64,000 nucleotides of DNA from an uncultured Myxococcales bacterium. Lineage in GTDB: Bacteria > Myxococcota_A > UBA9042. How positions within the stretch are numbered: position 1 is the first letter of the stretch; each line of letters begins with the position of its first letter. The notes under the pieces are model-generated. The model was not told the DNA's origin and searched no databases. It saw only the letters and a program-made list of their open reading frames with translations. Below, piece after piece: positions 1-64,000 of this stretch. The translations under genes and the position numbers were made by a program. The stretch covers positions 7,120-71,119 of the forward strand of contig CAINLT010000173.1 of the NCBI GenBank assembly GCA_903850505.1. The letters are read 5' to 3'.

Positions 1-1
1 C

Positions 2-1234
2 GGCGAGGCGGAGATCGACCTGCAGCTGCCGGGCCTGAGCGAGCGCCAGATGCGCATGGTGCGTGAGCGCATCGGCCAGGCTGCGCAGTTGACGTTCCGC
101 ATGGAAGTCGTCAGCGCCAAGGTGTTTGACGACAAGGCCGCTGCGGTCGAAGCGTTCAAGAAGGACAACGCGGACATCTCCAAGGCGATGACCATCGTTC
201 CGGACAGCCGCGGTTCGTACCTGAAGGCGGACAAGAAGTCGGAGCTCATCCGCTTTGTGCGCACGGTCACGGTCCCGGACGAGATCCTCATCGGCTACGA
301 GCTCGTCGAAGACCGCGGTCCGAGCGGCGCGGTGAAGTCGAGCTACTGGCGCACGCACAACCTCACGGCTAAGGCGCCGCTCTCGGGCGACAACCTGACG
401 CGCGCGGCGGCGAGCTACGATTCGCAGCATGGCAATCAGCCGGTTGTGAACCTGGAATTTGACGCCCGCGGCGCGCGCATCTTTGGCGACCTCACCGAGA
501 AGAACGTCGGCAACCGCATGGCCATCATGCTGGATGACGACATCAACTCCGCGCCGAACATCAACGAGCCGATTCACGGCGGTCGCGCGCAGATCACCTT
601 GGGTCGCGGCAACTCGCATCAGGCGATGTTGGAAGAAGCCAAGTCGCTCGTGACCGTGCTCAACAACGGCGCGTACAAAGCTCCGGTCATCAAGGTCCAC
701 GACATTGAAGTCGGTCCGTCGCTCGGTCAGGACGCGGTCCGCTCGGGCCTCATCTCGATGTTGGTCGGCGTGCTCCTCGTCGTCGTCTTCATGGTGTTCT
801 ACTACCGTCAGGGCGGCGTCATCGCGGACATCGCGCTGCTGTTCAACCTGCTGTTGCAGCTCGCGTGCCTCGTGTCGTTCAACGCCGCGCTCACGTTGCC
901 CGGCATGGCCGGTCTGACGCTGACGACGGCGATGGCGGTCGATGCGAACATCCTGATCTTCGAGCGCGTTCGTGAAGAACTCCGCTCGGGCAAGACCACG
1001 CGCAACGCGCTGGACTTGGGCTATGGTCGCGCCTTCTGGACGATCTTTGACTCGCACATTACCGCGGGCATGGCCGGCGCGGTGCTGATGATGTACTCGT
1101 CAGGCCCCATCTACGGCTTTGCGGTCACGCTGCTCATCGGCATCGGCACTTCGATGTTCACCTCGATCGTGGCCACGCGCCTCATGTACGACTACCTGAT
1201 TTCCAAGGGTAAATTGCAGCATCTCTCGGTCTAA
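2..1234 (+). CDS. secD: Protein translocase subunit SecD (5'-truncated by window edge)
   Basis: The frame is open from nt 2 to the stop at 1234. The C-terminal SecD/SecF-type TM bundle is present (GPSLGQDAVRSG, TLPGMAGLTLTTAMAVDANILIFERVREE). secF follows directly. Confidence 0.9.
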   Translation, partial: GEAEIDLQLPGLSERQMRMVRERIGQAAQLTFRMEVVSAKVFDDKAAAVEAFKKDNADISKAMTIVPDSRGSYLKADKKSELIRFVRTVTVPDEILIGYELVEDRGPSGAVKSSYWRTHNLTAKAPLSGDNLTRAAASYDSQHGNQPVVNLEFDARGARIFGDLTEKNVGNRMAIMLDDDINSAPNINEPIHGGRAQITLGRGNSHQAMLEEAKSLVTVLNNGAYKAPVIKVHDIEVGPSLGQDAVRSGLISMLVGVLLVVVFMVFYYRQGGVIADIALLFNLLLQLACLVSFNAALTLPGMAGLTLTTAMAVDANILIFERVREELRSGKTTRNALDLGYGRAFWTIFDSHITAGMAGAVLMMYSSGPIYGFAVTLLIGIGTSMFTSIVATRLMYDYLISKGKLQHLSV

Positions 1235-1294
1235 CCACTGCGGCAGATGTGAGAACCCTCGAAACGGCGCTCTTTGCGAAAGGCACACAAGATC

Positions 1295-2689
1295 ATGTCC
1301 CACAAGCACTATTCGCTCTTCAATCCGGAATCCAACTACGACTTTGTCGGTCGCCGTCACGTGTACTACGCCTTGACCGGCGTCGGCATCCTGGCGTCGA
1401 TCATCGCGCTCAGCACGTTGGGCTTCAACAAGGGCATCGACTTCAAGGGCGGCACCAAGCAGATCGTCGCGTTTGATCCGGCCGCCAAGGTCGATCGCGT
1501 GGGCCTGCAGAACACCGTGGAAGGCATCCTGACGAGCGCGCTCGGCGCGTCCAAGGAACACATCGGCGACGTGGAAGTGCAGGAATTCGACACCGGCACC
1601 GGCGGCGGCGCGGGCAAGAAGCACTTCGCGGTCGTGACGGAACTGACGTCGCTCCTGAACAAGGCGAAGCGCGACGGCATCGAGAAGAACCTGAAGGCGC
1701 AGTTCGGCGACAAGATCGACGTTGAATGGGCGGCGGAAGGCGAAGATCGCGTGTTCGTGACGCTGACTGAGCCCAAGAAGATCACGGAGACCTACGCGTC
1801 GCTGAGCAAGATCTTCGCGGACGCCGGCTTTCCCAAGACCAAAGCGGGCAGCGATCTGGAAGTGCAGCTGGACGTGAACATGTTCCGCTCGCTGCAGATG
1901 CTGGAAGCGGAGTCGGGCAAGGGCGACGTCAAGCCGGATGTGGCCAAGGCTGCGCAGGGCAAGATCGCCGCGGAAGAAGCCAAGCTGCGCGCGCAGAAAG
2001 AGGCGGATCTGGCGGACAAGTCGGATTCGCGCTTCACGGTCGTCATCGAGGAATTCAAGGCCAAGCTGGAAGACGGGATCCGCGCCAAGTACGGCAAGGG
2101 CTTCATCCAGGTCGAATCGTCCACCGCGGTCTCGCCGTCGGTCGCCGGCGAAATGATGAGCCAGGGCCTCGTCGCGATTCTCTACGCCATTCTCGGCATC
2201 GTGCTCTACATCATCCTGCGCTTTGACGTGCGCTACGCTCCGGGCGCGCTCGTCGCGACGGTGCACGACGTGATCCTCGTCATCGGCGCGTTCTCGGTCG
2301 CGCAGGTCAAGTTCTCCATGCCGGTCATCGCCGCGGTGCTCACGGTCGCCGGTTACTCGGTGACGGACACCATCGTCGTCTTTGACCGAATCCGCGAGAT
2401 GCAGGAAAAGCATCCCGACGTGAAGGTCGAGACGCTCGTCAATTCCGCGATCAACCAGACGATGAGCCGCACCGTGCTGACGTCCTTGACCACGTTCCTG
2501 ACGTCGGCGTCCATCTTCCTCTTCGGCGGCGGCTTGATTCGCGACTTCGCGTTCGCGATGTGCATCGGCGTCATCGTCGGCACATTCTCGTCGATCTTCG
2601 TCGCGAGCCCGATCTTCTTGTGGCTGCACCATCGCTTTGAGGACCGCAAGGTTCGCCTGCCCGATCACGCGCCCTCGACCGCGGCGTAA
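1295..2689 (+). CDS. secF: Protein translocase subunit SecF (with enlarged periplasmic domain)
   Basis: The N-terminus is NYDFVGRRHVYYALTGV, followed by a GIDFKGGT motif. The C-terminal TM bundle contains VAGYSVTDTIVVFDRIRE. ATG 1295 (MSHKHY) is preferred over 1274. The start is uncertain by 7 codons. Confidence 0.9.
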   Translation: MSHKHYSLFNPESNYDFVGRRHVYYALTGVGILASIIALSTLGFNKGIDFKGGTKQIVAFDPAAKVDRVGLQNTVEGILTSALGASKEHIGDVEVQEFDTGTGGGAGKKHFAVVTELTSLLNKAKRDGIEKNLKAQFGDKIDVEWAAEGEDRVFVTLTEPKKITETYASLSKIFADAGFPKTKAGSDLEVQLDVNMFRSLQMLEAESGKGDVKPDVAKAAQGKIAAEEAKLRAQKEADLADKSDSRFTVVIEEFKAKLEDGIRAKYGKGFIQVESSTAVSPSVAGEMMSQGLVAILYAILGIVLYIILRFDVRYAPGALVATVHDVILVIGAFSVAQVKFSMPVIAAVLTVAGYSVTDTIVVFDRIREMQEKHPDVKVETLVNSAINQTMSRTVLTSLTTFLTSASIFLFGGGLIRDFAFAMCIGVIVGTFSSIFVASPIFLWLHHRFEDRKVRLPDHAPSTAA

Positions 2690-4429
2690 TTGCCCGTGCC
2701 TGCCCTGAAGGCGCACCTGGAAATCCGGGAGCCGGACGACGCCCAAGTCGCCGCGCTCATCGACTCCGGTGTGCCGCCCCTGCTCGCGCGCATCCTCGTG
2801 CTGCGCGGAGTCCAGACCCCTGAGCTCGCCAAAAAGTTCCTGCAGCCGCAGCTGGCGGATCTGCCCGATCCGACGCTGATGACCGGCGTGATGGCCGCAG
2901 CGCGCCTCGTGGCGGACGCTTTGCTGGCTGGCGACAAGATTTGCGTCTACGGCGACTACGACGTCGACGGCATCAGCGCGGCGGCGTTGCTGGACGACCT
3001 GTTCCGCCGCTTGGGTCACACGGTCCGCGTGTTCCTGCCCGATCGTTTCCGCGACGGCTATGGCCTGCACTACGACCGGCTGCAGGAGCTGTGCGATGAA
3101 GGCGTGGCGCTCTTCATCTCGGTTGACTGCGGCACGACGTCCGTGCGCGAGATCCAGGCCGTGCGCGATCGCGACCGCCACTTCATCATCTGTGACCACC
3201 ACGCGCTGGGTCCCGTGCGGCCCAACGCGTCGGTCCTGCTCAATCCGCAACAACCGGAGTGCACGTACCCGGACAAGTCGCTGTCGGCCGTGGGCGTGGC
3301 GATGGTGCTGGCGCAGGCGCTGCGGCGCGAATTGCACAGTCGCGGCATTGGCAAGCCGGTCGAGCTGAAGTCGCTGATCGAGCTGTCGGCGCTGGGCACG
3401 ATCGCGGACATGTCGCCCATGCACGGCGTCAACCGCATCTTGTGCTGGCATGGGTTGCGGCTGCTCGGCCAGTCGCAGCGGCCCGGCGTGCAGACGCTGG
3501 CCGCGCGCAATACCAAGATCGCGATGGTCAGCGCGGATCGCGTCGGCTTTCACCTCGCGCCGCCGATCAACGCGGCGGGGCGCATGGCTGATCCGCAGAC
3601 GGCTTTTGAGCTGCTGACCACGCAGAACCCGGCGCGCGCGTTGGAACTCGCCGAGCTGATCGATCTGGAGAACAACCGCCGCAAGGACGCGCAAGCGCTC
3701 GCGACCGTGGCGGCGCTGGCGCAGGCGCGCATCCAGGAAGGCAACACCCACGGCGTCGTCGTGGCGCACGCGGATTGGCACCAGGGCGTGGTCGGCATCG
3801 TCGCGAACAAGGTGAAGGACGAGCTGGCGGTGCCGACGTTCGTGCTGGCGATCTGCGCGGATGGCATGGCCCGCGGCTCCGGGCGGTCGATTTCCGGCTA
3901 CGACCTGGTCGATGGCCTGCGGGCGATTCACGCCGACGGGCTGTTTGAGCGCTTTGGCGGCCACGCAATGGCCGCGGGCGTAACGTTGGCGGCCGATCGC
4001 GTGGACACGTTCCGCACGCGGCTCCAGGCACACGTCGCGGAGACCCTGCCGCTGGCGCGGCGCGATCGGGCGATCCGCATCGACGCGACGCTGACAATCG
4101 CCGAACTGGAGCTGTCGATCGTCGACCTGCTCGATCAGCTGGAGCCGTGCGGGAAGGGCAATGAGCGGCCGCAGTTCCTTCTGCGCGGCGTGGAAGTGCA
4201 CCGGCCGAAGTTCGTGGGGAAGGATCAGGATTGGTGCAAAACGTCGCTTCTGGCGTCAGGCAACCAGCCGGCCTGGGCGCGGCAGGGCGTGGATGCGTTT
4301 TGCGCGCGGTCGGTGATGGAAGGCTTTGGCGATGGCGCGCGCGTCGATGCCGTCGTCCGCTTGGAACGCAATGCCTACAACGGCAAGGTTTCGCTGCAGG
4401 CGACGCTCATCGCGCTCCTGCCGGCCTGA
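2690..4429 (+). CDS. recJ: Single-stranded-DNA-specific exonuclease RecJ
   Basis: DHH-family motifs are present (VYGDYDVDGISAA, FISVDCG, ICDHH), plus a DHHA1-like GGHAMAAG and a C-terminal OB-like region. The start is TTG 2690 or GTG 2696, immediately after the secF stop. Confidence 0.9.
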   Translation: MPVPALKAHLEIREPDDAQVAALIDSGVPPLLARILVLRGVQTPELAKKFLQPQLADLPDPTLMTGVMAAARLVADALLAGDKICVYGDYDVDGISAAALLDDLFRRLGHTVRVFLPDRFRDGYGLHYDRLQELCDEGVALFISVDCGTTSVREIQAVRDRDRHFIICDHHALGPVRPNASVLLNPQQPECTYPDKSLSAVGVAMVLAQALRRELHSRGIGKPVELKSLIELSALGTIADMSPMHGVNRILCWHGLRLLGQSQRPGVQTLAARNTKIAMVSADRVGFHLAPPINAAGRMADPQTAFELLTTQNPARALELAELIDLENNRRKDAQALATVAALAQARIQEGNTHGVVVAHADWHQGVVGIVANKVKDELAVPTFVLAICADGMARGSGRSISGYDLVDGLRAIHADGLFERFGGHAMAAGVTLAADRVDTFRTRLQAHVAETLPLARRDRAIRIDATLTIAELELSIVDLLDQLEPCGKGNERPQFLLRGVEVHRPKFVGKDQDWCKTSLLASGNQPAWARQGVDAFCARSVMEGFGDGARVDAVVRLERNAYNGKVSLQATLIALLPA

Positions 4430-4432
4430 ACG

Positions 4433-5860
4433 CTACTGCTTGGCGACGCGCCCTGGATGCGCCGCCGCGACGTGCCGCACCGGCTTGTGCGACCCCTTGC
4501 TCGGATCCTCCACGATGACCCACACGGTCGCCATCTTGCCGCTGACCGGCAGGATGGAGTGCCAGCCGTCCGGCAGCTTGGGCGGCATCCACTGGAACAG
4601 CCAAGCGGCGTCCGCGGGCGACAGGTTCACGCAGCCGTGTGACTTCTGGACGCCGAACTGGTCATGCCAGTAGGCGCCATGCAGCGCGCGGCCGTCGTCG
4701 TAGTGCATCGTCCACGGCACTTCCTCGGCGTAGTAGTCATCCCACGGCTTGCCGCGCATCGAGGTATGCACCGACTTGGCGTAGAGCTTGAACGTGCCTT
4801 CGTGGGTCATGTGCGATTTCTTGTCGCTCTTGCCCGTGGAAACCAGAGTCGCCAGCTCGCGCTGGTCGCCCAGATACGCCGTCAGCACCTGTTCGTGCAG
4901 GTCCACGTGGATCCAGTGGTCGGTCGGCGCGACGCCCTTGGGCCTCGGCACCTGACGGACGATGCGCACCGCGCCCGCCGGCAGCGAACCGCCTGGCACC
5001 AACACGCGGCCATTTTTCTCGCCGAGCAGCGGCAAGTGGTCATAGCGGTTGACGGTGCGTGCCAGCAGTTGCTCCGGCGTCGGCTTGACCGCTTTGACCT
5101 TGGGATCCTGCGCCACCTTCAGCACCGCCTTGTGGCGCACGAACACGAACACGCCCTGACTCCCGTCGCGCACACCTTCAAACTTGGACGGCGTAAACAG
5201 CTTGATGTCCCGCGTGCGCATCCAGCCGCCGTCGGGCCGCTGCAGCCAACCGCGCTGGGCTTGCGCGGGATTGGGCACAAACGCCAACCGGAAGTCCGAT
5301 TTTTCCTTGCGCAGCACCTTGGATTTCGCGTTTGGCTCGGCAAAGACCTGCGGCGTGCCGCCCGCTGGCCGACCGTACTCGTACCGTGCGGCTGCGGACG
5401 TGCCATACGCTTCAGGTGGAACCGGCAGTGGCCGCAGCGCGCGCAACGGAACCGCGCCGTCCGTGCCGAGAATCGCCCACGCCTTGGGCGCCTTGCAGTC
5501 GGGCACGCAGGACGTCACGTTCACGGTGTCACCGCGCTGCAGCACGCCCGTCAGGCGCGAGGCCATCCGCGGTTCGCGGCGCACGTAGCCCGGCGCCATG
5601 GACCAAGCGGCAAAAGGCGGCGGCGGCGGACTGCCAGCCTGCCAGTCGCGCGGCGGCGGTCCGGAAAAATCGTCAGCGACAAAGGTCTTTTCACCGCCCT
5701 CCGGCATCAGGCCGACGTTCTGCAGCGCGCGGTCAGTCGGGACTTGCGCGTCGGCGGGCGTTGCGAGCGCGATCAGCGCCAGCAGCAGGAAGATCACCCC
5801 AAGCAGGGGAATGCGGGACGGACGATCGGGACGCACAGCAGGTTCTGGGTCTGATTCCAT
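4433..5860 (-). CDS. L,D-transpeptidase (YkuD domain) family protein, membrane-anchored/secreted
   Basis: The C-terminal YkuD catalytic signature reads HGAYWHDQFGVQKSHGCVNLSPADAAWLFQW. There is an N-terminal hydrophobic anchor, IPLLGVIFLLLALIALATPADA. Confidence 0.85.
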   Translation of the reverse strand: MESDPEPAVRPDRPSRIPLLGVIFLLLALIALATPADAQVPTDRALQNVGLMPEGGEKTFVADDFSGPPPRDWQAGSPPPPPFAAWSMAPGYVRREPRMASRLTGVLQRGDTVNVTSCVPDCKAPKAWAILGTDGAVPLRALRPLPVPPEAYGTSAAARYEYGRPAGGTPQVFAEPNAKSKVLRKEKSDFRLAFVPNPAQAQRGWLQRPDGGWMRTRDIKLFTPSKFEGVRDGSQGVFVFVRHKAVLKVAQDPKVKAVKPTPEQLLARTVNRYDHLPLLGEKNGRVLVPGGSLPAGAVRIVRQVPRPKGVAPTDHWIHVDLHEQVLTAYLGDQRELATLVSTGKSDKKSHMTHEGTFKLYAKSVHTSMRGKPWDDYYAEEVPWTMHYDDGRALHGAYWHDQFGVQKSHGCVNLSPADAAWLFQWMPPKLPDGWHSILPVSGKMATVWVIVEDPSKGSHKPVRHVAAAHPGRVAKQ

Positions 5861-6123
5861 GATGTGGGCCTCCCATGCCCTGATTACAGGCTAGGACGCA
5901 CGCTGCGCTTCTGCAAAAAACTCAACCATCCCGGCAATTTGGCGGTCCCGCGGATCCAGCCGCGCCGTGTGCAAGTGCTTGAGCCGATTCAGCAATCCGG
6001 ATTCGCGCGATTCGCTGCTAAGTGCGCAAAATCTTGCGGGGTTGCAAAATTGCCGGGCTTATCCTTTTGCCGCCGCCGTTTCCGCGCTACCTTTCGCCGG
6101 CGCGATCGCGCGGTTGGCAGGCG

Positions 6124-7572
6124 ATGTTGCAGCAAATTCCGGTCCATTCCCTTTCGAAACTCGCGCTGTTGTGTGCGCTTGGGCTGCCGGTGGCGGTGTC
6201 CGCGCAGCCGGTCGTGCCCACGCCTGCGAAGGCGCCCGCGGCGAGCGCGCTGGGCGAGGCGCTGCGCAGCATCCTGACCGGCGTTGGCGGCAAGGTCACG
6301 GCGGTGGCGACGATTGTCGATCTGGCGACCGGTGAAGTGGTCCTCGATCTGGACGGCAAGAAGCTTGTCCACCCGGCATCGGTTGCGAAGCTCTTCTCCA
6401 CTGCCGCGGTCATGAAGACGCTGCCCGCGGACAGGGCGTTCGTCACGGACGTGCGCGCGAGCGCCATCAAGAACGGAGAAGTGGCGACGCTTGCGCTGGT
6501 CGGCTCGGGCGATCCGACGATGTTCGCGACCGATTACGCCAAGCTCGCCGCGGAAGTGCAGAAGAAGGGCGTGACGAAGATTGCCAAACTGGTCATCGAC
6601 GCGACGGTGTTTGACGACAAGCTGCCCAAGGGCTTTGACGAGAAGCAGACCGACGCGGCCTTTCGCGCGCCGATCGGCGGGCTGCAGTGTGAAGCCGGCA
6701 CGGTGCACGCGGCGGTCAAGCCGGGTGCGGTCGGCGAAGCGCCGCTTGTCGAGGTGGGTCCGGCGGCAGGCGACGCGGTTGTGGTCGTGAACGAGGCCAA
6801 GACGGTCGCGGGCAAGAAGGACGCGCTGACGATTGTCACGCGGCCGAACGGGCGGGTGACTGAAGTCGTGGTGCAGGGGACGATCGCGGTCGCGCACAAG
6901 GCGATCGGCTCGGGGCGGCGGCGCGTGGCGGACGGCAGCTTCTACGCGGGCTGGGTCTTCCAACAGGCGCTGCTCAAGCACGGCATCGCGGTGCCGGCGC
7001 CCACGTTCGCCAAGGCGCCGGATCTGGCCGTGATCGCGTCCCGCAAGTCGCCGCCGCTGCAGGAAATCGTCAGCGTGACGAACAAGCACTCGCACAACGG
7101 GTATGCCGAGACGATGTTCCGCCAGACCGCCGCGGGCCAGGGGCAGATTCCCGTGACCAATGAGAAGGCGGAAGCGGCGGTGCGCAAGACCCTGGAGACG
7201 CTGCAGATCCGCTGGAATGGCAGCGTGCTGGGCAATGGCTCGGGACTCTATCACGCCGACAAAGTGACGACGCAGACCGTTGTCGACCTGCTGCGCGCGA
7301 TGCACAAGGATCCGGCGGGCGCCAATTGGCGCGCCACGCTGCCGATCGCCGGCGTGGACGGGACGCTTCGCGGGCGCATGCACGACCCGCAGACGCAGGG
7401 CAAGGTTCAGGCCAAGACCGGGACGCTGGACGACGTCGTCGGACTGGCGGGCTACGCGCAAGCGGGCGAAAAAACCTACGTGTTCGCGGTGTTTTACAAC
7501 GGCATCAAGGGCGGCCCTGGCGCCTATCGCGGCGCGGTCGATCGGATGTTGAAGCGGCTGCTCACGCCGTAA
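6124..7572 (+). CDS. dacB: D-alanyl-D-alanine carboxypeptidase/endopeptidase (PBP4, peptidase S13)
   Basis: Signal peptide LSKLALLCALGLPVAVSA. Active-site motifs SxxK (PASVAKL), SxN (SHNGYAE) and KTG (KTGTL) are present. ATG 6124 is preferred to the longer track ORF start at 6022. Confidence 0.85.
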   Translation: MLQQIPVHSLSKLALLCALGLPVAVSAQPVVPTPAKAPAASALGEALRSILTGVGGKVTAVATIVDLATGEVVLDLDGKKLVHPASVAKLFSTAAVMKTLPADRAFVTDVRASAIKNGEVATLALVGSGDPTMFATDYAKLAAEVQKKGVTKIAKLVIDATVFDDKLPKGFDEKQTDAAFRAPIGGLQCEAGTVHAAVKPGAVGEAPLVEVGPAAGDAVVVVNEAKTVAGKKDALTIVTRPNGRVTEVVVQGTIAVAHKAIGSGRRRVADGSFYAGWVFQQALLKHGIAVPAPTFAKAPDLAVIASRKSPPLQEIVSVTNKHSHNGYAETMFRQTAAGQGQIPVTNEKAEAAVRKTLETLQIRWNGSVLGNGSGLYHADKVTTQTVVDLLRAMHKDPAGANWRATLPIAGVDGTLRGRMHDPQTQGKVQAKTGTLDDVVGLAGYAQAGEKTYVFAVFYNGIKGGPGAYRGAVDRMLKRLLTP

Positions 7573-7585
7573 CGGGAGAATGTTC

Positions 7586-9004
7586 ATGGCTACGGAATCG
7601 ATTCGCACCTTTGACGCCATCGTCCTCGGCTCCGGCCCCGGCGGCTACGTCTGCGCCATTCGCCTCGCCCAATACGGCCTCAAGACCGCGTGCATCGACA
7701 AAGGCCCGCTCGGCGGCGTCTGCCTCAACGTCGGCTGCATTCCGTCCAAGGCGCTGATCCACGCGTCCAAGGTCTACAAGAAAGCCAAGGACGGCGCGGC
7801 GATGGGCGTCATCGCGGGCGATCTCCGGGTCGACATGGCGACGATGCAGACGTGGAAGACCGGCATCACGCAGAAGCTGTCGGGCGGCATCGGCGGCCTG
7901 TTCAAGGGCAACGGCGTGACGCACATCGTCGGGGTGGGCAAGCTCGCGGGCCCCGGTAAGATCGTCGTGACCGGCGCGGACGGCAAGGCGGAGACGGTTG
8001 GCTACGGCAAGCTCATCCTTGCGACTGGCTCCAGTCCGATCGAAATCCCCGGCTTCGCGTTTGACGGCAAGCAGATCATCGACTCGACCGGCGCGCTGGC
8101 CCTCAGCGAGCTGCCCAAGGCCATGGCGGTCATCGGCGGCGGCGTCATTGGCCTGGAGCTGACAGACGTGTACGCGCGGCTCGGCGTGCAGGTGACGGTG
8201 ATTGAGGCGGCCGAACGGATCCTGGCGATGTTCGACGCGGATGTGGCGCGGCCGGTGTACCAAAAGCAGATCAAGCTCGGCGTGAAGCACCTGCAGGGCG
8301 CCAAGGCCCTGGGCGCGACGAAGCTGCCCAACGGCCGCATGCGCGTGGACGTGGAAGTGGCAGGGAAGCCGGACGCCGTGGAAGTCGACGTGGTGCTGGT
8401 GGCCGTGGGCCGACGGCCGAATACCGCGAACCTCGGGCTGGAGACGGTCGGGCTGGTCGCGGACAAGCGCGGCGTGATCGCGGTGGACAACCAGTTGAAG
8501 ACGACGGCGGCGAACATCTGGGCGATTGGCGACATCACGCCGGGGCCGATGCTGGCGCACAAGGCGTCCAAGGATGGCGAAGTGGCGGCAGAGTCGGTGG
8601 CGGGCAAAAAGACCGCGCTGGACGTCGTGGCGATGCCGAACGTTGTCTACACGGACCCGGAGATCGCGACGGTTGGGCCGACGTTGGCGGAACTGCAGGC
8701 GACGGGCAGGAAGCTGAAGATCGGCAAGTTCGGTTTTGGCGCGCTGGGCCGGGCGATGACGGCGAACGCGACGGAAGGCTTTGTCCGCATCATCAGCGAC
8801 GAAAAGACGGATCTGGTGCTGGCGGTGCAGATCGTCGGTGCGGAGGCGTCCGAGCTGATCGCGTCCGCAGGCCTCGCGCTGGAGATGGGCGCCACGACGG
8901 AGGACATCGCGCTGACGGTGCATGCGCATCCGACGATGGCCGAGGCGATGATGGAAGCCGCGCATGGCGCGATGGGCCACCCGCTGCACGCGCTGAAGCC
9001 GTAG
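7586..9004 (+). CDS. lpdA: Dihydrolipoyl dehydrogenase
   Basis: FAD motif GSGPGGY, redox-active disulfide GGVCLNVGCIPSKAL, and C-terminal HAHPTMAE. GGGAGA lies 6 nt upstream of ATG 7586. ATG 7580 is also possible. Confidence 0.92.
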   Translation: MATESIRTFDAIVLGSGPGGYVCAIRLAQYGLKTACIDKGPLGGVCLNVGCIPSKALIHASKVYKKAKDGAAMGVIAGDLRVDMATMQTWKTGITQKLSGGIGGLFKGNGVTHIVGVGKLAGPGKIVVTGADGKAETVGYGKLILATGSSPIEIPGFAFDGKQIIDSTGALALSELPKAMAVIGGGVIGLELTDVYARLGVQVTVIEAAERILAMFDADVARPVYQKQIKLGVKHLQGAKALGATKLPNGRMRVDVEVAGKPDAVEVDVVLVAVGRRPNTANLGLETVGLVADKRGVIAVDNQLKTTAANIWAIGDITPGPMLAHKASKDGEVAAESVAGKKTALDVVAMPNVVYTDPEIATVGPTLAELQATGRKLKIGKFGFGALGRAMTANATEGFVRIISDEKTDLVLAVQIVGAEASELIASAGLALEMGATTEDIALTVHAHPTMAEAMMEAAHGAMGHPLHALKP

Positions 9005-9007
9005 CTG

Positions 9008-10633
9008 TCAGGTCGCTGCCAAATCCGCGAGGATCCGCTTGGCCGCCTGTTCGCCGGACATCATCGCGCCCACAATGCCGTGGCCCGCGCGCGTCGACGC
9101 GCCACAGAAATACAGACCCGCCATGGGACCGCGATAGCCCGGGCGATTGCGCAGGAACTGCGCCGGAATCGCGGCGAGACCGTAGCCCGTGCCGTCCGTC
9201 GCCCGCGTGAAGCGCGTGTGCGTGAGCGGCGTCGCCGATTCCTTGAACACGACGCGTCCCGCCGCACCGGGGCAGAGGCCATCCAGGCGCCGCAGCAGGT
9301 CGTCTTCCACCGCTTGTTTCTTGGCCAGATAGACCGGGTTCTTCCGGTAGCTGTCGTTCCACAGCGACTCCGGCGTCACGCCCCACGCTTCCGGCTTGCC
9401 GGCTGACAGCGCCATCACTTCCACGCCGGTCATGCCGTCGGGCGCGTGTCCCGGCGTCGTCGGATCCTTGGCCGTGCCGCTCGTCACGTAGCAGCCCCGC
9501 GGCAGCGCGCCGGTCGCGGCGTCGGCGTAGTAGCGTTCGGCGTCGTAGTCGTCAAACTGCCAGAAGTTGCTCGCTGACAGGCCGTTTTCCGCCGCCGTCC
9601 CTTGCAGGCCAAAACAGGAGAGGAAGAGCGCGCCGCCCATCTGCATCTGATCGGCCTTCTGCACCCAACTGTCCGGCAACTGCTCCGGTCCCACCAGCTT
9701 CAGCAGCGTCGCTTTCATGTCGGCGTTCGACAGCACGAGCTTCGCGCGCACGTCGTGGCTCGCGCCGTGCACTTCCTCCGTCAGGACGCCCACCGCCTTG
9801 CCGTCCTCGATGCGGATTTTCGCGATGCCGCAGCGCAGGTGGACCGTGCCGCCCGCCGCTTCAATCGTGTCCGCGAGGCTGTCCGCGATCGTCTGCCCGC
9901 CACCCTTGGGATAGTACGCGCCGTGGAAATAGTGGTTGGCCAGCCCGCAATGCAGCAGCGCGCTGGCCTGCGACGGCGGCACGCCATAGTCGCCGGATTG
10001 TCCCAACAGCACCGCCCGCAGTGCCTTGTCCTGCGTGCAATCGTCCAGCACCTGGGCGATCGTGGCGTTCTGGTACCGCAGCAGCAACCGGCCGTGCAGC
10101 AGCGTATCGACCGCCATGCCGAAGCCCAGCTTGCCACCCGCGCTCTCCATCTTGCGCGTCGTGCGGTCGATCTCCAGCAGCAACTGCACGTAGCGGTCTA
10201 TGCCCTTCTTTTCCTTGGGAAAGTGCTCGTAGAGCCGCTGCCGGTACTTCTCGTGGCCCACCGGGATGCGAAACCGCATGCCGGGCAGCACGATCGTGTC
10301 AAAGCCGTCCGGATCCAGCTCCGCGTACTCCAGCGTCACGCCGACTTGGCGGAGCAGGCTGGGAATCTTGCCCGTCGGACCGCAGTCGCCGATGTAGTGC
10401 AAGCCGACGTCAAAGCGCCACCGGGCGTCCGAGCGACCGCGCTCGAACATCGTCGCGCAGCCGCCGGCGACGTAGTGCTGGTCAAAGATCGCGACCTTGA
10501 GGCCGCTGCGGGCGAGGATCGCGCCCGCCATCAAGCCGCCCGGTCCGGCACCGACAATCGCGACGTCCACGCTGGCAGGAATGGGCGTGCGGACGCGTGC
10601 GGCGGTTTTGGCGACGGGCGAGTGCAGGGACAT
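9008..10633 (-). CDS. NAD(P)/FAD-dependent oxidoreductase, phytoene-desaturase (CrtI-like) family
   Basis: Rossmann motif VAIVGAGPGGLMAGAILARSGLKVAIFDQHYVAGG and C-terminal FCGASTRAGHGIVG. The substrate is unknown. The start lies 2 nt after the pfk stop, so the two genes are probably an operon. Confidence 0.75.
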   Translation of the reverse strand: MSLHSPVAKTAARVRTPIPASVDVAIVGAGPGGLMAGAILARSGLKVAIFDQHYVAGGCATMFERGRSDARWRFDVGLHYIGDCGPTGKIPSLLRQVGVTLEYAELDPDGFDTIVLPGMRFRIPVGHEKYRQRLYEHFPKEKKGIDRYVQLLLEIDRTTRKMESAGGKLGFGMAVDTLLHGRLLLRYQNATIAQVLDDCTQDKALRAVLLGQSGDYGVPPSQASALLHCGLANHYFHGAYYPKGGGQTIADSLADTIEAAGGTVHLRCGIAKIRIEDGKAVGVLTEEVHGASHDVRAKLVLSNADMKATLLKLVGPEQLPDSWVQKADQMQMGGALFLSCFGLQGTAAENGLSASNFWQFDDYDAERYYADAATGALPRGCYVTSGTAKDPTTPGHAPDGMTGVEVMALSAGKPEAWGVTPESLWNDSYRKNPVYLAKKQAVEDDLLRRLDGLCPGAAGRVVFKESATPLTHTRFTRATDGTGYGLAAIPAQFLRNRPGYRGPMAGLYFCGASTRAGHGIVGAMMSGEQAAKRILADLAAT

Positions 10634-10635
10634 GG

Positions 10636-11745
10636 TCAGTCTCCAAAACAGATGCCGACAGCCCGCGCGTGCTGGACCATTTGGCCCTGCGGATCGACGT
10701 TGTGCGGCTTGTCGATGCCTTCAACAAGCGGAACGTTTTCGATGGCGGTGCCGCGCAGACAGACCATCCGATTCCACTGGCCGTTGAGCGCCAGCGTCGC
10801 AGCTTCAGCGCCAAAACGCAGGGAAATCAGGCGATCGTAGGCACACGGCGAGCCGCCGCGCTGGATGTGACCCAGCACCGTCGTGCGGACTTCCGGCGCG
10901 CCACGTGGCCGATCCCACTCCGCCATCCCCTCGCGCAGCGCGTATTCCAGGCGGGCACCTGCGCCGCCCAAGCGCGCGACGCTGCCCGATCGGGTGCCCT
11001 CAATGTGCTGCACGTGGCCGCCCGCCGGAAACGCGCCTTCCGCAACGACGATCAGCGTGTAATTGCGGTGTTCCTCGTCCCAATGGCGGCGGATGCGCGC
11101 CAGCACGGACTCCACCGAGTACGGAATCTCCGGAATCAGGATGATGTGCGCGCCGCCCGTCAGCCCGCTCTCCAGGGCGATCCAGCCGGCATAGCGGCCC
11201 ATCACTTCCATGATCATCACGCGGTCGTGCGACTCGCCGGTCGTCTTCAGCCGGTCCAGCGCTTCCATTGCGGTCTCCACCGCGGTGAAGAAGCCGAATG
11301 TGTTGTCCGTGCTGCCCAAGTCGTTGTCGATCGTTTTGGGCACGCCGATGACGTTCGCGCCCATCAAGTTGAGTTCGTGGGCAATCGACAGCGTGCCGTC
11401 GCCGCCGATGGCGATCACGCCATCCATGCCGAGCTTCTTGATGTTGTCGACGATCTGCTGGCTGCGGTCTTCGGTGACTTCGATGCCGCCGACGTTGTGC
11501 ACGTACTTGAACGGATTGCCGCGGTTCGTGCTGCCGAGCACCGTGCCGCCGCGCGAGAAGATGTCGCGCACGTCTGCGACGCCCAAGTGGCGCATCTCGC
11601 CGGGCTCGACCAATCCTTCAAATCCATCAGGAATGCCAAGGACTTCCACGCCGGATTCAGCGCACGTCCGGACGACTGCCCAAATCACGGCATTCAGTCC
11701 GGGGCAGTCACCGCCGCCGGTCAAGAGGCCAATTCGTCGCGTCAT
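10636..11745 (-). CDS. pfkA: ATP-dependent 6-phosphofructokinase
   Basis: Motifs GGGDCPGLNAVI, IGGDGT, PKTIDNDL and MGRYAGWIAL. A GGAG RBS lies about 6 nt upstream of ATG 11745. The longer start at 11805 was rejected. Confidence 0.9.
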   Translation of the reverse strand: MTRRIGLLTGGGDCPGLNAVIWAVVRTCAESGVEVLGIPDGFEGLVEPGEMRHLGVADVRDIFSRGGTVLGSTNRGNPFKYVHNVGGIEVTEDRSQQIVDNIKKLGMDGVIAIGGDGTLSIAHELNLMGANVIGVPKTIDNDLGSTDNTFGFFTAVETAMEALDRLKTTGESHDRVMIMEVMGRYAGWIALESGLTGGAHIILIPEIPYSVESVLARIRRHWDEEHRNYTLIVVAEGAFPAGGHVQHIEGTRSGSVARLGGAGARLEYALREGMAEWDRPRGAPEVRTTVLGHIQRGGSPCAYDRLISLRFGAEAATLALNGQWNRMVCLRGTAIENVPLVEGIDKPHNVDPQGQMVQHARAVGICFGD

Positions 11746-11884
11746 TGCGTTCTCCGTTGTGATTCTGCGCCCGCGACAGGTTAGCAGGCTGGCGGCAAAG
11801 CTCAACGCACGGTTGCGTCTTCTGGTCCGCTTTCCGCGAGCGTGTTACACTTCGCGCGCCGGTATTGCTGGCGACGAGGTGGTT

Positions 11885-12313
11885 ATGCCCCGCTTCTGGA
11901 TTTTGCCGTTGCCGCTCATGCTGTTTGTCGCCTGTGGTGCGCCGATGGCCGGCAACTGGCACGGTACATTTGACCGCGGTCCGATCGCCGCCCACCCGCT
12001 TTTGCTGCACATCCAGGACGACGGCCAAAAGGGCTGGCTGGAAGTGCGCGAGCCCGGCAAGGCGTTCGCCCGCTTCACGGTCTGCAGCGTGGACGTCGAT
12101 CCGAATCGCCGCGTGACGCTGACGTATGACGCCAACCGGCCGAATTGCGACGCGGGCACTCAGAACCCCGATCCATCTGAGCTGCGCACGCTCAAAGGCC
12201 ACGTCGGCGAAGCCGTTTTCTACGGCGACGTCCTGCGCGGCGTGGAGAACCTCGGTTTCTTCCGAATCTTTCGCGATGCTGAACACCTGCCAGAAGACGT
12301 GACCGGCAGTTAG
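11885..12313 (+). CDS. Hypothetical small lipoprotein
   Basis: It begins MPRFWILPLPLMLFVACG (lipobox). It shares a frame with track ORF 11210-12313, but the upstream part of that ORF is antisense to pfk. GC3 is high. Confidence 0.55.
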   Translation: MPRFWILPLPLMLFVACGAPMAGNWHGTFDRGPIAAHPLLLHIQDDGQKGWLEVREPGKAFARFTVCSVDVDPNRRVTLTYDANRPNCDAGTQNPDPSELRTLKGHVGEAVFYGDVLRGVENLGFFRIFRDAEHLPEDVTGS

Positions 12314-12363
12314 CCGCCACACGTTGCTGTTTTCCTGTAGCTTTTGTCCACAAGGAGTATGTC

Positions 12364-12660
12364 ATGGCCGACTGCAATCTGACCCGCAAGCACAGCTTCC
12401 CGACCGACCTCGCCACCACCAAGCTGCACACGCTGGTGGGCAAGTTCCAGGAGTCGTACGGCAACATGATCGAGACCGTGACCTGGGCGGACGACAAGCG
12501 CAGCGCGACCGCGGAAGGCAAGATGTTCACCGCCCAGTTTGGCGTGACGGACAGCGAGATCAAGGCGGAAATCGAGCTCAAGGGCTTCGCCGCCAAGATG
12601 GCCAAGGGCATGATCCAGCAGAAGCTGGAGAAGTCCGTGTCTGAAGAGTTCCCGGCCTAA
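12364..12660 (+). CDS. Small conserved protein resembling the polyhydroxyalkanoic-acid-system family (PHA_gran_rgn-like), tentative
   Basis: 98 aa with an AAGGAG RBS upstream. The layout (R.H.....A......L....YG......W......G....G...V......I..EI.L) matches my memory of TIGR02610-type proteins. No search was run. Confidence 0.45.
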   Translation: MADCNLTRKHSFPTDLATTKLHTLVGKFQESYGNMIETVTWADDKRSATAEGKMFTAQFGVTDSEIKAEIELKGFAAKMAKGMIQQKLEKSVSEEFPA

Positions 12661-13599
12661 ATGCCCCGTCCTTCCGCGATGACCAGCCGCGTCCTGCGCG
12701 CGCTGTTGAGTCTGTGCGTTTGCGCACTGGCGGTGCCGGCTTTTGCCGCGAAACCGCCAGTGCGCGACGTCATCGCGGAAGCGCAGCAGTGCTACGGCAC
12801 CGGCGACTTGGCGTGCGTGCTGCGCGTTCTCAGCGGCGCGGTCGTTGCGCCCGGTCAGGAATCCGAGCAATTCCGCCTCCTGGCGTTTGCCGCCGCGCGT
12901 CTGGACCAACATGACGCGGCGCGGCAGCACTTTGCCACGTGGCTGAACCTGTCGCCGCACAACCGGCTGGAGCGCGCGACAACGCCGCCCAACGTCTATC
13001 AGGACTACACCGCGGCGCTGCTGGCGGCGCAGACGGACGCGTTGGACTGGACGCCGCAGGTGGAGAATCACGCCGTGCTGGCGCCGCTGGGCGTGACCCC
13101 GACGGACCTGCCGCGGTTTGCCCCGCCGCCGCGGGTGCACAGCGATTTGCCGCAGCGGATGTCTTACCTGATCGGCGTGCACGGCTCGCTGCCGACGAAG
13201 AACGATTGGGGTCCGCCGTGGGCGCACATCGGCATCGCGATGGGCATTGAACTGGATTTGCCATATGGGCTGCGCGTCGGCGGGCTGTTTGGCGGCTGGC
13301 AGCGTCCCGACAACGGCGCGTACCGCTGGAATCCGTACACGCTGCTGCGCGCCGGCATTGGCGGGCAGTGGGGTGACCACGGTCTGGACCTGCTGATCGG
13401 TGGCGGCGTGGCGCTTGATACGGGTGACGACAGCGTTGTCGGTGCGCTCGCGCCGGCATTGCGCTATCATTGGCGTCCGGCGGAACGCTTGGTCGGTTTC
13501 TACACGGAACTGGCGAGCCAGACGCTGTTTGGCAGCAAGACAACCACGGAAGTCATCGGCATTACGTTGGGCGTGCTCTTGCGCCCGACCAGCCATTGA
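12661..13599 (+). CDS. Hypothetical secreted protein (helical N-terminal part, Gly/aromatic-rich C-terminal part)
   Basis: Signal peptide LRALLSLCVCALAVPAFA. The ATG directly abuts the stop of the preceding small gene. Codon bias is coding-like. No recognisable family. Confidence 0.55.
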   Translation: MPRPSAMTSRVLRALLSLCVCALAVPAFAAKPPVRDVIAEAQQCYGTGDLACVLRVLSGAVVAPGQESEQFRLLAFAAARLDQHDAARQHFATWLNLSPHNRLERATTPPNVYQDYTAALLAAQTDALDWTPQVENHAVLAPLGVTPTDLPRFAPPPRVHSDLPQRMSYLIGVHGSLPTKNDWGPPWAHIGIAMGIELDLPYGLRVGGLFGGWQRPDNGAYRWNPYTLLRAGIGGQWGDHGLDLLIGGGVALDTGDDSVVGALAPALRYHWRPAERLVGFYTELASQTLFGSKTTTEVIGITLGVLLRPTSH

Positions 13600-13678
13600 C
13601 CGCCGTGCGCACCCAACTTTGAGGCCCTCTGTGGACAGCGCCGCAACGACGGAAAATTTCACGGCTCCGGAAGCGACG

Positions 13679-14674
13679 ATGGACGACCTCGAAGCGCTGG
13701 AATTTGCCCGCTCGGCGCGCGAACGCGTGCTGGCGCAGATTGGCAAGCGCGTGGTCGGCCAGGATCAGGTGATTGACCTGCTGTTGACCGCGCTGTTCGC
13801 CAATGGCCACGCGCTGTCGATCGGCGTGCCGGGTCTCGCCAAGACGCTGCTCATCCAGACGCTGTCAGAGACGCTGCAGCTCAAGTTCGGCCGGATCCAG
13901 TTCACGCCCGATCTGATGCCGTCGGACGTGACGGGTACGGAAGTGCTGGAGGAAGAGCGCGCGACGGGGCACCGCGTCTATCGCTTCATTCCCGGGCCGG
14001 TTTTTGCCCAGATCCTGCTGGCGGACGAAATCAACCGCACGCCGCCCAAGACCCAAGCGGCGCTGCTCCAGGCGATGCAGGAGCGCAAGGTGACCGTCGG
14101 CGGCGTGCAGCACGGGCTGGATGAGCCGTTCCTGGTGCTGGCGACGCAGAATCCGATTGAACAGCACGGGACGTACCCGCTGCCGGAAGCGCAACTGGAC
14201 CGCTTCATGCTGGCGATCCACTTTGATTATCCGGCGTGGGAAGAAGAGCTGGAGATCGTGCGGCGGACCACAGGCGTCGAACAGCCGAAAGTGGAGGCCG
14301 TGCTCACCCGCGCGCAAGTGTTGCGCATCCAGGCGCTGGCGCGCGCGGTGCCGGTGGCCGAGCACGTGCTGCAATACGCGGTAAAGCTGGTGCGCGCGAC
14401 GCGGCCCGATGACGCGATGTGCCCGCCCGGACTCCGGCCGCTGCTGGCGTATGGCGCGAGTCCGCGGGCGTCGCAGTGCATCATTCTGGCGGCCAAGTCC
14501 CGCGCGGTGCTGATGGGCCGCGCCACGGTGAGCCTGGACGACGTGCGGTCGCTGGCGGTCGCGACCGTGGCGCACCGCGTCGTGCCGAGCTTCCGCGCTG
14601 AGGCCGAGGGCATGGACGGTCGCAAGCTTGTCGAGCGCCTGCTGGCGGAGATTCCCGCTTCCGTGACGGCCTAG
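13679..14674 (+). CDS. MoxR-family AAA+ ATPase
   Basis: Walker A region GVPGLAKT, Walker B LLADEINR, and VLATQNPIEQHGTYPLPEAQLDRF, typical of MoxR/AAA_3. ATG 13679 is preferred to the long track ORF start at 13400. Confidence 0.9.
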   Translation: MDDLEALEFARSARERVLAQIGKRVVGQDQVIDLLLTALFANGHALSIGVPGLAKTLLIQTLSETLQLKFGRIQFTPDLMPSDVTGTEVLEEERATGHRVYRFIPGPVFAQILLADEINRTPPKTQAALLQAMQERKVTVGGVQHGLDEPFLVLATQNPIEQHGTYPLPEAQLDRFMLAIHFDYPAWEEELEIVRRTTGVEQPKVEAVLTRAQVLRIQALARAVPVAEHVLQYAVKLVRATRPDDAMCPPGLRPLLAYGASPRASQCIILAAKSRAVLMGRATVSLDDVRSLAVATVAHRVVPSFRAEAEGMDGRKLVERLLAEIPASVTA

Positions 14675-14677
14675 GCC

Positions 14678-15856
14678 ATGGCGGATCGCGGTTTTGGCGG
14701 CCTGGGCGGCGGCCTTGGGCGGTGGCTGCAAGCGCGGCAACGGCCGCAGCAGTCTGCGCCGACCCAGCCGCAGAAGCCGCGCGATCGCGGTCGTTTGGAG
14801 CGCATGCCCGCGCCGCGCGGTCACGACGCGCTGCATGAAAAAGCCTGGAACGCCCAATTGAACTGGTTTGCTGACGACGCCGTTGAGCGTCAGACGCTTG
14901 CGCAACGCGCCACCGAAGTGCTCGCGGGCCTCGGGCCGCTGCAGTTGCCGGCGCGCCAGGTGGACGATGGCCAGCCGGGCGGTCTGCACCGGTCCTTGCG
15001 GCGCGGCGGCGGCGTGGAATTCAGCGACCACAAGGAATACGCGCCGGGCGACGATCTGCGCCATCTGGACTGGAAGGCGTGGGCGCGCACGGACCGCTAC
15101 TACATCAAGCGCTACGAGCAGGAAGTCCACGCGAGCCTGACGCTTGTGCTGGATGCATCGGCGTCCATGGCGTTTGCCGACGGCCAGAGCGACAAGTTCG
15201 ACGCCGTGCGGCTGCTGCTGGCGGTCCTCGCGCTGGTTCTCGTCCGGCAGGGCGACGCGGTCGCGCTCGTCGTGATTGGCAGGCCGGAGCTGAACGTCCC
15301 GACAGGTTCAGGCCTGCGGCAGTTCAGCCAGATCTGCGAGCGCCTTCAGGGCATTGTGCCGAGCGGTCAGGCGGGGCTGGACCATTTGGGGCCGGCGTCC
15401 TGGCGTGGCATGGATCGCCGCGGCGTGGCCGTGGTGGCGACGGATGCGCTCGTCGCGCCGGAGATGGCGGTGGAGCCGCTCTACGACCTGAAGCGCACCG
15501 GTCTGGATGTCCTGCTGCTCCACACGCTGCATCCACGCGAGCGCGACCTGGATTTTCACGGTCCAACGACGCTGGTGTGCCCGGAGACCGACGATCGCCG
15601 GCTGACCGATCCGCGGCTGACCCGGCCGGCCTTCCAACGGCTGATGGCGCAGCACTGCGATCGTCTGCGGACGCTGACGACCCACGGCGGCCTCGGCTAT
15701 TTGCAGGTCGACACCTCGATCGATCCGCGCGGCGTCATGCGCCAAGTCCTGCGGGCGACCGCGCGTTTGCGCAAGCGCGCCGATCCGGTGCTCGATGCCG
15801 GCGCTTATGGCGATGGCGGCGTTGACACGGATGTGCTGCTGGCCGACGAAGGCTGA
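14678..15856 (+). CDS. DUF58 domain protein (MoxR partner)
   Basis: It carries the signature DHKEYAPGDDLRHLDWKAWARTDRYYIKRYEQE and starts 3 nt after the MoxR stop. Confidence 0.85.
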   Translation: MADRGFGGLGGGLGRWLQARQRPQQSAPTQPQKPRDRGRLERMPAPRGHDALHEKAWNAQLNWFADDAVERQTLAQRATEVLAGLGPLQLPARQVDDGQPGGLHRSLRRGGGVEFSDHKEYAPGDDLRHLDWKAWARTDRYYIKRYEQEVHASLTLVLDASASMAFADGQSDKFDAVRLLLAVLALVLVRQGDAVALVVIGRPELNVPTGSGLRQFSQICERLQGIVPSGQAGLDHLGPASWRGMDRRGVAVVATDALVAPEMAVEPLYDLKRTGLDVLLLHTLHPRERDLDFHGPTTLVCPETDDRRLTDPRLTRPAFQRLMAQHCDRLRTLTTHGGLGYLQVDTSIDPRGVMRQVLRATARLRKRADPVLDAGAYGDGGVDTDVLLADEG

Positions 15857-15970
15857 CGCCGCGACCTCGTTCGCCAACAACTCCGCCCGCTTTCGCCCGG
15901 ACACTTGCCAAGCGGGCGTGTGTGACCTAAATCGATGCGCAGTCCCGCTTACCCTTATCAGGAGATCTCC

Positions 15971-16552
15971 ATGGCTATCACTCTCGCCCCGCTGCCCTAC
16001 GCCAAAGACGCGCTCGCCCCGTACCTGACTGCTGAAACGCTCGAGTACCACTACGGCAAGCACCACAACGCCTACGTCGTGAACCTCAACAAATTCATCG
16101 ACGACGGCAAGGCGGACGGCGCCAAGACGCTGGAGCAGATCATCTTGTCGTCCGACGGCCCGGTGTTCAACAACGCCGCGCAGGTGTGGAACCACACGTT
16201 CTTCTGGAACAGCATGAAGCCCGCTGGCGGCGGCAAGCCCACCGGCAAGATCGCCGCGCAGATCGCCGCCGATTTTGGCAGCTACGACGCGTTTCGCGCC
16301 GAGTTCATCGCGGCCGCCATGGGCCAGTTCGGCTCCGGCTGGGCGTGGCTCGTGCTCGACGGCGGCAAGCTGAAGATCACCAAGACGTCCAACGCCGACC
16401 TGCCGATGAAGGCCGGTCAGACCGCGATCATCACGATCGACGTGTGGGAGCACGCCTACTACATCGACTACCGCAACCTGCGGCAGAAGTGGGCGGAGAC
16501 GTTCCTGGACAGCTTGGTCAACTGGGAATTTGCCAACGCCAACTTGGGCTGA
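15971..16552 (+). CDS. sodB: Fe/Mn superoxide dismutase
   Basis: MAITLAPLPYAKDALAPYL, YHYGKHHNAYV and DVWEHAYYIDYRN. An AGGAGA RBS lies upstream of ATG 15971. Confidence 0.93.
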   Translation: MAITLAPLPYAKDALAPYLTAETLEYHYGKHHNAYVVNLNKFIDDGKADGAKTLEQIILSSDGPVFNNAAQVWNHTFFWNSMKPAGGGKPTGKIAAQIAADFGSYDAFRAEFIAAAMGQFGSGWAWLVLDGGKLKITKTSNADLPMKAGQTAIITIDVWEHAYYIDYRNLRQKWAETFLDSLVNWEFANANLG

Positions 16553-16564
16553 CAGCAAGCCGGG

Positions 16565-18733
16565 ATGATTGATTTCGGCAACCCGTGGATGCTGATCGGC
16601 CTGCTGGCAGCAGGCTTGCCGATCGCTTTGCATCTTTTTGGCCGCCGGCACGCGCCGACGATCCGGTTTGCGGCGTTGGCGTTTATTCTGGCGAGTCATC
16701 CGCGCGAGGCACGGGCGCTGCGCGTCAACGAGTGGCTGCTTGTGGCAGTGCGCGCGTTGGCGGTGGCGCTCGTCGCCATCGCGTTGTCCAGGCCGATGAT
16801 TGCGCTGCCCGGTGCCGCGGCGGAAGGCATCGATACGGGCGACCGCCCCGTGGCCGCCGTCATCGTGCTGGACGACAGCATGTCCACGCGGGCCCGCACA
16901 AGCGGTACTGAGACGGTGTTTGATCGCCTCCGCGCCCGCGCTTTGGTGACCGTGGAGCGTCTGCCTGCCGGCTCCAAGGTGGCGGTCGTCGCTTCCGGCT
17001 TTCCAGCGCGGCTCCTGACCCGCCAGCTGACCAGCGATCGCAGCGCCGTGCTGGACGCTATCCGCCTGCTGCCACACCGGCCGCGCAAAGACGACGCTGC
17101 GCGCGCGCTGGCGATGGCCGACAACGTGCTGCAAACCGCGGATTTGGACGATCGGCGCCTGCTTGTGCTGACGGATCTGCAAGCGAGCGGCTGGCAAGGC
17201 GTGGCGTTGCCATCCCAGACGCGCGCCGGTGTGCCCGTGCGGGTGCGCGTGGACCGCGTGGAGCCTGGATCGCGCGAGAACGCCGCAATTACCGACGCCG
17301 TCGTCGTGCCGCAGACTGATCGCGGACCGGATCAAGTGCGCCTGGACGTGACCGTGCAGCACTACGGCGAGCGGCCCTACCGCGGCTACCTGACCGTAAA
17401 AGTGGCGGAACGCGAGTGGCAGAGCCTCGTGGAGTTGCCCGTCGGCGGCACGGCGCAGCGCAGTTTTCAGGTGACGGCGTCGGCGCCCATGGCGGAGATT
17501 CGCCTGCCCGACGACGCGCTGGACGTCGACAACTACCGGCAAGTGCGGCTGGACGGCGCGGCGGGCGTGCGCGTGGCGATCATCAACGGCGCGCCGCGGC
17601 CCGTTCCGCGGGACGACGAGGCGTGGTTCCTGGCCCGCGCGCTGGAACTGAGCGCGGATCGGCCCGGTGCGCTCACGGTGGACACGCTGCAGCTGCCGAG
17701 CCTGTCCGTTGAAGCCTTGCGCGACTACGACGTGCTGGTGCTGGCCAACGTCGCCGAGCTGTCGGCGGAGCTCTCAGCAGGCATTGACGCGTCGGTGCAG
17801 GCAGGCAAAGGACTGCTGCTGACCGTTGGCGACAACCTGCCGGCGGATCCGGCGAGCTGGCTGCCCGGCCTGCTGCCCGTGCGCGTCTATGGCCAGCGTG
17901 CCGCGGAGTCGAGCGCCGGCCAGCGCCAAAGACCCACGACCGCGCTGCGCGTGGAGCCGAACAATCCGCACTCCGCGGTGACCGCATCGGTCCAGCGCCT
18001 GCGGACGGCGTTGGAGGCGTCGGTGGGTGAGACGCTCGGCGCCGTGACGGTGCGGCGGCACGCCCTGTTGGAGCCGTCGCTCACGCTGGCGGATCAGGCG
18101 GTGCTGCGCTACGCCGATGGCGCGCCCGCACTCGTCATGTCGGCCAGGGGGCGCGGGCAGGTCGCGCTCCTGACGACGACGATCGATCTGGATTGGGCCG
18201 ATCTGGCGCTGCAGCCCGGCTTCCTGCCGCTGGTCAGTGAAGTGGTGCGGAGCCTCGCGGGCGACCGCGGGCTGGAGCGGCGCGGCGCGGTGGAGGTCGG
18301 CGACGTGGCTGTTCTCGGTCGCGACGAGCGGGCGACCGACCTCGAGGTCAAGCTGGATTCCCGGCCGTTTGGCCCGGTCGCCCCGACGTTGTCCCTGCCC
18401 GCAGCGGCGCAGCGCGGCCATTCGTGGCAGGTGACGGGCCTGGATGAGCCGGGGCGCTACACGGCGACGGAACTCAAGAACGGCACGGCGCTGACGTCCC
18501 GGCTGCTTGTGACGGTGCCGCCCTTGCGCGAGAGTCGGCTGGTACCGGCCAAGACCGGCGCGCTGCTGATGGCGGACTCGGCCGATCGCAAGTCGACGCG
18601 CCACGTGGCCAAGTCGCCAGCGTGGTCGGGCGTGATCCTGATCCTGCTGGGGCTGCTGCTTTTTGAGGGCGTGCTGATTCTGCGCGGCGGAATGCTCGGG
18701 CGGCCCCCGAGGACTTTTGCGAATCCCGCATGA
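16565..18733 (+). CDS. BatA-domain / von Willebrand factor A-like membrane protein
   Basis: The N-terminal MIDFGNPWMLIGLLAAGLPIALHLFGRR matches the BatA aerotolerance N-terminal double-TM motif. There is a MIDAS-like DDSMS and a C-terminal TM (WSGVILILLGLLLFEGVLIL). Confidence 0.8.
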   Translation: MIDFGNPWMLIGLLAAGLPIALHLFGRRHAPTIRFAALAFILASHPREARALRVNEWLLVAVRALAVALVAIALSRPMIALPGAAAEGIDTGDRPVAAVIVLDDSMSTRARTSGTETVFDRLRARALVTVERLPAGSKVAVVASGFPARLLTRQLTSDRSAVLDAIRLLPHRPRKDDAARALAMADNVLQTADLDDRRLLVLTDLQASGWQGVALPSQTRAGVPVRVRVDRVEPGSRENAAITDAVVVPQTDRGPDQVRLDVTVQHYGERPYRGYLTVKVAEREWQSLVELPVGGTAQRSFQVTASAPMAEIRLPDDALDVDNYRQVRLDGAAGVRVAIINGAPRPVPRDDEAWFLARALELSADRPGALTVDTLQLPSLSVEALRDYDVLVLANVAELSAELSAGIDASVQAGKGLLLTVGDNLPADPASWLPGLLPVRVYGQRAAESSAGQRQRPTTALRVEPNNPHSAVTASVQRLRTALEASVGETLGAVTVRRHALLEPSLTLADQAVLRYADGAPALVMSARGRGQVALLTTTIDLDWADLALQPGFLPLVSEVVRSLAGDRGLERRGAVEVGDVAVLGRDERATDLEVKLDSRPFGPVAPTLSLPAAAQRGHSWQVTGLDEPGRYTATELKNGTALTSRLLVTVPPLRESRLVPAKTGALLMADSADRKSTRHVAKSPAWSGVILILLGLLLFEGVLILRGGMLGRPPRTFANPA

Positions 18734-18752
18734 CGGCTATGCTTCGGACCCC

Positions 18753-19640
18753 ATGCTGCAACCAGACGATCCCCGCCAAGAACTCCTGAACGCCATCGCG
18801 CTGCTGCCCGGACATTCGTCCGCGGAGCGCGAGGCCATCAACGTGTGGCTCAAAGCGCTGCCGGCGCCGCTCATGGGGCAGTGGCCGGACATGGCGCTGG
18901 CGGCGAGCGTGACGCTGGATCAGAAACGCCTGACGCTCCGGGCGGCGGGCGCGACGCTGCGGATGGCGCAATCGACGCGCGCGTTCCTGTCGCTGGCGGG
19001 CGGTGCGCCGAGCGAGCTTGCGGCGCTGGATGAGGCGCTGGAGACGCTGGACCCGGTGGTGCTGGGCTCGTGGCTGGAGATTGGCCCGCAGGGCGTGGAT
19101 GGCGGCTGGTTCCTGCCGTCGCCGATGCACCTGAAGGACGTCATCGGGCTGTTGCCGCCGAGCGACGCGCTGGACGCGCTGCTGCACTGGGCGGCGGAGC
19201 AGGGGATCGACCACTGCCTCGGCCTGCGCCGATCCGTGAATGCCGCGGCACCGTACACGGATCTGACGCTGCCGCTGCCCGACGGCATGGCGCACGAGCA
19301 GCTCGCGGCGACGCTCATCCTGTTTGACACGCTGGGCGCGCAGACGCTGCCGGAGCCGCTGCGGCGGGCGATCCTGCGCGAACTGGAAGCGCCGCTGGCG
19401 GTTTCCGCGTGGCTGCTGCCGGAGGGCCTCGCGCAGCTCAGCGTGCTGATCCACGACCCGAGCGACGCGCTGCGGGCGGCCGCCGCGACGGCTTGTGGTA
19501 CCAACGCCGACGGAATCCGGCCCTTCGTCAACGCGTGCGGCCCAGGTCAAGTTCCCATGGCGCTGGAGATCCAGCGCACCGCCGATGGCTTGCAGGCTGA
19601 ATTGCACTTGGAAGTGCGCGAAGCCGAGCCGCCCAACTGA
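18753..19640 (+). CDS. Hypothetical protein
   Basis: High-GC3 ORF with ATG 18753 (MLQPDDPRQELL). No motif recognised. Confidence 0.5.
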   Translation: MLQPDDPRQELLNAIALLPGHSSAEREAINVWLKALPAPLMGQWPDMALAASVTLDQKRLTLRAAGATLRMAQSTRAFLSLAGGAPSELAALDEALETLDPVVLGSWLEIGPQGVDGGWFLPSPMHLKDVIGLLPPSDALDALLHWAAEQGIDHCLGLRRSVNAAAPYTDLTLPLPDGMAHEQLAATLILFDTLGAQTLPEPLRRAILRELEAPLAVSAWLLPEGLAQLSVLIHDPSDALRAAAATACGTNADGIRPFVNACGPGQVPMALEIQRTADGLQAELHLEVREAEPPN

Positions 19641-19658
19641 CATCTTCTGGAGGAATTC

Positions 19659-20162
19659 ATGCAATTTCAGGTCGAACACCGGTTTTCCGGCATCACGCTA
19701 GCCGACTACGAGAAGCTGTACTTTGACGAGGCTTTCAACGAGGCGCTGTGCCAGACCGTCAAGCTGGAGCGCACGCTGGTCAAGCTGGACCATCAGGGCG
19801 ACAAACTGCACCGCCAGGTGCGCGTCAGCCCGGATCGCGAGCTGCCCGCGCCTGCCGCCAAGGTGATCGGCAGCAGCAAGATCGTCTACGTGGAGCACTG
19901 CGACTACACGTTCGGCAGCTTCCGCGGCACCTGGAAGACCATCTCCGGGATCATGCCCGACAAGATCGCGTCCAACGGCACTTTCTCGTTTCGCCAGGAC
20001 GGCAATGCCGTCGTGCGGCGCGTGGATGGCAGCGTCAGCGTCTCGGTCAACTTCATGATCAACAGCCTGATCGAGAAGGGCATCATCGCGGACGTGGAAA
20101 AGAGCTACCAGCAGGCGGCCGATTTCACCCAGCGCTGGATCACCAACGGCGGCAAAATCTAG
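19659..20162 (+). CDS. DUF2505/SRPBCC-like protein (tentative)
   Basis: 167 aa with a GGAGGA RBS upstream. The size and pattern (MQFQVEHRF...YEKLYFDEAFNEAL...) resemble DUF2505-type SRPBCC proteins from memory. Confidence 0.6.
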   Translation: MQFQVEHRFSGITLADYEKLYFDEAFNEALCQTVKLERTLVKLDHQGDKLHRQVRVSPDRELPAPAAKVIGSSKIVYVEHCDYTFGSFRGTWKTISGIMPDKIASNGTFSFRQDGNAVVRRVDGSVSVSVNFMINSLIEKGIIADVEKSYQQAADFTQRWITNGGKI

Positions 20163-20175
20163 CGACGAGGCGGCG

Positions 20176-20997
20176 ATGACGAAGCGATTGTTCCTGGCGC
20201 TGGCGCTGCTTGCGGCGTGCGGATCCAAGGCGGCGGCGGATGCGGCGACGGACGCTGCCGGCGATGTTGCCGCAGCGGAGGACGTCACGGCGGATGCCGG
20301 CGCCGACGTTGCGGTGCAACTCAGCCCCGCGGCGCAGATGTGCGCGGACATTGCGGCGCAGGTTTGCATCACGGCCATTGCCTGCTGTCAGGCCGGGACC
20401 AGCGCGGATTGCGTCGCCAACGAGACGGCGGCGTGCCTGAAGGTCGGCTTTGCCGGCATTGACGACGCCAGCGCGGCGGGCGTGGTCAAGCTGGATGCGA
20501 CGCGCGGCAAGGCGTGCCACGCCGCCCTGAATGCCGCGGCGACGGGTTGCGACTATCTGGGAATGCAGGCAGCGCGCCGGCAATGCCTGCTGGCGTGGCT
20601 GGACACCGCGTCCAAGGGCGACCAATGCACCGCAACGGCGCCCATCGCGTGTGACAGCTTCACTGGCCGCTGCGATCCCGTCACGATGGACAGCTACGCG
20701 TGCCGCAAGGCCGGCGCGGATGGGGACGGCTGCAACCTGGGGAAGCCGTGCAGCATCGACCTGGACTGCCTGAACACCAAGGTGACGCGCGCCACGGTCT
20801 GCGGCAAGCCCAACAGCACGTGCGAACTCTCCGACGCTTGCGCCCAGGGCTTCAAGTGCAGCTCCGGATTTGCCTGCGAGCCGTGGGACGGCGGCGGCAA
20901 GGCCGGGGTCACTTGCAAGGCCGATAACGAATGCGCCGTCGGTTTCGCCTGTGACGCCAGCTCGGCCAAGTGCACGGCCTCGTTCTGCGGCTTGTAG
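20176..20997 (+). CDS. Cysteine-rich lipoprotein
   Basis: Lipobox LALALLAACG, and many paired Cys in short repeats (C..G..C....DC, CSSGFACE, CAVGFACD). Confidence 0.65.
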   Translation: MTKRLFLALALLAACGSKAAADAATDAAGDVAAAEDVTADAGADVAVQLSPAAQMCADIAAQVCITAIACCQAGTSADCVANETAACLKVGFAGIDDASAAGVVKLDATRGKACHAALNAAATGCDYLGMQAARRQCLLAWLDTASKGDQCTATAPIACDSFTGRCDPVTMDSYACRKAGADGDGCNLGKPCSIDLDCLNTKVTRATVCGKPNSTCELSDACAQGFKCSSGFACEPWDGGGKAGVTCKADNECAVGFACDASSAKCTASFCGL

Positions 20998-22140
20998 CTA
21001 CGCGCCCGCAATCGCCCGCAGCGCCGCCAACGCAACGCCCGGCGCCGCACATTCTGCCGCCGTCAGCACGCCGCCCGTGAGGGCATTCTCGACGAGCCAC
21101 CAATCCGCGCCGATGACCGCGCGATCGGCGAGCTGTGTCCCCGCCAACTCCGCGCCCGAGCCGGTCTGCGCGGCCCGCGCGTACTGCACCGCCAGCATCA
21201 GCGCCTCCAGCGCGCGCGCCCGCGTCGGCAGCCACGCATCCTGAATGGGCGCCACCTGGTCCGGGTGCAGCACCCACTTGCCGGCGAAGCCCAGCACTTT
21301 GGCGTTCTCCGCGTCGCGCGCCGCCAGCGCCAGCGCCTCCGCGTGCGCCTGCACCTGTGCGTTGTGTTCGGGCGTTCCCGGCTCCGCCGTTGGCCGGATC
21401 GGCAGCATCGCCGTCACCGCGTCGACCGCGTCCTTGCCTTCGCTCGCGGCGATAACGGGCAGCAACTGTCGCACCGCCGCCAGATCCGTCGTCCACGACT
21501 GCGCGCGCACTTCGCCGCCGACCATCCGGGCAAAATCCCACGCGCCAAACGTCAGCGACGCCACGCTCGGGATCGCCGCGATCTGCTGGGCTTGGCCAAA
21601 CGCGCGCGGGCTCTCAATCAGCACCTCCAGCATCGGCCGATTGTCGTGGCCCGCGTGCCGCTGGATCTGCGCGACCAGCCGGGCGATCGCCGCGATCTCG
21701 CCAGCGTCCTCCGTTTTGGCGATGACGAGCGCGTGGAGCTTGTGGCCCGCCGCCGTCAGCACGTCGACCAAATCGTCCTCAAAATAGCGCGACCGCACGT
21801 CGTTGGGCCGGAACGCGACGATGCGCTGGGCAAAATCGAGCTGCTGCAACGCCTCCGCACAGAACCGTCGGGCATAAGCCTTGAACTCCGGATGGTCCGG
21901 CGCCGCGTCCTCCAGGTCGTAGAAAAAACAGTCCGCCGCCGTCTCCGTCGCTTTCTGCAGCAACTTCCATGACTGCGCCCGGCCATCGGTCGCGGGATCG
22001 CCGCCCGCGCGCATCTTGAACGCCGGAATCGCCATCACGCCCCGCCGGCGATACGGCACCAGCCGACCCCGGCGCTGCGGCGGCGCCAGCCGTTCCTGCA
22101 GGTCCTGAATTTCCTGATGAATGTCTTCACGCTGCAGCAT
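20998..22140 (-). CDS. HpcH/HpaI aldolase / citrate-lyase beta (CitE)-like family protein
   Basis: Motifs FFYDLEDAAP (CitE D-x-E-D), IAKTEDAGEI, LIESPRAF, FGAWDFA and KWVLHPDQV. ATG 22140 (MLQREDIHQE) was chosen. The longer track ORF runs to 22455 and overlaps the BMC-P gene. Confidence 0.75.
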   Translation of the reverse strand: MLQREDIHQEIQDLQERLAPPQRRGRLVPYRRRGVMAIPAFKMRAGGDPATDGRAQSWKLLQKATETAADCFFYDLEDAAPDHPEFKAYARRFCAEALQQLDFAQRIVAFRPNDVRSRYFEDDLVDVLTAAGHKLHALVIAKTEDAGEIAAIARLVAQIQRHAGHDNRPMLEVLIESPRAFGQAQQIAAIPSVASLTFGAWDFARMVGGEVRAQSWTTDLAAVRQLLPVIAASEGKDAVDAVTAMLPIRPTAEPGTPEHNAQVQAHAEALALAARDAENAKVLGFAGKWVLHPDQVAPIQDAWLPTRARALEALMLAVQYARAAQTGSGAELAGTQLADRAVIGADWWLVENALTGGVLTAAECAAPGVALAALRAIAGA

Positions 22141-22203
22141 CGTGTTCCTTTGGGGCGGCGGCAAGGTCTTGTCGACAGCCCGCGCGCGTGCGACAGTGTG
22201 CCT

Positions 22204-22533
22204 ATGCTGCTTGCGCGCGTCATCGGCAATGTCGTCGCTACCCGGAAAACGCCGGGGCTGGAGGGTATTCGCCTCCTGATGGTGCAGCCGATTGACGAGC
22301 ATGGTGCCGACCGCGGCAAGCCGCTCTGCGCGGCAGACACGACCCAAGCGGGTCCCGGCGATTGTGTGCACCTGACGACGTCGCGTGAAGCGGCGCTGGC
22401 GATGCCTGATCCGTTTGTGCCGGTCGACGCCGCGATCATCGGCATCGTTGATCAAATCGACGTGCCGGCGCGCGCCACGGTGGCTGCGCCCCGGACAGCA
22501 GCGCCCAAGACTACCGCACGGAGGGCAAAGTGA
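22204..22533 (+). CDS. Bacterial microcompartment vertex protein, EutN/CcmL family (BMC-P)
   Basis: [31 protein letters not shown]...[13 protein letters not shown] is the canonical EutN/CcmL pattern, followed by a basic A/P/T-rich tail of about 25 aa. Confidence 0.85.
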
Positions 22534-22802
22534 TCCTCGCGCGCGTCCTCGGCAGCGTCGTTTCGACCGTCAAGCATCCGAGCCTGCGCGGCCTGCCGCT
22601 TTTTGCCGTGCAGCCGATTGAGCCCGACGGCAGCGACTCCGGCGACAGCTTCCTCGCCGTCGATCACGCGCAATCTGGCCCGGGGGACACCGTCGTCATC
22701 CTCCGCGAAGGCAACGGCATCCGCCAATTGCTCGGCGACAGCAAAGCGCCCGTGCGCTGCCTGATCGTCGGCGTCGTCGACGCCGTCTCCACGATCGACT
22801 GA
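22530..22802 (+). CDS. Bacterial microcompartment vertex protein, EutN/CcmL family (BMC-P), second paralogue
   Basis: [31 protein letters not shown]...[10 protein letters not shown]. The GTG start overlaps the preceding stop (GTGA). A GGAGGG RBS lies upstream. Confidence 0.85.
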
Positions 22803-23503
22803 TGGCGACGACCCTGCACCGGCTGCATCTGGGTGAACCGACGCTGGCGCAGGCCCGTCGGCAACTTCTGGCGATCGCCCAGGAGCTTCACGCGCGTGGC
22901 TGGGTGGCCAATCACGACGGCAACGTCACGCTGCGGCTGCCCGGGGAGCACCTCCTGGCGACGCCGACGGCGCTGTCCAAGCGCGTGCTCATGGAGAGTG
23001 ACCTGATTGTGCTGGACGCTCGGGACCGCGTGCTGCAAGGCGGGCGCAAGGTGTTTTCCGAGCTGAAGCTGCACCGCGCGGTGTACGCGGCGCGGCCGGA
23101 TGTGCGCGCGGTTGTGCACACCCATGCGCCCAACGCGACGGCGCTGGCGGTGGCGGGCGTGGCGATCGAGCCGCGGATGTTGGCAGAAGCCGTGGTGTCG
23201 CTGGGCGCGGAGATTCCCCTGCTGCCGTATGCGTTTCCACAGAGCGCTGAGCAAATTGGCCAGCTGACGCAAGCGGCGCTGAAGTTTGACGCGCTGACGC
23301 TGGGCAATCACGGCGTGCTGGCGTGGGGCGACGATCTGGAGCAGGCGTATCTGCGCGCTGAGCTGTTGGAGCACCTCGCGGCGATCCAGCTGCGGGCGAT
23401 GCAGATTGGCCGCCTGACGACGCTGCCGGCGGTTGATTTGGCGCGGCTGTTGGAGGCCCGCAAGAAGGCCGGCCTCGGTCCGGAAGCGCGGCAAAAAGGA
23501 TAA
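22802..23503 (+). CDS. Class II aldolase/adducin family protein
   Basis: ELHARGWVANHDGNVTLRL, HTHAPNATALA and LGNHGVLAWGDDLEQAY. The ATG overlaps the BMC-P2 stop (TGATG). Confidence 0.85.
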   Translation: MATTLHRLHLGEPTLAQARRQLLAIAQELHARGWVANHDGNVTLRLPGEHLLATPTALSKRVLMESDLIVLDARDRVLQGGRKVFSELKLHRAVYAARPDVRAVVHTHAPNATALAVAGVAIEPRMLAEAVVSLGAEIPLLPYAFPQSAEQIGQLTQAALKFDALTLGNHGVLAWGDDLEQAYLRAELLEHLAAIQLRAMQIGRLTTLPAVDLARLLEARKKAGLGPEARQKG

Positions 23504-23506
23504 TTC

Positions 23507-25144
23507 ATGCGACATCTCTGGCTGTTCCTTCTCGTGCTCCCGCTGGCGTGCGGTGCACCGCAAGTGCCGGCCGCGACGTCGACCGCGCCGGCCGTACGGC
23601 GCTGCCTGTTGCTGACGACCAATGACAGCGAGTCCAACTTTGACGGTGCCGTGCGCGGGGCGGACGGCAAGCTGACCTACACGTACCCGCTGGCCCGCAT
23701 CGCTGCGGCCAAGAAGGCAGCGCTGTTGGCGAACCCGGGCGGCGTGCTGCTGCTGGAAGGCGGGGACATGCTGCAGGGCAGGTTCCTGGAGCGGCAGGAC
23801 GGCGATCGCGCGCGGGCAGCGGCGGACAACTGGCCGGTCTATGAGGCGGCGGGCTACGATTTTGGCGCGCTGGGCAATCACGAGTTCGACAACGGCCCCA
23901 AGGTTGTGCGGCGCGCGCTGCTGGGGCTGCACCAGTTCCGCATGCTGGCGGCAAACGTCGATGGCGTTGGAACGGCGCTTGAGCCAGCGGACGCGGGCCA
24001 CGCCAACGGGCTGTTTGGCGCGATGGCGGTCGCCGATTGCGGCGGCATCAAGATCGGCCTGTTTGGCCTGCTGACGCCGAGCACGCGGACGATTTCCGAT
24101 CTCGGCGACGTCAAGCTCAAGCCGTTGGAGGAGAGCGCCAAGGCGGCGATCGCCGGGCTGCGGCAGCAGGGCGCGGAGACCATCGTGCTGCTCTCCCACC
24201 TCGGCGTGGACGAGGACAAACAGCTGGCGGCGGACGTGCCTGGCATCGACGTGATCGTTGGCGGCCATTCCCACACCAAGCTGGAACACGCGATCCGCGT
24301 GGGTCCGACGTGGATCACCCAGACCGGCGCGCGTTTTGAGCGGCTGGGACGGATCGACTTGGCAGTCGACCCTGCGGGTCATCTGGCCGACGCGACGACC
24401 TACGCGCTGGAAAAGCCTGAGCAGCACGCGCCGGACGCGGCTATCGTCGCCCAGACGGACAAGCTGCTGGCCGAACTGGTGCCGGAGAAGGTCATCGGCA
24501 AGCGCGATTTTGCCTGGGACGTGATGGACATCGCGCATTCGCAGTACGCCGTTCGCGCCACGCGGGCGGTGGCGCAGTACGCCGAACGCATCAGCAAGCA
24601 CCACGTTGACGGCGGCTTGTTGAATACCGGCGGTTTCCGCAGCCACACGATCTATCCGCCCGGACCGGTCACGAACCTGGAAGTCTCGGCGATTCACCCG
24701 TTCCGCAACCGCGTGGTGCTGGTGACGTTGACCGGTGAGCACCTGCGCGACGTGCTGGAGCACGCCTGCGGTCACGCGCAGAACCAGGAACATGGCGCCA
24801 ACAGCATCGTCTGGGGCGTGCAGATGCGGTGCGACGTGGCGCGGACGGCGGCGCGCTACAAATACGTCGACAACAAGCCGGTGGCGATTGAGCTGCGCGG
24901 CGAACGCGCCCAGGACATCACGGTCGGCGGGATGCCGCTGGTGCCGGGCAAGAAATACACGATCGCGACGCTGGACTACCTCGCGCGCGGCGGCAGCAGC
25001 TACCTGCCGCTGCAGTTCGGCGAGCGCCAGTGCCTGGACGGCAAGCCGTTCAAGGCCGATGACAAGGCGGCGTGCGGCGAAACCGCGCTGCTGTCCGACG
25101 TGATTCTGGAAGCGGTGACAGCAGGCGAGCTGGACAAGAACTGA
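23507..25144 (+). CDS. Bifunctional metallophosphatase/5'-nucleotidase-family lipoprotein
   Basis: Lipobox LLVLPLACG. Metallophosphoesterase motifs GGDMLQG, GNHEFDNG and GGHSH. The C-terminal 5'-nucleotidase-like domain contains TLDYLARGG. Confidence 0.85.
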   Translation: MRHLWLFLLVLPLACGAPQVPAATSTAPAVRRCLLLTTNDSESNFDGAVRGADGKLTYTYPLARIAAAKKAALLANPGGVLLLEGGDMLQGRFLERQDGDRARAAADNWPVYEAAGYDFGALGNHEFDNGPKVVRRALLGLHQFRMLAANVDGVGTALEPADAGHANGLFGAMAVADCGGIKIGLFGLLTPSTRTISDLGDVKLKPLEESAKAAIAGLRQQGAETIVLLSHLGVDEDKQLAADVPGIDVIVGGHSHTKLEHAIRVGPTWITQTGARFERLGRIDLAVDPAGHLADATTYALEKPEQHAPDAAIVAQTDKLLAELVPEKVIGKRDFAWDVMDIAHSQYAVRATRAVAQYAERISKHHVDGGLLNTGGFRSHTIYPPGPVTNLEVSAIHPFRNRVVLVTLTGEHLRDVLEHACGHAQNQEHGANSIVWGVQMRCDVARTAARYKYVDNKPVAIELRGERAQDITVGGMPLVPGKKYTIATLDYLARGGSSYLPLQFGERQCLDGKPFKADDKAACGETALLSDVILEAVTAGELDKN

Positions 25145-25147
25145 GGA

Positions 25148-26287
25148 CTAGCCCTGCCGGTCAGAAATCATCCGCTTGGCGGTGCGCGCGACGGTCTGAT
25201 TGACGTCCCGGCTGCCGGACGCATCCTTCAAATCCTTGGGCGAGAGCTGCCGCAGGAACGTCATCGAAAATGCCAACGGCGTCTTGGGGTTGAATACCAG
25301 CGCCTTGCGCGTGGCGTAGTCCTTGACCCAGTTGCGGTTGCGGCAGATCGTCGTCAACAGCTCCTCAGACAGCGTCTTGTTCGCGGCGAAGTTGGTGATC
25401 TCGCCCTCCGTCACGCGCGGCGAGCGCAGCACCGCGAGCGCCACGAGCTTCTTGGGATCGAGGATCAGCAGCTTGCGCACGTTGGCGTCGCCGACCATCG
25501 CGAGCCGCACTTTCTGCGACACCGACATCTTGGTGATGAGCGACTGCAGCGTGGAGGTCTTGTCGTCGTCGGTCTTGGCTTCCTCCGGCGTCGGCGCCTG
25601 CGTTGTCGATCCGTGTTCGCGCTCGTAACTCTGCGTTGCCCACGCCATCGCGAGCGCGAACTCACTGTCATTCAAGCCCTTCTCGTGGGGCGCGTCGGCG
25701 TCCTCGCCAGACAGGATCGCCTTCATCTCGCGAAAGCCCGAGATGTGCTCCAGCGGCAGGTTCTGGCGCACGCCGAGCTCAAGCAGATTTTGCACCACGC
25801 CCTGTGCGGCGCGCGGATTGAGCCACAGCGCCTCGATGATCGCCGGCGAGCGCAGCGCGCGCACCTGGTTGCGGCCAATCGCTTCACAGACTTCCGCTGA
25901 CGCCGTGCCCGCCAGCCAGCGAACGGTGTCGTCGGCGATCGTGTTGTGCATCGCCAGCTCGCGTGCGACCTGATCATGCTTGCGGAAGACGCGCGCGGCG
26001 GCATCGAGCGCCGCTGCCGACCGGAGCTGCGTCAGCACCGGGTGCACGAGGTCCGGCGGCATTTCCTGCAGCGCGATGGCGGCTTTCTTGCGCACCAACT
26101 CGTCCTCGTCCTGACTCAGGAAGAGCAGCACGGGCACCAGCTGATCGGGCGAGAGCGGCAGCGCGCCACCTGCAGCGCGGAGTCGGGTCGCGACGGGTGA
26201 CGTCGCGGCGAGGAACGGCTGCATGCGCTCGGGCAGCTCGTCGATCGCCATGGCCGTGCCACTGATGTAGGGCTTGAGTTCAGACAT
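25148..26287 (-). CDS. Hypothetical protein with HEAT/ARM-like helical repeats
   Basis: High-GC3 ORF starting 12 nt downstream of the deoA stop. It has helical repeat character (LVRKKAAIALQEMPPDLV..., VLRSPRVTEGEI...). No family recognised. Confidence 0.55.
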   Translation of the reverse strand: MSELKPYISGTAMAIDELPERMQPFLAATSPVATRLRAAGGALPLSPDQLVPVLLFLSQDEDELVRKKAAIALQEMPPDLVHPVLTQLRSAAALDAAARVFRKHDQVARELAMHNTIADDTVRWLAGTASAEVCEAIGRNQVRALRSPAIIEALWLNPRAAQGVVQNLLELGVRQNLPLEHISGFREMKAILSGEDADAPHEKGLNDSEFALAMAWATQSYEREHGSTTQAPTPEEAKTDDDKTSTLQSLITKMSVSQKVRLAMVGDANVRKLLILDPKKLVALAVLRSPRVTEGEITNFAANKTLSEELLTTICRNRNWVKDYATRKALVFNPKTPLAFSMTFLRQLSPKDLKDASGSRDVNQTVARTAKRMISDRQG

Positions 26288-26299
26288 GCGTGCACCCTC

Positions 26300-27616
<1,317 letters not shown>

Positions 27617-27664
27617 AGGACACCTCCGCGCCGAGTGTGACACATCTGTGCCAGCGCGCGAAGT

Positions 27665-28726
27665 TCAGCGGACCGCGATTTCCAGCGTCACCAGCGGACT
27701 GGCCAACAAACCGCGGCCGATCAGCCAGACGTGGTCGCTTTGCTCCTGACCCTGCGCGCAATGCAGCACCGGGTACTGCGCGCGCTTCGGTTGCAGACCG
27801 GCGGCGAAGCTGGCGATTTCCTGCGGGCTGGCGCCGCTGCGGATGGCCCAGAGGTGGACGCGGCGGTCGGCTTCATTGACACCGCCTTCGCAGCCGGTCG
27901 ACAGGAGAACGCCGCCGTCCGCCAGCGCCGTGATGCCATGGACGGGACCTTGGAGGCGTCCAAGGGTCGTCAGCGTGCGCGTCTGGCGGTCCCAGCGCAG
28001 CGCGATGTTCTTGAACCGGCCCGCGTCGCTGCCGGCGTCCGTGCCCCAAATGACCGCGTCGGGCAGGAACGCCACGCCGATGGCACGCCATGACTGGTTG
28101 CCGCCGCCGATGACCTGCCAGCTTGCGCCGCGGTCCGTGGAGCGCCACAGCGCGCTTTCGGCGTCGCGGTCGCCCGTGCCGAGCCACAGCGAACCGTCCA
28201 CTGGATCCTGCTGGATGAAGTGGATGTGGCGGACCAGACCGGCGGCGAACGCGAAGACTTGTTGAAAGGTGTGGGCGCCGTCGTCGGAGCGCCACAGGCG
28301 GATCGCGCGGTCGCGGCGCGGATTGAGCGTGTATTCGGCGCAATAGACTTGGCCTTCGGCGCTGCGCAGCACGCCCAGACGCGCGGGTTTGCGGAAGTCG
28401 AACTGCAATGCCTCGTGCCAGCGGCCATCCTCGACGCGCCACAGGCGCCCCGTTGCGACCACAAGCTGCGCCCGATCGGTCAGCGGCAGCAAGCCGTGGA
28501 TGCCGATCCGGAGCGCCTGACCGACAAATGCCGACCGGCCCAGCAAACGCTGCCACGCGGGTTCAGGCAGGCGATCCTGGAGCTGCCACGGGCTACCGGC
28601 GAGCGCGCGCGTGTACAGGCGCCCGCCGCGACTGGCCCACACGCGGCCGAAACCGAGCGCATGGACCGAGAGGCCGCGCCAGGAGCCGAGGATCTGGATG
28701 CCTGGGTGTGTTGCGCCGAGCAGCAT
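27665..28726 (-). CDS. Cytoplasmic BNR/Asp-box beta-propeller-like protein
   Basis: Two Asp-box-like motifs (WRSDDGAHTF, WRSTDRGASW) and repeated blade-like segments. No signal peptide. ATG 28726 has a GGAGGA RBS. Confidence 0.65.
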   Translation of the reverse strand: MLLGATHPGIQILGSWRGLSVHALGFGRVWASRGGRLYTRALAGSPWQLQDRLPEPAWQRLLGRSAFVGQALRIGIHGLLPLTDRAQLVVATGRLWRVEDGRWHEALQFDFRKPARLGVLRSAEGQVYCAEYTLNPRRDRAIRLWRSDDGAHTFQQVFAFAAGLVRHIHFIQQDPVDGSLWLGTGDRDAESALWRSTDRGASWQVIGGGNQSWRAIGVAFLPDAVIWGTDAGSDAGRFKNIALRWDRQTRTLTTLGRLQGPVHGITALADGGVLLSTGCEGGVNEADRRVHLWAIRSGASPQEIASFAAGLQPKRAQYPVLHCAQGQEQSDHVWLIGRGLLASPLVTLEIAVR

Positions 28727-28887
28727 GGCGTCCTCCGTGGAGCAGGGCACGCGGCAAAGGGCGTGGCGCTCATCGCGACGTCGCCCGCGCTCTGCGCAAG
28801 GGATCGTCACGCGAATGCGCGGAGGCTCGCGCAGCGAGTCTCCGGTCCGGGTGCGTGCGTCAGCACCCCACCCGGACTAGAGCCCGG

Positions 28888-28906
28888 TCCGGCCGCTTCG
28901 GCCGGA
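28888..28906 (-). terminator. Candidate stem-loop terminator downstream of the SPASM radical SAM gene
   Basis: An 8-bp GC-rich stem, TCCGGCCG-CTT-CGGCCGGA, lies about 45 nt past the stop at 28951. There is no U-tract, which is common in high-GC genomes. Confidence 0.35.
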
Positions 28907-28950
28907 TGCGCCCCAAAGAAGCCGTCAACGTGCCGCTGCGAGCGAAGTGT

Positions 28951-30513
28951 TCACAGTGGGGCGCGTTCCTGCAGGAAGTGCTCAAGCTGGCGGTTCGTCG
29001 TCCAACGGCGGAACATTTCCATGTCCTTCTCGTCGGCGTTCTCCAGCTTGTACATCAGGTAGTCGAAGATCGACTTGTGCTTCTTGCACCACACGGAATC
29101 CCGCATGTGGCCGTGCAGCGAGCCTTGGGTCTTGTAGTTGTACTCGACCTGCTGGCCGCACCACGGCTTGTACACGCAGCTCACGCAATCCGGCTGCGCG
29201 TCGTTCAAGCCCGCCATCACAATCGCGCGGGTCTGCGCGTTGGTCATCAGCTGGTGGTATGTGTCGTCGACCGTGCCAATCTTGAACATCTCATCGCCCA
29301 TCGCGGCGACGAAGCGACCTTCATCGCTCGAGTAGACGTTGCCGTCCGGCGCGTAGCCCAGCTGGCCGATGCATGCGCCACCCGGCGTCCGCAGGTCCAG
29401 GTAGTTGGGCTCCTGATCCGCGAGGATCTTGTTCAACATGATCGACGCGTGCCGCTCCATCACCTGCGTGCCGTTGCGGTTCAGCTCGATGATGTAGTCC
29501 ACGGCGTGGGCGTAGAACTCGAGGAAGTCGTCCATCGAGTAGCCCAGCGTCTTGGCCGTGCGCTCCGCAAACCCGAACGGGTCGAGCTTGCGCAGGAACA
29601 CCGCCTTGCAGCCGGCTTCCACGTACGTGTCGACGATTTCTTTCCACCGATGCAGGCTCGGCTTGGTGATCGTTGGCAGCGCTTCCACGCGGTACAGGTT
29701 GGTGTCGAGGCCAAGCTCGCCGTAGCGCGCGTTGATCCGCTTCATCCAGTACATCAGGGTTTCCTGACTGTTGCCGTCCTTGAAGATGCGGATCTTGTTG
29801 TGCAAATCCGCCGGACCGTCGAGGCTCGTGCAGATCTGCACTTTGCGATCGAGCAGGTACTCCATCTTCTCGTCGTCCATCAGCGACAGATTCGTCACCA
29901 GGGCGAACGACAGCGCCTTGTTGGCCAAGGCGTTCTTCTGCCGCGCGTACTCGACGATGTGCTGCAGCACTTCCCAGTTCGCGGTGGGCTCGCCGCCCTG
30001 GAACTCGATGGTGATGCCCGGGCTCGTCGTCTGGAACACGAGGTCGACCGCGCGCTCCGCCGTCTCGATCGACATGTCCGTGTCTTTGCGGTCCATGCCG
30101 ACGATCGAGCTGTGGCAGTACTGGCAACCGTGGTTGCAGCGATGCGTCAGCACAAACGCGTGCAGCGTCGGGCCGTAGAACAGGTATTGCTTCTTGCGTT
30201 TCCAGCGCTCCGCCTGCTCCGCGACGTTGATTTCCTTGGCGATGAAATTGCGCGCCTTGAGCTTCTCGTACAGCGGCTCACCCGGCAGGGGCTTGCCCTC
30301 GATGAAGTCGCGGAACTCGTCCTGCGTCAGCAGGTCCCAATCGCCCATGTCATTGGAAATCAGGATCTTCTTGCCGAGCTGCCGCTGGTTGAACGGCACC
30401 GCAAACTCAGGTTTCCAGCGGCCCGGGCTGGAAATCTTCGTCAAATCAACCTGTTTGCCTTTGGGCAGCAGATCGTGCTTCTGGCTTTTGGTCTGAAGCG
30501 TGGTCGCTGTCAT
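28951..30513 (-). CDS. Radical SAM/SPASM-domain maturase, HxsB-like
   Basis: CNHGCQYC (CxxxCxxC) at residues 126-133, preceded by an N-terminal domain of about 120 aa. The C-terminal SPASM-type region contains GGACIGQLGY...DCVSCVYKPWCGQQ. An AGGAG RBS lies upstream of ATG 30513. Confidence 0.85.
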   Translation of the reverse strand: MTATTLQTKSQKHDLLPKGKQVDLTKISSPGRWKPEFAVPFNQRQLGKKILISNDMGDWDLLTQDEFRDFIEGKPLPGEPLYEKLKARNFIAKEINVAEQAERWKRKKQYLFYGPTLHAFVLTHRCNHGCQYCHSSIVGMDRKDTDMSIETAERAVDLVFQTTSPGITIEFQGGEPTANWEVLQHIVEYARQKNALANKALSFALVTNLSLMDDEKMEYLLDRKVQICTSLDGPADLHNKIRIFKDGNSQETLMYWMKRINARYGELGLDTNLYRVEALPTITKPSLHRWKEIVDTYVEAGCKAVFLRKLDPFGFAERTAKTLGYSMDDFLEFYAHAVDYIIELNRNGTQVMERHASIMLNKILADQEPNYLDLRTPGGACIGQLGYAPDGNVYSSDEGRFVAAMGDEMFKIGTVDDTYHQLMTNAQTRAIVMAGLNDAQPDCVSCVYKPWCGQQVEYNYKTQGSLHGHMRDSVWCKKHKSIFDYLMYKLENADEKDMEMFRRWTTNRQLEHFLQERAPL

Positions 30514-30543
30514 ACGTGTTGGCTCCTGTAGCTGCTTGCGCGC

Positions 30544-30783
30544 CTAGGCTTTCTTGGTTTTCTTGCGACCGGCCGTGTTGGCCAGCGCGAAGTTGCAGAA
30601 CTCGGCCACCACGTCGCCATCGACGTCCGGATCGATGTCCTTGATGTCCACGGCGTAGTAGTCGCCATCGCGCTTGATGGTGAACGCGGCAAAATCGGCA
30701 AACGTGGTCGCCGCATCCTTCACCGCCTGCTGCATGTACAGCGTGCGGTGCAACTTGACCGACTGGTGTGTGACATGGCTCAT
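30544..30783 (-). CDS. HxsD-like small protein (79 aa), tentative
   Basis: ATG 30783 has an AGGAG RBS 9 nt upstream. It aligns by eye with the neighbouring 148-aa protein (LY....V..AA..F.D.A, EF.N..LA) and has a Lys-rich C-terminus, GRKKTKKA. Confidence 0.55.
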   Translation of the reverse strand: MSHVTHQSVKLHRTLYMQQAVKDAATTFADFAAFTIKRDGDYYAVDIKDIDPDVDGDVVAEFCNFALANTAGRKKTKKA

Positions 30784-30842
30784 GCGAAGAACTCCTGAAA
30801 AAAGTCCGAACCGTTTGAAAACGCGGGCATTTGTTGGACGGG

Positions 30843-31289
30843 TCAGGCGTCTTTCTTCTTCTTGAACTTGTCTTCCCACGGCACGGCGATCCCCAGCGGA
30901 TCGTCGAGGAAGTCCATCCCGTCGTCGCCCGCCGCGAGGAAGTCGGTCGGCAGCGTGCCGCCAGCCGCGCCCGCAATCGCCTGGCTCGTGATGTCTTCGA
31001 TGATCTTCTGGTTGGCCTTCACGACCTTGCGACGCAGCGCCTGAGCGAGCAGCTCGTTCTCGAACTCACCGGACATCGCCGTCAGCTGCGCTTCGGTCAG
31101 CTCGCCTTTGCCGCGGAGATGCACTTCATAGCGCGGTCCGGCGCGGTCAAGCAGCACGTACGCGCGGTCGAGAAAGACGTACGCGGCGGCATACAGCACG
31201 TCAGCCGGGTACAAGCCGATGTCGAGCGACAGCGTCATCGTGTGGGTTTTCGGGTCGAGTTTTTCAATCTGAGGGTGGCCCATGCTCAT
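30843..31289 (-). CDS. HxsD-like protein (148 aa), tentative
   Basis: The core LYPADVLYAAAYVFLDRAYVLL....YEVHL and the segment EFENELLAQALRRK recall the HxsD family motif LLNDYxLRE (TIGR03976). It ends in an acidic then Lys-rich tail, DDGMDFLDDPLGIAVPWEDKFKKKKDA. Confidence 0.6.
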   Translation of the reverse strand: MSMGHPQIEKLDPKTHTMTLSLDIGLYPADVLYAAAYVFLDRAYVLLDRAGPRYEVHLRGKGELTEAQLTAMSGEFENELLAQALRRKVVKANQKIIEDITSQAIAGAAGGTLPTDFLAAGDDGMDFLDDPLGIAVPWEDKFKKKKDA

Positions 31290-31376
31290 GTACTCCAGTA
31301 GTGCAAAATGCCCCGGATGCGGGAGGGCGATCGCTGATTCGGCGGGGGTCGGCCGAAAATGCGCGCGCCCCAGCTT

Positions 31377-32645
31377 CTACTCTTGTCCGGATCGAACTTC
31401 AAGGCGCGTCGCCGGCACCCGTCCGCTCGCGATCGGCTCTGGGGGCACGACGAGTCCCGTATCCACATCGTCCTCATCATCCGACGGATGCCAGCCTGCC
31501 GCGTCGGGCGTCCAGTCGCGCGCCGTGTGATCGGTCTTGCGCTTGGGGTCCATCGCCATTTCTGTCAGCCGTTCGCCGGTCGGCGCCTGCACCTTGCCCG
31601 GGCGGGACACTTCACCGCCCGCGACGCTCTGCTGCGTCCCCGATTTGCCCTGATGCGCCGCCGGGATTGCCGCCAGGTTCTTGAACTTGGCCATCCGCCA
31701 CGCCGGATCCGACTGCAAATCCTGGACGATGCGCGAGATGATCGGCTTGGGATCCTGGAAGATCGGTGACAGCTCCGCGGGATCGTAGGCGTTGCCGCGG
31801 TCAAACAGCCCGCCGCAAATGGACCGCAGGCTGCATGAATTGCACACGTCCGCGTACAGGTGGCCCCATTCGGTCTGGCGGACCGTGCCCTTGTTGTCCA
31901 GGAAGTGGACGATGCGCTCCTCGCTCTTGACGATCTTGCGCGTCTCGGTCGAGCAGTGGGCGAATTCCGTCATGTAGCACAGCGGCACGCGCTCGACGCG
32001 GAACGACCGCCCCGTCTCCGCCAGCATCCGCATCGCCTTCGACAAACTGACTTCGATGTCCTGGAGGCGCGCGGCAAAGTACTGGTTGCTCGTCGCGCGA
32101 CCGATCGACGGATCCAGGTTGTTCCACACGAAGTGCTGGATGAACGGGAAGTTCTTGATGAACCACTCAATGTTGCCGTGCAAGTGGTCGCAATTGTAGC
32201 GGGTAATGACCGTGTTGATGTTGACGGTGATGTTGGTCTTGCCCAGGTTGGTCAGCGCCTTCTCCGCCCAATCCAGCGAGCCGGGCGTGCCGGTCAGGAA
32301 ATCTTCCAGCTTGTGCTTGTGGCTGTGGATCGACACGTGGACGTGCTGCAGCCCGGCGTCGGCCAGCGACTTGCAGTAGTCCCAATCGGCGAGCTTCTGG
32401 CCGTTCGTGATCATGCGCACATGCAGGCCGTTGGCGCGCGCGTGGGCGATGGCTTCCGGCAGGATCGGCGAAAGCGTCGGCTCGCCGCCGGTCATGATGA
32501 CGCCAAAGTAGTCGCGGCTGACAAAGTCGTCGACGATCTGGTGGATCTGCTCCAGGTTGTGGAAGAACGGCGTCTCAGGATTGGAGCAAAAGCCGCAATT
32601 CTGGTTGCAGTGCCGGACCATCTGGATGTAGCCGATGTTGGCCAT
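31377..32645 (-). CDS. Radical SAM protein (in HxsC-like position; long low-complexity C-terminal tail)
   Basis: MANIGYIQMVRHCNQNCGFC (CxxxCxxC at residues 13-20), IMTGGEPT, VSIHSHKHKLEDFLTGTPGS and a C-terminal Cys motif DVCNSCSLRSICGG. ATG 32645 is preferred to 32735. Confidence 0.85.
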   Translation of the reverse strand: MANIGYIQMVRHCNQNCGFCSNPETPFFHNLEQIHQIVDDFVSRDYFGVIMTGGEPTLSPILPEAIAHARANGLHVRMITNGQKLADWDYCKSLADAGLQHVHVSIHSHKHKLEDFLTGTPGSLDWAEKALTNLGKTNITVNINTVITRYNCDHLHGNIEWFIKNFPFIQHFVWNNLDPSIGRATSNQYFAARLQDIEVSLSKAMRMLAETGRSFRVERVPLCYMTEFAHCSTETRKIVKSEERIVHFLDNKGTVRQTEWGHLYADVCNSCSLRSICGGLFDRGNAYDPAELSPIFQDPKPIISRIVQDLQSDPAWRMAKFKNLAAIPAAHQGKSGTQQSVAGGEVSRPGKVQAPTGERLTEMAMDPKRKTDHTARDWTPDAAGWHPSDDEDDVDTGLVVPPEPIASGRVPATRLEVRSGQE

Positions 32646-32837
32646 TGAACGACTCCGTGGGCGCAGGTTCGGGGGAACGGGCGCGAACAGGCAGTGTGCC
32701 GGATTTTTTGGCCGACTGCACGCTTCGTCCGCCAACCCGCTGTTTTGCCGCTGATGTTGAGCGGCGGCTGGCGGTCTTGACCGCGGCTCGCCCGGAGGCG
32801 CAGACTTTTTCCAGCCTCACTTGGCAGGAGATGGCCC

Positions 32838-33290
32838 ATGTTTCCCACGCGCCCGAGTCCCCACCGCCGACCTGAACACGCCCGTAAGCCGCACCTGCTG
32901 GCGTGGCTGTGCGTGTTCGCCTCGGCCAGCGCGCTGACGTCGTGCCGCAATGAGCCGACCATCTCGCAGCCCAACGCGGTTGCGCCCGCCGCGGCAGCCA
33001 AACGCCCGCCGCAACCGGCACCGCAACTCATGGACCAAACGCTCACGCGCGCGCACCTGCGACCGATGCGGGACTGCTTTCACGGCCTGGGCTACCCGAC
33101 GGAGCGGCCGATGAGCCTCGGCATTTCGATTGAGACCAAGGGCGACGCGCTGGCGACGACCGTGTTCGCGATGACCGATGTGCAGGTGCCCGAAGGCGTG
33201 GCGAAGTGCCTCAAACAACGCGTTCCGGCGCAAGGGTGGCCGCCGGGCGTGTATTTTGCCGATTGGCCCAACGATGACAGCTGGCCGTAG
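32838..33290 (+). CDS. Hypothetical lipoprotein with TonB/AgmX-like C-terminal domain (tentative)
   Basis: Lipobox FASASALTSC and an AGGAG RBS. The C-terminal pattern R.MRDCF......P..L.I.IE..G......F...DV..P.GV..CL is like small periplasmic TonB-C/AgmX-type domains. Confidence 0.6.
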   Translation: MFPTRPSPHRRPEHARKPHLLAWLCVFASASALTSCRNEPTISQPNAVAPAAAAKRPPQPAPQLMDQTLTRAHLRPMRDCFHGLGYPTERPMSLGISIETKGDALATTVFAMTDVQVPEGVAKCLKQRVPAQGWPPGVYFADWPNDDSWP

Positions 33291-33293
33291 CGG

Positions 33294-35246
33294 CTAGCCC
33301 TCGCGGCCGATGCCCAGTTCGCCGATCGCCTTGGGCTTGTGCAGGCCAACGGTGCGCTGCTGTTCGCGCTTGGTGCGCTGGGCGTTCGCGTCGGCCAACT
33401 GCTCCGTCAGGCGGTCAAAGCTCGCGGCGTCGGGCAGCGGCTTGCCGGCTTCATCGAGCGGCGTCTGGATGGCGAAACCGTGGCTGCGCAGGTAGTTGAT
33501 GTGCGTGCCCTGGCACGTCTCAAATTGCGAGCACCGGCCGCAGCGGATCGACTTGCTGTAGTACGCGTGTTCCACGTAATGGCCGACGTACTTGTCCAGG
33601 TTGAGAAAGCCCGCGCCGTCCAGCAGCGTCGCGTCCAGCAGCTTGATGTCGCCCGGCTCGGTCTCCGCGCCCGCCACGCAGCGCGTCACGTTGCGCATGC
33701 GCAGGCCAGCCTGTGCCAGCTTGCGGAGCGTCGCCGGATCCGGATCTTCCGCCTGCGACTCGGACAGGTATTCGTGCGTCTTGAGCGTCGCGATGAGCCG
33801 CGTGCCCCACGCTTTGAGCGTCGCCGGTCGCGCCAGCAGCCACGAGGCCAGCTCGCGCGTCAGCATCACTTCCACTTCAGTCGGCGCCGGAATCGCATGC
33901 GCGCCCACCAGATAACGCGCCGCGTCGTCCGTCGTCGTCACCACAAAGCGCTTGATCTCGCGCGGGGGATTCTTCAGCAAGGGCTGGGGATCCGCGCCCG
34001 CGTCCAACTGCAGCGTCACGTCGGCAGCCGGATGGACCGCGCGCGCCAGCGCCGCCTTCGCGTCTTCCGCATCGCGCGCCGTCAGCCACAGCCGCTGCGG
34101 CTGTTGCGCTTCGAACTTGGCTTTCGCTTCCGTGCCCTGCCAGACGTGCTGGCTGTCCACACGCACCAGCGGGAACGTGTGGGATTCCAGCATCTCCCGG
34201 TACGGGAACATCGTGCTGCGGCACGGGCCGTCGAGGAAGCAGTAGTCGCAGCGCTCGCCCCAGCAGTCGGGCTTGAGGCCTTTGCGCAGGAAGCCTTCAA
34301 AATTGTGGCGGCCGCCGTCGAATTCGCTCAGCAGCTTGTGCGGATCCTGAATGAGCCGCTCAAAACCTTCCAGGTACATGACCGGCAGGCGATTGGTCCA
34401 CAGGTACACGCCCTCGCGGTCGGCGAGCTTGAACGCGCGGCGGAAGTACGGCACGGCGTCGTTCAGGTCAAAGAACAGCGAGTGGCGGTGCTCGTCAAAG
34501 CCGCGGCCAAACGGGATGATGTGCAGGAGGTCAAACTCGCGGATGCCGAGGTTGTAGTAGTACTCCAGGATCTCAGGCAGCTGCTTGTAGTTCTGCTTGT
34601 TGATGACCACGTCGATGTTGACGACGACCTTGCCGGTCTCCCACAGGTTCTGGATGCCCTTGATGCCGGTAACGAACGCGCCGGGCGTGCCAGTCAGCTT
34701 GTCGTGGATGTGCGCGGTGTGGCCGTGCATGGAAACGGTGGCCTCGTTCAGGCCGGCTTCCGCGCACGCGTTGGCGAAGCGCTTGTAGCTGAACATCATG
34801 CCGTTGGTGATCGTCTGGATCCAGTCGTAGCCAAGCTGCTTGCCGTAGCGGATCAGCTCCACGTACTGCGGATGCACGCTGGCCTCGCCGCCAGACAGGA
34901 TGAGCCGTTCGCGGCCCATGCGCCGACCCAGCGCGATGTAGGCTTTGAGCGACTCGACGTCGATCATCGTGCCGTCCTGGTTCATCGAGTCCAGGCAGAA
35001 TGTACAGCGCTGGTTGCAGAGCCGCGTCACACGCACCCAGTGGCGCTTGTGCTTCATCGCGGCTTCCTTGACCGCGTCTTTGTTCTCGCCATCGCCGGAC
35101 GGCAGCGCTTCCATGCGCGTGCCTTCAGCCAACTCCGTCGCGCGCAATGCCTCGGCTTCGTCGCGATTCAGGATGCCGTCGCGCACCAGCTTGTCGATGT
35201 CAATTTCAAGGGTCGTCGCGTCGCCGCGGATCTCGTTGTCAGGCAT
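33294..35246 (-). CDS. Radical SAM protein, 650 aa, with extended C-terminal region
   Basis: CNQRCTFC at residues 77-84, ILSGGEAS and VSMHGHTAHIHDKLTGTPGAF. A first auxiliary Cys motif CWGERCDYCFLDGPC and a terminal CGRCSQFETCQG are separated by about 230 aa. Confidence 0.85.
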   Translation of the reverse strand: MPDNEIRGDATTLEIDIDKLVRDGILNRDEAEALRATELAEGTRMEALPSGDGENKDAVKEAAMKHKRHWVRVTRLCNQRCTFCLDSMNQDGTMIDVESLKAYIALGRRMGRERLILSGGEASVHPQYVELIRYGKQLGYDWIQTITNGMMFSYKRFANACAEAGLNEATVSMHGHTAHIHDKLTGTPGAFVTGIKGIQNLWETGKVVVNIDVVINKQNYKQLPEILEYYYNLGIREFDLLHIIPFGRGFDEHRHSLFFDLNDAVPYFRRAFKLADREGVYLWTNRLPVMYLEGFERLIQDPHKLLSEFDGGRHNFEGFLRKGLKPDCWGERCDYCFLDGPCRSTMFPYREMLESHTFPLVRVDSQHVWQGTEAKAKFEAQQPQRLWLTARDAEDAKAALARAVHPAADVTLQLDAGADPQPLLKNPPREIKRFVVTTTDDAARYLVGAHAIPAPTEVEVMLTRELASWLLARPATLKAWGTRLIATLKTHEYLSESQAEDPDPATLRKLAQAGLRMRNVTRCVAGAETEPGDIKLLDATLLDGAGFLNLDKYVGHYVEHAYYSKSIRCGRCSQFETCQGTHINYLRSHGFAIQTPLDEAGKPLPDAASFDRLTEQLADANAQRTKREQQRTVGLHKPKAIGELGIGREG

Positions 35247-35363
35247 AAATGGCTCGCTTGCGAACGAATGGCTAAGGCTGACGACACCTGGGGGGACGGG
35301 CTGGTCGCGCCTAGCAGTTTGGCGGTTTTGCCCCGTATCGCAAGCGGTCAGCGAAAAGTGCTG

Positions 35364-36245
35364 CTATTTCCGGGTGCTCGCGGTCGGCGGGGCGTCGGTC
35401 CGCGCGGTGATGCCGGCCCAGCCAAAGCGCTGCGCCGTTGCAGTCAGCAGCCCCGGGCAACCCGCGCGCCACGTGCACGCGTCGCACTGTGGGCCGTGTT
35501 CGCGCTCGTGTTTGGCCGCTCCTTCCGCAACGACGGATACCGCGGCCTCCTTGGCTGCATCCGCGGCGCGGTCGCCCAGCAGGCACGCCGGCACATCGAG
35601 CACACTGCTGCGCTTCTTGGCCGCCGCGGTCATCTGCAGCGCCTGGCGCAGGTAGGGCGCGGCCATCTCCAGCGACGGCAGCAGCGGCTGCCCCACGCGA
35701 TCCGGCCCGGGCAGGGCGACAAACCGGAACGCGGCCACGTCCAGCGCCAGCGACTTCTGGACCAGCAGCGGCAGCGTGCGGAACGTCGGCCGCAGGATCG
35801 GCGCGATGACGGCAGTCTTGCCGCCCAGCGCGCGCACCCGCTTCAGGCCGGCAATCACGCGCTGAAAGTGGCCGGGCTGGCCGGTCACCCAGTCGTGCGC
35901 CTCCGCGGAATCGCCGTAAAGGGGCAGCGCCACCGTCGTGACACCGGCGCGCAGCACCGCTTCCACTACGCCGGGACGCGCGAGCATCAAGCCGGACGTC
36001 CACAGTTCGACGGCCTTGGCGGTCTGCCGCGCGTGTTGCAGCAGGTCCAGCGCCTCGGGTCGGGAAAGCAGATCGCCGTCGCGCAGCACGATCTCCGCCT
36101 GACCCGCGGCGGCGTCGATGGCTGTCGCCACTGCCGACGCTGTCGCGAGCGCTTCGACGCGCCCAGGCGCATCGCTCCCGCGGCACAAAGGGCACGCCGC
36201 GGAAATAAACGGATGCGGACAGGAACTACCAGTCAGGACGTGCAC
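35364..36245 (-). CDS. Radical-SAM-fold paralogue with non-canonical cluster motif (Cx9Cx2C)
   Basis: GTG 36245 has a GGAGG RBS 5 nt upstream. ATG 36317 would overlap lspA. It reads VHVLTGSSCPHPFISAACPLC and shares VALPLYGDSAEAHDWVTGQPGHF and a terminal CDACTWRAGCPG with the two neighbouring radical SAM proteins. Confidence 0.65.
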   Translation of the reverse strand: MHVLTGSSCPHPFISAACPLCRGSDAPGRVEALATASAVATAIDAAAGQAEIVLRDGDLLSRPEALDLLQHARQTAKAVELWTSGLMLARPGVVEAVLRAGVTTVALPLYGDSAEAHDWVTGQPGHFQRVIAGLKRVRALGGKTAVIAPILRPTFRTLPLLVQKSLALDVAAFRFVALPGPDRVGQPLLPSLEMAAPYLRQALQMTAAAKKRSSVLDVPACLLGDRAADAAKEAAVSVVAEGAAKHEREHGPQCDACTWRAGCPGLLTATAQRFGWAGITARTDAPPTASTRK

Positions 36246-36349
36246 AGGAACCTCCGGGGTCAGAAGCGTAGGGCCCGCGGTCGGCGGTTGCAACGTTGAC
36301 GTGGATCGCCCGGCCACCTATTGTGCGCAACCCGATTGCCGGAGACGCC

Positions 36350-37309
36350 ATGACGCGCGCTGAATCCCATTCCATGAACCTGCCGCGCATCGGTCCGTTC
36401 GCCCTTGTTGTGATCGTGCTGGTGCTCGATCTGGCCAGCAAGTACTGGGCGGCGACGACGCTGGCCTCGGCCGTGCATCCGCTCGTGTTGCGACAAAGCG
36501 ATGGCGCGACCGTGCAGGCCGCATTGCAAGCCAAGGGCTGGTCAGTGCAGGAGATTGCCGACACGGTCCACGGCGGGCAGGTGACCCGCTATCAGCCGGT
36601 GCATGGCTTGGACGCCAAACACGTGATTGCCGCGACCGACCTGTCGCTGGAACTGGTGACGCTCGGCGGCACCGGGCTGCTCGCGCCGCGGCGTTGGCGG
36701 CCGATGCCGCAGGACCTCGGGCAGCCGCTGGACGACCTGCTCGCGACGGCGTGGCGCGTGGATCCGGCGGACGTGCCGGGGCTGCTGCAGCACGCGTGGC
36801 GCAACAACGCGCGCATCGACGAGCCGGCAACATCTATCGCGGCGGATGAACTTGTCGCCGTGCGCGACCACTCGATCCGCATCTGTGACAGCTTCTCGCT
36901 GGTCTACGCGGAGAACTTTGGCGCGGCTTGGTCGTTCCTCGCCACGTCTCCGCCGATCGTGCGCTTCGTGCTGTTCGTGAGCATTTCGACGATCGCATCG
37001 CTGGTCATGGCGTGGGTGCTGTGGAAGCGCAAGATGGCGAGCGTGCTTTCCACTTGGGCGCTCGCAGGCATCCTCGGCGGCGCGGTCGGCAACCTGATCG
37101 ACCGCATCCACTACCGCGCGGTCGTCGACTTCATCTTCAACTACGTCGTGTTCGACGACACCAGCTTCTGGGGCCGGACTTTTGGCCCGGGCTTGCACGG
37201 CTGGCCCGTCTGGAACATTGCCGATGCCGGCATCACGGTGGGTGTCATCCTGATCGCGCTCGATTCCCTGCGTCAGCCGAAGACGCCGCCGCCCGCGCCA
37301 AAGGCGTGA
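36350..37309 (+). CDS. lspA: Lipoprotein signal peptidase (signal peptidase II) with large loop insertion
   Basis: LDLASKYWA, NFGAAWSF, NLIDR, VVDFI and WPVWNIADAGITVG. 319 aa, against about 165 aa for typical LspA. Confidence 0.85.
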   Translation: MTRAESHSMNLPRIGPFALVVIVLVLDLASKYWAATTLASAVHPLVLRQSDGATVQAALQAKGWSVQEIADTVHGGQVTRYQPVHGLDAKHVIAATDLSLELVTLGGTGLLAPRRWRPMPQDLGQPLDDLLATAWRVDPADVPGLLQHAWRNNARIDEPATSIAADELVAVRDHSIRICDSFSLVYAENFGAAWSFLATSPPIVRFVLFVSISTIASLVMAWVLWKRKMASVLSTWALAGILGGAVGNLIDRIHYRAVVDFIFNYVVFDDTSFWGRTFGPGLHGWPVWNIADAGITVGVILIALDSLRQPKTPPPAPKA

Positions 37310-37321
37310 TCGAGGTCTGCG

Positions 37322-38290
37322 GTGCACCCTAGCTTTGACCTCGGTTTCATCCAGCTGCCGGCGTATTTTACGCTGCTGATGGTCGGGTTCACGCTGGCGA
37401 TCCTGTTGGCGCACGCCGAAGGTATGCGCAAGGGCTTGGACGGCAACACGATTTTGGATCTCGGCCTGCTGATGCTGGTCATGGGCCTCGTCGGCGCGCG
37501 TGTGCTGCACGTGATCGCCGACGGCCAGTTCATGGACTACGTGCACCTCTGCACCGATCCCAGCCAAGTGCCGGGCCTCGCGCTTGGCCCGGGCGTGCAC
37601 TGCGCAGACGCGGACCAGTGCGTGCGCGCGGGGCTCGGCGACCTGTGCGAGGCGTCGAGCGGCCTGTGTCGCCAGCAGCAGGACTGCCTGCGCGTCCTCA
37701 AGATCTGGTACGGCGGCTACGCTTACTATGGCGGCTTCCTCGCGGCCGTCCCGACCGGCCTGTGGTTCCTGCGCCGCCGCCGCGTGTCCATGTGGAAGGT
37801 CGCCGACCTCGCCGGCTGGGCCATCGCGCTCGGCCTCGTCTTCGGTCGCATCGGCTGCCTCCTTGCCGGCTGCTGCTTTGGCGCGACGAGCCAAGCCGCG
37901 ACCGCGCTCGCGTTTCCCAAGTATTCACCGGCGTGGGACAAGCAGGTGCACCTGCATCAGATCACCACGAGCGCGGCGCAATCGCTGCCGGTCCACCCGA
38001 CCCAACTGTACGAGGCGCTGGCTTGTGCGGTGATTTTCCTCATCTGCCTCTGGCGCTACCGCAAGGGTCCGCGCTTTGATGGGCAGATTTTCTTCCTGTT
38101 CATGTTGCTCTACGCCCTGTTTCGTTTCAGCGTGGAGTTCCTGCGCGCCGACGACCGCGGCGAGTGGTTCGGTCTGCTCTCGACGTCCCAGCTCATCAGC
38201 CTGCCGCTGCTCGTGTGGTCGGGCTGGGTGCTGGTGCGCGGTCGGGCTTGGCCGAGTGAACCCGTATTGCCTGCCGCGGCAGGAGCGTAA
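37322..38290 (+). CDS. lgt: Prolipoprotein diacylglyceryl transferase
   Basis: GARVLHVI, YGGFLAA, GRIGCLLAGCCFG, HPTQLYEA and FRFSVEFLRADDRG. GTG start. Confidence 0.88.
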   Translation: MHPSFDLGFIQLPAYFTLLMVGFTLAILLAHAEGMRKGLDGNTILDLGLLMLVMGLVGARVLHVIADGQFMDYVHLCTDPSQVPGLALGPGVHCADADQCVRAGLGDLCEASSGLCRQQQDCLRVLKIWYGGYAYYGGFLAAVPTGLWFLRRRRVSMWKVADLAGWAIALGLVFGRIGCLLAGCCFGATSQAATALAFPKYSPAWDKQVHLHQITTSAAQSLPVHPTQLYEALACAVIFLICLWRYRKGPRFDGQIFFLFMLLYALFRFSVEFLRADDRGEWFGLLSTSQLISLPLLVWSGWVLVRGRAWPSEPVLPAAAGA

Positions 38291-38293
38291 AAG

Positions 38294-39127
38294 ATGAACG
38301 TGCAGCCGTTGCTCCAGAATCAGTCTCCGCAGACCCCGGCTCCGTCCGGGCTGGCGTCCTTGCCAGCCGACATGCGCGACGCGCTGCAGACGCTCGGCGC
38401 TGCGGGCCGACTGCCGGAGCACGTCGCCATTATCATGGACGGCAATGGTCGCTGGGCGCAGCGCCGCGGTGAAGCGCGCACCGTTGGCCATCGTGCGGGC
38501 GCGGACTCCGTGCGTGCCGTGACGCGACTGGCGCGGGAAGTCGGCCTGAAGTCGCTGACGCTGTACGCATTTTCCGAGCAGAACTGGCAGCGGCCGCGCG
38601 CGGAAGTAGACGTGCTCCTCGGCCTGCTGGTGGAGTACCTGGCGTCAGAAATCGAGGAACTCAAGCGCAGCGACATCAAGCTGCTGGCGTTTGGCAACCT
38701 CCAGCGCCTCCCGCTTTCCGTGCGCATGGTGCTGGAAACGACGCTGGCGGCGACAGCCAACCACAAGACGATGAAGCTGGGGCTGTGCCTGAGCTATGGC
38801 GGCCGCGAGGAGATCGTCCAGGCGATGCAGCGGTTGGCAGTGCGTGTGGCCAAGGGCCAGTTGCGGCCAGAGCAGATCGATGAGGCGGCGATCGAGGCGG
38901 AATTGTGGACAGCGCCGTTGGGCGGTCCGCTGGATCTGCTGATTCGCACGTCAGGCGAACAGCGGCTCTCCAACTTTCTCTTGTGGCAAAGCGCATACGC
39001 GGAGCTGGCTTTTGTCCAGACGCCGTGGCCGGAATTTCGCGAGCTTGCCTTTGCGGCCGCGCTCTGCGACTACTCGCACCGCGATCGCCGTTTTGGCGGG
39101 CTTGGCAACGCCAGGGACGAAGACTAG
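38294..39127 (+). CDS. uppS: Isoprenyl transferase (undecaprenyl-diphosphate synthase family)
   Basis: HVAIIMDGNGRWA, AFSEQNWQRP and LLIRTSGEQRLSNFLLWQSAYAE. Confidence 0.92.
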   Translation: MNVQPLLQNQSPQTPAPSGLASLPADMRDALQTLGAAGRLPEHVAIIMDGNGRWAQRRGEARTVGHRAGADSVRAVTRLAREVGLKSLTLYAFSEQNWQRPRAEVDVLLGLLVEYLASEIEELKRSDIKLLAFGNLQRLPLSVRMVLETTLAATANHKTMKLGLCLSYGGREEIVQAMQRLAVRVAKGQLRPEQIDEAAIEAELWTAPLGGPLDLLIRTSGEQRLSNFLLWQSAYAELAFVQTPWPEFRELAFAAALCDYSHRDRRFGGLGNARDED

Positions 39128-39149
39128 AGCGCGGCACGCGGAGGTTGGC

Positions 39150-39956
39150 ATGGCACAGCGGGTCATCACAGGTCTCATTCTGGCGCCGATTCTGATCCTG
39201 ATCGTGCTCTACGCGCCCAAATTCGTGTTCTTTGCCGTGCTGGCGATGGCTGCGGCGCAGGGCGTCGACGAATTGGTCCGCATGTACCCGGAAATTCGCG
39301 CGCAGGACCGCCTCGTCCTCGCGCCGCTGGCGATGCTGACGGCGTTTGTCGTCGGCGTGCGCGAGATGTGGCTGATTCCCAGCGTCCTGCCGGTCGCGTG
39401 GCTGTGCTGGTGTCTCGTGCGCCCGGGATCGGTTGAGGCGGCGGGCAAGCGCGCGGCGATCGGCCTGCTCGGCCTCGCGTACGTCGCCACGCTGTTTGGC
39501 GTGATCGTGCAGACGTTCGCGCTCGCTCAGGTGCCCGCTGGGGGGCGTTTTGACACCGGCCGCGGTGCGGTGCTCTCGCTCCTGATCGTCGTCTTCGCCG
39601 GCGACACCGGCGCGTACTTTGCCGGACGATCCTTTGGCCGCCACAAGCTCTACGAACTGATCAGCCCAAAAAAGACGATGGAGGGCGCGATCGGCGGTCT
39701 CGCAGCCTCGATCCTCGGCGGCTTTGTCGCGCAGCAGCTGCTGGTGCCGCAACTGACCGTCGTTCAGGGCCTGCTGATGGGCGCGACGGGCGGCACGGTC
39801 GGCCAGATCGGCGATCTCGCGGAGTCGCTGTTCAAGCGGGCGACGGGCACCAAGGATTCCGGCGGTCTGCTGCCGGGTCATGGCGGCATCCTCGACCGGC
39901 TGGACGGCGTGCTGTTTGCCGCGCCGGTGATGCTCGCGTGGATGCTGTTTCACTGA
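39150..39956 (+). CDS. cdsA: Phosphatidate cytidylyltransferase
   Basis: Multi-TM protein with the C-terminal signature SLFKRATGTKDSGGLLPGHGGILDRLDG. ATG 39150. Confidence 0.88.
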   Translation: MAQRVITGLILAPILILIVLYAPKFVFFAVLAMAAAQGVDELVRMYPEIRAQDRLVLAPLAMLTAFVVGVREMWLIPSVLPVAWLCWCLVRPGSVEAAGKRAAIGLLGLAYVATLFGVIVQTFALAQVPAGGRFDTGRGAVLSLLIVVFAGDTGAYFAGRSFGRHKLYELISPKKTMEGAIGGLAASILGGFVAQQLLVPQLTVVQGLLMGATGGTVGQIGDLAESLFKRATGTKDSGGLLPGHGGILDRLDGVLFAAPVMLAWMLFH

Positions 39957-40651
39957 GCCCGCCAGCGCCGCCGCCGTCGCTGCTCGCCGATCTCCAGTGG
40001 CGCTGGCTGGGTCGCCAGCCCTTTGCCGAGATGGTCGCCCGCAATCGCCAGACCGCGGATGCCGTTGCCGCGGGTGCGCCAGGCGAAATCGCTTTTTTCG
40101 AGCCCGCCGAGCCGGTGTACGCGCTGGGTCGCCGCGCGCAGGAGGCGGCAGGGCAGGCGGCGATCGCGGCTTCCCTGGCCGCGTGCGCGCTTCGTCAGAT
40201 CGCGATCGTCCCCGTCGATCGCGGCGGTTTGGGCACGTTGCACGCGCCGGGGCAGATCGTCGCGTTTCTCGCCGTGCCCTGTTCGCGGTGGCAGGCGCGG
40301 CAACTTTGCGACGAGCTTCTTCATGGAATTAACGAGTTGGCGGGCGCATGCGGTGTGGACGCGCGCCGCGATCTGGCCGACGACGTGGGCGTGTGGTGCG
40401 CCGACGGCAAGCTGGCGAGCCTCGGTTTGCGCCTGCGCGACGACGTGGCGCAACACGGGGTGGCGATCAATATCGCGGTCGATCGGCGTCTGGCAGATGG
40501 TCTCGTTCTCTGCGGTAAACCATGGATCGCGTTCGCCAATCTCACGGATGCGGAGCAGACGCCTGTCGCCGATCTGGCCCGTTGGAGCGAAAGAATTGCC
40601 GCACAGTGGCGACTCCGTCCGCCGTCCGGCGATCCGCCGAAAATCCGCTGA
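39938..40651 (+). CDS. lipB: Octanoyltransferase (lipoyl(octanoyl) transferase)
   Basis: WLGRQPF, VDRGGLGTLHAPGQIVAF, KLASLGLRL and HGVAINI. The GTG start overlaps the end of cdsA by 19 nt. The start is uncertain. Confidence 0.85.
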   Translation: MDAVSLSPPAPPPSLLADLQWRWLGRQPFAEMVARNRQTADAVAAGAPGEIAFFEPAEPVYALGRRAQEAAGQAAIAASLAACALRQIAIVPVDRGGLGTLHAPGQIVAFLAVPCSRWQARQLCDELLHGINELAGACGVDARRDLADDVGVWCADGKLASLGLRLRDDVAQHGVAINIAVDRRLADGLVLCGKPWIAFANLTDAEQTPVADLARWSERIAAQWRLRPPSGDPPKIR

Positions 40652-41463
40652 ACGCGCGCGGCGACGCGACAAAACACGTGGGCGATCAGGCAAAGCCCAT
40701 GGACACGTTGCTTCTGCTTGCGTTCCGGTAGTTGCTTTGCTAACGTCAACGATGGAGGACCGGTACTTGGCGTCGAGAGCGCCCCGTTACCGGTCGCCGT
40801 CGCAACTGCCTGATCCGCAACAGCGACGGGTTTGACCGCTCAACCTCCCCAGGTTGACGCAGGCGAGCCTCCGAATACCGAATTCCGTGTAGTCGACCGT
40901 TGGACGGGGTTTCAACGACGACTGCAAGTGGCGCTCCGACGGCGCGAGACGGTGCAAATCGTCCCGCGCTTCCCCAACGGGCGCTTGAGAATTCGCTGCC
41001 GACGATGAATCTGTGGATGGCTGCCAGGCCCGAAACAGCCCGCATCGTGCGACGGAACAAGTTACGGTTGCGATCCCCCTGCAACAGTGCCGATACGACA
41101 GGACATTCCAACGAGTTAGGGTGCAAAAAGTCTTCAAGACGTCTCCATATCGGAGGCCGGCGAAGACCGACGGCAAGTGCGACTGGACGCCCATCGAATA
41201 CACCTCCGCAGGAAAGGCCAACCTGCGGTTGCGATGGCTGCCAGCCGAGAGCAGGGAGTGGTTTCTGACACCTGAGCTGCGCTGAAGATGCGCGGCGACA
41301 ACGACAAGCGGCGACGCTTGCTGACACAGGTAGACGAAGCCAGTGGGAATCGAACCGGCAGCATCACGCGATGCCGCACGAGCCGAACCCGCACACATCT
41401 CCCCGCCATGCCACTGCTGAATGCGCCCTCCCTTTGCCGGAATCTGTCGTCAAGAGGAATGCG

Positions 41464-44400
41464 ATGCGGAACCAGCACATTGCGCGCATGTGTAGCCCGG
41501 GGCTCTCTACTGCCCACCGCACACAGGACGAACGGTCGTCAAAACGCTTCGGACTTGGCTTTGCCAAGTTTGGCGCGTTTTTGGCGTTGTCGCTCCTGAC
41601 TGCGGGTCTAGCCGGCTGCGCTGGTCAAACGCCTTCGACGGAGAAGCCGGCAACGCCGGACGTCGCGATTGGCGTGGACGCTGAGTTCGGTGTCGAGACC
41701 TTCGCACTGACAACGCCGACGATTGCGGTGACTGCGCCGGCCAACCAGGCCGCGTTTCCCGTGTCCACGAACGCTGGCACGACCAACGTGGACTACACGT
41801 ACTCGACGACGAACTACACCGGCAACGAGGTGCATTGCTACGTCGACGGCATCCTCTTTGGCACCTTCACGGTGGGCTCGCCGGTCACGTTTACCGGCCT
41901 GAAGAAGGGCGGCCACACGCTGGCTTGCGTGCTGCTGGACGCGACGGGTCAGGACCTGTTTGACGCCACCGGCGCCGCGCAAGGCGTGCGTCAGGTCAAG
42001 ATCACGGCGCCCTGCGGCAAGGACCTCGACTGCGATGACGGCGATGCCTGCACCGGCGAGTACTGCCAGGCTGGCACCTGCGTCGTCCAAATCGTGCCGA
42101 ACTGCTGCACGTCCAACTTCGACTGCTCCGCGGGCAGCAACTGCATCAATCCGAACACCCAGAATTCCCAGTGCTCGGCGTGCTTGACCGACGCGAACTG
42201 CGACGACGGCGACGCCTGCTCCACCGACAAGTGCGACCTGAGCGGCGTCAAGGGCGTCTGCACGCACAACAAGAGCGACCCGAACTGCTGCACCAAGGCG
42301 ACGGACGCTTGCTCCGACGGCAAGCCCTGCACCACGGACGCGTGCGTCCTGCCCAGCGGCGGCGGCATCGGTACCTGCAATCACGTCCAGCCGGCCGGCG
42401 CCTGCTGCGCCGACAGCGAGTGCGCGTCTGACGACGTCTGCAAAGTCGGTGGCTGCATCGCGTTCCAGTGCCGCTACACCGCGGACAGCTACTTCAAGCC
42501 GGACTGCTGCTCCGCGACGAGCAACACCACTTGCGACGACAAAAACGCTTGCACCAAAGACGCTTGCGCCACCGCCATGCCCGGCGGCTGGACGCAGTGC
42601 ACGCACAGCAAGACCGACCCGAATTGCTGCGACCCGCTGGTCGACCTGTGCGACGACGGCCAGCCCTGCACGTTGGACAAGTGCGTCAACAACCAGTGCA
42701 CGCACACCAAGAACACGGAGTGCTGCCAGAACAACGCGATGTGCGACGACAACAACCTGTGCACCAACGACTCCTGCGACGTGCCGAACCAGTTCTGCCA
42801 TCACGATGCCGTCGCCGGCTGCTGCAACATCAACAAAGAGTGCGATGACGGCTTGTACTGCACGAGCGACTACTGCGACGCGCCGATCAACACCTGCAAA
42901 CACGTTGGCTTGTTCAACGGCTGCTGCGACATCGACACGGACTGCAACGACGGCAAGTACTGCACCGCCGACGTGTGCGTGAACCACCAGTGCCTGGGCT
43001 TGCCCATCACGGGCTGCTGCGACTCCAACAATGCGGCTTCGGCCTGCAACGACAAGCTGTTCTGCACGATCGACAGCTGCGACCTGACCCAGCACACCTG
43101 CGTCAACGTGCCGAACGGCGACAGCACCTGCTGTGACTCCGGCGCTGCCTGTGACGATGGCGACTGCTCGACAAACGACGCATGCGACTCGACCAACCAC
43201 TGCACGCACAAGGCCAACCCGTACGCGTGCAAAGTGGACCTCGACTGCGACGACGGCGCGCCCTGCACGCAGGACGTCTGCAACCTGAACGCCGATGGCT
43301 GCGGCGCATGCACGCACCCGCTGATTGAGAACTGCTGCACGACGGACGCGTATTGCGCCGCGGCTGACAAGGCGATCAACCCGTACCTCGCGACGTGCCA
43401 TACGGCGACGTGCGACCCGTCGACCCACTTCTGCGCGTTTGGCGTCAAGGCGGATTGCTGCCTGAGCGACAAGGACGCGCTGACCAAGTGCGACGACTCC
43501 AACCCGTGCACCGTGGAATACTGCCAGAACAACCAGTGCCGCCACAGCACGCCGGCCACCGGTTGCTGCACCAACGACGCGGCTTGCGACGACGGCGTTT
43601 CCTGCTCCGCCGACAAGTGCAACATCACCGCCGGCCAGCCGACCGGCACCTGCCAGTACGTGCTGACGCCGCCGTGCGCGATCTGCACGCCGACCAACCT
43701 GGCTTCGTTCGACGACGCCAACAAGTGCACGGCCGACACGTGCGTCAACGGCGTCCCAACGCACACGCCGATCGCGGGCTGCTGCCTGGACAAGACCGAC
43801 TGCGACGACGGCAAGGCCTGCACTGCGGACGCGTGCATCGCCAACACCTGCTACCACACCGACACCGTCGCCGGCGTCTCCGTGTGCTGCAATCCGCTCA
43901 ATGAAGCGACCGAGTGCGCGTCCTTCAACAGCGACTGCACGCAGGGCAAGTGCCTCCAGCAGACCGACGGCACCCTCGCCTGCCAGGCCACCAAGAAGGC
44001 CGCCTGCACTGTGAACCTCAGCTACTGCCAGGACTTCAGCCAGAGCAGCGACCTTTCGACCCTCGGCTGGGATCCGACCAACGTCAGCGGCACGGCTGCG
44101 AGCAACTGGAACACCGCCACGACCGGCAACCTCGGTCCCGACCGCTTCGCCCAGTTCAACTGGACGCCGACCAAGGTTGGCTATGACACGTGCCTCCAGT
44201 CGCCGGTCTTCCTCGGCTCGGGCACCAGCGCCATCACCATCCAGTACGATCGCGAGTTCATCCCGAACGTCGGCGAAACCGGTATCCGCATCCTCGGCTC
44301 GCTCGACGGCACGTACGCCGACTGGCAGACCGCGACGGTCATCGATTCGTTCACGACGACCAGCGGCGTGGGCCCGGAAACCGTCGACCTGAAGTTGCCC

Positions 44401-47400
44401 GCCTCGCTCGTCGGCTCCAACGGCCTGCGCCTCGCGTTCTGCGTCTCGGGCACCTCGACGTTCAACCTGTCCTCGTACGCCATCGACAACGTCTGCGTCG
44501 TCAAGGGCGGCGCGCCCGTCATCACCGCGTGCCCGGCCAACCAGGTCGTGCCGACCGGTACCAAGATCATCCTGCCGATCAAGGTCAAGGATCCGGATGC
44601 GGGCGACGTTGTCACCGCGACGCTCACTGGCGCGCCGTCGTTCATCGTCGGTTCGCAGATGAACTACTACTTTGTCGACAAGAGCTGGAACGGCACGATA
44701 ACGATCGCGCCGACCGGCGTGCAGGACGTGGGCGAGTACACGCTGGGCCTCAAGGTCTCGGACGGCTACCTGTACCACACGTGCACCTTCAAGGTGACCG
44801 TGACCTATCAGGGCGGCGTCCTCATTTGGCGGCCGACTGAAGTCCCGATCGCGATGAGCGACCCGGTCAAGGCCGCGCTCGTCAAGCAGGGCCAGATCAA
44901 TCAGGTGATCAGCGACCTCGCGCTGTACCCGTCCCTGAACAAGTTCGCGTCCGTGTTTGTCCTGCTGGGCAACTATCCGGACAACCACGTGCTGTCGGAG
45001 TCGGAGACCACGAGCCTCAAGCTGTACCTCGCCCAGGGTGGCAAGGTGTACATGGAAGGCGGCGACACCTTCATGTACGACCCGAAGACGACGCTGCATC
45101 CGTTCTTCAAAGCCAAGGGCGTGCTCGATGAAGCGCCCAATGGCGTGACGGGTCCGCTGACCGGCTACGCTGCGTTCGCCAACAACACGGTCAATCCGTC
45201 GACGAACATGCAGTGGAATTTCAATCAGGACTCGACCTACGACAACTTGAACGACCAGATCGCCTCGGACACCTCCGTCCAGCGCACCCGCGACCTGTTG
45301 GTCAACACGGGCATCGAGAAGTTCACCGTCATGGTGGGTCACGATGACCTGACGTCGAAGTACCGCACCATCGCGTCGTCCGTTCCGTTCGCCGGCATCA
45401 TGGCCAACACCGACACGCCGGACACGATGATGAAGGCGATCCTCGCCTTCTTCGCCAACGGCTTCGGCACCTGCGTCAAGAACTCGGACTGCAACGACGG
45501 CAACAGCTGCACCGCGGACACCTGCACGGCTGGCGAATGCAGCAACTCCAACACCTGCCTCTGCGGCGGTGACACGGCCCTGGGCTGCGGCGAAAGCGCT
45601 GCCAAGATCGTGACCAACGGCGGCGCGTCGACCAACGCGGTGACGACCTACACCTGCGATCCGACCAACACCTACCTCGGCCATGAAGTGGCGTTCACGT
45701 ACAAGAGCGCGCAGTCGCGGCCGGTCACGGTCACGCTCAACAACGTCTCGGATCCGACCGCGCGCCTGTTCATTATCAAAGCGACCAGCAAGGGCTGCGA
45801 CCCGGACGGCTGCGTGGGCTTTGGCGGCGTCAGCAACACCGTGACGTTCGCCGCGGGCAAGGACCAGCTCTACTACTTCGTCGTCGACGTCGCGGGCGAA
45901 AGCGCTGCGGCGACGTTCGACATCGTGGTCAGCTGCGACGCCGGCGAGAACTGCACGAACGCCTTGGACGACAACGGCAACAACCTGACGGACTGCGCGG
46001 ACCCGGCCTCGTGCTGCGGCGACCCGGCTTGCGCCAAGGAAATCTGCGACGGCATCGACAACAACTGCAACGGCACGGTCGATGAAGGTTGCGACGATGA
46101 CGGCGACGGCTACTGCGACGCGGCGTACATCGTCAAGGGCACGCCGGCGGTGTGCTTCGCGGGCGTTGGCGACTGCAATGACAACGACTCGACCGTGAAT
46201 CCCGGCATGCCGGAAATCTGCGGCAACGGCAAAGACGACAACTGCATCAACGGCCAGGACGAAGAAAACGCCAGCGGCTGCGTGCAGTACTACCGCGACG
46301 TCGACTCGGATACGTTTGGCGCGGGCACGGCGAAGTGCCTGTGCGCGCCGAATGGTCAGTACAAGGCGACGAAGTCCGGCGACTGCAATGACGCCAACGT
46401 CGACGTGAACCCGAGCGTCGCTGAAACCTGCGCGACGACCTACGACGACAACTGCGATGGCAACGCCAACGATCAGGGCGCGCTCGGTTGCAGCAACTTC
46501 TACACGGACATCGACTCGGACGGCTACGGCACCTCGCCGTTCACCTGCCAGTGCTTGCCTTCCGGTCTGCTGACGGCGACCAAGCCCGGCGATTGCCAGG
46601 ACGCTGACGCCAACGTCAACCCGGGCAGCCCGGAGAAGTGCAACAACCTCGACGACAACTGCAACGGCCAGACGGACGAGGGCTGCGACGACGACGGCGA
46701 CAAGTACTGCGATGCCAGCATGGCGTACGACTCGACCAAGGCGCCGATCCTCGTCTGCCCGTCGGGCCCCGGCGACACCGATGACACCGACCCGTCGATC
46801 AACCCCGCTGGTCAGGAAATCTGCGACGGCAAGGACAACAACTCCAACGCCCAGGTCGACGAAGGCTGCGACGATGATGGCGACGGTTACTGCGACGCCA
46901 ACATGTACACGATCGGCAAGCCGCCGGTGTGCCCGAGCGGCGGCAACGACTGCGACGACACCGCGCCCAGCATCAATCCGGGCATGCAGGAAGATTGCGG
47001 CACGCCGTATGACGACAACTGCAACGGCTCGAACAACGACCAGAACGCCAAGGACTGCCAGCCCTTCTTCTTCGATGCGGACAGCGACAAGTGGGGCACC
47101 AACTCCAGCAAGTGCCTGTGCGTTCCGTTGAACCAGTACAAGGCCATCAATCCGGGTGACTGCAACGAGAGCGATCCGGCGATCAACCCGGGTGCGGCGG
47201 AAATCTGCGACGGCATCGACAACAACTGCGACAAGGTGATTGACGAAGGCTGCGATGTCGACGGCGACGGCTACTGCCACACGGGCGCGACGGTCGTGGG
47301 CAACCCGACGGTCTGCAAGAACGGCATCAACGATTGCGACGACACCAACCCGAACGTGAATCCCGGCAAGGCCGAGATCTGCGGCAACGGCAAGGATGAC

Positions 47401-50400
47401 AACTGCTACGGCAGCCAGAACGACCAGGACGCGCTCGGCAGCGTGCCGTTCTATCAGGATCTGGACGGCGACACGTACGGTTCCACGTTCTCGGCCAAGT
47501 TCTGCTCGCCGAGCGGCACGTACACCGCGACCAACAGCGCGGATTGCGACGACTCCAAGAAGGCCGTCAATCCGGCCGCGACGGAGATCTGCGACAACCT
47601 CGACAACAACTGCAACGGCACGACCGATGAAGGTTGCGACGACGACCTGGACGGCCAATGCGACGCCAACATGAAGTTCAGCGGTCCGGTCGCCATTTGC
47701 CCGAACGGCAGCGGCGACTGCGACGACACCAACCCGGCGGTCTTCAAGGGCAAGAGTCAGGAAATCTGCGACAACATCGACGACAACTGCAACGGCAAGA
47801 CCGACGACGGCTGCGATGACGACAAGGACGGCTACTGCGATGCCGCCTACACCGTCATCACGCCGCTGCCGACCATCTGCCCGAAGGGCGCCGGCGACTG
47901 CGACGACCTCAACAGCGACCAGAACCCCGGCGCGACGGAAGTCTGCGGCAACAACATCGACGACAACTGCAACGGCAGCCAGAACGACCTGAACGCGGCC
48001 GGTTGCACGACGTACTACTTCGACGGCGACAGTGACACCTATGGTCTCAGCGGTTCGACCGGCAAGTGCCTGTGCACGGTGTCCGGTTCGTACAAAGCGA
48101 CCAAGCTGGGCGACTGCGACGAGACCAGCGCGGCGATCAATCCGGCCGCGACGGAGATCTGCGACGGCAAGGACAACAACTGCGACGGCACGATCGACGA
48201 GAACGGCGCGACGGGCTGCACGGTGCGTTACTACGACGGCGACAACGACGGCTACGGCATCAGCCTGAGCGCGTGCACCTGCGCCTCGAACGCGCCGTAC
48301 ACCGCCAGCCAGACCGGCGACTGCGATGACACCAACGCCAACATGAACCCGGGCAAGCCCGAGAAGTGCGACAACATCGACAACAACTGCAACAGCAAGG
48401 TCGATGAAGGCTGCAACAAGGACGGCGACAAGTTCTGCGACATCGCGATGACCGTCGTGGGCACGCCCAACGTGTGCATCCTCGGCGGCGGCGACTGCGA
48501 CGACACCGATCCGAACACCAACCCCGGCGGCAATGAAATCTGCGACGGCAAGGACAACAACTGCAGCGCGGGCAGCGGCCCGGCGGTTGACGTGGCGATT
48601 TCGACCACCGGCAACAGCAACGCCCTGTCGAACTTCGTGGTCCAGTCCCTCGTCGCGACCCACAGCGGCGCGCTTGGCACGGTGGACCTCTACGTGAAGA
48701 GCACGGTCGTTCAGGCTATCGACATGTACGTCTACACCGGCGGCTTGCCGGGTGCGGGCGGCACGCTGCTCGGTTCCAAGGTGACCATCTCGCTGGCCAA
48801 CACATCGGGTGCGTTCAGCAAGTTCACGTTCACCGCCTCGGCCGGCACCAACATCGTCCAGGGCGCGACGTACTACGTCGTCTTCAACTGCCCGGCGCCG
48901 ATCGGCAGCCCGACCGTTGAAGATTCGCCGACGTCCGGAGCCACGACCAACCCGTACGCCAGCGGCCAGTCCTGGTACGCCGGCACGCTCACGGGCGCCT
49001 ACACGCTGCTGGGCAGCGGCAACACTGACTTGCACATGACGTCGAACGTCTCCGCCGGCACCGGCATCGATGAAGGCTGTGACGACGACGCGGATCTGTA
49101 CTGCGACGCCAACATGACGACCGTCGGCACGCCCGCGGTCTGCCCGAAGGGCGGCGGCGACTGCAACGACACCAACGCGGCGATCAACCCCGGCGCGCCG
49201 GAAGTTTGCGGCAACACGGTCGATGAGAACTGCTCCGGCGGCTACAACGACGTCAACGCCCAGGGCTGCACGCAGTTCTTCGCGGACTACGACGGTGACA
49301 CCTACGGCAAGGGCTCGAGCTCGTTCCAGAAGGCCGTCATCAACGAGATCCACTACTCGACGACGACGTTCGCTGGCTCGACGGCTCAGGATTCCATGGA
49401 AATCCTCGTCACGGCTGACTGGACCATCACCGACCTGGCGACGATCTACTTCGGCGATTCGTCGTCCACCGGCGCGTCCAAGGTTGGTGCTTTCCACCTG
49501 AACCTGGGTTCGCTCGGCATCACGACCCTCAAGGCCGGCACGATCATCAACGTCGGCGGCAAGGGCATCATCGGCACAGAAGACACGGCGTACAACCCGG
49601 CGACCGGCGACTGGAACTTGCAGCTCTACACCGACGGCGCCTATGTGCTCACCGACGCGAGCGGCGGCGACTTCGCTGGCGCGGACGTGGCGTGGGTCGA
49701 CACGAGCTTCAGCGGCACGACGTCCATCGACTCATGGGCGTGGTCGACTGCCAAGCCCGGCTTCGCCAAGGCGCAGATCAACACTGCCCCGACCGTGGCT
49801 GTGCCGTACGTCCAGTTCACTGGCGATATTTCAGGCGTCGACGTGGCGACCAACTACGTGGCCAGCGGCGCGGGCACACCCGGCCAGCCGAACGGCGGCA
49901 AGAACACTTCGTTCATCACGTTCCTGCGCACGCTGTCGCTCAGCGGCGCGGGTCAGTGCCTGTGCACCGGCGTGGCGCCGTACACCACCAACAAGGGCGG
50001 CGACTGCGACGACGGCAACTACCTGGCGAGCCCCGGTCTGCCGGAACTCTGCGACGGCATCGACAACAACTGCAACGGCATCGCCGATGAAGGTTGCGAC
50101 GACGACGGCGACGGCTACTGCGATTCGACCATGACGACCATTGGCTCGCCGAGCATCTGCCCCAACGGCGGCGGCGACTGCAACGACACCAACAGCGCCA
50201 TTCACCCGAACGCGACCGATATCTGTGGCAACGCCACGGACTTCAACTGCGACGGCGTCGCCGGCAGCGTCGGCGGCAGCGGCTGCATCAACTACTACTG
50301 GGACGGCGACTCCGATGGCGTCGGCGTCAATGTTTCGCAGTGCGTCTGCGTGGCGACCGGCAAGTACACCTCGCTCCTCAACACGGACTGCGACGACACC

Positions 50401-53400
50401 AACGCCAACATCAGCCCGCTGAAGACCGAGAACTGCGCGACCGCGTATGACGACAACTGCAACGGCTCGACCAATGACGTCAACGCCACCAACTGCATTC
50501 CTTTCTACAAGGACGCGGACCTGGACGGCTATGGCGCCAACAGCGCGGCGAATCAGTGCCAGTGCACGGCGCAGGGCCAATACGTCGCTTCGGCGGCGGG
50601 CGACTGCGACGACACCAAGGCGTCGATCAACCCCGGCGCCACGGAAATCTGCGACGGAATCGACAACAACTGCAACGTTGCCGGCGGTACGACGTACTAC
50701 GCTGACGTGACGCAGCCGGTCTCGACGACGATCACCCACTCGCTGACCAACTTCGTCGGTCAGACGTTCGTCGCGCAGCACACCGGTCAGCTGAGCAGCG
50801 TGGACGTGTACGTGAAGACGACGCAGACCATCAACCTGGACATGTTCGTCTACACCCTCGGTCTCCCGACCGCGGGCGGCGTGCAGCTTGGCACGACCCA
50901 GACCATCTCGGTGCCGACGTATGCTTCGGCGACCAAGGTGACGTTCACCATCTCCGGCACGATCAACGTGACGGCGGGCGCGACGTACGGGTTGATGTTC
51001 CACACGACCACCGCGACGGGTCAGCTGATCTCGGACAACAACACCAATCCGTATGCCAGTGGTACGGAGTCGTACGCGAGCACGCTGACGGGCGCCTACA
51101 CGGCGTACGCCGGTCCGGCGGACTTGCAGATCAACATCAACGTCGGGGTCACGAGCGCCGGTACGACGGTTGACGAAGGCTGCGATGACGACGCGGATCT
51201 GTACTGCGACGCGACGATGTACATCACCTCGGCGGCGACGTGCACGAAGTCCAGCAAGCCCGCCGTGGGCAGCACGAAGCTCGGCGACGACTGCAACGAC
51301 AACGCGGCGTCGGCGAATCCGGGCGGCACGGAAATCTGCGACGGCATCGACAACAACTGCGATGGCGTGACGGACGACGGTTGCGACGCGGACAAGGACG
51401 GCTACTGCGCCACGACCAAGACGGTCGTCGCGGGCGGCTTCGGCGCGGGCACGGCTTGCTTCAACCAGGCCTCGGCTGGCGTTGGCACGGACTGCAACGA
51501 CGCGAACTCGTCGGTGTACCCGGGCAAGACTGAAATCTGCGACGGCATCGACAACAACTGCAACAGCACGACGGACGAGCTCTGCGACAAGGACGGCGAC
51601 AAGTACTGCGACGCCGCCATGACCACCGTGGGCAACCCGGCGGCGTGCGTGCTCGGCGGCGGCGACTGCAACGACGCCAGCGCGACAATCAACCCGGGCG
51701 CGGTCGAACTGTGCGACGGCGTCGACAACAACTGCATCGGTGGCACGGACGAAGGCTGCAACGATCTGGACGGCGACGGTTACTGCAACGGCGTCCAGAC
51801 CCCGGGCGGCAAGTGCCCCAATGGCGGCGGCGACTGCAATGACTCGAACGCGCTGGTCAACCCCGGCAAGTCCGAAGACTGCAGCACCTCGTACGACGAC
51901 AACTGCAATGGCCTGACCAACGAAGTCAACGCGGCGAACTGCAACTACTGGTTCGTCGATGCGGACCAGGACGGCTATGGCAGCTACCCGACGCTGCCGG
52001 TGTGCATGTGCCAGCAGTCGGCCGTTGGCGCTTCGCCGAACTACTCGGCGGCGATCGGTGGCGACTGCGATGACACCAAGGCCGCGGTCAACCCGGGCGC
52101 GACGGAAATCTGCGACGGCTTGGACAACAACTGCCAGGGTCCGAGCGCGGCGGACGTCACGGTTGCGGGCGCTCAGACGCTGACCGGTACGCTCTTTGTC
52201 GGCCAGACGTTCAAGGCTGTCGCGGCGGGTAACCTCGTCACGCTGTCGCTGAACTTCACGGCCAATACGGTCGCCACGGCTTCGGATTTGTACATCTACT
52301 CGACGCTCACCAATGGCGCGGCTCCCGGCACGTTGCTCGGCAAGTCGAGCGCGACGGTGCCGACGGGCGCTTCGACGGTGACCTACGCCATCGGCACGCA
52401 GGTGGCCATGACGGCGGGTACGACGTACGCGTTCGTGGTCAAGGTTCCGGCGACGGCGACCCTCCAGATCAGCACGGCGAATCCGTACGCCAATGGCACC
52501 GAGTTCACGGCGGCTACGCTCCTGGGCCTCTACACCGCGGTCGCGGCGAATGACGTCGCGTTCACGACCAAGGTGTCCACGGGCACCGGCATCGACGAAG
52601 GCTGCGACGCGGACGGTGACAAGCACTGCGCCGCCGGCAAGCTGATGACCTCGACGGCGCTTTGCACCAGCAACAGCCCGTTCCCGACTGGTTCGACCAC
52701 GGCGACCGGCGACGACTGCAACGACAACAACGCCGCGGTCTACACGGGTGCGGTTGAAGTCTGCGACAACGTCGACAACAACTGCGTCGGCGGCATCGAT
52801 GAAATCTGCGACGTCGACAACGACGACTACTGCGCGAACACGGCCATCATGGCCAGCGGCGTGGTCGTCTCGACGTGCATCTCGTCGGGTACTGGTACGG
52901 GCGCGGTCGGCAATGACTGCAACGACGGCGCGGCCAACATCCACCCGGGTCCGGCGAGCGTTGAAGACTGCTCGACGCCGGGCGTGGACGAGAACTGCGA
53001 CGGCACCGACAACAACCAGAACGGCAAGAACTGCCTGACGTTCTACAACGACACGGACGGCGACGGCTGGGGCGTTGCTGCGCAGCCGCAGTGCTGGTGC
53101 CGCGCGACGGGCACGTACAGCTCGCAGACGATCAACGACTGCGACGACACGAATCCGGCCATCAAGGGCGGCGGCGTGACGGAAGTCTGCGACAACAAGG
53201 ACAATAACTGCAACGGCGTGACGGACGAAGGTTGCGACGACGACAAGGACGGCTACTGCGACGCGACGATGGCGAAGACTGCGGTCACCGTCACGGCGTG
53301 CGCGTTGACGCCGGCCGCGTCCTTGGTCGGCAACGACTGCGACGACACGACCAAGAACGTCAACCCGGGCATGACTGAAATGTGCGACGGCCTCGACAAC

Positions 53401-55104
53401 AACTGCAACGCGTCGATCGACGAGAACTGCGACAAGGACGGCGATCACTACTGCGACAAGAACCTTGTCACGGTTGGCACGCCGGCTGCTTGCAACCTCG
53501 GCGGCGGCGACTGCAATGACACGGTCGGCGCGACGGGCCTGAGCATCAATCCGGGCAAGGTCGAGCTTTGCGGCGACAACTTGGACAACAACTGCAACGG
53601 TGCGACGGACGAGCAGAACGCCAGCGGTTGCGTCAATTACTACTTTGACGGTGACCAGGACGGCTATCCGATCAATTCGTTCCAGTGCATGTGCGCCAAC
53701 AACCTGCAGAACCTGCTCTACACGGTTGCGCAGAACGGCTCGCTCTTGTTGGGCGGTACGCCCACGACGGGCACGACGCTGGACTGCAACGACAACCCGG
53801 CTGCTGGCGGCGCGGATGCCTTCCCGACGCACGCGGAATGGTGCGACGGCTTGGACAACAACTGCGTGAGCGGCGTCGACGAGCTCTGCGACAAGGACGG
53901 CGACCATTACTGCGACTCGGCCAAGGTCACCAAGGGCCTGCCCACGGTGTGCACGAGTGGTGGCGGTGACTGCAACGACTCGGTGGCTTCGGTCAACCCG
54001 GGCGCGACGGAAAGCTGCGACAACGTGGACCAGAACTGCAACGGCGTCATCGACGACAATGCGGCCAACTGGTGCACGTCCGGCGCGGGTCCCCTCTCCA
54101 ACGCGGCGAACAACGCCACGGTGGCGTGCACCGCCGGCGTCTGCCAAGTGACGGCGTGCGCGACCGGCTTCGCCAACACCAACGGCACGGCGCTGCCCTG
54201 CAACGCCGCGCAGGCTGGCTGCGCCGACGGCTGCGAGTGCAACGTCAACGACGCCTTTGAACCGGCCAACAATACCTGCCCGGGCGTCCAGCTTGCGCCG
54301 GCTCTGGGCAACACGTTGTCGGACCTTGGCAACCTGAACATGGGCGGCGGCAACTACGGTCAGAAGGCGACGATCTCGGGCTCGCTGATCCTGGGCACCG
54401 ACAACGACTGGTACTACTTCTACGCGGCTGACGCGGCGGACTATGGCGTGAACCTGCAGTACGATTTGTACACGGTCCGCGCGTGGTTCCCGTCCAACCC
54501 GACGAGCGCGGTCATGGAAGTTTACCGCGGCTCCTCCACGGCTCAGCTCTGCCCCGGCAGCGCTGGCGCCAACGCGGTGCAGTTCCAGAACGGTGCGGGC
54601 AAGCCTGCGTGGTTCACGCCGACTCCGTCCGGTTACGCTGCGCCGAGCTCGTCGACGCCGGCTGGCTGGAACCAGGTCTGCTGCGGTGACACCGACTTCT
54701 GGTGGTACACCTCTGGCAACACCTACCGCGGCGGTAGCTACCAGTTCTCGAACGCCTTGTCGGAGTACGGCGAGTTCCCGTGCTGGAGCGGCGACTCGTA
54801 TGACGTCGGCAACTGCCAGGCTTATCCGAACAACGGCAGCAACTGCTACAACGCGCCGACGACCGGTTACGCCGCGTACTGGTACGCCAACGCCTCGTAC
54901 ATCGCGCCCAACGCCTACACGGGCCACGGCGCGTTCCCGTACGGCTACGATTTGCGCCGCTGCGCGGATGACAGCGCGTGGTACGCGATTCACATCTACC
55001 GCCCGACCGGTACGGATGCGGCCGTCTGCGCGCCGTACAGCTTGGAAGTGTCCAACGGTCTGTATCCTGCCCAGCGCAACGATCAGGGCCGCAGCGGCTG
55101 GTAA
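41464..55104 (+). CDS. Giant (about 4546 aa) cysteine-rich repeat surface lipoprotein
   Basis: A GAGG RBS lies 6 nt upstream of ATG 41464. Lipobox LLTAGLAGCAG. The N-terminal third carries C..D.DCDDG..CT.D.C-type repeats. I counted about 30 units with the core C(D/N)G.DNNC.G..DEGCDDDGDGYCD, like the putative metal-binding MopE-type motif (PF11617, from memory). A PPC-like domain lies near the C-terminus (FEPANNTCPG...DNDWYYFYA). GC3 is high throughout. Confidence 0.85.
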   Translation: MRNQHIARMCSPGLSTAHRTQDERSSKRFGLGFAKFGAFLALSLLTAGLAGCAGQTPSTEKPATPDVAIGVDAEFGVETFALTTPTIAVTAPANQAAFPVSTNAGTTNVDYTYSTTNYTGNEVHCYVDGILFGTFTVGSPVTFTGLKKGGHTLACVLLDATGQDLFDATGAAQGVRQVKITAPCGKDLDCDDGDACTGEYCQAGTCVVQIVPNCCTSNFDCSAGSNCINPNTQNSQCSACLTDANCDDGDACSTDKCDLSGVKGVCTHNKSDPNCCTKATDACSDGKPCTTDACVLPSGGGIGTCNHVQPAGACCADSECASDDVCKVGGCIAFQCRYTADSYFKPDCCSATSNTTCDDKNACTKDACATAMPGGWTQCTHSKTDPNCCDPLVDLCDDGQPCTLDKCVNNQCTHTKNTECCQNNAMCDDNNLCTNDSCDVPNQFCHHDAVAGCCNINKECDDGLYCTSDYCDAPINTCKHVGLFNGCCDIDTDCNDGKYCTADVCVNHQCLGLPITGCCDSNNAASACNDKLFCTIDSCDLTQHTCVNVPNGDSTCCDSGAACDDGDCSTNDACDSTNHCTHKANPYACKVDLDCDDGAPCTQDVCNLNADGCGACTHPLIENCCTTDAYCAAADKAINPYLATCHTATCDPSTHFCAFGVKADCCLSDKDALTKCDDSNPCTVEYCQNNQCRHSTPATGCCTNDAACDDGVSCSADKCNITAGQPTGTCQYVLTPPCAICTPTNLASFDDANKCTADTCVNGVPTHTPIAGCCLDKTDCDDGKACTADACIANTCYHTDTVAGVSVCCNPLNEATECASFNSDCTQGKCLQQTDGTLACQATKKAACTVNLSYCQDFSQSSDLSTLGWDPTNVSGTAASNWNTATTGNLGPDRFAQFNWTPTKVGYDTCLQSPVFLGSGTSAITIQYDREFIPNVGETGIRILGSLDGTYADWQTATVIDSFTTTSGVGPETVDLKLPASLVGSNGLRLAFCVSGTSTFNLSSYAIDNVCVVKGGAPVITACPANQVVPTGTKIILPIKVKDPDAGDVVTATLTGAPSFIVGSQMNYYFVDKSWNGTITIAPTGVQDVGEYTLGLKVSDGYLYHTCTFKVTVTYQGGVLIWRPTEVPIAMSDPVKAALVKQGQINQVISDLALYPSLNKFASVFVLLGNYPDNHVLSESETTSLKLYLAQGGKVYMEGGDTFMYDPKTTLHPFFKAKGVLDEAPNGVTGPLTGYAAFANNTVNPSTNMQWNFNQDSTYDNLNDQIASDTSVQRTRDLLVNTGIEKFTVMVGHDDLTSKYRTIASSVPFAGIMANTDTPDTMMKAILAFFANGFGTCVKNSDCNDGNSCTADTCTAGECSNSNTCLCGGDTALGCGESAAKIVTNGGASTNAVTTYTCDPTNTYLGHEVAFTYKSAQSRPVTVTLNNVSDPTARLFIIKATSKGCDPDGCVGFGGVSNTVTFAAGKDQLYYFVVDVAGESAAATFDIVVSCDAGENCTNALDDNGNNLTDCADPASCCGDPACAKEICDGIDNNCNGTVDEGCDDDGDGYCDAAYIVKGTPAVCFAGVGDCNDNDSTVNPGMPEICGNGKDDNCINGQDEENASGCVQYYRDVDSDTFGAGTAKCLCAPNGQYKATKSGDCNDANVDVNPSVAETCATTYDDNCDGNANDQGALGCSNFYTDIDSDGYGTSPFTCQCLPSGLLTATKPGDCQDADANVNPGSPEKCNNLDDNCNGQTDEGCDDDGDKYCDASMAYDSTKAPILVCPSGPGDTDDTDPSINPAGQEICDGKDNNSNAQVDEGCDDDGDGYCDANMYTIGKPPVCPSGGNDCDDTAPSINPGMQEDCGTPYDDNCNGSNNDQNAKDCQPFFFDADSDKWGTNSSKCLCVPLNQYKAINPGDCNESDPAINPGAAEICDGIDNNCDKVIDEGCDVDGDGYCHTGATVVGNPTVCKNGINDCDDTNPNVNPGKAEICGNGKDDNCYGSQNDQDALGSVPFYQDLDGDTYGSTFSAKFCSPSGTYTATNSADCDDSKKAVNPAATEICDNLDNNCNGTTDEGCDDDLDGQCDANMKFSGPVAICPNGSGDCDDTNPAVFKGKSQEICDNIDDNCNGKTDDGCDDDKDGYCDAAYTVITPLPTICPKGAGDCDDLNSDQNPGATEVCGNNIDDNCNGSQNDLNAAGCTTYYFDGDSDTYGLSGSTGKCLCTVSGSYKATKLGDCDETSAAINPAATEICDGKDNNCDGTIDENGATGCTVRYYDGDNDGYGISLSACTCASNAPYTASQTGDCDDTNANMNPGKPEKCDNIDNNCNSKVDEGCNKDGDKFCDIAMTVVGTPNVCILGGGDCDDTDPNTNPGGNEICDGKDNNCSAGSGPAVDVAISTTGNSNALSNFVVQSLVATHSGALGTVDLYVKSTVVQAIDMYVYTGGLPGAGGTLLGSKVTISLANTSGAFSKFTFTASAGTNIVQGATYYVVFNCPAPIGSPTVEDSPTSGATTNPYASGQSWYAGTLTGAYTLLGSGNTDLHMTSNVSAGTGIDEGCDDDADLYCDANMTTVGTPAVCPKGGGDCNDTNAAINPGAPEVCGNTVDENCSGGYNDVNAQGCTQFFADYDGDTYGKGSSSFQKAVINEIHYSTTTFAGSTAQDSMEILVTADWTITDLATIYFGDSSSTGASKVGAFHLNLGSLGITTLKAGTIINVGGKGIIGTEDTAYNPATGDWNLQLYTDGAYVLTDASGGDFAGADVAWVDTSFSGTTSIDSWAWSTAKPGFAKAQINTAPTVAVPYVQFTGDISGVDVATNYVASGAGTPGQPNGGKNTSFITFLRTLSLSGAGQCLCTGVAPYTTNKGGDCDDGNYLASPGLPELCDGIDNNCNGIADEGCDDDGDGYCDSTMTTIGSPSICPNGGGDCNDTNSAIHPNATDICGNATDFNCDGVAGSVGGSGCINYYWDGDSDGVGVNVSQCVCVATGKYTSLLNTDCDDTNANISPLKTENCATAYDDNCNGSTNDVNATNCIPFYKDADLDGYGANSAANQCQCTAQGQYVASAAGDCDDTKASINPGATEICDGIDNNCNVAGGTTYYADVTQPVSTTITHSLTNFVGQTFVAQHTGQLSSVDVYVKTTQTINLDMFVYTLGLPTAGGVQLGTTQTISVPTYASATKVTFTISGTINVTAGATYGLMFHTTTATGQLISDNNTNPYASGTESYASTLTGAYTAYAGPADLQININVGVTSAGTTVDEGCDDDADLYCDATMYITSAATCTKSSKPAVGSTKLGDDCNDNAASANPGGTEICDGIDNNCDGVTDDGCDADKDGYCATTKTVVAGGFGAGTACFNQASAGVGTDCNDANSSVYPGKTEICDGIDNNCNSTTDELCDKDGDKYCDAAMTTVGNPAACVLGGGDCNDASATINPGAVELCDGVDNNCIGGTDEGCNDLDGDGYCNGVQTPGGKCPNGGGDCNDSNALVNPGKSEDCSTSYDDNCNGLTNEVNAANCNYWFVDADQDGYGSYPTLPVCMCQQSAVGASPNYSAAIGGDCDDTKAAVNPGATEICDGLDNNCQGPSAADVTVAGAQTLTGTLFVGQTFKAVAAGNLVTLSLNFTANTVATASDLYIYSTLTNGAAPGTLLGKSSATVPTGASTVTYAIGTQVAMTAGTTYAFVVKVPATATLQISTANPYANGTEFTAATLLGLYTAVAANDVAFTTKVSTGTGIDEGCDADGDKHCAAGKLMTSTALCTSNSPFPTGSTTATGDDCNDNNAAVYTGAVEVCDNVDNNCVGGIDEICDVDNDDYCANTAIMASGVVVSTCISSGTGTGAVGNDCNDGAANIHPGPASVEDCSTPGVDENCDGTDNNQNGKNCLTFYNDTDGDGWGVAAQPQCWCRATGTYSSQTINDCDDTNPAIKGGGVTEVCDNKDNNCNGVTDEGCDDDKDGYCDATMAKTAVTVTACALTPAASLVGNDCDDTTKNVNPGMTEMCDGLDNNCNASIDENCDKDGDHYCDKNLVTVGTPAACNLGGGDCNDTVGATGLSINPGKVELCGDNLDNNCNGATDEQNASGCVNYYFDGDQDGYPINSFQCMCANNLQNLLYTVAQNGSLLLGGTPTTGTTLDCNDNPAAGGADAFPTHAEWCDGLDNNCVSGVDELCDKDGDHYCDSAKVTKGLPTVCTSGGGDCNDSVASVNPGATESCDNVDQNCNGVIDDNAANWCTSGAGPLSNAANNATVACTAGVCQVTACATGFANTNGTALPCNAAQAGCADGCECNVNDAFEPANNTCPGVQLAPALGNTLSDLGNLNMGGGNYGQKATISGSLILGTDNDWYYFYAADAADYGVNLQYDLYTVRAWFPSNPTSAVMEVYRGSSTAQLCPGSAGANAVQFQNGAGKPAWFTPTPSGYAAPSSSTPAGWNQVCCGDTDFWWYTSGNTYRGGSYQFSNALSEYGEFPCWSGDSYDVGNCQAYPNNGSNCYNAPTTGYAAYWYANASYIAPNAYTGHGAFPYGYDLRRCADDSAWYAIHIYRPTGTDAAVCAPYSLEVSNGLYPAQRNDQGRSGW
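48570..49060 (+). repeat. Internal protein module copy 1 (about 160 aa, non-Cys, beta-rich) in giant gene
   Basis: ...NFVVQSLVATHSGALGTVDLYVKST...DMYVYTGGLPGAGGTLLG...GATYYVVF...TNPYASGQSWYAGTLTGAYT...GTGIDEGCDDDADLYCD. Boundaries are approximate. Confidence 0.6.
50680..51165 (+). repeat. Internal protein module copy 2
   Basis: ...NFVGQTFVAQHTGQLSSVDVYVKTT...DMFVYTLGLPTAGGVQLG...GATYGLMF...TNPYASGTESYASTLTGAYT...GTTVDEGCDDDADLYCD. Boundaries are approximate. Confidence 0.6.
52140..52590 (+). repeat. Internal protein module copy 3 (more diverged)
   Basis: ...LFVGQTFKAVAAGNLVTLSLNFTAN...DLYIYSTLTNGAAPGTLLG...GTTYAFVV...ANPYANGTEFTAATLLGLYT...GTGIDEGCDADGDKHC. Boundaries are approximate. Confidence 0.55.
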
Positions 55105-55108
55105 GAGA

Positions 55109-55164
55109 AAGCGACGCCGCTCCTGGCCCGCGCGCTTTGCGGTCCAGGAGCGGCAGTTTCGCTT
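55109..55164 (+). terminator. Candidate rho-independent terminator of the giant gene
   Basis: It starts 5 nt after the TAA stop. An 11-bp stem GCCGCTCCTGG / CCAGGAGCGGC is extended by an outer AAGCGA / TCGCTT pairing. The tail is T-containing (AGTTTCGCTT). Confidence 0.5.
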
Positions 55165-55230
55165 GACGTCCCCCTCCACACTCGGCGATGCTCCGCGCCC
55201 CGCACCGTGACTGGAGTGGGTGTGTTCAAC

Positions 55231-55288
55231 GGTGTCTGTTCAAGTAACGGGGAGTAGCGCAGTCCGGTAGCGCGCCTGCTTTGGGAGC
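55231..55288 (+). pseudogene. Truncated copy of the tRNA-Pro 5' half plus 17 bp of its upstream flank
   Basis: This 58 bp is identical to 55353-55410. It covers the acceptor 5' strand, the D arm, the anticodon stem 5' strand and the loop with TGG. It then diverges, with no T arm or 3' acceptor strand. Confidence 0.75.
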
Positions 55289-55369
55289 GCAGTCTTGGCG
55301 TACCCCATCCCCCGCACCCCCTTCCCCGGAAGGGTAAGGGGGCCTGACCGAAGGTGTCTGTTCAAGTAA

Positions 55370-55446
<77 letters not shown>

Positions 55447-55484
55447 AAAATCGATTCTTGTGTGCGGCGGCGGACTTCGCCTTT

Positions 55485-58400
55485 TCAGTGGAAATCCCGG
55501 CTTCGCGGCGCGCTGACGGTTTGGGCGATTTCTGGCGTCCACAGGGTGTCCGCGATCAGGTGCACCACGCCGTCTTCTGTCTGGATGTGGCCAGTTACGC
55601 CCAGCAGGCTGGCCGTGCGGGCGACGACGCGAAAGCGCGCCATGATGTCCTTCCAGACGACGAGGTTGCAGAAACCCGTCTCATCCTCCAGCGTAAAAAA
55701 CGTCACGCCGCTCGCGGTTCCCGGGCTCTGCCGGCAGATCACCAGGCCGACGAACCGCACGCGCTTGCCCGTGCGCATCCGGTTGAGGTCGTGCGCCGTG
55801 GGCAGGCGGCGCTCAGCCAGGGCCTCGCGCAGCGGCTGGAGCGGATGGCCGCGGGTGGAGAGGCCGCTGCGCCGGTAGTCCCAGCCGATCGCGCCGCTCA
55901 AGCCCAGCGGCGCAAAGAGCGGCAGCGTCTCGTCCTGGGCCAGCAGCAGGGGCTCGCGCGTCCGATGCGCCAGCGCCCGCACCTGCCACAGCGCTTGTCG
56001 GCGATCGACGCCCAAGCTGTCCAGCGCGCCCACTTCCGCCAGCGCGTCCAGCGCCCGTTTGTCCAGGCGGGTTTGCCGAACAAAATCGTCCAGCTCCGCA
56101 TACGGCGCCGGCGCCATCTCCAGCCGCGCGCGGTGCAGCACAGTCAAGCCATGGACGAATTTCAGGCCCATGCGCACCGCGCCGCTCTCCAGCGTGCAAT
56201 CCCAAGCCGAGCGCTGGACGTCGATCGGCAGGATCGTCAGTCCGTGGCGCTTGGCGTCCTCGACCAGCGTCGCCGGCGTGTAGAAGCCCATCGGCCACGC
56301 GTTCAGCAGCGCGCAGGTAAACTCCGCCGGATGGTGGCACTTCAGCCACGCCGTCACGTAGGAAATCAACGCGAAGGACGCTGCGTGGCTCTCCGGAAAG
56401 CCGTACTCGCCAAAGCCGCGGATTTGCTGAAAAACCCGCTCGGCGAACTCCGCCGCGATCCCCTTCTGCACCATGCGCGTTGTCAGCTTCTCGTGGTGCT
56501 TTTCGATCGCGCCGGAGCGCCGCCACGCCGCCATGTCCCGCCGCAGTTGGTCTGCCTCGCCCGGCGTGTAGTCCGCCGCCACCATCGCCAGCCGCATCAC
56601 CTGCTCCTGGAACAGCGGCACGCCCAGCGTCTTCGCCAGCACCGGCTCCAGGCACACGTGCGGGTACTCGACTTTTTCCTTCCCCTGCCGCCGCCGCAGG
56701 TAAGGGTGCACCATGCCGCCGGTAATCGGCCCCGGGCGCACGATCGCCACCTCCACCACCAGATCGTAGAACGTCCGCGGCTGCAGGCGCGGCAGCATCG
56801 CCATCTGCGCGCGGCTCTCGATCTGGAACACGCCCACCGTGTCGCCGCGGCTGATCATCGCGTACGTCGCCGGATCCTCCGCCGGAATGGTCGCCATCGT
56901 CAGCTCGAGCTTCTTGCTTTCCTTGAGCAAATCCAGACAGCGGTGCACCTGCGCCAGCATGCCGAGGCCCAGCAGATCCACCTTGAACAGCCCCAGCGCC
57001 TCCACGTCGTTCTTGTCCCACTGGATGACGGTGCGCGCTTCCATCGTCGCGTTCTCAATCGGCACCAGCGTGTCGATCGGCTCGTGGCCCAGAAGGAAGC
57101 CGCCGGGATGGATGCCCAGATGCCGCGGGAAATCCTGGATCTCGTTGGCCAGTTCCAGCAGCAGCCGGTGCGACTGCGACTCCAGGGCAAACCCCGCGGT
57201 CTTGAGTTGCGCCGCGTCGATGTCCTCGCCCCACGACGAGACAAAGCGCGACGCGCGGTCCAGGTCCGTCTCCGGAATGCCCAGCACCTTGCCCACCTCG
57301 CGGATCGCCGACTTGCCGCGAAACCGGATGACGTTGCAGACCATCGCCGCGTGCGATCGCCCTGTTTGCACGCACGCCGCCGGATTGTCGGCATTTTTGG
57401 CCGCCGGATGCAGCGGATCGTAGCGGCCATAGACGTGCTGGATCACCTCCTCGCGCCGCTCGTGCTCGATGTCCAGATCGATGTCCGGCGGCTCCGCACG
57501 CTCAAGCGACAGGAACCGCTCAAACAGCAGCCCCATGCGCACCGGGTCAATCGCGGTGATGCCCAGGACGTAGCAGACGACAGAATTGGCCGCCGATCCG
57601 CGTCCTTGGCACAGGATCCCCTGCTGGTTGCAGAACTGCACGATCTCCCACATCGTCAGGAAATAGCCCGCGTAGTCGAGCTGGTGGATGAGCCCGAGCT
57701 CCTTGCTCAGCTGCGCGCGCACGTCGTCCGGCACGCCCTGCGGATAGCGCCACGCCGCGCCTTGCCAACTCAGCCGCTCAAAGTGCTCCGCGGTCGTCGT
57801 GCCATCGGGCAGCCGCGCCAACGGGTAGACGTAGCGCAGCTCCTTGAGCGAAAAGTCGCAGCGCTCCGCCACCGCGAGCGTCTGGTGCAGCCAAGCCGGC
57901 TCGTCGCGGAACAGCTGGGCAAACGCGTCCGGTGCCAGCAGATCGTGTGCCGCGTTGGGCTTGAGGTGCTGGCCGGCGCTGTCCAGCGTCAGACCGAGGC
58001 GAATGCACGTCAGCACGTCCTGCAGCCGCCGGCGCGCGGCGTCGTGGTACAGCACTTCGCGCCCCGCGACGCCTTGCCACCCGCAGTGCGCCAAAAGCCG
58101 CCGCATCTGCCGTTCGCGCGGCTTGTCCACTTCCTCGCCATGGCGCGCGCACATGCCGTACGCGCGATCGCCAAAAGCCGCCGCGATGTCCTGCAGCCAC
58201 GGCGCGCGCAGATCGTCGGGCGGTTGGTGCATCAGCAGCAGCAGGCCCTCGGCGTGGGTCGCGAGCTCCTGCCAACTGTTCAGCGCGCCGCCTTTCTGGC
58301 TTCGCCGTCGGCCCAGCGTCGCCAAGCGGCACAGGTTGCCATAGCCCGCGCGGTTCATCGCCAGCAGCACCGGCGTCTGCGGCTGCGCGGCGGCGATGTG

Positions 58401-58652
58401 CTCGGGCAGCAGCAGCGGAACCTCCGGCAGCGTGTCCGCGACCGTCAGCTGCGAGCCAAACAGCAGCTTCAGGCCCAGATCTTTTGCCGCCTCGTGCGCC
58501 CGCACGATCCCCGGGACGCCATCGCGATCCGTCACCGCCAGCGCCGGCAGGCCCAGCGCATGCGCGCGTTCGACAAGTTCGTCGGGCCGCGAGGCGCCTT
58601 CCAGAAAGCTGAAGTGGGTTTTGACCCACAGCGGTACGTACGGCGTTGTCAT
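55485..58652 (-). CDS. dnaE2: Error-prone DNA polymerase (Pol III alpha-like) DnaE2/ImuC
   Basis: PHP N-terminus ([27 protein letters not shown]) and a Pol III alpha core. It is the last gene of an imuA-imuB-dnaE2 array. ATG 58652 overlaps the imuB stop (ATGA). Confidence 0.92.
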
Positions 58653-60232
58653 TCCAAAAAACCGTGGCAAAACCATGCGTCCCGTGCGGGCTCATGGAAC
58701 ACCCAGAGCACCGTGCCGCGGTCCGTTGTGGCGTAGCCGTAGTCGCGGCAGCGATCGGTCTGGCTGATCGAGCGCCACCAGCCGCCGGCCAGGCGATACG
58801 GACCGTCAAAGTGCACAACCGTCTCGGGCCTGAACGGCGCGAGCCGCCACGGTCGATTGCCCGGCGGCTTGGGCGGCAGGCGGGCGGGCTGGCTCAGCAG
58901 GCGGCGGACGAGCTGCAGCGGCGGTTGCTGTGGCAGGCGGATCACGTTGTCCGGCTGCTGCGGCGCGCGCGCCGTCTGGATCCGCAGCTTGCGCAGCGGC
59001 AGCCAAGCGAACTGGCCCTCGGGCAGCCACGCCGACCGCACCGTCGCCGCCACCACCGCGTCTTCGCCAAACAGCGCGCGCAGCCGGGCCAGCGCCAGCG
59101 CCGCGGCATGCGGATCCCGCTGGCCCTGCAACTGCCACAGCGCCAACTGCTCTGCCGTCGCGGGCACACCGTGCAGCGCCAGCCGCAGCGTCTTGACCGC
59201 GGCTGCCAAGGGCGTGCGATCCAGCGCCAGTCGCACCAGATCGAGCAGTTGCAGCTCCTGCAGCGTCGGTTCAGCGGGTTGCAGGTGCAGCGGAACATCG
59301 GCCAGCGCGGCCTCGTCCAGCACCAGCAGCACCTCCAGCCGCGCCACGGCTTGCCGCCGCGCCACAAGCAGCGGCAACAGCTGGGCCAGCAGCCCCTTGG
59401 CGGCAAACAGCAGGCGCTCGGCGTTGTTGTCAGCCGGCTCAAAGTCGCGCGCCGCCACCGGTTCAGGCGTTGGCAGTTCCGCGGCGAGCGGCATCGGCAC
59501 GTCATGCGCCAGGCGCCGCCGCAGCATCGCCACCTGCAGCCCCATGCGCTCACGCAGCGCGGTCTCCGGCAGCTTGGCCAAATCGCCCAGGGTCGCCACG
59601 CCCAGCCGCTCCAGCTCATCGCGCAGCTTGGGGGCGATGCCCCAGGTCGCGCCCAGGCTCGCGAGCTGCACCTGCGCGCACGTCTGCATCTCCTGCTGCG
59701 GGTCGATGAGCACGCGCACGCCGTGAAAATGCCGGGCGATCGCGTAGGTAGCCAACCGGTCAAAACCCAGCACAACGGCGGCGTACCAGCCTGCTTCGCG
59801 CAGTTTGACGCGAATGGCCTCGCTCCACTGCGCGTGGATCGCCGCCAGCGGCAGGTCCGGATAGAAGCGCGAGAGGCCATTGGCGTCCAGCCAGAAAACG
59901 CCGGGCTCCTGCCGCGCCGGCTCCACCAGCGGCGTGAACGTCCGCAGCAGCTCGGCGATCGCGGAGATCGCCGCCTGTTGTTCCGCATCCGGCACCAGCC
60001 CGGCGCGCAACTGCGCACACAGGCTCAGGGCGTGGCCGTAACGCGCGCCCGTCCGCACTCCCGCCGCGCGCGCCGCCCGGTTGCTCCACAGCACCACGCC
60101 TTGCGGATGGAGTTCATCGACAATCACCGCGGGCAAGTTCGCCAGCTCGGGCTCGCGCCGCACCAGGCATTGCAGCGGCAGCGCCGGCACGTCAACGCAC
60201 GCCAGGCGCTTGGCGTCAGAGTTCCAGACCAT
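58649..60232 (-). CDS. imuB: ImuB, Y-family DNA-polymerase-like protein
   Basis: N-terminus [21 protein letters not shown] with a UmuC-like layout, positioned between imuA and dnaE2. ATG 60232 overlaps the end of imuA by 17 nt. Confidence 0.85.
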
Positions 60233-60905
60233 CCGGCCCTCCGCTGACTTCTGCGCGCAACGTCGCCGGGCCACGCCGCTTGTCTTTCTTGACGTCCAGC
60301 CGCAGCCGCCGCGGATCCTCGCGATCGCGCGCCACCGTCAAACGCAGCGACACCAGAGAAGTCTGCAGAAAACCTTGATTTTCTTGCTGCGTGCCGTGTT
60401 CTGCGGGCTCCGGCGTCAAGAACACGAGCGCGGCCGCGTGCTTCTGGCACAGTCCGAGCAGCCGGCCCAGGGCATTGTCCAGCGATCGCGAGGCATCCAG
60501 CGCCCGTTGGCTCGCCGCCGTGGCATCGATCGCGCACAGGCCAAAAGCGCCCGACCGCAGCAGCACATCGGCCGCGCGCAATTGCGCCTGAAGGTCCGGC
60601 AGCCGCAACATGGGCAGGCGATCGAGGGTCACGCCCGCGCGCTGCAAGTCCGGCGGAAATGGCGTGCTTTCAAGCGTGTGCAGCCAGATCGCGACGTCCC
60701 CCGCCGCCTGCACTTGCGTCGTCAACTGCGCCAGCCACGCCAGCCGCAGCGAGCGCGCGCCCCCCACGACCTCCACGAGACGACCGACCAGATCGGGCCA
60801 GTCGAGCCGCTGCTGTCCCGGTCGCCGCGCGCGATCGAGATCCGCCAACGTCTGGAATGTCTGGAGGGTTTGCTGGGCGGTCAGGTTGTGCGGCAGCGGT
60901 TTCAT
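60216..60905 (-). CDS. imuA: ImuA-like (RecA/SulA-fold) translesion-synthesis accessory protein
   Basis: 229 aa and first gene of the cassette, immediately downstream of an SOS box. It has a degenerate RecA-like core (LVEVVGGARSLRLAWLAQL..., FGLCAIDA). The call rests mainly on context. Confidence 0.75.
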   Translation of the reverse strand: MKPLPHNLTAQQTLQTFQTLADLDRARRPGQQRLDWPDLVGRLVEVVGGARSLRLAWLAQLTTQVQAAGDVAIWLHTLESTPFPPDLQRAGVTLDRLPMLRLPDLQAQLRAADVLLRSGAFGLCAIDATAASQRALDASRSLDNALGRLLGLCQKHAAALVFLTPEPAEHGTQQENQGFLQTSLVSLRLTVARDREDPRRLRLDVKKDKRRGPATLRAEVSGGPDGLEL

Positions 60906-60918
60906 CCCCGCCAGTATA

Positions 60919-60934
60919 CTGAACGCATGTTCAG
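60919..60934 (-). promoter_or_regulatory. LexA (SOS) box in the imuA promoter
   Basis: Perfect palindrome CTGAAC-N4-GTTCAG. Read on the minus strand, CTGAACATGCGTTCAG(T) matches 16 of 17 positions of the published Myxococcus xanthus LexA box CTRHAMRYBYGTTCAGS. It is flanked by TGTACA (-35-like, 60935-60940) and TATACT (-10-like, 60913-60918). Confidence 0.7.
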
Positions 60935-60959
60935 TGTACAGCGGGATCTGCTGGGTCGG

Positions 60960-61709
60960 CTAAAACGCGATCCCGCCGTCGACGTCGATCGTGCGGCCGT
61001 TGAAATAGTCGCACTCCAGGCAGAATTTCACCGCCAGCCACAGGTCCTCAGGCTGGCCCACGCGGCCGACGGGAATCGTCGCGACAAAGGCCTCCAGCGC
61101 TTTCTGGTTCATGCCCGCCGTCATCGGCGTCTGGACCATGCCCGGCGCCACGCAGCAGACGCGGACGCCAAACGGCGCGAATTCACGGCTCCACGTCACG
61201 GTATTGGCGGCCATCGCGGCCTTGCTCGCGACGTAGTTGGACTGGCCGCGGTTCCCGTGCCGCGCGATCGAGCTCATGTTGACGATGACGCCCGGCTTCT
61301 GATCGGTCTCCGCCATCTTCGCGACGACTTCGCGCACCATCCACATCGCGCCGGTCAGGTTGATGCCGAGCAGCGCCTGCCACTTGGCCGTCGGAAACCG
61401 CACGATCTCGCCCGTCGCGCGGTCCTTCTTGACCAGCAGCCCGTCGGCGATGATGCCGGCATTGTTGACCAGCCCATTCAAGCCGCCCATCTCGCCGTGC
61501 GCCCACTGGACAAAATCCGCGACTTCAGACTCCACGCTCACGTCCAGCCGGCGCTTGTGCACGCCCGCCGGCAAGTTCTGCGTCATCGCCGCGTCATTGA
61601 TGTCGCCCGCGCACACCTGCGCCCCGGCTTCAAACAGCCGCGTGGCAAAGTGCGCGCCCATGCCGTTGCCGGCACCCGTGACAATAATTTTCAGATCGGC
61701 CAGTTGCAT
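60960..61709 (-). CDS. SDR-family oxidoreductase (FabG-like)
   Basis: TGAGNGMG (TGxxxGxG), NNAG and the catalytic YVASK (YxxxK). ATG 61709 has a GAGGAG RBS. The longer track ORF to 61916 was rejected. Confidence 0.88.
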   Translation of the reverse strand: MQLADLKIIVTGAGNGMGAHFATRLFEAGAQVCAGDINDAAMTQNLPAGVHKRRLDVSVESEVADFVQWAHGEMGGLNGLVNNAGIIADGLLVKKDRATGEIVRFPTAKWQALLGINLTGAMWMVREVVAKMAETDQKPGVIVNMSSIARHGNRGQSNYVASKAAMAANTVTWSREFAPFGVRVCCVAPGMVQTPMTAGMNQKALEAFVATIPVGRVGQPEDLWLAVKFCLECDYFNGRTIDVDGGIAF

Positions 61710-61910
61710 CCGGTTCTCCTCGCCCGATCGCCGTCGTGGGGATCGTTTGGCGCGCGGAGGGTAGCAAAGAACCCGTCCGGGCGCCTGCCCTACGCAATAA
61801 TGTGGATTGTATGGCAATCCGATGACAGAGCACCCGCGGTTTGCGTTGACAGGGCTCGGCGCACTGCTTGGCTGGAGGGGGCAGCCGTGAGGGGTGCCCG
61901 GAGGAGAGCC

Positions 61911-64000
61911 ATGCACACGATTTCTGCCAACCGCGCCGTCGCGCTTTTCGCACTGCTCCTGTTGTCCGCTTGCGGCACCAAGGCGTCTACGGATTCGCGT
62001 CAGTCCGATTTCACCTCGCTCAAGCCCGGTACCAGCGGCAACCAGAAAGCCGGCAGCGCGGACACGTCCGCTGCGGCCGACAGCGGGACCAACGCCGTCA
62101 AGATCGAGGACAGCGACGTCGTGCGCATGGTCGGCGACAAACTCTACATCCTGAACGCATTCCGCGGACTGCAGGCGGTCGATGCCGGTGATCCGCTCGC
62201 GCCCAAGCTACTGGGCCACGTGCCCGCTCAGGGCACGCCGCGGGAAATGTACGTCGCCGATGGCCTCGCGACCGTATTGCTGAGCGAACACTACAGCTTC
62301 GCCAGCACCAGCCCGGGCCAGTTGCAGTCGACAGTCGGCAGCCAAGTCCAGGTCATCGACCTCGCCAACCCCGCCGCGATGAAAACCGCCGTGTCGATCG
62401 ACTTGCCCGGCTGGGTCGTCGCCAGCCGCCGCATCGACAACCGCCTGATCGTCGTCACTGCAGACGTCGGCCAAACGCCATGGTGGGGCTGGTGCTGGGG
62501 GCCATACGCCTGCATGTCCAGCGCAACGAGCGATGTGGCAACCGGCGGCGGCTCCGCCACATCGACCGCATCCAGCCCCGCCAGCATGTGGTGGCCTTGG
62601 GGCGGCTACAGCTACGGCGCGTGGGCAGCCAGCGGCCGCGTCAGCATCATCGACCAGCAGGACCCCAAGAATTCCAAGCTGCTGGGCAGCGTGCAGTTTG
62701 ACGGCGGCGTCGCGCTTGCGGTGATCCAGCCCGGGGAAGTGCTGGTCCTCGGCTCGCAGTGGCAGACCGTCAACAACGCCTCGCAGCGCATCGATCGCAC
62801 GCAGCAGATCGCCATTGCCGCGGATGGTTCGGCCAAAATCGCGGCGACGGATACACAGACGCTGACCGGCAATGATGTCTGGTATGCCGGACTGCGGAGC
62901 GCTGCGGCGCTTGGCGCGGGTGAATTGGCCGTGACTTCATCCACCTACCAGAACGGCACGCAGCCGACCGTGGGCGTGCAAGTGCAGCACCGCAAGGTCG
63001 CCGACGGCAAGTGGACCGATTTGGGCACGTGGCAAGCGAGCACGCCGCAGGGCTGGTGGGACGTGCGTTTTGACGGCAAGGTCGCGCTTGTCAGCGAAGG
63101 CGGCTGGGAGAGCAAGACCAACGGCGTGACGTCGACGACGCTGCATGTCCTGGATCTGGCCGCGGCGCCGACGGAGACGGCACAACTCGCGTTGCCGGGG
63201 AGCAGCCAGCCGGTGCTGGCCACCTCGCTCGCGCAGACCGCCCCGGGCCTGTGGCTGCTGAGCGGCGTGTTGGCCGACCAGACGGGTGCGGGGCAAACGA
63301 CGCTGCGGACGCTGTCCTTGGCGGACATCAAGAAGCCCAAACTGCTGGGCCAGGCGACGGTGAATGGCGGCTATGCGTGGTGGGGCACGGGTACGGAAGT
63401 GCTGGAGGGCGCGGGCGTGATCCTTGCGGCGACCCAGAGCGCTGACGGCAAGACGCCGAATACGCTGAAGATCGTCAGTTTTGATGGCGCGGGCGCGCTG
63501 ACGCTGCACGGCGCGTTTGGCTCGAATCTCGTCTCGTGGTGGCAGCTGCGCAGCCTCGCGGCGGGGACCAAGCTGTGGCGCGTGGGCAATCAGGCGCTGG
63601 AGAGCGTGGACATCGCCAACCTCGATCAGCCCAAGCCGCTGGGAACGCTGGAGCTGGCCGCGCAGGTGAGCGCGCTCGCGAGCGTGTCCGGGCGCGTGGT
63701 GGCGCTCGTCACGGATTGGCAGACCAACACCGCGCAACTGCGGACGTTGCAGAAGGACGCGATCGACGAACAGCACGTCGACGCCAAGCTGACGGTGCCC
63801 GAAGGCTGGGGACGGCTGGTGGTCGTGGGCAACATCGTCTGGTTCATCGGCAACCAGACCGTCCGGGCGTTTGACTACACCGATCCGCTGCAGCCCAAGG
63901 CGCGCGGCACGTGGACGACGAACGGCACGAGCAACTTGTGGTACGACTTGAGCGGTGCGGTGCAAAAAGGCAGCGTGCTGTGGCTTGTGGGCCACCAGTC
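61911..64000 (+). CDS. Secreted beta-propeller-domain lipoprotein (3'-truncated by window edge); absent from the supplied ORF track
   Basis: I translated it by hand. ATG 61911 follows a GGAGGAG RBS, there is a lipobox (LLLLSACG), and no stop occurs through nt 64000. GC3 is high. Repeated segments such as LYILNAFRGLQAVDAGDPLAPKLLG, LHVLDLAAAPTE, LSLADIKKPKLLG, VDIANLDQPKPLG and FDYTDPLQPKA are typical of the secreted beta-propeller family (PF09826-like, from memory). Confidence 0.75.
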   Translation, partial: MHTISANRAVALFALLLLSACGTKASTDSRQSDFTSLKPGTSGNQKAGSADTSAAADSGTNAVKIEDSDVVRMVGDKLYILNAFRGLQAVDAGDPLAPKLLGHVPAQGTPREMYVADGLATVLLSEHYSFASTSPGQLQSTVGSQVQVIDLANPAAMKTAVSIDLPGWVVASRRIDNRLIVVTADVGQTPWWGWCWGPYACMSSATSDVATGGGSATSTASSPASMWWPWGGYSYGAWAASGRVSIIDQQDPKNSKLLGSVQFDGGVALAVIQPGEVLVLGSQWQTVNNASQRIDRTQQIAIAADGSAKIAATDTQTLTGNDVWYAGLRSAAALGAGELAVTSSTYQNGTQPTVGVQVQHRKVADGKWTDLGTWQASTPQGWWDVRFDGKVALVSEGGWESKTNGVTSTTLHVLDLAAAPTETAQLALPGSSQPVLATSLAQTAPGLWLLSGVLADQTGAGQTTLRTLSLADIKKPKLLGQATVNGGYAWWGTGTEVLEGAGVILAATQSADGKTPNTLKIVSFDGAGALTLHGAFGSNLVSWWQLRSLAAGTKLWRVGNQALESVDIANLDQPKPLGTLELAAQVSALASVSGRVVALVTDWQTNTAQLRTLQKDAIDEQHVDAKLTVPEGWGRLVVVGNIVWFIGNQTVRAFDYTDPLQPKARGTWTTNGTSNLWYDLSGAVQKGSVLWLVGHQ

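Follow-up and report, generated by a model that had tools for sequence, protein, structure and literature searches.

A probable satellite operon of the Haliangium ochraceum metabolosome type, with two vertex protein genes and a class II aldolase gene, in an uncultured freshwater Myxococcota

Two small genes of the bacterial microcompartment (BMC) pentamer family lie next to genes for two different C-C lyases in a 64-kb stretch of DNA (the window, 64,000 nucleotides), which raises the question of whether they serve an organelle whose remaining shell genes lie elsewhere, and which of their neighbours take part in it. The genomes nearest to the window were MAGs labelled Myxococcales or Myxococcota (a few of the labels being evidently wrong), placing the host in the Myxococcota; the source is an uncultured freshwater member of this phylum and a different organism from H. 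ochraceum.

Pfam profiles together with inspection of the sequence located a PF03319 pair, a class II aldolase and a divergent CitE/HpcH-like gene. BMC-P1 (109 aa; 22204-22533, plus strand) and BMC-P2 (90 aa, GTG start; 22530-22802, plus strand) scored 92.7 and 82.5 bits against PF03319, whose gathering score is 25 bits, and both matches spanned positions 1-83 of the 83 in the profile, so that the family membership on which the original prediction depended holds for both proteins. The overlaps that it had reported were also found, namely 4 nt (GTGA, 22530-22533) between BMC-P1 and BMC-P2 and 1 nt (TGATG, 22800-22804) between BMC-P2 and the gene of the FucA-like class II (metal-dependent) aldolase (233 aa; 22802-23503, plus strand; PF00596, 155 bits), as was the 63-nt spacer across which the CitE-like gene diverges from BMC-P1. 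Its description of the locus as "shell-less" was misleading, because shell vertex proteins are encoded here and only the facet proteins are missing. A GGAGGG Shine-Dalgarno sequence for BMC-P2 was located within the 3' end of BMC-P1, and the two BMC-P genes and that of the FucA-like Zn-aldolase are translationally coupled.

The spacer (22141-22203), presumed to hold the promoter/operator, contains a conserved block: alignment of six orthologous spacers revealed a near-invariant GGTCTTGTCG...GCGCGCGTGCGACAGTGTGCC just upstream of BMC-P1. No Shine-Dalgarno sequence preceded the BMC-P1 ATG and a scan for consensus sigma-70 promoters gave no match; the region could be read as a TTGTCG-17-GACAGT promoter giving rise to a leaderless mRNA.

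BMC-P1 and BMC-P2 resemble in sequence the pentamers of known structure 5V74, 2QW7 and 4N8X and on this basis are predicted to be pentameric vertex shell proteins; the PDB matches of BMC-P1 included the H. ochraceum BMC-P 5V74 and CcmL, and its C-terminal tail of about 23 aa was not conserved. Comparison with 80 loci containing BMC-H indicated how the two proteins relate to other BMC-Ps. The common gene order among these loci was BMC-H, a BMC-P of the 5814 type and, about 2.3 kb further on, a BMC-P1-like gene and a BMC-P mostly closest to BMC-P2. In the loci with three BMC-P genes, the one adjoining BMC-H was closest to HO-5814, the second was nearest to BMC-P1 (about 39-63% identity) and the third was in most cases nearest to BMC-P2 (39-54% identity); in some loci the third member resembled BMC-P1 or the 5814 type more closely. 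BMC-P1 and BMC-P2 are thus paralogs, members 2 and 3 of a BMC-P triplet, that accompany a third BMC-P of the Hoch_5814 type. In most main loci of Myxococcota the sole BMC-P was of the 5814 type.

The module formed by the two BMC-P genes and the aldolase gene was kept in 18 loci (15 GTDB genomes plus L333, L350 and L351), with the 4-nt overlap between the BMC-P genes in 16 of them and an overlap of 1-4 nt between BMC-P2 and the aldolase in 12. Its genes were under purifying selection, with dN/dS values of 0.03-0.25 (0.05-0.10 for BMC-P1 and 0.13-0.25 for BMC-P2).

The aldolase is the presumed aldehyde-generating signature enzyme, and we looked for an encapsulation peptide, taken as a terminal amphipathic helix joined through a poorly conserved linker. 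None was found on the aldolases of the window clade, which have no C-terminal extension, the chain ending in ...KAGLGPEARQKG. At the N-terminus there was a short disordered extension with an HxxHxG-like motif, and in the AF2 model (pLDDT 93) residues 1-10 were disordered and non-helical. A linker and C-terminal amphipathic helix were present in the aldolases of sister clades and of ACI/SPU-like loci. The absence of the peptide from this clade, though sister clades carry one, is a new feature. Since no encapsulation peptide is recognisable, encapsulation of the aldolase is not supported here, and the enzyme may be recruited by another route or act outside the shell.

The operon has also gained a fourth gene, which is likewise new. 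It encodes an exported UshA/5'-nucleotidase-like metallophosphoesterase (545 aa; 23507-25144, plus strand; PF02872, 82 bits, and PF00149) and begins 3 nt past the aldolase stop, a +3 nt gap found in the window clade. The original prediction covered these coordinates and did not describe the gene. All UshA-, NadN- and CpdB-like NCBIfam matches of the product were below cut-off. Its N-terminus resembles a signal or lipoprotein peptide, and being exported the protein cannot be lumen cargo; its synteny with the module suggests a link to the BMC pathway. The gene followed that of the aldolase in L333 and in the 10 GTDB loci long enough to show it, and was missing from L350 and L351, two satellites whose aldolases bear the peptide. 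Convergent with the operon is a gene for a HEAT-repeat-like protein (379 aa; 25148-26287, minus strand; weak HEAT matches), which adjoined the nucleotidase gene in L001-L005, L012, L013 and L015. Upstream of it on the minus strand is a gene for a thymidine/pyrimidine-nucleoside phosphorylase (26300-27643; NF004490, 572 bits against a cut-off of 269), a neighbourhood found in L001-L005 only. Three BMC-H loci (L067, L098 and L107) also had a phosphorylase homolog no more than 10 kb away, in L067 directly after the BMC-P pair.

Taken together, we consider it probable (about 80%) that this is the satellite operon of a metabolosome of the H. ochraceum (HO) type, comprising a pair of vertex BMC-P genes and an aldehyde-generating aldolase, with its main locus elsewhere and the CitE-like gene merely adjacent. 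The aldolase would split a ketose-1-phosphate, for which a deoxy- or pentulose-1-phosphate or L-fuculose-1-phosphate are candidates, into DHAP and an aldehyde. The aldehyde would then be converted to an acyl-CoA by an aldehyde dehydrogenase bearing an encapsulation peptide, which would be encoded with BMC-T, BMC-H, BMC-P and BMC-T in the main locus, and BMC-P1 and BMC-P2 would cap the vertices of the shell made there. HO and SPU-like BMCs have been suggested to process sugar moieties from nucleic-acid debris (PMC8217296), a role that the exported 5'-nucleotidase-like enzyme of this clade fits.

In this clade the module has been rewired, with an aldolase that lacks the peptide but keeps its translational coupling to the BMC-P pair and with a nucleotidase gene added to the operon. 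It is possible, although unlikely, that the paired BMC-Ps have a role beyond capping vertices, such as docking the peptide-less aldolase to the shell, and that the HO organelle then serves the catabolism of sugar phosphates derived from nucleosides. If true, this reading bears on why BMC-P triplets exist and on what the HO BMC does.

A second alternative concerns the chemistry: the aldolase-family protein might not be an aldolase, in which case the BMC would depart from the aldehyde-generating model. Other enzymes of the class II fold, such as methylthioribulose-1-phosphate dehydratase, 3-oxo-tetronate-4-phosphate decarboxylase or ribulose-5-phosphate epimerase, could be considered, and the profile searches gave this idea some room. 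There was no equivalog-level NCBIfam match, all scores being 98.5 bits or less against cut-offs of 137-400; those for FucA, MtnB, AraD, OtnC and ribulose-1-phosphate aldolase were all far under cut-off, and the top NCBIfam and PDB matches were scattered over AraD-like, OtnC, MtnB and FucA with similarly low scores. In addition, no tyrosine aligned with Tyr113 of FucA. However, the enzyme aligned with FucA over residues 19-225, C-terminal helix included, and E87, H106, H108 and H170, which match the Glu/His/His/His metal ligands of FucA (four out of four), were invariant in 30 homologs. Moreover, the PVM, GRM5 and ACI BMCs have homologous class II aldolases as their signature enzymes (PMC8217296). 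We thus regard a different activity as quite unlikely.

The original prediction had pointed to the two C-C lyases as informative cargo. The hint stood for the aldolase, where it was already contained in the published catalogue, and was not supported for the CitE/HpcH-like lyase (380 aa; 20998-22140, minus strand; PF03328, 66.6 bits), which had no BMC-specific targeting peptide and whose linkage to shell genes was confined to one clade. We placed its start at the ATG at 22140 because two orthologs have Leu in place of the internal Met at 22035 and the 35 residues ahead of this position were conserved as protein. Its best PDB matches were the malyl-CoA lyases 4L9Y and 5UGR, and it had no NCBIfam equivalog match (47-67 bits against cut-offs of 375-500). 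Homologs with 49-55% identity were found in operons with Mcl, acyl-CoA DH, mesaconyl-CoA hydratase, B12 mutase and MeaB genes, an ethylmalonyl-CoA-pathway context seen for these homologs only, the window gene lying outside any such operon. Mcl1 (4L9Y and 5UGR; the L-malyl-CoA/beta-methylmalyl-CoA lyase of that pathway) was its best relative in both structure and sequence; most relatives carry an insertion of about 30 aa, which is missing from the window protein.

The lyase could nevertheless be a second cargo or a co-regulated partner of the BMC pathway, for instance by condensing an acyl-CoA made in the BMC with glyoxylate and thereby recycling CoA for a metabolosome without a phosphotransacylase. 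The T-H-P-AldDh-T core of HO main loci indeed has no PTAC gene, the divergent spacer is just 63 nt long with its conserved block, and the five-gene block, with CitE divergent from the BMC-P pair, aldolase and nucleotidase genes, was retained in L333 (CitE-like protein 73% identical) where both flanks differ. Nonetheless, the gene adjoined BMC-P genes in L001-L005 and L333 only. It was absent from satellites L006-L015, L350 and L351, and no CitE-like gene was found within 10 kb of any of the 80 BMC-H loci. In the L007-L009 genomes, the CitE-like orthologs (53-55% identity) were on contigs other than that of the satellite, with no BMC gene within the reach of these contigs (10 kb for L252 and L254, and less for the short contig L253). 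The N-terminal helix of the protein is conserved in sequence throughout the family, including members encoded in ethylmalonyl-CoA-pathway operons, unlike encapsulation peptides. A role in the organelle therefore seems decidedly improbable. Most likely the gene is an ordinary member of the malyl-CoA-lyase family that happens to adjoin the operon in this clade.

The absence of hexamer and trimer genes from the window, which the original prediction had noted, was borne out in all frames. tblastn of the 64 kb with PduA and the H. ochraceum BMC-H (a query identical to PDB 5DJB) gave no match, and HMMs built from 87 BMC-H and 5 BMC-T sequences yielded nothing above noise over all 990 six-frame segments of the window (best E-values 0.6 and 0.047); a BMC-P HMM found the two known genes only. 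Main loci with the order T-H-P-AldDh-T were observed directly in related organisms. In five metagenomic runs (X8, X9, X10, X6 and X5) there was one collinear contig per run carrying T, H, P and AldDh, with depths of 12.9, 12.1, 9.69, 5.7-7.4 and 5.35-5.69, respectively, which matched those of the satellite of a sister species in the same runs (13.1-13.9, 12.7-13.5, 9.1-10.7, 5.4-8.3 and 5.6-6.0), a circumstantial match without physical linkage that applies to this relative (96-98% aa identity) and not to the window's own assembly. A second organism with BMC-H in these runs had a different depth profile, and the same AldDh variant letters occurred at 2-5x in runs from the window's own lake. Because of this agreement in depth, a main locus probably exists elsewhere in the genome of this lineage, and the original proposal of an HO-type satellite with distant hexamer and trimer genes agrees both with the depth match and with the module described by Sutter et al. 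(2021). It is very unlikely that the facet proteins have been lost and that the BMC-Ps and the aldolase work without a closed shell, for instance as a complex: the loss of the sister clades' C-terminal peptide and the lack of BMC-H/T both in the window and in the 10 kb around each of the 18 satellite loci would fit (that none of 15 satellite-bearing assemblies was among the 600 and 120 BMC-H matches listed is uninformative), but the depth match speaks against it, facet genes normally lie far from the satellite in type I HO genomes (PMC8217296), and the known vertex role offers the simplest explanation of why both BMC-Ps are under strong purifying selection.

Among known systems, the ACI, PVM/PVM-like, GRM5 and SPU5 loci also encode a FucA-like aldolase of pfam00596 beside BMC shell genes, and in ACI and SPU-like loci (L100, L117-L128) it adjoins the BMC-P triplet. 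They differ in that their aldolase gene belongs to the main locus, together with BMC-H, and its product bears a clear encapsulation peptide at the C-terminus, and the aldolases of these locus types are only 34-42% identical to the window enzyme. The window-clade aldolase differs from those of the sister Myxococcota satellites (P0328, P0331, P0338, P0342, P0349 and P0355) by lacking their C-terminal linker and amphipathic helix. The closest counterpart is the type I HO satellite, which consists of two BMC-P genes and a class II aldolase gene (Sutter et al. 2021, Nat Commun, PMC8217296), an arrangement that is therefore already known, and the locus could be placed in that catalogue as HO-type, type I satellite, a likeness to the H. 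ochraceum satellite genes that is drawn from their published description. Shared with it are the three-gene module with its order and overlapping frames, the position away from BMC-H/T, the Myxococcota host, and the two BMC-Ps as paired members of the triplet, which is present in all HO loci (PMC8217296). A main locus of the T-H-P-AldDh-T type, as seen in related organisms, is also probable for this lineage. What sets the window operon apart from the type I HO satellite is the exported 5'-nucleotidase-like fourth gene and the peptide-less aldolase with its short disordered N-terminal extension.

Five genes were found in the region 20998-25144, and the products of all of them scored far over the Pfam thresholds. 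An HpcH/CitE-like protein of 380 aa is encoded on the minus strand (20998-22140; PF03328, 66.6 bits) and, divergent from it across a spacer of 63 nt, four genes follow on the plus strand: those of the vertex proteins BMC-P1 (22204-22533; PF03319, 92.7 bits) and BMC-P2 (22530-22802; PF03319, 82.5 bits), the latter with a GTG start within GTGA, a class II aldolase gene starting inside TGATG (22802-23503; PF00596, 155 bits) and, 3 nt past it, a gene for an exported 5'-nucleotidase/metallophosphoesterase-like protein of 545 aa (23507-25144; PF02872, 82 bits). The original prediction of two overlapping BMC-P genes, of the BMC-P2/aldolase overlap and of a CitE-like gene 63 nt away agreed with this layout in every detail, including the membership of both small proteins in PF03319. 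The start of the CitE-like gene was placed at the upstream ATG, because two orthologs have Leu in place of the next Met and the 35 residues upstream of it are conserved as protein.

Within the spacer (22141-22203), a block containing two CGACAG repeats (GTCGACAG ... GCGACAGTG) was almost invariant; it stops 7 nt short of the BMC-P1 ATG, and no Shine-Dalgarno sequence was found before this ATG. Judging from the sequence, the block may be an operator and the BMC-P1 mRNA may be leaderless. Neither a sigma-70-like promoter nor a meaningful terminator was detected when 20800-26400 was scanned for consensus signals.

Genes for the facet proteins BMC-H and BMC-T (PF00936) were absent from the whole 64-kb window, as had been predicted: tblastn with H. 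ochraceum BMC-H (sequence identical to PDB 5DJB) and PduA gave no match, and profile HMMs of 87 BMC-H and 5 BMC-T sequences gave only noise in all six frames, where a BMC-P profile recovered just BMC-P1 and BMC-P2.

Comparison with the published locus catalogue showed that the main interpretation of the locus as a BMC satellite was right, yet already on record: the BMC-P1, BMC-P2 and aldolase module is the satellite catalogued for the Haliangium ochraceum-type BMC, named HO by Sutter et al. 2021 (PMC8217296). About 40 HO loci were found in that study, every one with a "BMC-P triplet" (PMC8217296). Among the 80 BMC-H loci listed in our searches, which come from many phyla, the common order was BMC-H, a Hoch_5814-like BMC-P, an interval of about 2.3 kb and two further BMC-P genes. 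The BMC-P after this interval was nearest to BMC-P1 of the window (about 39-63% identity) and the last one was, in most loci, nearest to BMC-P2 (39-54%), so that the window pair corresponds to the second and third BMC-P of the triplet, arranged as is usual there. Most Myxococcota main loci among those listed carried only the 5814-type BMC-P. According to gene calls and precomputed Pfam matches, the type I core consists of BMC-T, BMC-H, BMC-P, an aldehyde dehydrogenase (AldDh) that has an amphipathic helix at its N-terminus, and BMC-T. The H. ochraceum aldolase was not among the best 120 aldolase homologs, PF03328 and Hoch_4425/4426 had no match in the supplementary trees of Sutter 2021, and a literature search on Hoch locus tags returned nothing.

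The facet genes had been expected elsewhere in the genome. The satellite-bearing assemblies were absent among the matches listed in a search with H. ochraceum BMC-H (at least 600 matches) and among those listed for the degenerate DNA pattern DVAAVKAAT[ED]AG (at least 120 matches); three candidates for the AldDh of this lineage (P0143, P0139 and P0222, from the best 120 profile matches) proved to belong to genuine type I HO main loci from other samples, and in the lake runs the BMC-H contigs matching locus L059 were short and mixed. Read depths were therefore compared in the sister species (L001), which five pond runs contain in full, counting satellite-locus contigs at 100% identity to L001 and contigs matching a type I main locus (L056:9300-12850) at >=80% identity in the same runs. 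The depths of the satellite-locus contigs and of the main-locus-like contigs were, respectively, 13.1-13.9 and 12.9 in run X8, 12.7-13.5 and 12.1 in X9, 9.1-10.7 and 9.69 in X10, 5.4-8.3 and 7.37 / 5.71 in X6, and 5.6-6.0 and 5.69 / 5.35 in X5. A single contig bore collinear pieces of BMC-T, BMC-H, BMC-P and AldDh in X8 (31,988 nt) and X9 (48,914 nt), and shorter contigs with parts of the same variant were present in X10, X6 and X5. The different depth profile of a second BMC-H-bearing organism in the pond runs (10.6 in X9, 10.6 in X6, 10.4 in X12 and 7.8 in X11) indicated that the test can tell organisms apart. In the lake runs of the window itself, too, the AldDh variant was recognised by its letters on short contigs, at 2-5x. 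The matching depths over five runs and the AldDh variant in the lake strongly suggested, as circumstantial evidence from depth and not from a physical link, that a T-H-P-AldDh main locus lies elsewhere in the same genome.

The window does not derive from H. ochraceum. Its nearest public genome was the MAG "uncultured Myxococcales bacterium A14_bin-1730" (CAIMLR01), with 94-99% amino-acid identity over the genes compared, and other Myxococcota MAGs from lakes and ponds came next. An exact 50-mer from the window had no match in the genome contigs, and no recorded protein was identical to the window aldolase. The window itself was present in lake metagenomes at 100% identity and 2-5x depth, whereas none of the RNA runs contained the locus. 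Four of the Myxococcota-like MAG contigs (L006, L008, L012 and L056) are titled "Enterobacteriaceae" or "Klebsiella pneumoniae", evidently mislabelled records. Fifteen species-level genomes (aldolase identity 57-98%) kept the order BMC-P1, BMC-P2, aldolase, as did L333, a metagenome contig of 442 kb, and L350 and L351, two Myxococcota contigs that are more distantly related. The 4-nt overlap of BMC-P1 with BMC-P2 recurred in 16 of the 18 loci and a BMC-P2/aldolase overlap of 1 or 4 nt in 12, showing that the translational coupling implied by the overlaps is characteristic of the module rather than peculiar to the window. Against six relatives, pairwise dN/dS values of 0.05-0.10 (BMC-P1), 0.13-0.25 (BMC-P2) and 0.03-0.15 (aldolase) were obtained, similar to those of neighbouring housekeeping genes. 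The basic, Ala/Pro/Thr-rich tail of BMC-P1 (22462-22533; about 23 C-terminal residues), which overlaps the BMC-P2 ribosome-binding site, was not conserved among orthologs (89-111 aa). The nucleotidase gene followed the aldolase in L333 and in ten GTDB loci, of those reaching far enough, and a HEAT-like gene was convergent to it in eight loci.

The closest clade (L001-L005 together with L333) was the only one in which the CitE-like gene adjoined the module; SelA-like, TonB-like, TPR, ABC-transporter or acyltransferase-like genes were found upstream in the remaining loci. The original prediction had also taken its product for a second lyase cargo of the BMC. The divergent five-gene block is retained in L333 despite different genes on both flanks, and the spacer shared with BMC-P1 holds the conserved block; however, three further satellite-bearing genomes have their CitE-like orthologs on separate contigs with no BMC neighbours, and no CitE-like gene was near any of the 80 BMC-H loci listed. 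The nearest solved relatives of the protein are malyl-CoA lyases, and a search of 5.8 billion proteins placed it in a coherent family of 380-415 aa. Downstream of three members with 49-55% identity (one each from a marine bacterium, a MAG of Myxococcales and a MAG of Ignavibacteria) there were in every case acyl-CoA dehydrogenase, mesaconyl-CoA hydratase and B12-dependent mutase genes, with MeaB next in two, which is an ethylmalonyl-CoA-pathway cluster. The N-terminal extension (MLQREDIHQEIQDLQERL and a basic linker) was considered as an encapsulation peptide (EP) and rejected, since this region, with its helix sequence, is also conserved in the members of ethylmalonyl-CoA operons and throughout the whole family. 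A functional link of the CitE-like gene to the BMC is improbable; the idea of a second lyase cargo found no support, and this false lead was removed. Between it and a DUF2505 gene lies a Cys-rich lipoprotein-like ORF (20176-20997, plus strand; 273 aa, no Pfam match), conserved at just 64-86% and missing in L002 and L005.

The aldolase could be aligned with E. coli FucA over residues 19-225, and its metal ligands (E87, H106, H108 and H170) were invariant in 30 homologs; every score against substrate-level family models was far under the cut-off. The aldolases of ACI-type and SPU-like main loci (e.g. ...LTYRELTALIEDAVRNLK), like those of sister Myxococcota satellites (53-57% identical; e.g. ...AALSELIREEIARALREGRS), are extended at the C-terminus by 45-80 residues, with an amphipathic helix at the very end, whereas the window-clade enzyme stops at ...KAGLGPEARQKG without it. 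Aldolases lacking the C-terminal EP (those of the window, L001-L015, P0300 and P0316) all had instead some 12 conserved residues added at the N-terminus, (S)VHxLHGxExxL (22802-22850 in the window), with an HxxHxG-like motif; this extension is missing from the EP-bearing sister aldolases. The AlphaFold2 model (pLDDT 93) had a standard FucA-like fold, except for residues 1-10, predicted to be disordered. Given this C-terminus and the disordered N-terminal extension, the window-clade aldolase has no recognisable EP. The loci with peptide-less aldolases are the same that carry the nucleotidase gene, and loss of the EP and gain of the nucleotidase are modest variant features worth a note.

Several other features were observed in the window. 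A gene row resembling an aerotolerance (Bat) operon (13631-18733, plus strand; MoxR-like AAA ATPase, DUF58, Fe/Mn superoxide dismutase and BatA/VWA) is conserved in L001-L005. Three radical-SAM genes, interspersed with small ORFs (28951-35246, minus strand), lie beside a thymidine phosphorylase gene; one small neighbour in the near-identical locus L335 is annotated HxsD (PF27806), suggesting a His-Xaa-Ser-type peptide-maturation system. A giant ORF of 4577 aa (41371-55104, plus strand) matched the metal-binding motif Cu-binding_MopE 28 times (PF11617, 676 bits), and an error-prone polymerase cassette (55485-60776, minus strand) combined genes for a 1055-aa DnaE2-like Pol III alpha and an ImuB-like Y-family protein (PF00817) with a small ORF upstream that occupies the place of ImuA.

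By analogy with the PVM, GRM5 and ACI compartments, the aldolase would yield DHAP and an aldehyde, and the encapsulated AldDh would turn this aldehyde into acyl-CoA; BMC-P1 and BMC-P2, as known for BMCs in general, would cap the shell vertices. More speculatively, the exported nucleotidase and, in the closest clade, the nearby thymidine phosphorylase would feed nucleoside-derived sugars into the aldolase route. The HO function was called enigmatic and an SPU-BMC-like role in nucleic-acid catabolism was suggested (PMC8217296), with which this feeding idea is consistent. Thymidine phosphorylase genes also occurred less than 10 kb from BMC-H loci in a Lentisphaerae MAG (L067, 10802-12085, where it immediately follows the BMC-P pair) and in two MAGs of Chloroflexota (L098 and L107), echoing the nucleoside-catabolism theme around the window operon.

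The locus offers two small, testable clues: the exported 5'-nucleotidase-like enzyme with its conserved place in the operon, consistent with the published nucleic-acid-debris hypothesis, and the natural pair of aldolase variants, with and without the EP. The H. ochraceum shell serves as the principal model for BMC structure and engineering, and its native function is still enigmatic. The window locus leaves the known picture of BMC loci unchanged and adds to the HO system a well-conserved freshwater clade.

Follow-up and report, generated by a model that had tools for sequence, protein, structure and literature searches.

To which substrate would a cluster of radical SAM enzymes be devoted when no substrate gene stands beside it? 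The question is raised by six genes in the window, the 64-kb stretch of DNA analysed here. A sequence-only reading had described them as about 7.3 kb of the minus strand encoding four radical-SAM-type proteins and two HxsD-like proteins, akin to a His-Xaa-Ser (HXS) system in which the His-Xaa-Ser repeat protein is missing. The six ORFs are all on the minus strand where that reading had placed them, with GC3 values of the coding type (0.81–0.88), but the run is broken by a plus-strand ORF (32838–33290). The order is A-B-(plus-strand ORF)-C-D1-D2-E, with no HxsA, flanked by lspA-lgt-uppS-cdsA on one side and by nucleoside-metabolism genes on the other; a gene nearby encodes a protein of 4577 aa that contains 28 MopE-type metal-binding motifs. 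Rfam and tRNA scans gave no match inside the cluster, promoter and terminator consensus scans returned uninformative counts, at the shuffle expectation, and PADLOC reported for the cluster only generic radical SAM matches to viperin (pVip) models. The window is ~99% identical to CAIMLR010000039.1, though a different sequence. The BNR-like gene F downstream (27665–28810) was rejected as a component, since no relatives but the four closest have kept it and the HExxH protein that occupies this position in other loci is unrelated to it.

E (28951–30513, minus strand; 520 aa) is a radical SAM enzyme of the HxsB type whose C-terminal Cys region is SPASM/twitch-like. It matches the HxsB model TIGR03978 with 517.8 bits (cut-off 370), residues 39–505 aligning with positions 2–466 of the 466 in the model, so the proposed likeness to HxsB extends over its full length. 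The CNHGCQYC motif is found at residue 126 and a further CVSCVYKPWC at residue 443. The SPASM designation agrees with full-length matches to SPASM-family NCBIfam models, whereas the Pfam SPASM model gave no match at E ≤ 0.1. Sequence identity is 36% to Acidiphilium HxsB and 28% to Klebsiella HxsB. The nearest solved structures are those of CteB and anSME, enzymes that modify peptides or proteins.

A (35364–36245; 293 aa), B (33294–35246; 650 aa) and C (31377–32645; 422 aa), all on the minus strand, are HxsC-like, B and C as radical SAM enzymes and A as a radical-SAM-fold paralogue. They are mutual paralogues, as had been suggested (B–C, 1e-20; A–B, 6e-14; A–C, 3e-7), and each has the terminal CxxCx5C, which they share with Klebsiella HxsC. 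Their best NCBIfam matches are HxsC and HxsC4, all far under the cut-offs: with TIGR03977 (HxsC; cut-off 267.9 bits) C scores 107.4, B 83.1 and A 43.9 bits, and with NF038332 (HxsC4; cut-off 500 bits) the best is B at 98.6 bits. A reaches 47.6 bits with HxsC4 and 29.1 bits with Pfam Radical_SAM, just short of the 29.5 cut-off. On these sequence matches, we regard A, B and C as homologous to HxsC, not as equivalogs. B carries CNQRCTFC (residue 77), GGEASV and two CxxCx5C motifs (residues 333 and 569), the second within an additional C-terminal domain of ~300 aa. C carries CNQNCGFC (residue 13), GGEPTL, CNSCSLRSIC and a low-complexity C-terminal extension. The cysteine motif of A, read earlier as Cx9Cx2C, is actually a non-canonical Cx8Cx2C (CPHPFISAACPLC); it is accompanied by a degenerate GGE motif (RDGDLL) and the C-terminal CxxCx5C. 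Four orthologues (L005, L013, L016 and L018) have lost the Cys triad, unlike the C-terminal Cys motif, which is invariant, and A may be non-catalytic. Its start is uncertain, either the GTG at 36245 or that at 36317.

The two small proteins are HxsD-like, as proposed. D1 (30843–31289, minus strand; 148 aa), a long-form HxsD, scores 56.8 bits with TIGR03976 (HxsD; cut-off 50), and D2 (30544–30783, minus strand; 79 aa) scores 69.4 bits with NF038315 (‘HxsD-like’; cut-off 41) and matches TIGR03976 weakly (E = 7e-4). The families TIGR03976–TIGR03979 reportedly go back to Haft and Basu in 2011. D1 and D2 are distant paralogues (hhalign E = 5e-4). D2 shows 23 invariant columns and 57–76% identity across 22 diverse homologues, and AlphaFold2 predicts a β-α-β-β-α topology (pLDDT 90.7). 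A search of the PDB with this predicted fold gave nothing significant, the best matches being generic α/β sandwiches (E = 0.1, TM ∼0.5).

The gene set is syntenic in ~25–30 related Myxococcota MAG loci, which supports the earlier reading, and its placement between lspA-lgt-uppS-cdsA and nucleoside-metabolism genes recurs in at least 16 related loci. The core of B, C, D1, D2 and E is shared with larger cassettes of Binatia, Polyangiaceae, Terriglobales, Dormibacterota and other lineages. E is 76–80% identical to E of type II cassettes in MAGs labelled as other phyla; B, found in 40 of the non-redundant loci examined, is orthologous to their 648-aa protein x2 (34% identity over 595 aa, 318 bits), and C to their x3 (50% identity over 307 aa). 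C is missing from some type I loci that are otherwise complete (L013, L016, L022, L023 and L067), and the number of HxsC paralogues ranges from the three seen here up to ~8 in relatives. Since the HxsB-type gene does not adjoin D2 in three loci (L024, L025 and L028), linkage within the system is loose. Across relatives, B, C, D1, D2 and E are 52–81% identical, compared to 59–76% for Lgt and 29–51% for LspA; this is on a par with housekeeping neighbours and argues for purifying selection.

A scan of all frames confirmed that the window contains no His-Xaa-Ser repeat ORF. Likewise, no such protein was found within ±10 kb of any type I locus, and tblastn of known precursors against the window returned low-complexity noise only. 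In 16 type I loci E is followed by a tandem pair of OMP-like proteins bearing signal peptides; these were discarded as substrate candidates, as they are absent from the window and lack HxS repeats. The idea of a system without a His-Xaa-Ser substrate nevertheless does not hold, because related cassettes and MAGs with the same cluster encode (His-Gly-Ser)n precursors. In related cassettes of Binatia, Polyangia, Nannocystales and other lineages, a nearby ORF of ~100 aa consists of a leader, 13–60 His-Gly-Ser repeats and a final Trp. A six-frame scan of all fetched loci located (HGS)n ORFs in seven related cassettes, with 79–102 bits for the HxsA4 model NF038313 (cut-off 55; 102 bits in L047 and 79 bits in L186; the precursor of a sister MAG, JAUIAC01 (L195), scores 92 bits). 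In many loci of Polyangia, Nannocystales, Elusimicrobia and Woesearchaeota the genes run, in the same orientation, from long HxsD to HxsB-like to HxsA4-type (HGS)n ORFs to HxsC-like.

At least eight MAGs with an A-B-C-D1-D2-E cluster of the window type (SXRM01, CALENB01, CAIMEY01, JAUIAC01, CAMDBH01, JACRCU01, CAISBR01 and JBMOIG01) encode an (HGS)n precursor outside the cluster locus, on another contig in seven of the eight and, in CAIMEY01, on the same contig outside the fetched locus. These precursors are ~100 aa long, with a conserved leader (MKKTLPKLKKxAADFLSxEEGAISxKQE...AEHCS), 13–20 HGS repeats and a terminal Trp; no peptidoglycan (PG)-binding domain was matched in Pfam. A resemblance between the leader (..DFLS.EEG..) and the D1 tail (..DFLDDPLG..) is too short to be claimed. 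The missing ORF of the window is therefore best explained by an unlinked gene, and we infer from these relatives that this genome itself has a precursor. Among the 80 matches listed, of at least 119, from a precursor scan of species-representative genomes, the MAG of CAIMLR010000039.1 and its three closest relatives are absent. Searching a protein database with the type I leader returned a single fragment, indicating that the precursors are rarely gene-called; (HGS)n precursors are largely absent from gene-called protein collections.

Thus, we favor, at a probability of roughly 70%, the view that these six genes make up the maturation module of a His-Xaa-Ser system of the HxsA4 type whose precursor gene is unlinked. 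Weighing against it are the absence of an HxsA4 ORF from the window, the scores of A, B and C far under the HxsC and HxsC4 cut-offs, and the loose linkage seen in L024, L025 and L028. The substrate would be a ribosomally made protein of ~100 residues, with a leader, 13–20 His-Gly-Ser repeats and a terminal Trp, encoded in this lineage at another chromosomal locus and hence outside the window. By analogy to HXS, E and the HxsC-like B and C would modify the repeat His and/or Ser through SAM-derived 5′-deoxyadenosyl radicals, and D1 and D2 could be small adaptor proteins, binding to the enzymes of HxsC type, the conserved disordered tail of D1 possibly acting as a docking or regulatory peptide. 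A would be a degenerate, possibly non-catalytic paralogue. The long repeat array is probably the reason for the extra HxsC paralogues, which would share out the chemistry along it or carry it out repeatedly.

The tail of D1 has also to be considered as the missing substrate itself. According to AlphaFold2, D1 comprises a folded β-β-α-β-β-α domain (residues 1–108; pLDDT >90 for residues 10–100) and a tail predicted to be disordered (pLDDT 54–63), while the canonical HxsD of Klebsiella has 90 aa and is tailless. The tail carries FLDDPLGIAVPWE (30873–30911, minus strand; residues 127–139, translation confirmed), an instance of the near-invariant motif FLDDPLGIAxPWE. Ten positions, D123 and nine within the motif, are invariant across 29 diverse homologues, in which the linker preceding the motif varies in length and sequence. 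A back-translated motif scan of species-representative genomes retrieved only D1-type ORFs, nearly always adjoining an HxsB-like gene. The cluster could then be self-contained, D1 being the substrate and the C-terminal motif the core peptide, in a precursor-chaperone-rSAM trio like MftA-MftB-MftC or PqqA-PqqD-PqqE. Such a role would suit the most invariant stretch of D1, its second, degenerate copy in homologue L137, and the minimal conserved trio D1-D2-E, which in some loci stands alone, or with one HxsC-like gene, before convergent unrelated genes. However, the long HxsD of cassettes in which the HxsA4 gene directly follows the HxsB-like gene has the same tail, as DDPLGIAxSWEEKY, so that the tail coexists with a dedicated substrate, and the sister MAGs of the window have HxsA4. 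On these grounds we consider the D1 tail distinctly unlikely to be the substrate.

The chromosomal setting suggests a different kind of target. Type I cassettes always stand beside lspA-lgt-(uppS)-cdsA, the HxsC-like proteins show weak matches to tetraether lipid synthase, BlsE, MoaA and AhbD, and the conservation is like that of housekeeping genes, all of which would accord with a non-peptide substrate (a lipid, a cofactor or an envelope component) and a likeness to HXS reflecting shared ancestry only. We regard this as very improbable, as the curated model identifies E as a full-length HxsB whose solved relatives act on peptides or proteins, type II cassettes additionally carry an aKG-HExxH-type peptide β-hydroxylase (TIGR04267, 97.8 bits), dedicated repeat-peptide genes co-localize with the family, and the lipid-gene neighbors are missing outside the type I lineage. 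Hardly credible, finally, is a relic, a maturase cluster minus its substrate gene that is decaying or idle in this genome: 64 kb without a precursor, the degenerate GGE motif of A and the foreign plus-strand ORF inserted between B and C might be so read, but the six ORFs are intact with GC3 of the coding type, D1 and D2 match their counterparts in the closest MAG with 100% identity, and the conservation of the core argues for purifying selection.

The HxsA4-type reading has consequences beyond this locus. A function was first assigned to an HXS system only in 2026, and then to a single subtype, that of enterobacteria. The HxsA4-type subtype is widespread (uncultured Myxococcota, Binatia, Polyangia, Elusimicrobia and even one archaeal MAG), has far longer and simpler substrates, (His-Gly-Ser)n, and can recruit up to ~8 radical SAM enzymes; in so long and regular a repeat, a modification should be much easier to detect by mass spectrometry than in canonical HxsA. 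Candidate (HGS)n ORFs of the HxsA4 kind occur in two cultured myxobacteria, Nannocystis exedens DSM 71 and Chondromyces apiculatus DSM 436, and offer tractable starting points. More generally, when no substrate gene lies beside a peptide-maturase cluster, this is weak ground for concluding that there is no substrate.

As to a biological role, one tentative suggestion, which we rate as unlikely, is that HxsA4-type systems do not serve phage defence but form a pathway that is conserved and passed on vertically in uncultured Myxococcota, Binatia and others. Several radical SAM enzymes would here act on a collagen-like Gly-X-Y array, (Gly-Ser-His)n, and crosslink it to give a polymer rich in His that belongs to the envelope or binds metal, with the long HxsD tail as an assembly or docking signal. 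Hints in this direction come from the precursors, which pass the Pfam Collagen gathering score (34 bits versus 27), from the L,D-transpeptidase with a PG-binding domain that follows the type I precursor gene in five of six loci, from the lipoprotein-maturation and MopE-motif neighbors and from the housekeeping-like conservation.

The antiphage HXS system of Enterobacteria is encoded as hxsD-hxsB-hxsC-hxsA; maturation of HxsA requires HxsB, HxsC and HxsD, HxsC pulls down HxsD, and Pseudomonadota account for 99.7% of the canonical systems (Li et al., Nat Commun 2026, PMC13128918). The present cluster has in common with it an HxsB-type radical SAM/SPASM-like enzyme, HxsD, an HxsC-family enzyme with a C-terminal CxxCx5C and a His-Xaa-Ser repeat substrate, here known from sister genomes, and probably the same logic, the radical SAM maturation of a repeat protein helped by a small HxsC-binding protein. 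The differences are considerable. Canonical HxsA has five HxS repeats and a PG-binding domain, whereas the HxsA4-type substrate (~100 aa) has 13–60 His-Gly-Ser repeats, ends in Trp and lacks that domain. Unlike the four-gene operon, this lineage has an unlinked precursor gene, three HxsC paralogues and two HxsD-type proteins, one with a conserved tail, compared to a tailless HxsD of 90 aa. Between E and canonical HxsB the identity is only 28–36%. Instead of Pseudomonadota, Myxococcota, Binatia and others are the hosts, and the synteny is chromosomal and conserved, whereas the canonical examples fetched are on plasmids, one among toxin-antitoxin genes. Thus, the cluster shows neither the hxsD-hxsB-hxsC-hxsA operon with a PG-binding HxsA nor the mobile or defence-island context and patchy distribution of antiphage HXS.

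Further counterparts are the NCBIfam models for HxsA4, HxsD-like and HxsC4 (NF038313, NF038315 and NF038332). D2 passes NF038315 and the precursors of sister genomes and related cassettes pass NF038313, although A, B and C all miss the HxsC4 cut-off; the subtype has thus already been recognized by NCBI curators, and is catalogued though uncharacterized. The proposal of an uncharacterized variant modification system stands as to its relation to HXS, the two forms of HxsD and the extra HxsC-like paralogues, but not as to a missing His-Xaa-Ser substrate, and parts of the subtype were already catalogued in NCBIfam. The literature searched yielded no published description of the subtype or of this arrangement, and neither it nor the NCBIfam model names gave an account of the multi-paralogue architecture, the HxsD tail motif or the unlinked precursor.

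Cyclophane synthases are a plausible chemical precedent for His-Xaa-Ser units. These SPASM-type radical SAM enzymes crosslink an aromatic residue or His to a residue two positions away within repeated three-residue motifs, and HtkB, a three-residue cyclophane synthase acting on a His-containing motif, joins HisC2 to LysC-β (PMC11499958). E matches their models weakly, however (40–62 bits), and the sole modification measured in an HXS system, +8 Da on SHRSS (PMC13128918), differs from the −2 Da expected from a simple crosslink. The PqqA/PqqD/PqqE and MftA/MftB/MftC trios are similar in having an invariant core of one or more small proteins with a radical SAM enzyme of the SPASM type, and in sequences that stay very highly conserved from phylum to phylum. 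In contrast to these trios, the predicted HxsD and HxsD-like fold has no significant match among solved structures, leaving a PqqD-like peptide-recognition domain unsupported, and the proposed HxsA4 substrate would be a long repeat array instead of a single short core.

The minus strand at 28951–36245 carries six intact ORFs with a coding-type third-position GC content of 0.81–0.88, so that the sequence-only reading of six genes here stands with small corrections. Against the NCBIfam cut-offs, E (28951–30513, minus strand) is a full-length HxsB (TIGR03978, 517.8 bits compared to 370), D1 (30843–31289, minus strand) is an HxsD (TIGR03976, 56.8 bits compared to 50) and D2 (30544–30783, minus strand) is an HxsD-like protein (NF038315, 69.4 bits compared to 41). 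In contrast, the top matches of the HxsC-like radical SAM proteins A, B and C are HxsC (TIGR03977) and HxsC4 (NF038332), but all three fall far under both cut-offs, the best scorers being C for HxsC (107 bits compared to 268) and B for HxsC4 (98.6 bits compared to 500). These three non-SPASM proteins are paralogues of one another, as had been proposed, with a C-terminal CxxCx5C that is also present in HxsC of Klebsiella and Acidiphilium. B, C and E contain CxxxCxxC and GGE motifs. The motif of A is Cx8Cx2C, not the Cx9Cx2C originally reported, and its GGE is degenerate. The C-terminal CxxCx5C is invariant among A orthologues, several of which have lost the cysteine triad; given this loss and the degenerate GGE, A may be non-catalytic.

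The two small proteins had been described as HxsD-resembling paralogues. Both are indeed of the HxsD type by cut-off, although their paralogy is distant (profile-profile comparison, E = 5e-4), and their predicted topologies are alike (β-β-α-β-β-α for D1 and β-α-β-β-α for D2). D1-type proteins contain about 145–180 residues, compared to 90 in canonical HxsD. In the predicted structure, a confidently modeled folded domain (residues 1–108) leads into a linker that varies in length and then into a nearly invariant motif, (L/M)DFLDDPLGIAxPWE(E/D)K(F/Y), in a stretch with pLDDT 54–63. In a back-translated scan of species-representative genomes, this tail motif matched only D1-type ORFs, nearly always adjoining an HxsB-like gene. 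In the long HxsD of a Bradymonadales MAG (L137), the motif occurs twice, the second copy being degenerate (DLDLGDDPLEIGALWEE), and the protein is extended by a long Lys/Ala-rich stretch. A different subset of long-HxsD tails has GPGDSGGFKP(S/T) as a further common motif.

Across all frames, the window contains no ORF with His-Xaa-Ser repeats, which agrees with the initial observation that none lies in or beside the cluster. A six-frame regular-expression scan over every fetched locus identified ORFs of about 100–140 residues in seven related cassettes, with a Lys-rich leader, HxSHAS, a run of His-Gly-Ser repeats (13–20 or more) and Trp as the last residue. These (HGS)n ORFs score 79–102 bits on NF038313, “His-Xaa-Ser repeat protein HxsA4” (cut-off 55). 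Two (HGS)n precursors, L195:3262–3576 (34.2 bits) and L047:18296–18625 (33.1 bits), also exceed the Pfam Collagen gathering score of 27.2, since Gly-Ser-His is a Gly-X-Y repeat. The D1 tail was once a candidate for the “missing” substrate, a proposal overturned by the (HGS)n ORFs of the related cassettes; that D1 is itself the substrate is now improbable.

Species-representative genomes were also scanned with a GC-rich (HGS)4 DNA pattern. Among the matches listed, many loci from Polyangia, Nannocystales, Elusimicrobia and Woesearchaeota encode, in one orientation, a long HxsD, an HxsB-like protein, an (HGS)n ORF and an HxsC-like protein, with the tail motif again present in their HxsD proteins (DDPLGIAxSWEEKY). 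Related HxS-repeat ORFs that end in ..HSRGGWC, instead of ..HGSW, were found in Elusimicrobia MAGs (L158, L167, L223 and L198) and a Woesearchaeota MAG (L170), with the leader motif FLSSEEGK(M/I) in common; the long HxsD encoded in the archaeal MAG (L170) has the DDPLGIAVPWEEKY tail as well. Candidate (HGS)n ORFs of the cultured Nannocystis exedens DSM 71 (L153, adjoining an HxsC-like gene) and Chondromyces apiculatus DSM 436 (L219), again among the matches listed, provide experimental entry points.

The same scan identified an (HGS)n gene away from the cluster in at least eight MAGs that carry the window-type cluster A-B-C-D1-D2-E (hereafter type I): SXRM01, CALENB01, CAIMEY01, JAUIAC01, CAMDBH01, JACRCU01, CAISBR01 and JBMOIG01. 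The precursor is on a different contig in seven of these eight, and in CAIMEY01 it is on the contig of the cluster, beyond the fetched locus. Together with the precursors of the related cassettes, these genes leave the earlier idea of a system devoid of a His-Xaa-Ser substrate unsupported. The listed type I precursors share the leader MKKTLPKLKKxAADFLSxEEGAISxKQE...AEHCS. In five of six complete loci among the matches listed (L195:3262–6836, L206:2432–5665, L209:3199–7034, L193 and L222), a co-oriented gene downstream of the precursor encodes an L,D-transpeptidase with a YkuD domain and PG_binding_1, and HD-domain and FAD-dependent proteins are conserved on the flanks. Precursor ORFs are mostly missed by gene callers, since a leader query against a protein collection returned one fragment only. 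In the most likely reading (probability roughly 70%), the cluster supplies the maturases of a His-Xaa-Ser system of the HxsA4 type, and in this lineage the precursor gene is not linked to it. The window's own genome would then be predicted to encode an HxsA4 as well. Action of the cluster on a non-peptide substrate appears very unlikely.

The window is ∼99% identical to CAIMLR010000039.1, a contig from a Myxococcales MAG of freshwater origin, yet is a distinct sequence; the nearest relatives are CAIMLR01, CAIYBN01, CAIYWC01 and CAITYF01. The co-occurrence of the six genes was found in about 25–30 Myxococcota MAG loci, where the order A-B-C-D1-D2-E recurs divergently beside lspA and lgt, indicating inheritance at a fixed chromosomal position. 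Identities across type I loci are 65–78% for E, 62–75% for B, 57–81% for C, 57–75% for D1 and 52–77% for D2, compared to 59–76% for Lgt, 42–58% for CdsA and 29–51% for LspA; thus, the system is constrained like its housekeeping neighbors. C is absent from some otherwise complete type I loci (L013, L016, L022, L023 and L067). That the cluster is a relic, a reading to be set against this constraint and the intact ORFs, is very unlikely.

In 16 type I loci (L005–L012, L022–L024, L040, L067 and others), one or two paralogous genes in tandem come after the HxsB-type gene (e.g. L010:15565–16959). Their products, of ∼210–300 residues with signal peptides and a ..L(V/M)YSW terminus, resemble small outer-membrane β-barrels. 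These are not encoded in the window, where a BNR-like gene (27665–28810) occupies the position after E. In one type I sublineage (L024, L025 and L028), these OMP-like genes directly follow D2, with no HxsB-type gene between; the source MAG of L028 still carries an HxsA4 gene on a different contig (L222). The records of L005, L006, L013, L023, L024, L199, L201 and L206 have titles including “Klebsiella pneumoniae” or “uncultured Enterobacteriaceae”, and contain a high-GC Myxococcota-type locus 60–80% identical to the window proteins; these taxonomic labels look wrong.

A plus-strand ORF of 150 residues (32838–33290), with a lipoprotein-signal-like N-terminus (..LLAWLCVFASASALTSC), lies between B and C, ends 3 bases from the B stop codon and divides the cluster into two or more transcription units (A-B and C-D1-D2-E). 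It is confined to the closest relatives of the window, with much lower conservation than its neighbors (54–86% compared to 94–99%); the ORF at the equivalent position in L002 and L003 has 276–296 residues. Divergent from the cluster is lspA-lgt-uppS-cdsA (36296–39956, plus strand). In the 337-residue lspA product (36296–37309, plus strand), only residues 194–325 belong to the signal peptidase II domain; the long N-terminal extension is retained in relatives (median 337 residues), and lspA overlaps gene A by 22 bases if A starts at 36317. The downstream side of the cluster encodes the BNR-like protein, thymidine phosphorylase, a HEAT-repeat protein and 5'-nucleotidase. PADLOC found no defence family, and Rfam no match inside the cluster. 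Also outside the cluster are a 4577-residue protein (41371–55104, plus strand) with 28 MopE-type putative metal-binding motifs (Pfam PF11617, 676 bits), giant homologues of which (up to 6227 residues) are conserved cluster neighbors in 16 or more type I loci; tRNA-Pro(TGG) (55370–55446, plus strand), with no other RNA gene detected in the window; and a gene for a DnaE-type DNA polymerase III α subunit (55485–58691, minus strand).

D2 and D1, used as queries, matched 292 and 892 protein clusters, respectively, and all those with a source name derive from a MAG or metagenome. Other architectures share a core of B/x2, C/x3, D1, D2 and E. Larger, type II cassettes, with the order x1-x2-x3-x4-x5-D1-D2-E followed by an aKG-HExxH-type peptide β-hydroxylase, occur in MAGs labelled Binatia, Polyangiaceae, Terriglobales, Dormibacterota and Thermodesulfobacteriota. 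Their x1 has a radical-SAM fold without the Cys triad, x4 has two CxxxCxxC motifs, and E is 76–80% identical to that of the window; some loci also encode a TPR protein and have two further radical SAM genes. A minimal form in Anaeromyxobacteraceae MAGs combines D1-D2-E with one HxsC-like gene of ∼300 codons, and the smallest form is D1-D2-E alone.

For the proposed HxsA4 maturase module, a mechanism may be drawn by analogy with the one characterised system (PMC13128918). His and/or Ser of the repeats would be the target of radical chemistry by E and the HxsC-like B and C, with D1 and D2 acting as adaptors of the HxsC-type enzymes, the D1 tail as a docking or regulatory peptide and A as a degenerate partner. 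A chemical precedent is offered by radical SAM cyclophane synthases that link His C2 to the β-carbon of another residue (PMC11499958), although such crosslinking leaves the +8 Da modification of the characterised system (PMC13128918) unexplained.

Our literature search found no paper on the HxsA4-type subtype, which is already catalogued, since NCBIfam models exist for HxsA4, HxsD-like and HxsC4. It differs from the characterised enterobacterial antiphage system (hxsD-hxsB-hxsC-hxsA) in the type of substrate, in how many radical SAM enzymes it has, in its duplicated and extended HxsD, and in host range and genomic context. The canonical cassettes fetched are plasmid-borne, one amid toxin-antitoxin genes, whereas type I clusters hold a fixed chromosomal position. 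Canonical HxsA itself has a peptidoglycan-binding domain, and one is also present in the L,D-transpeptidase adjoining the type I precursor gene.
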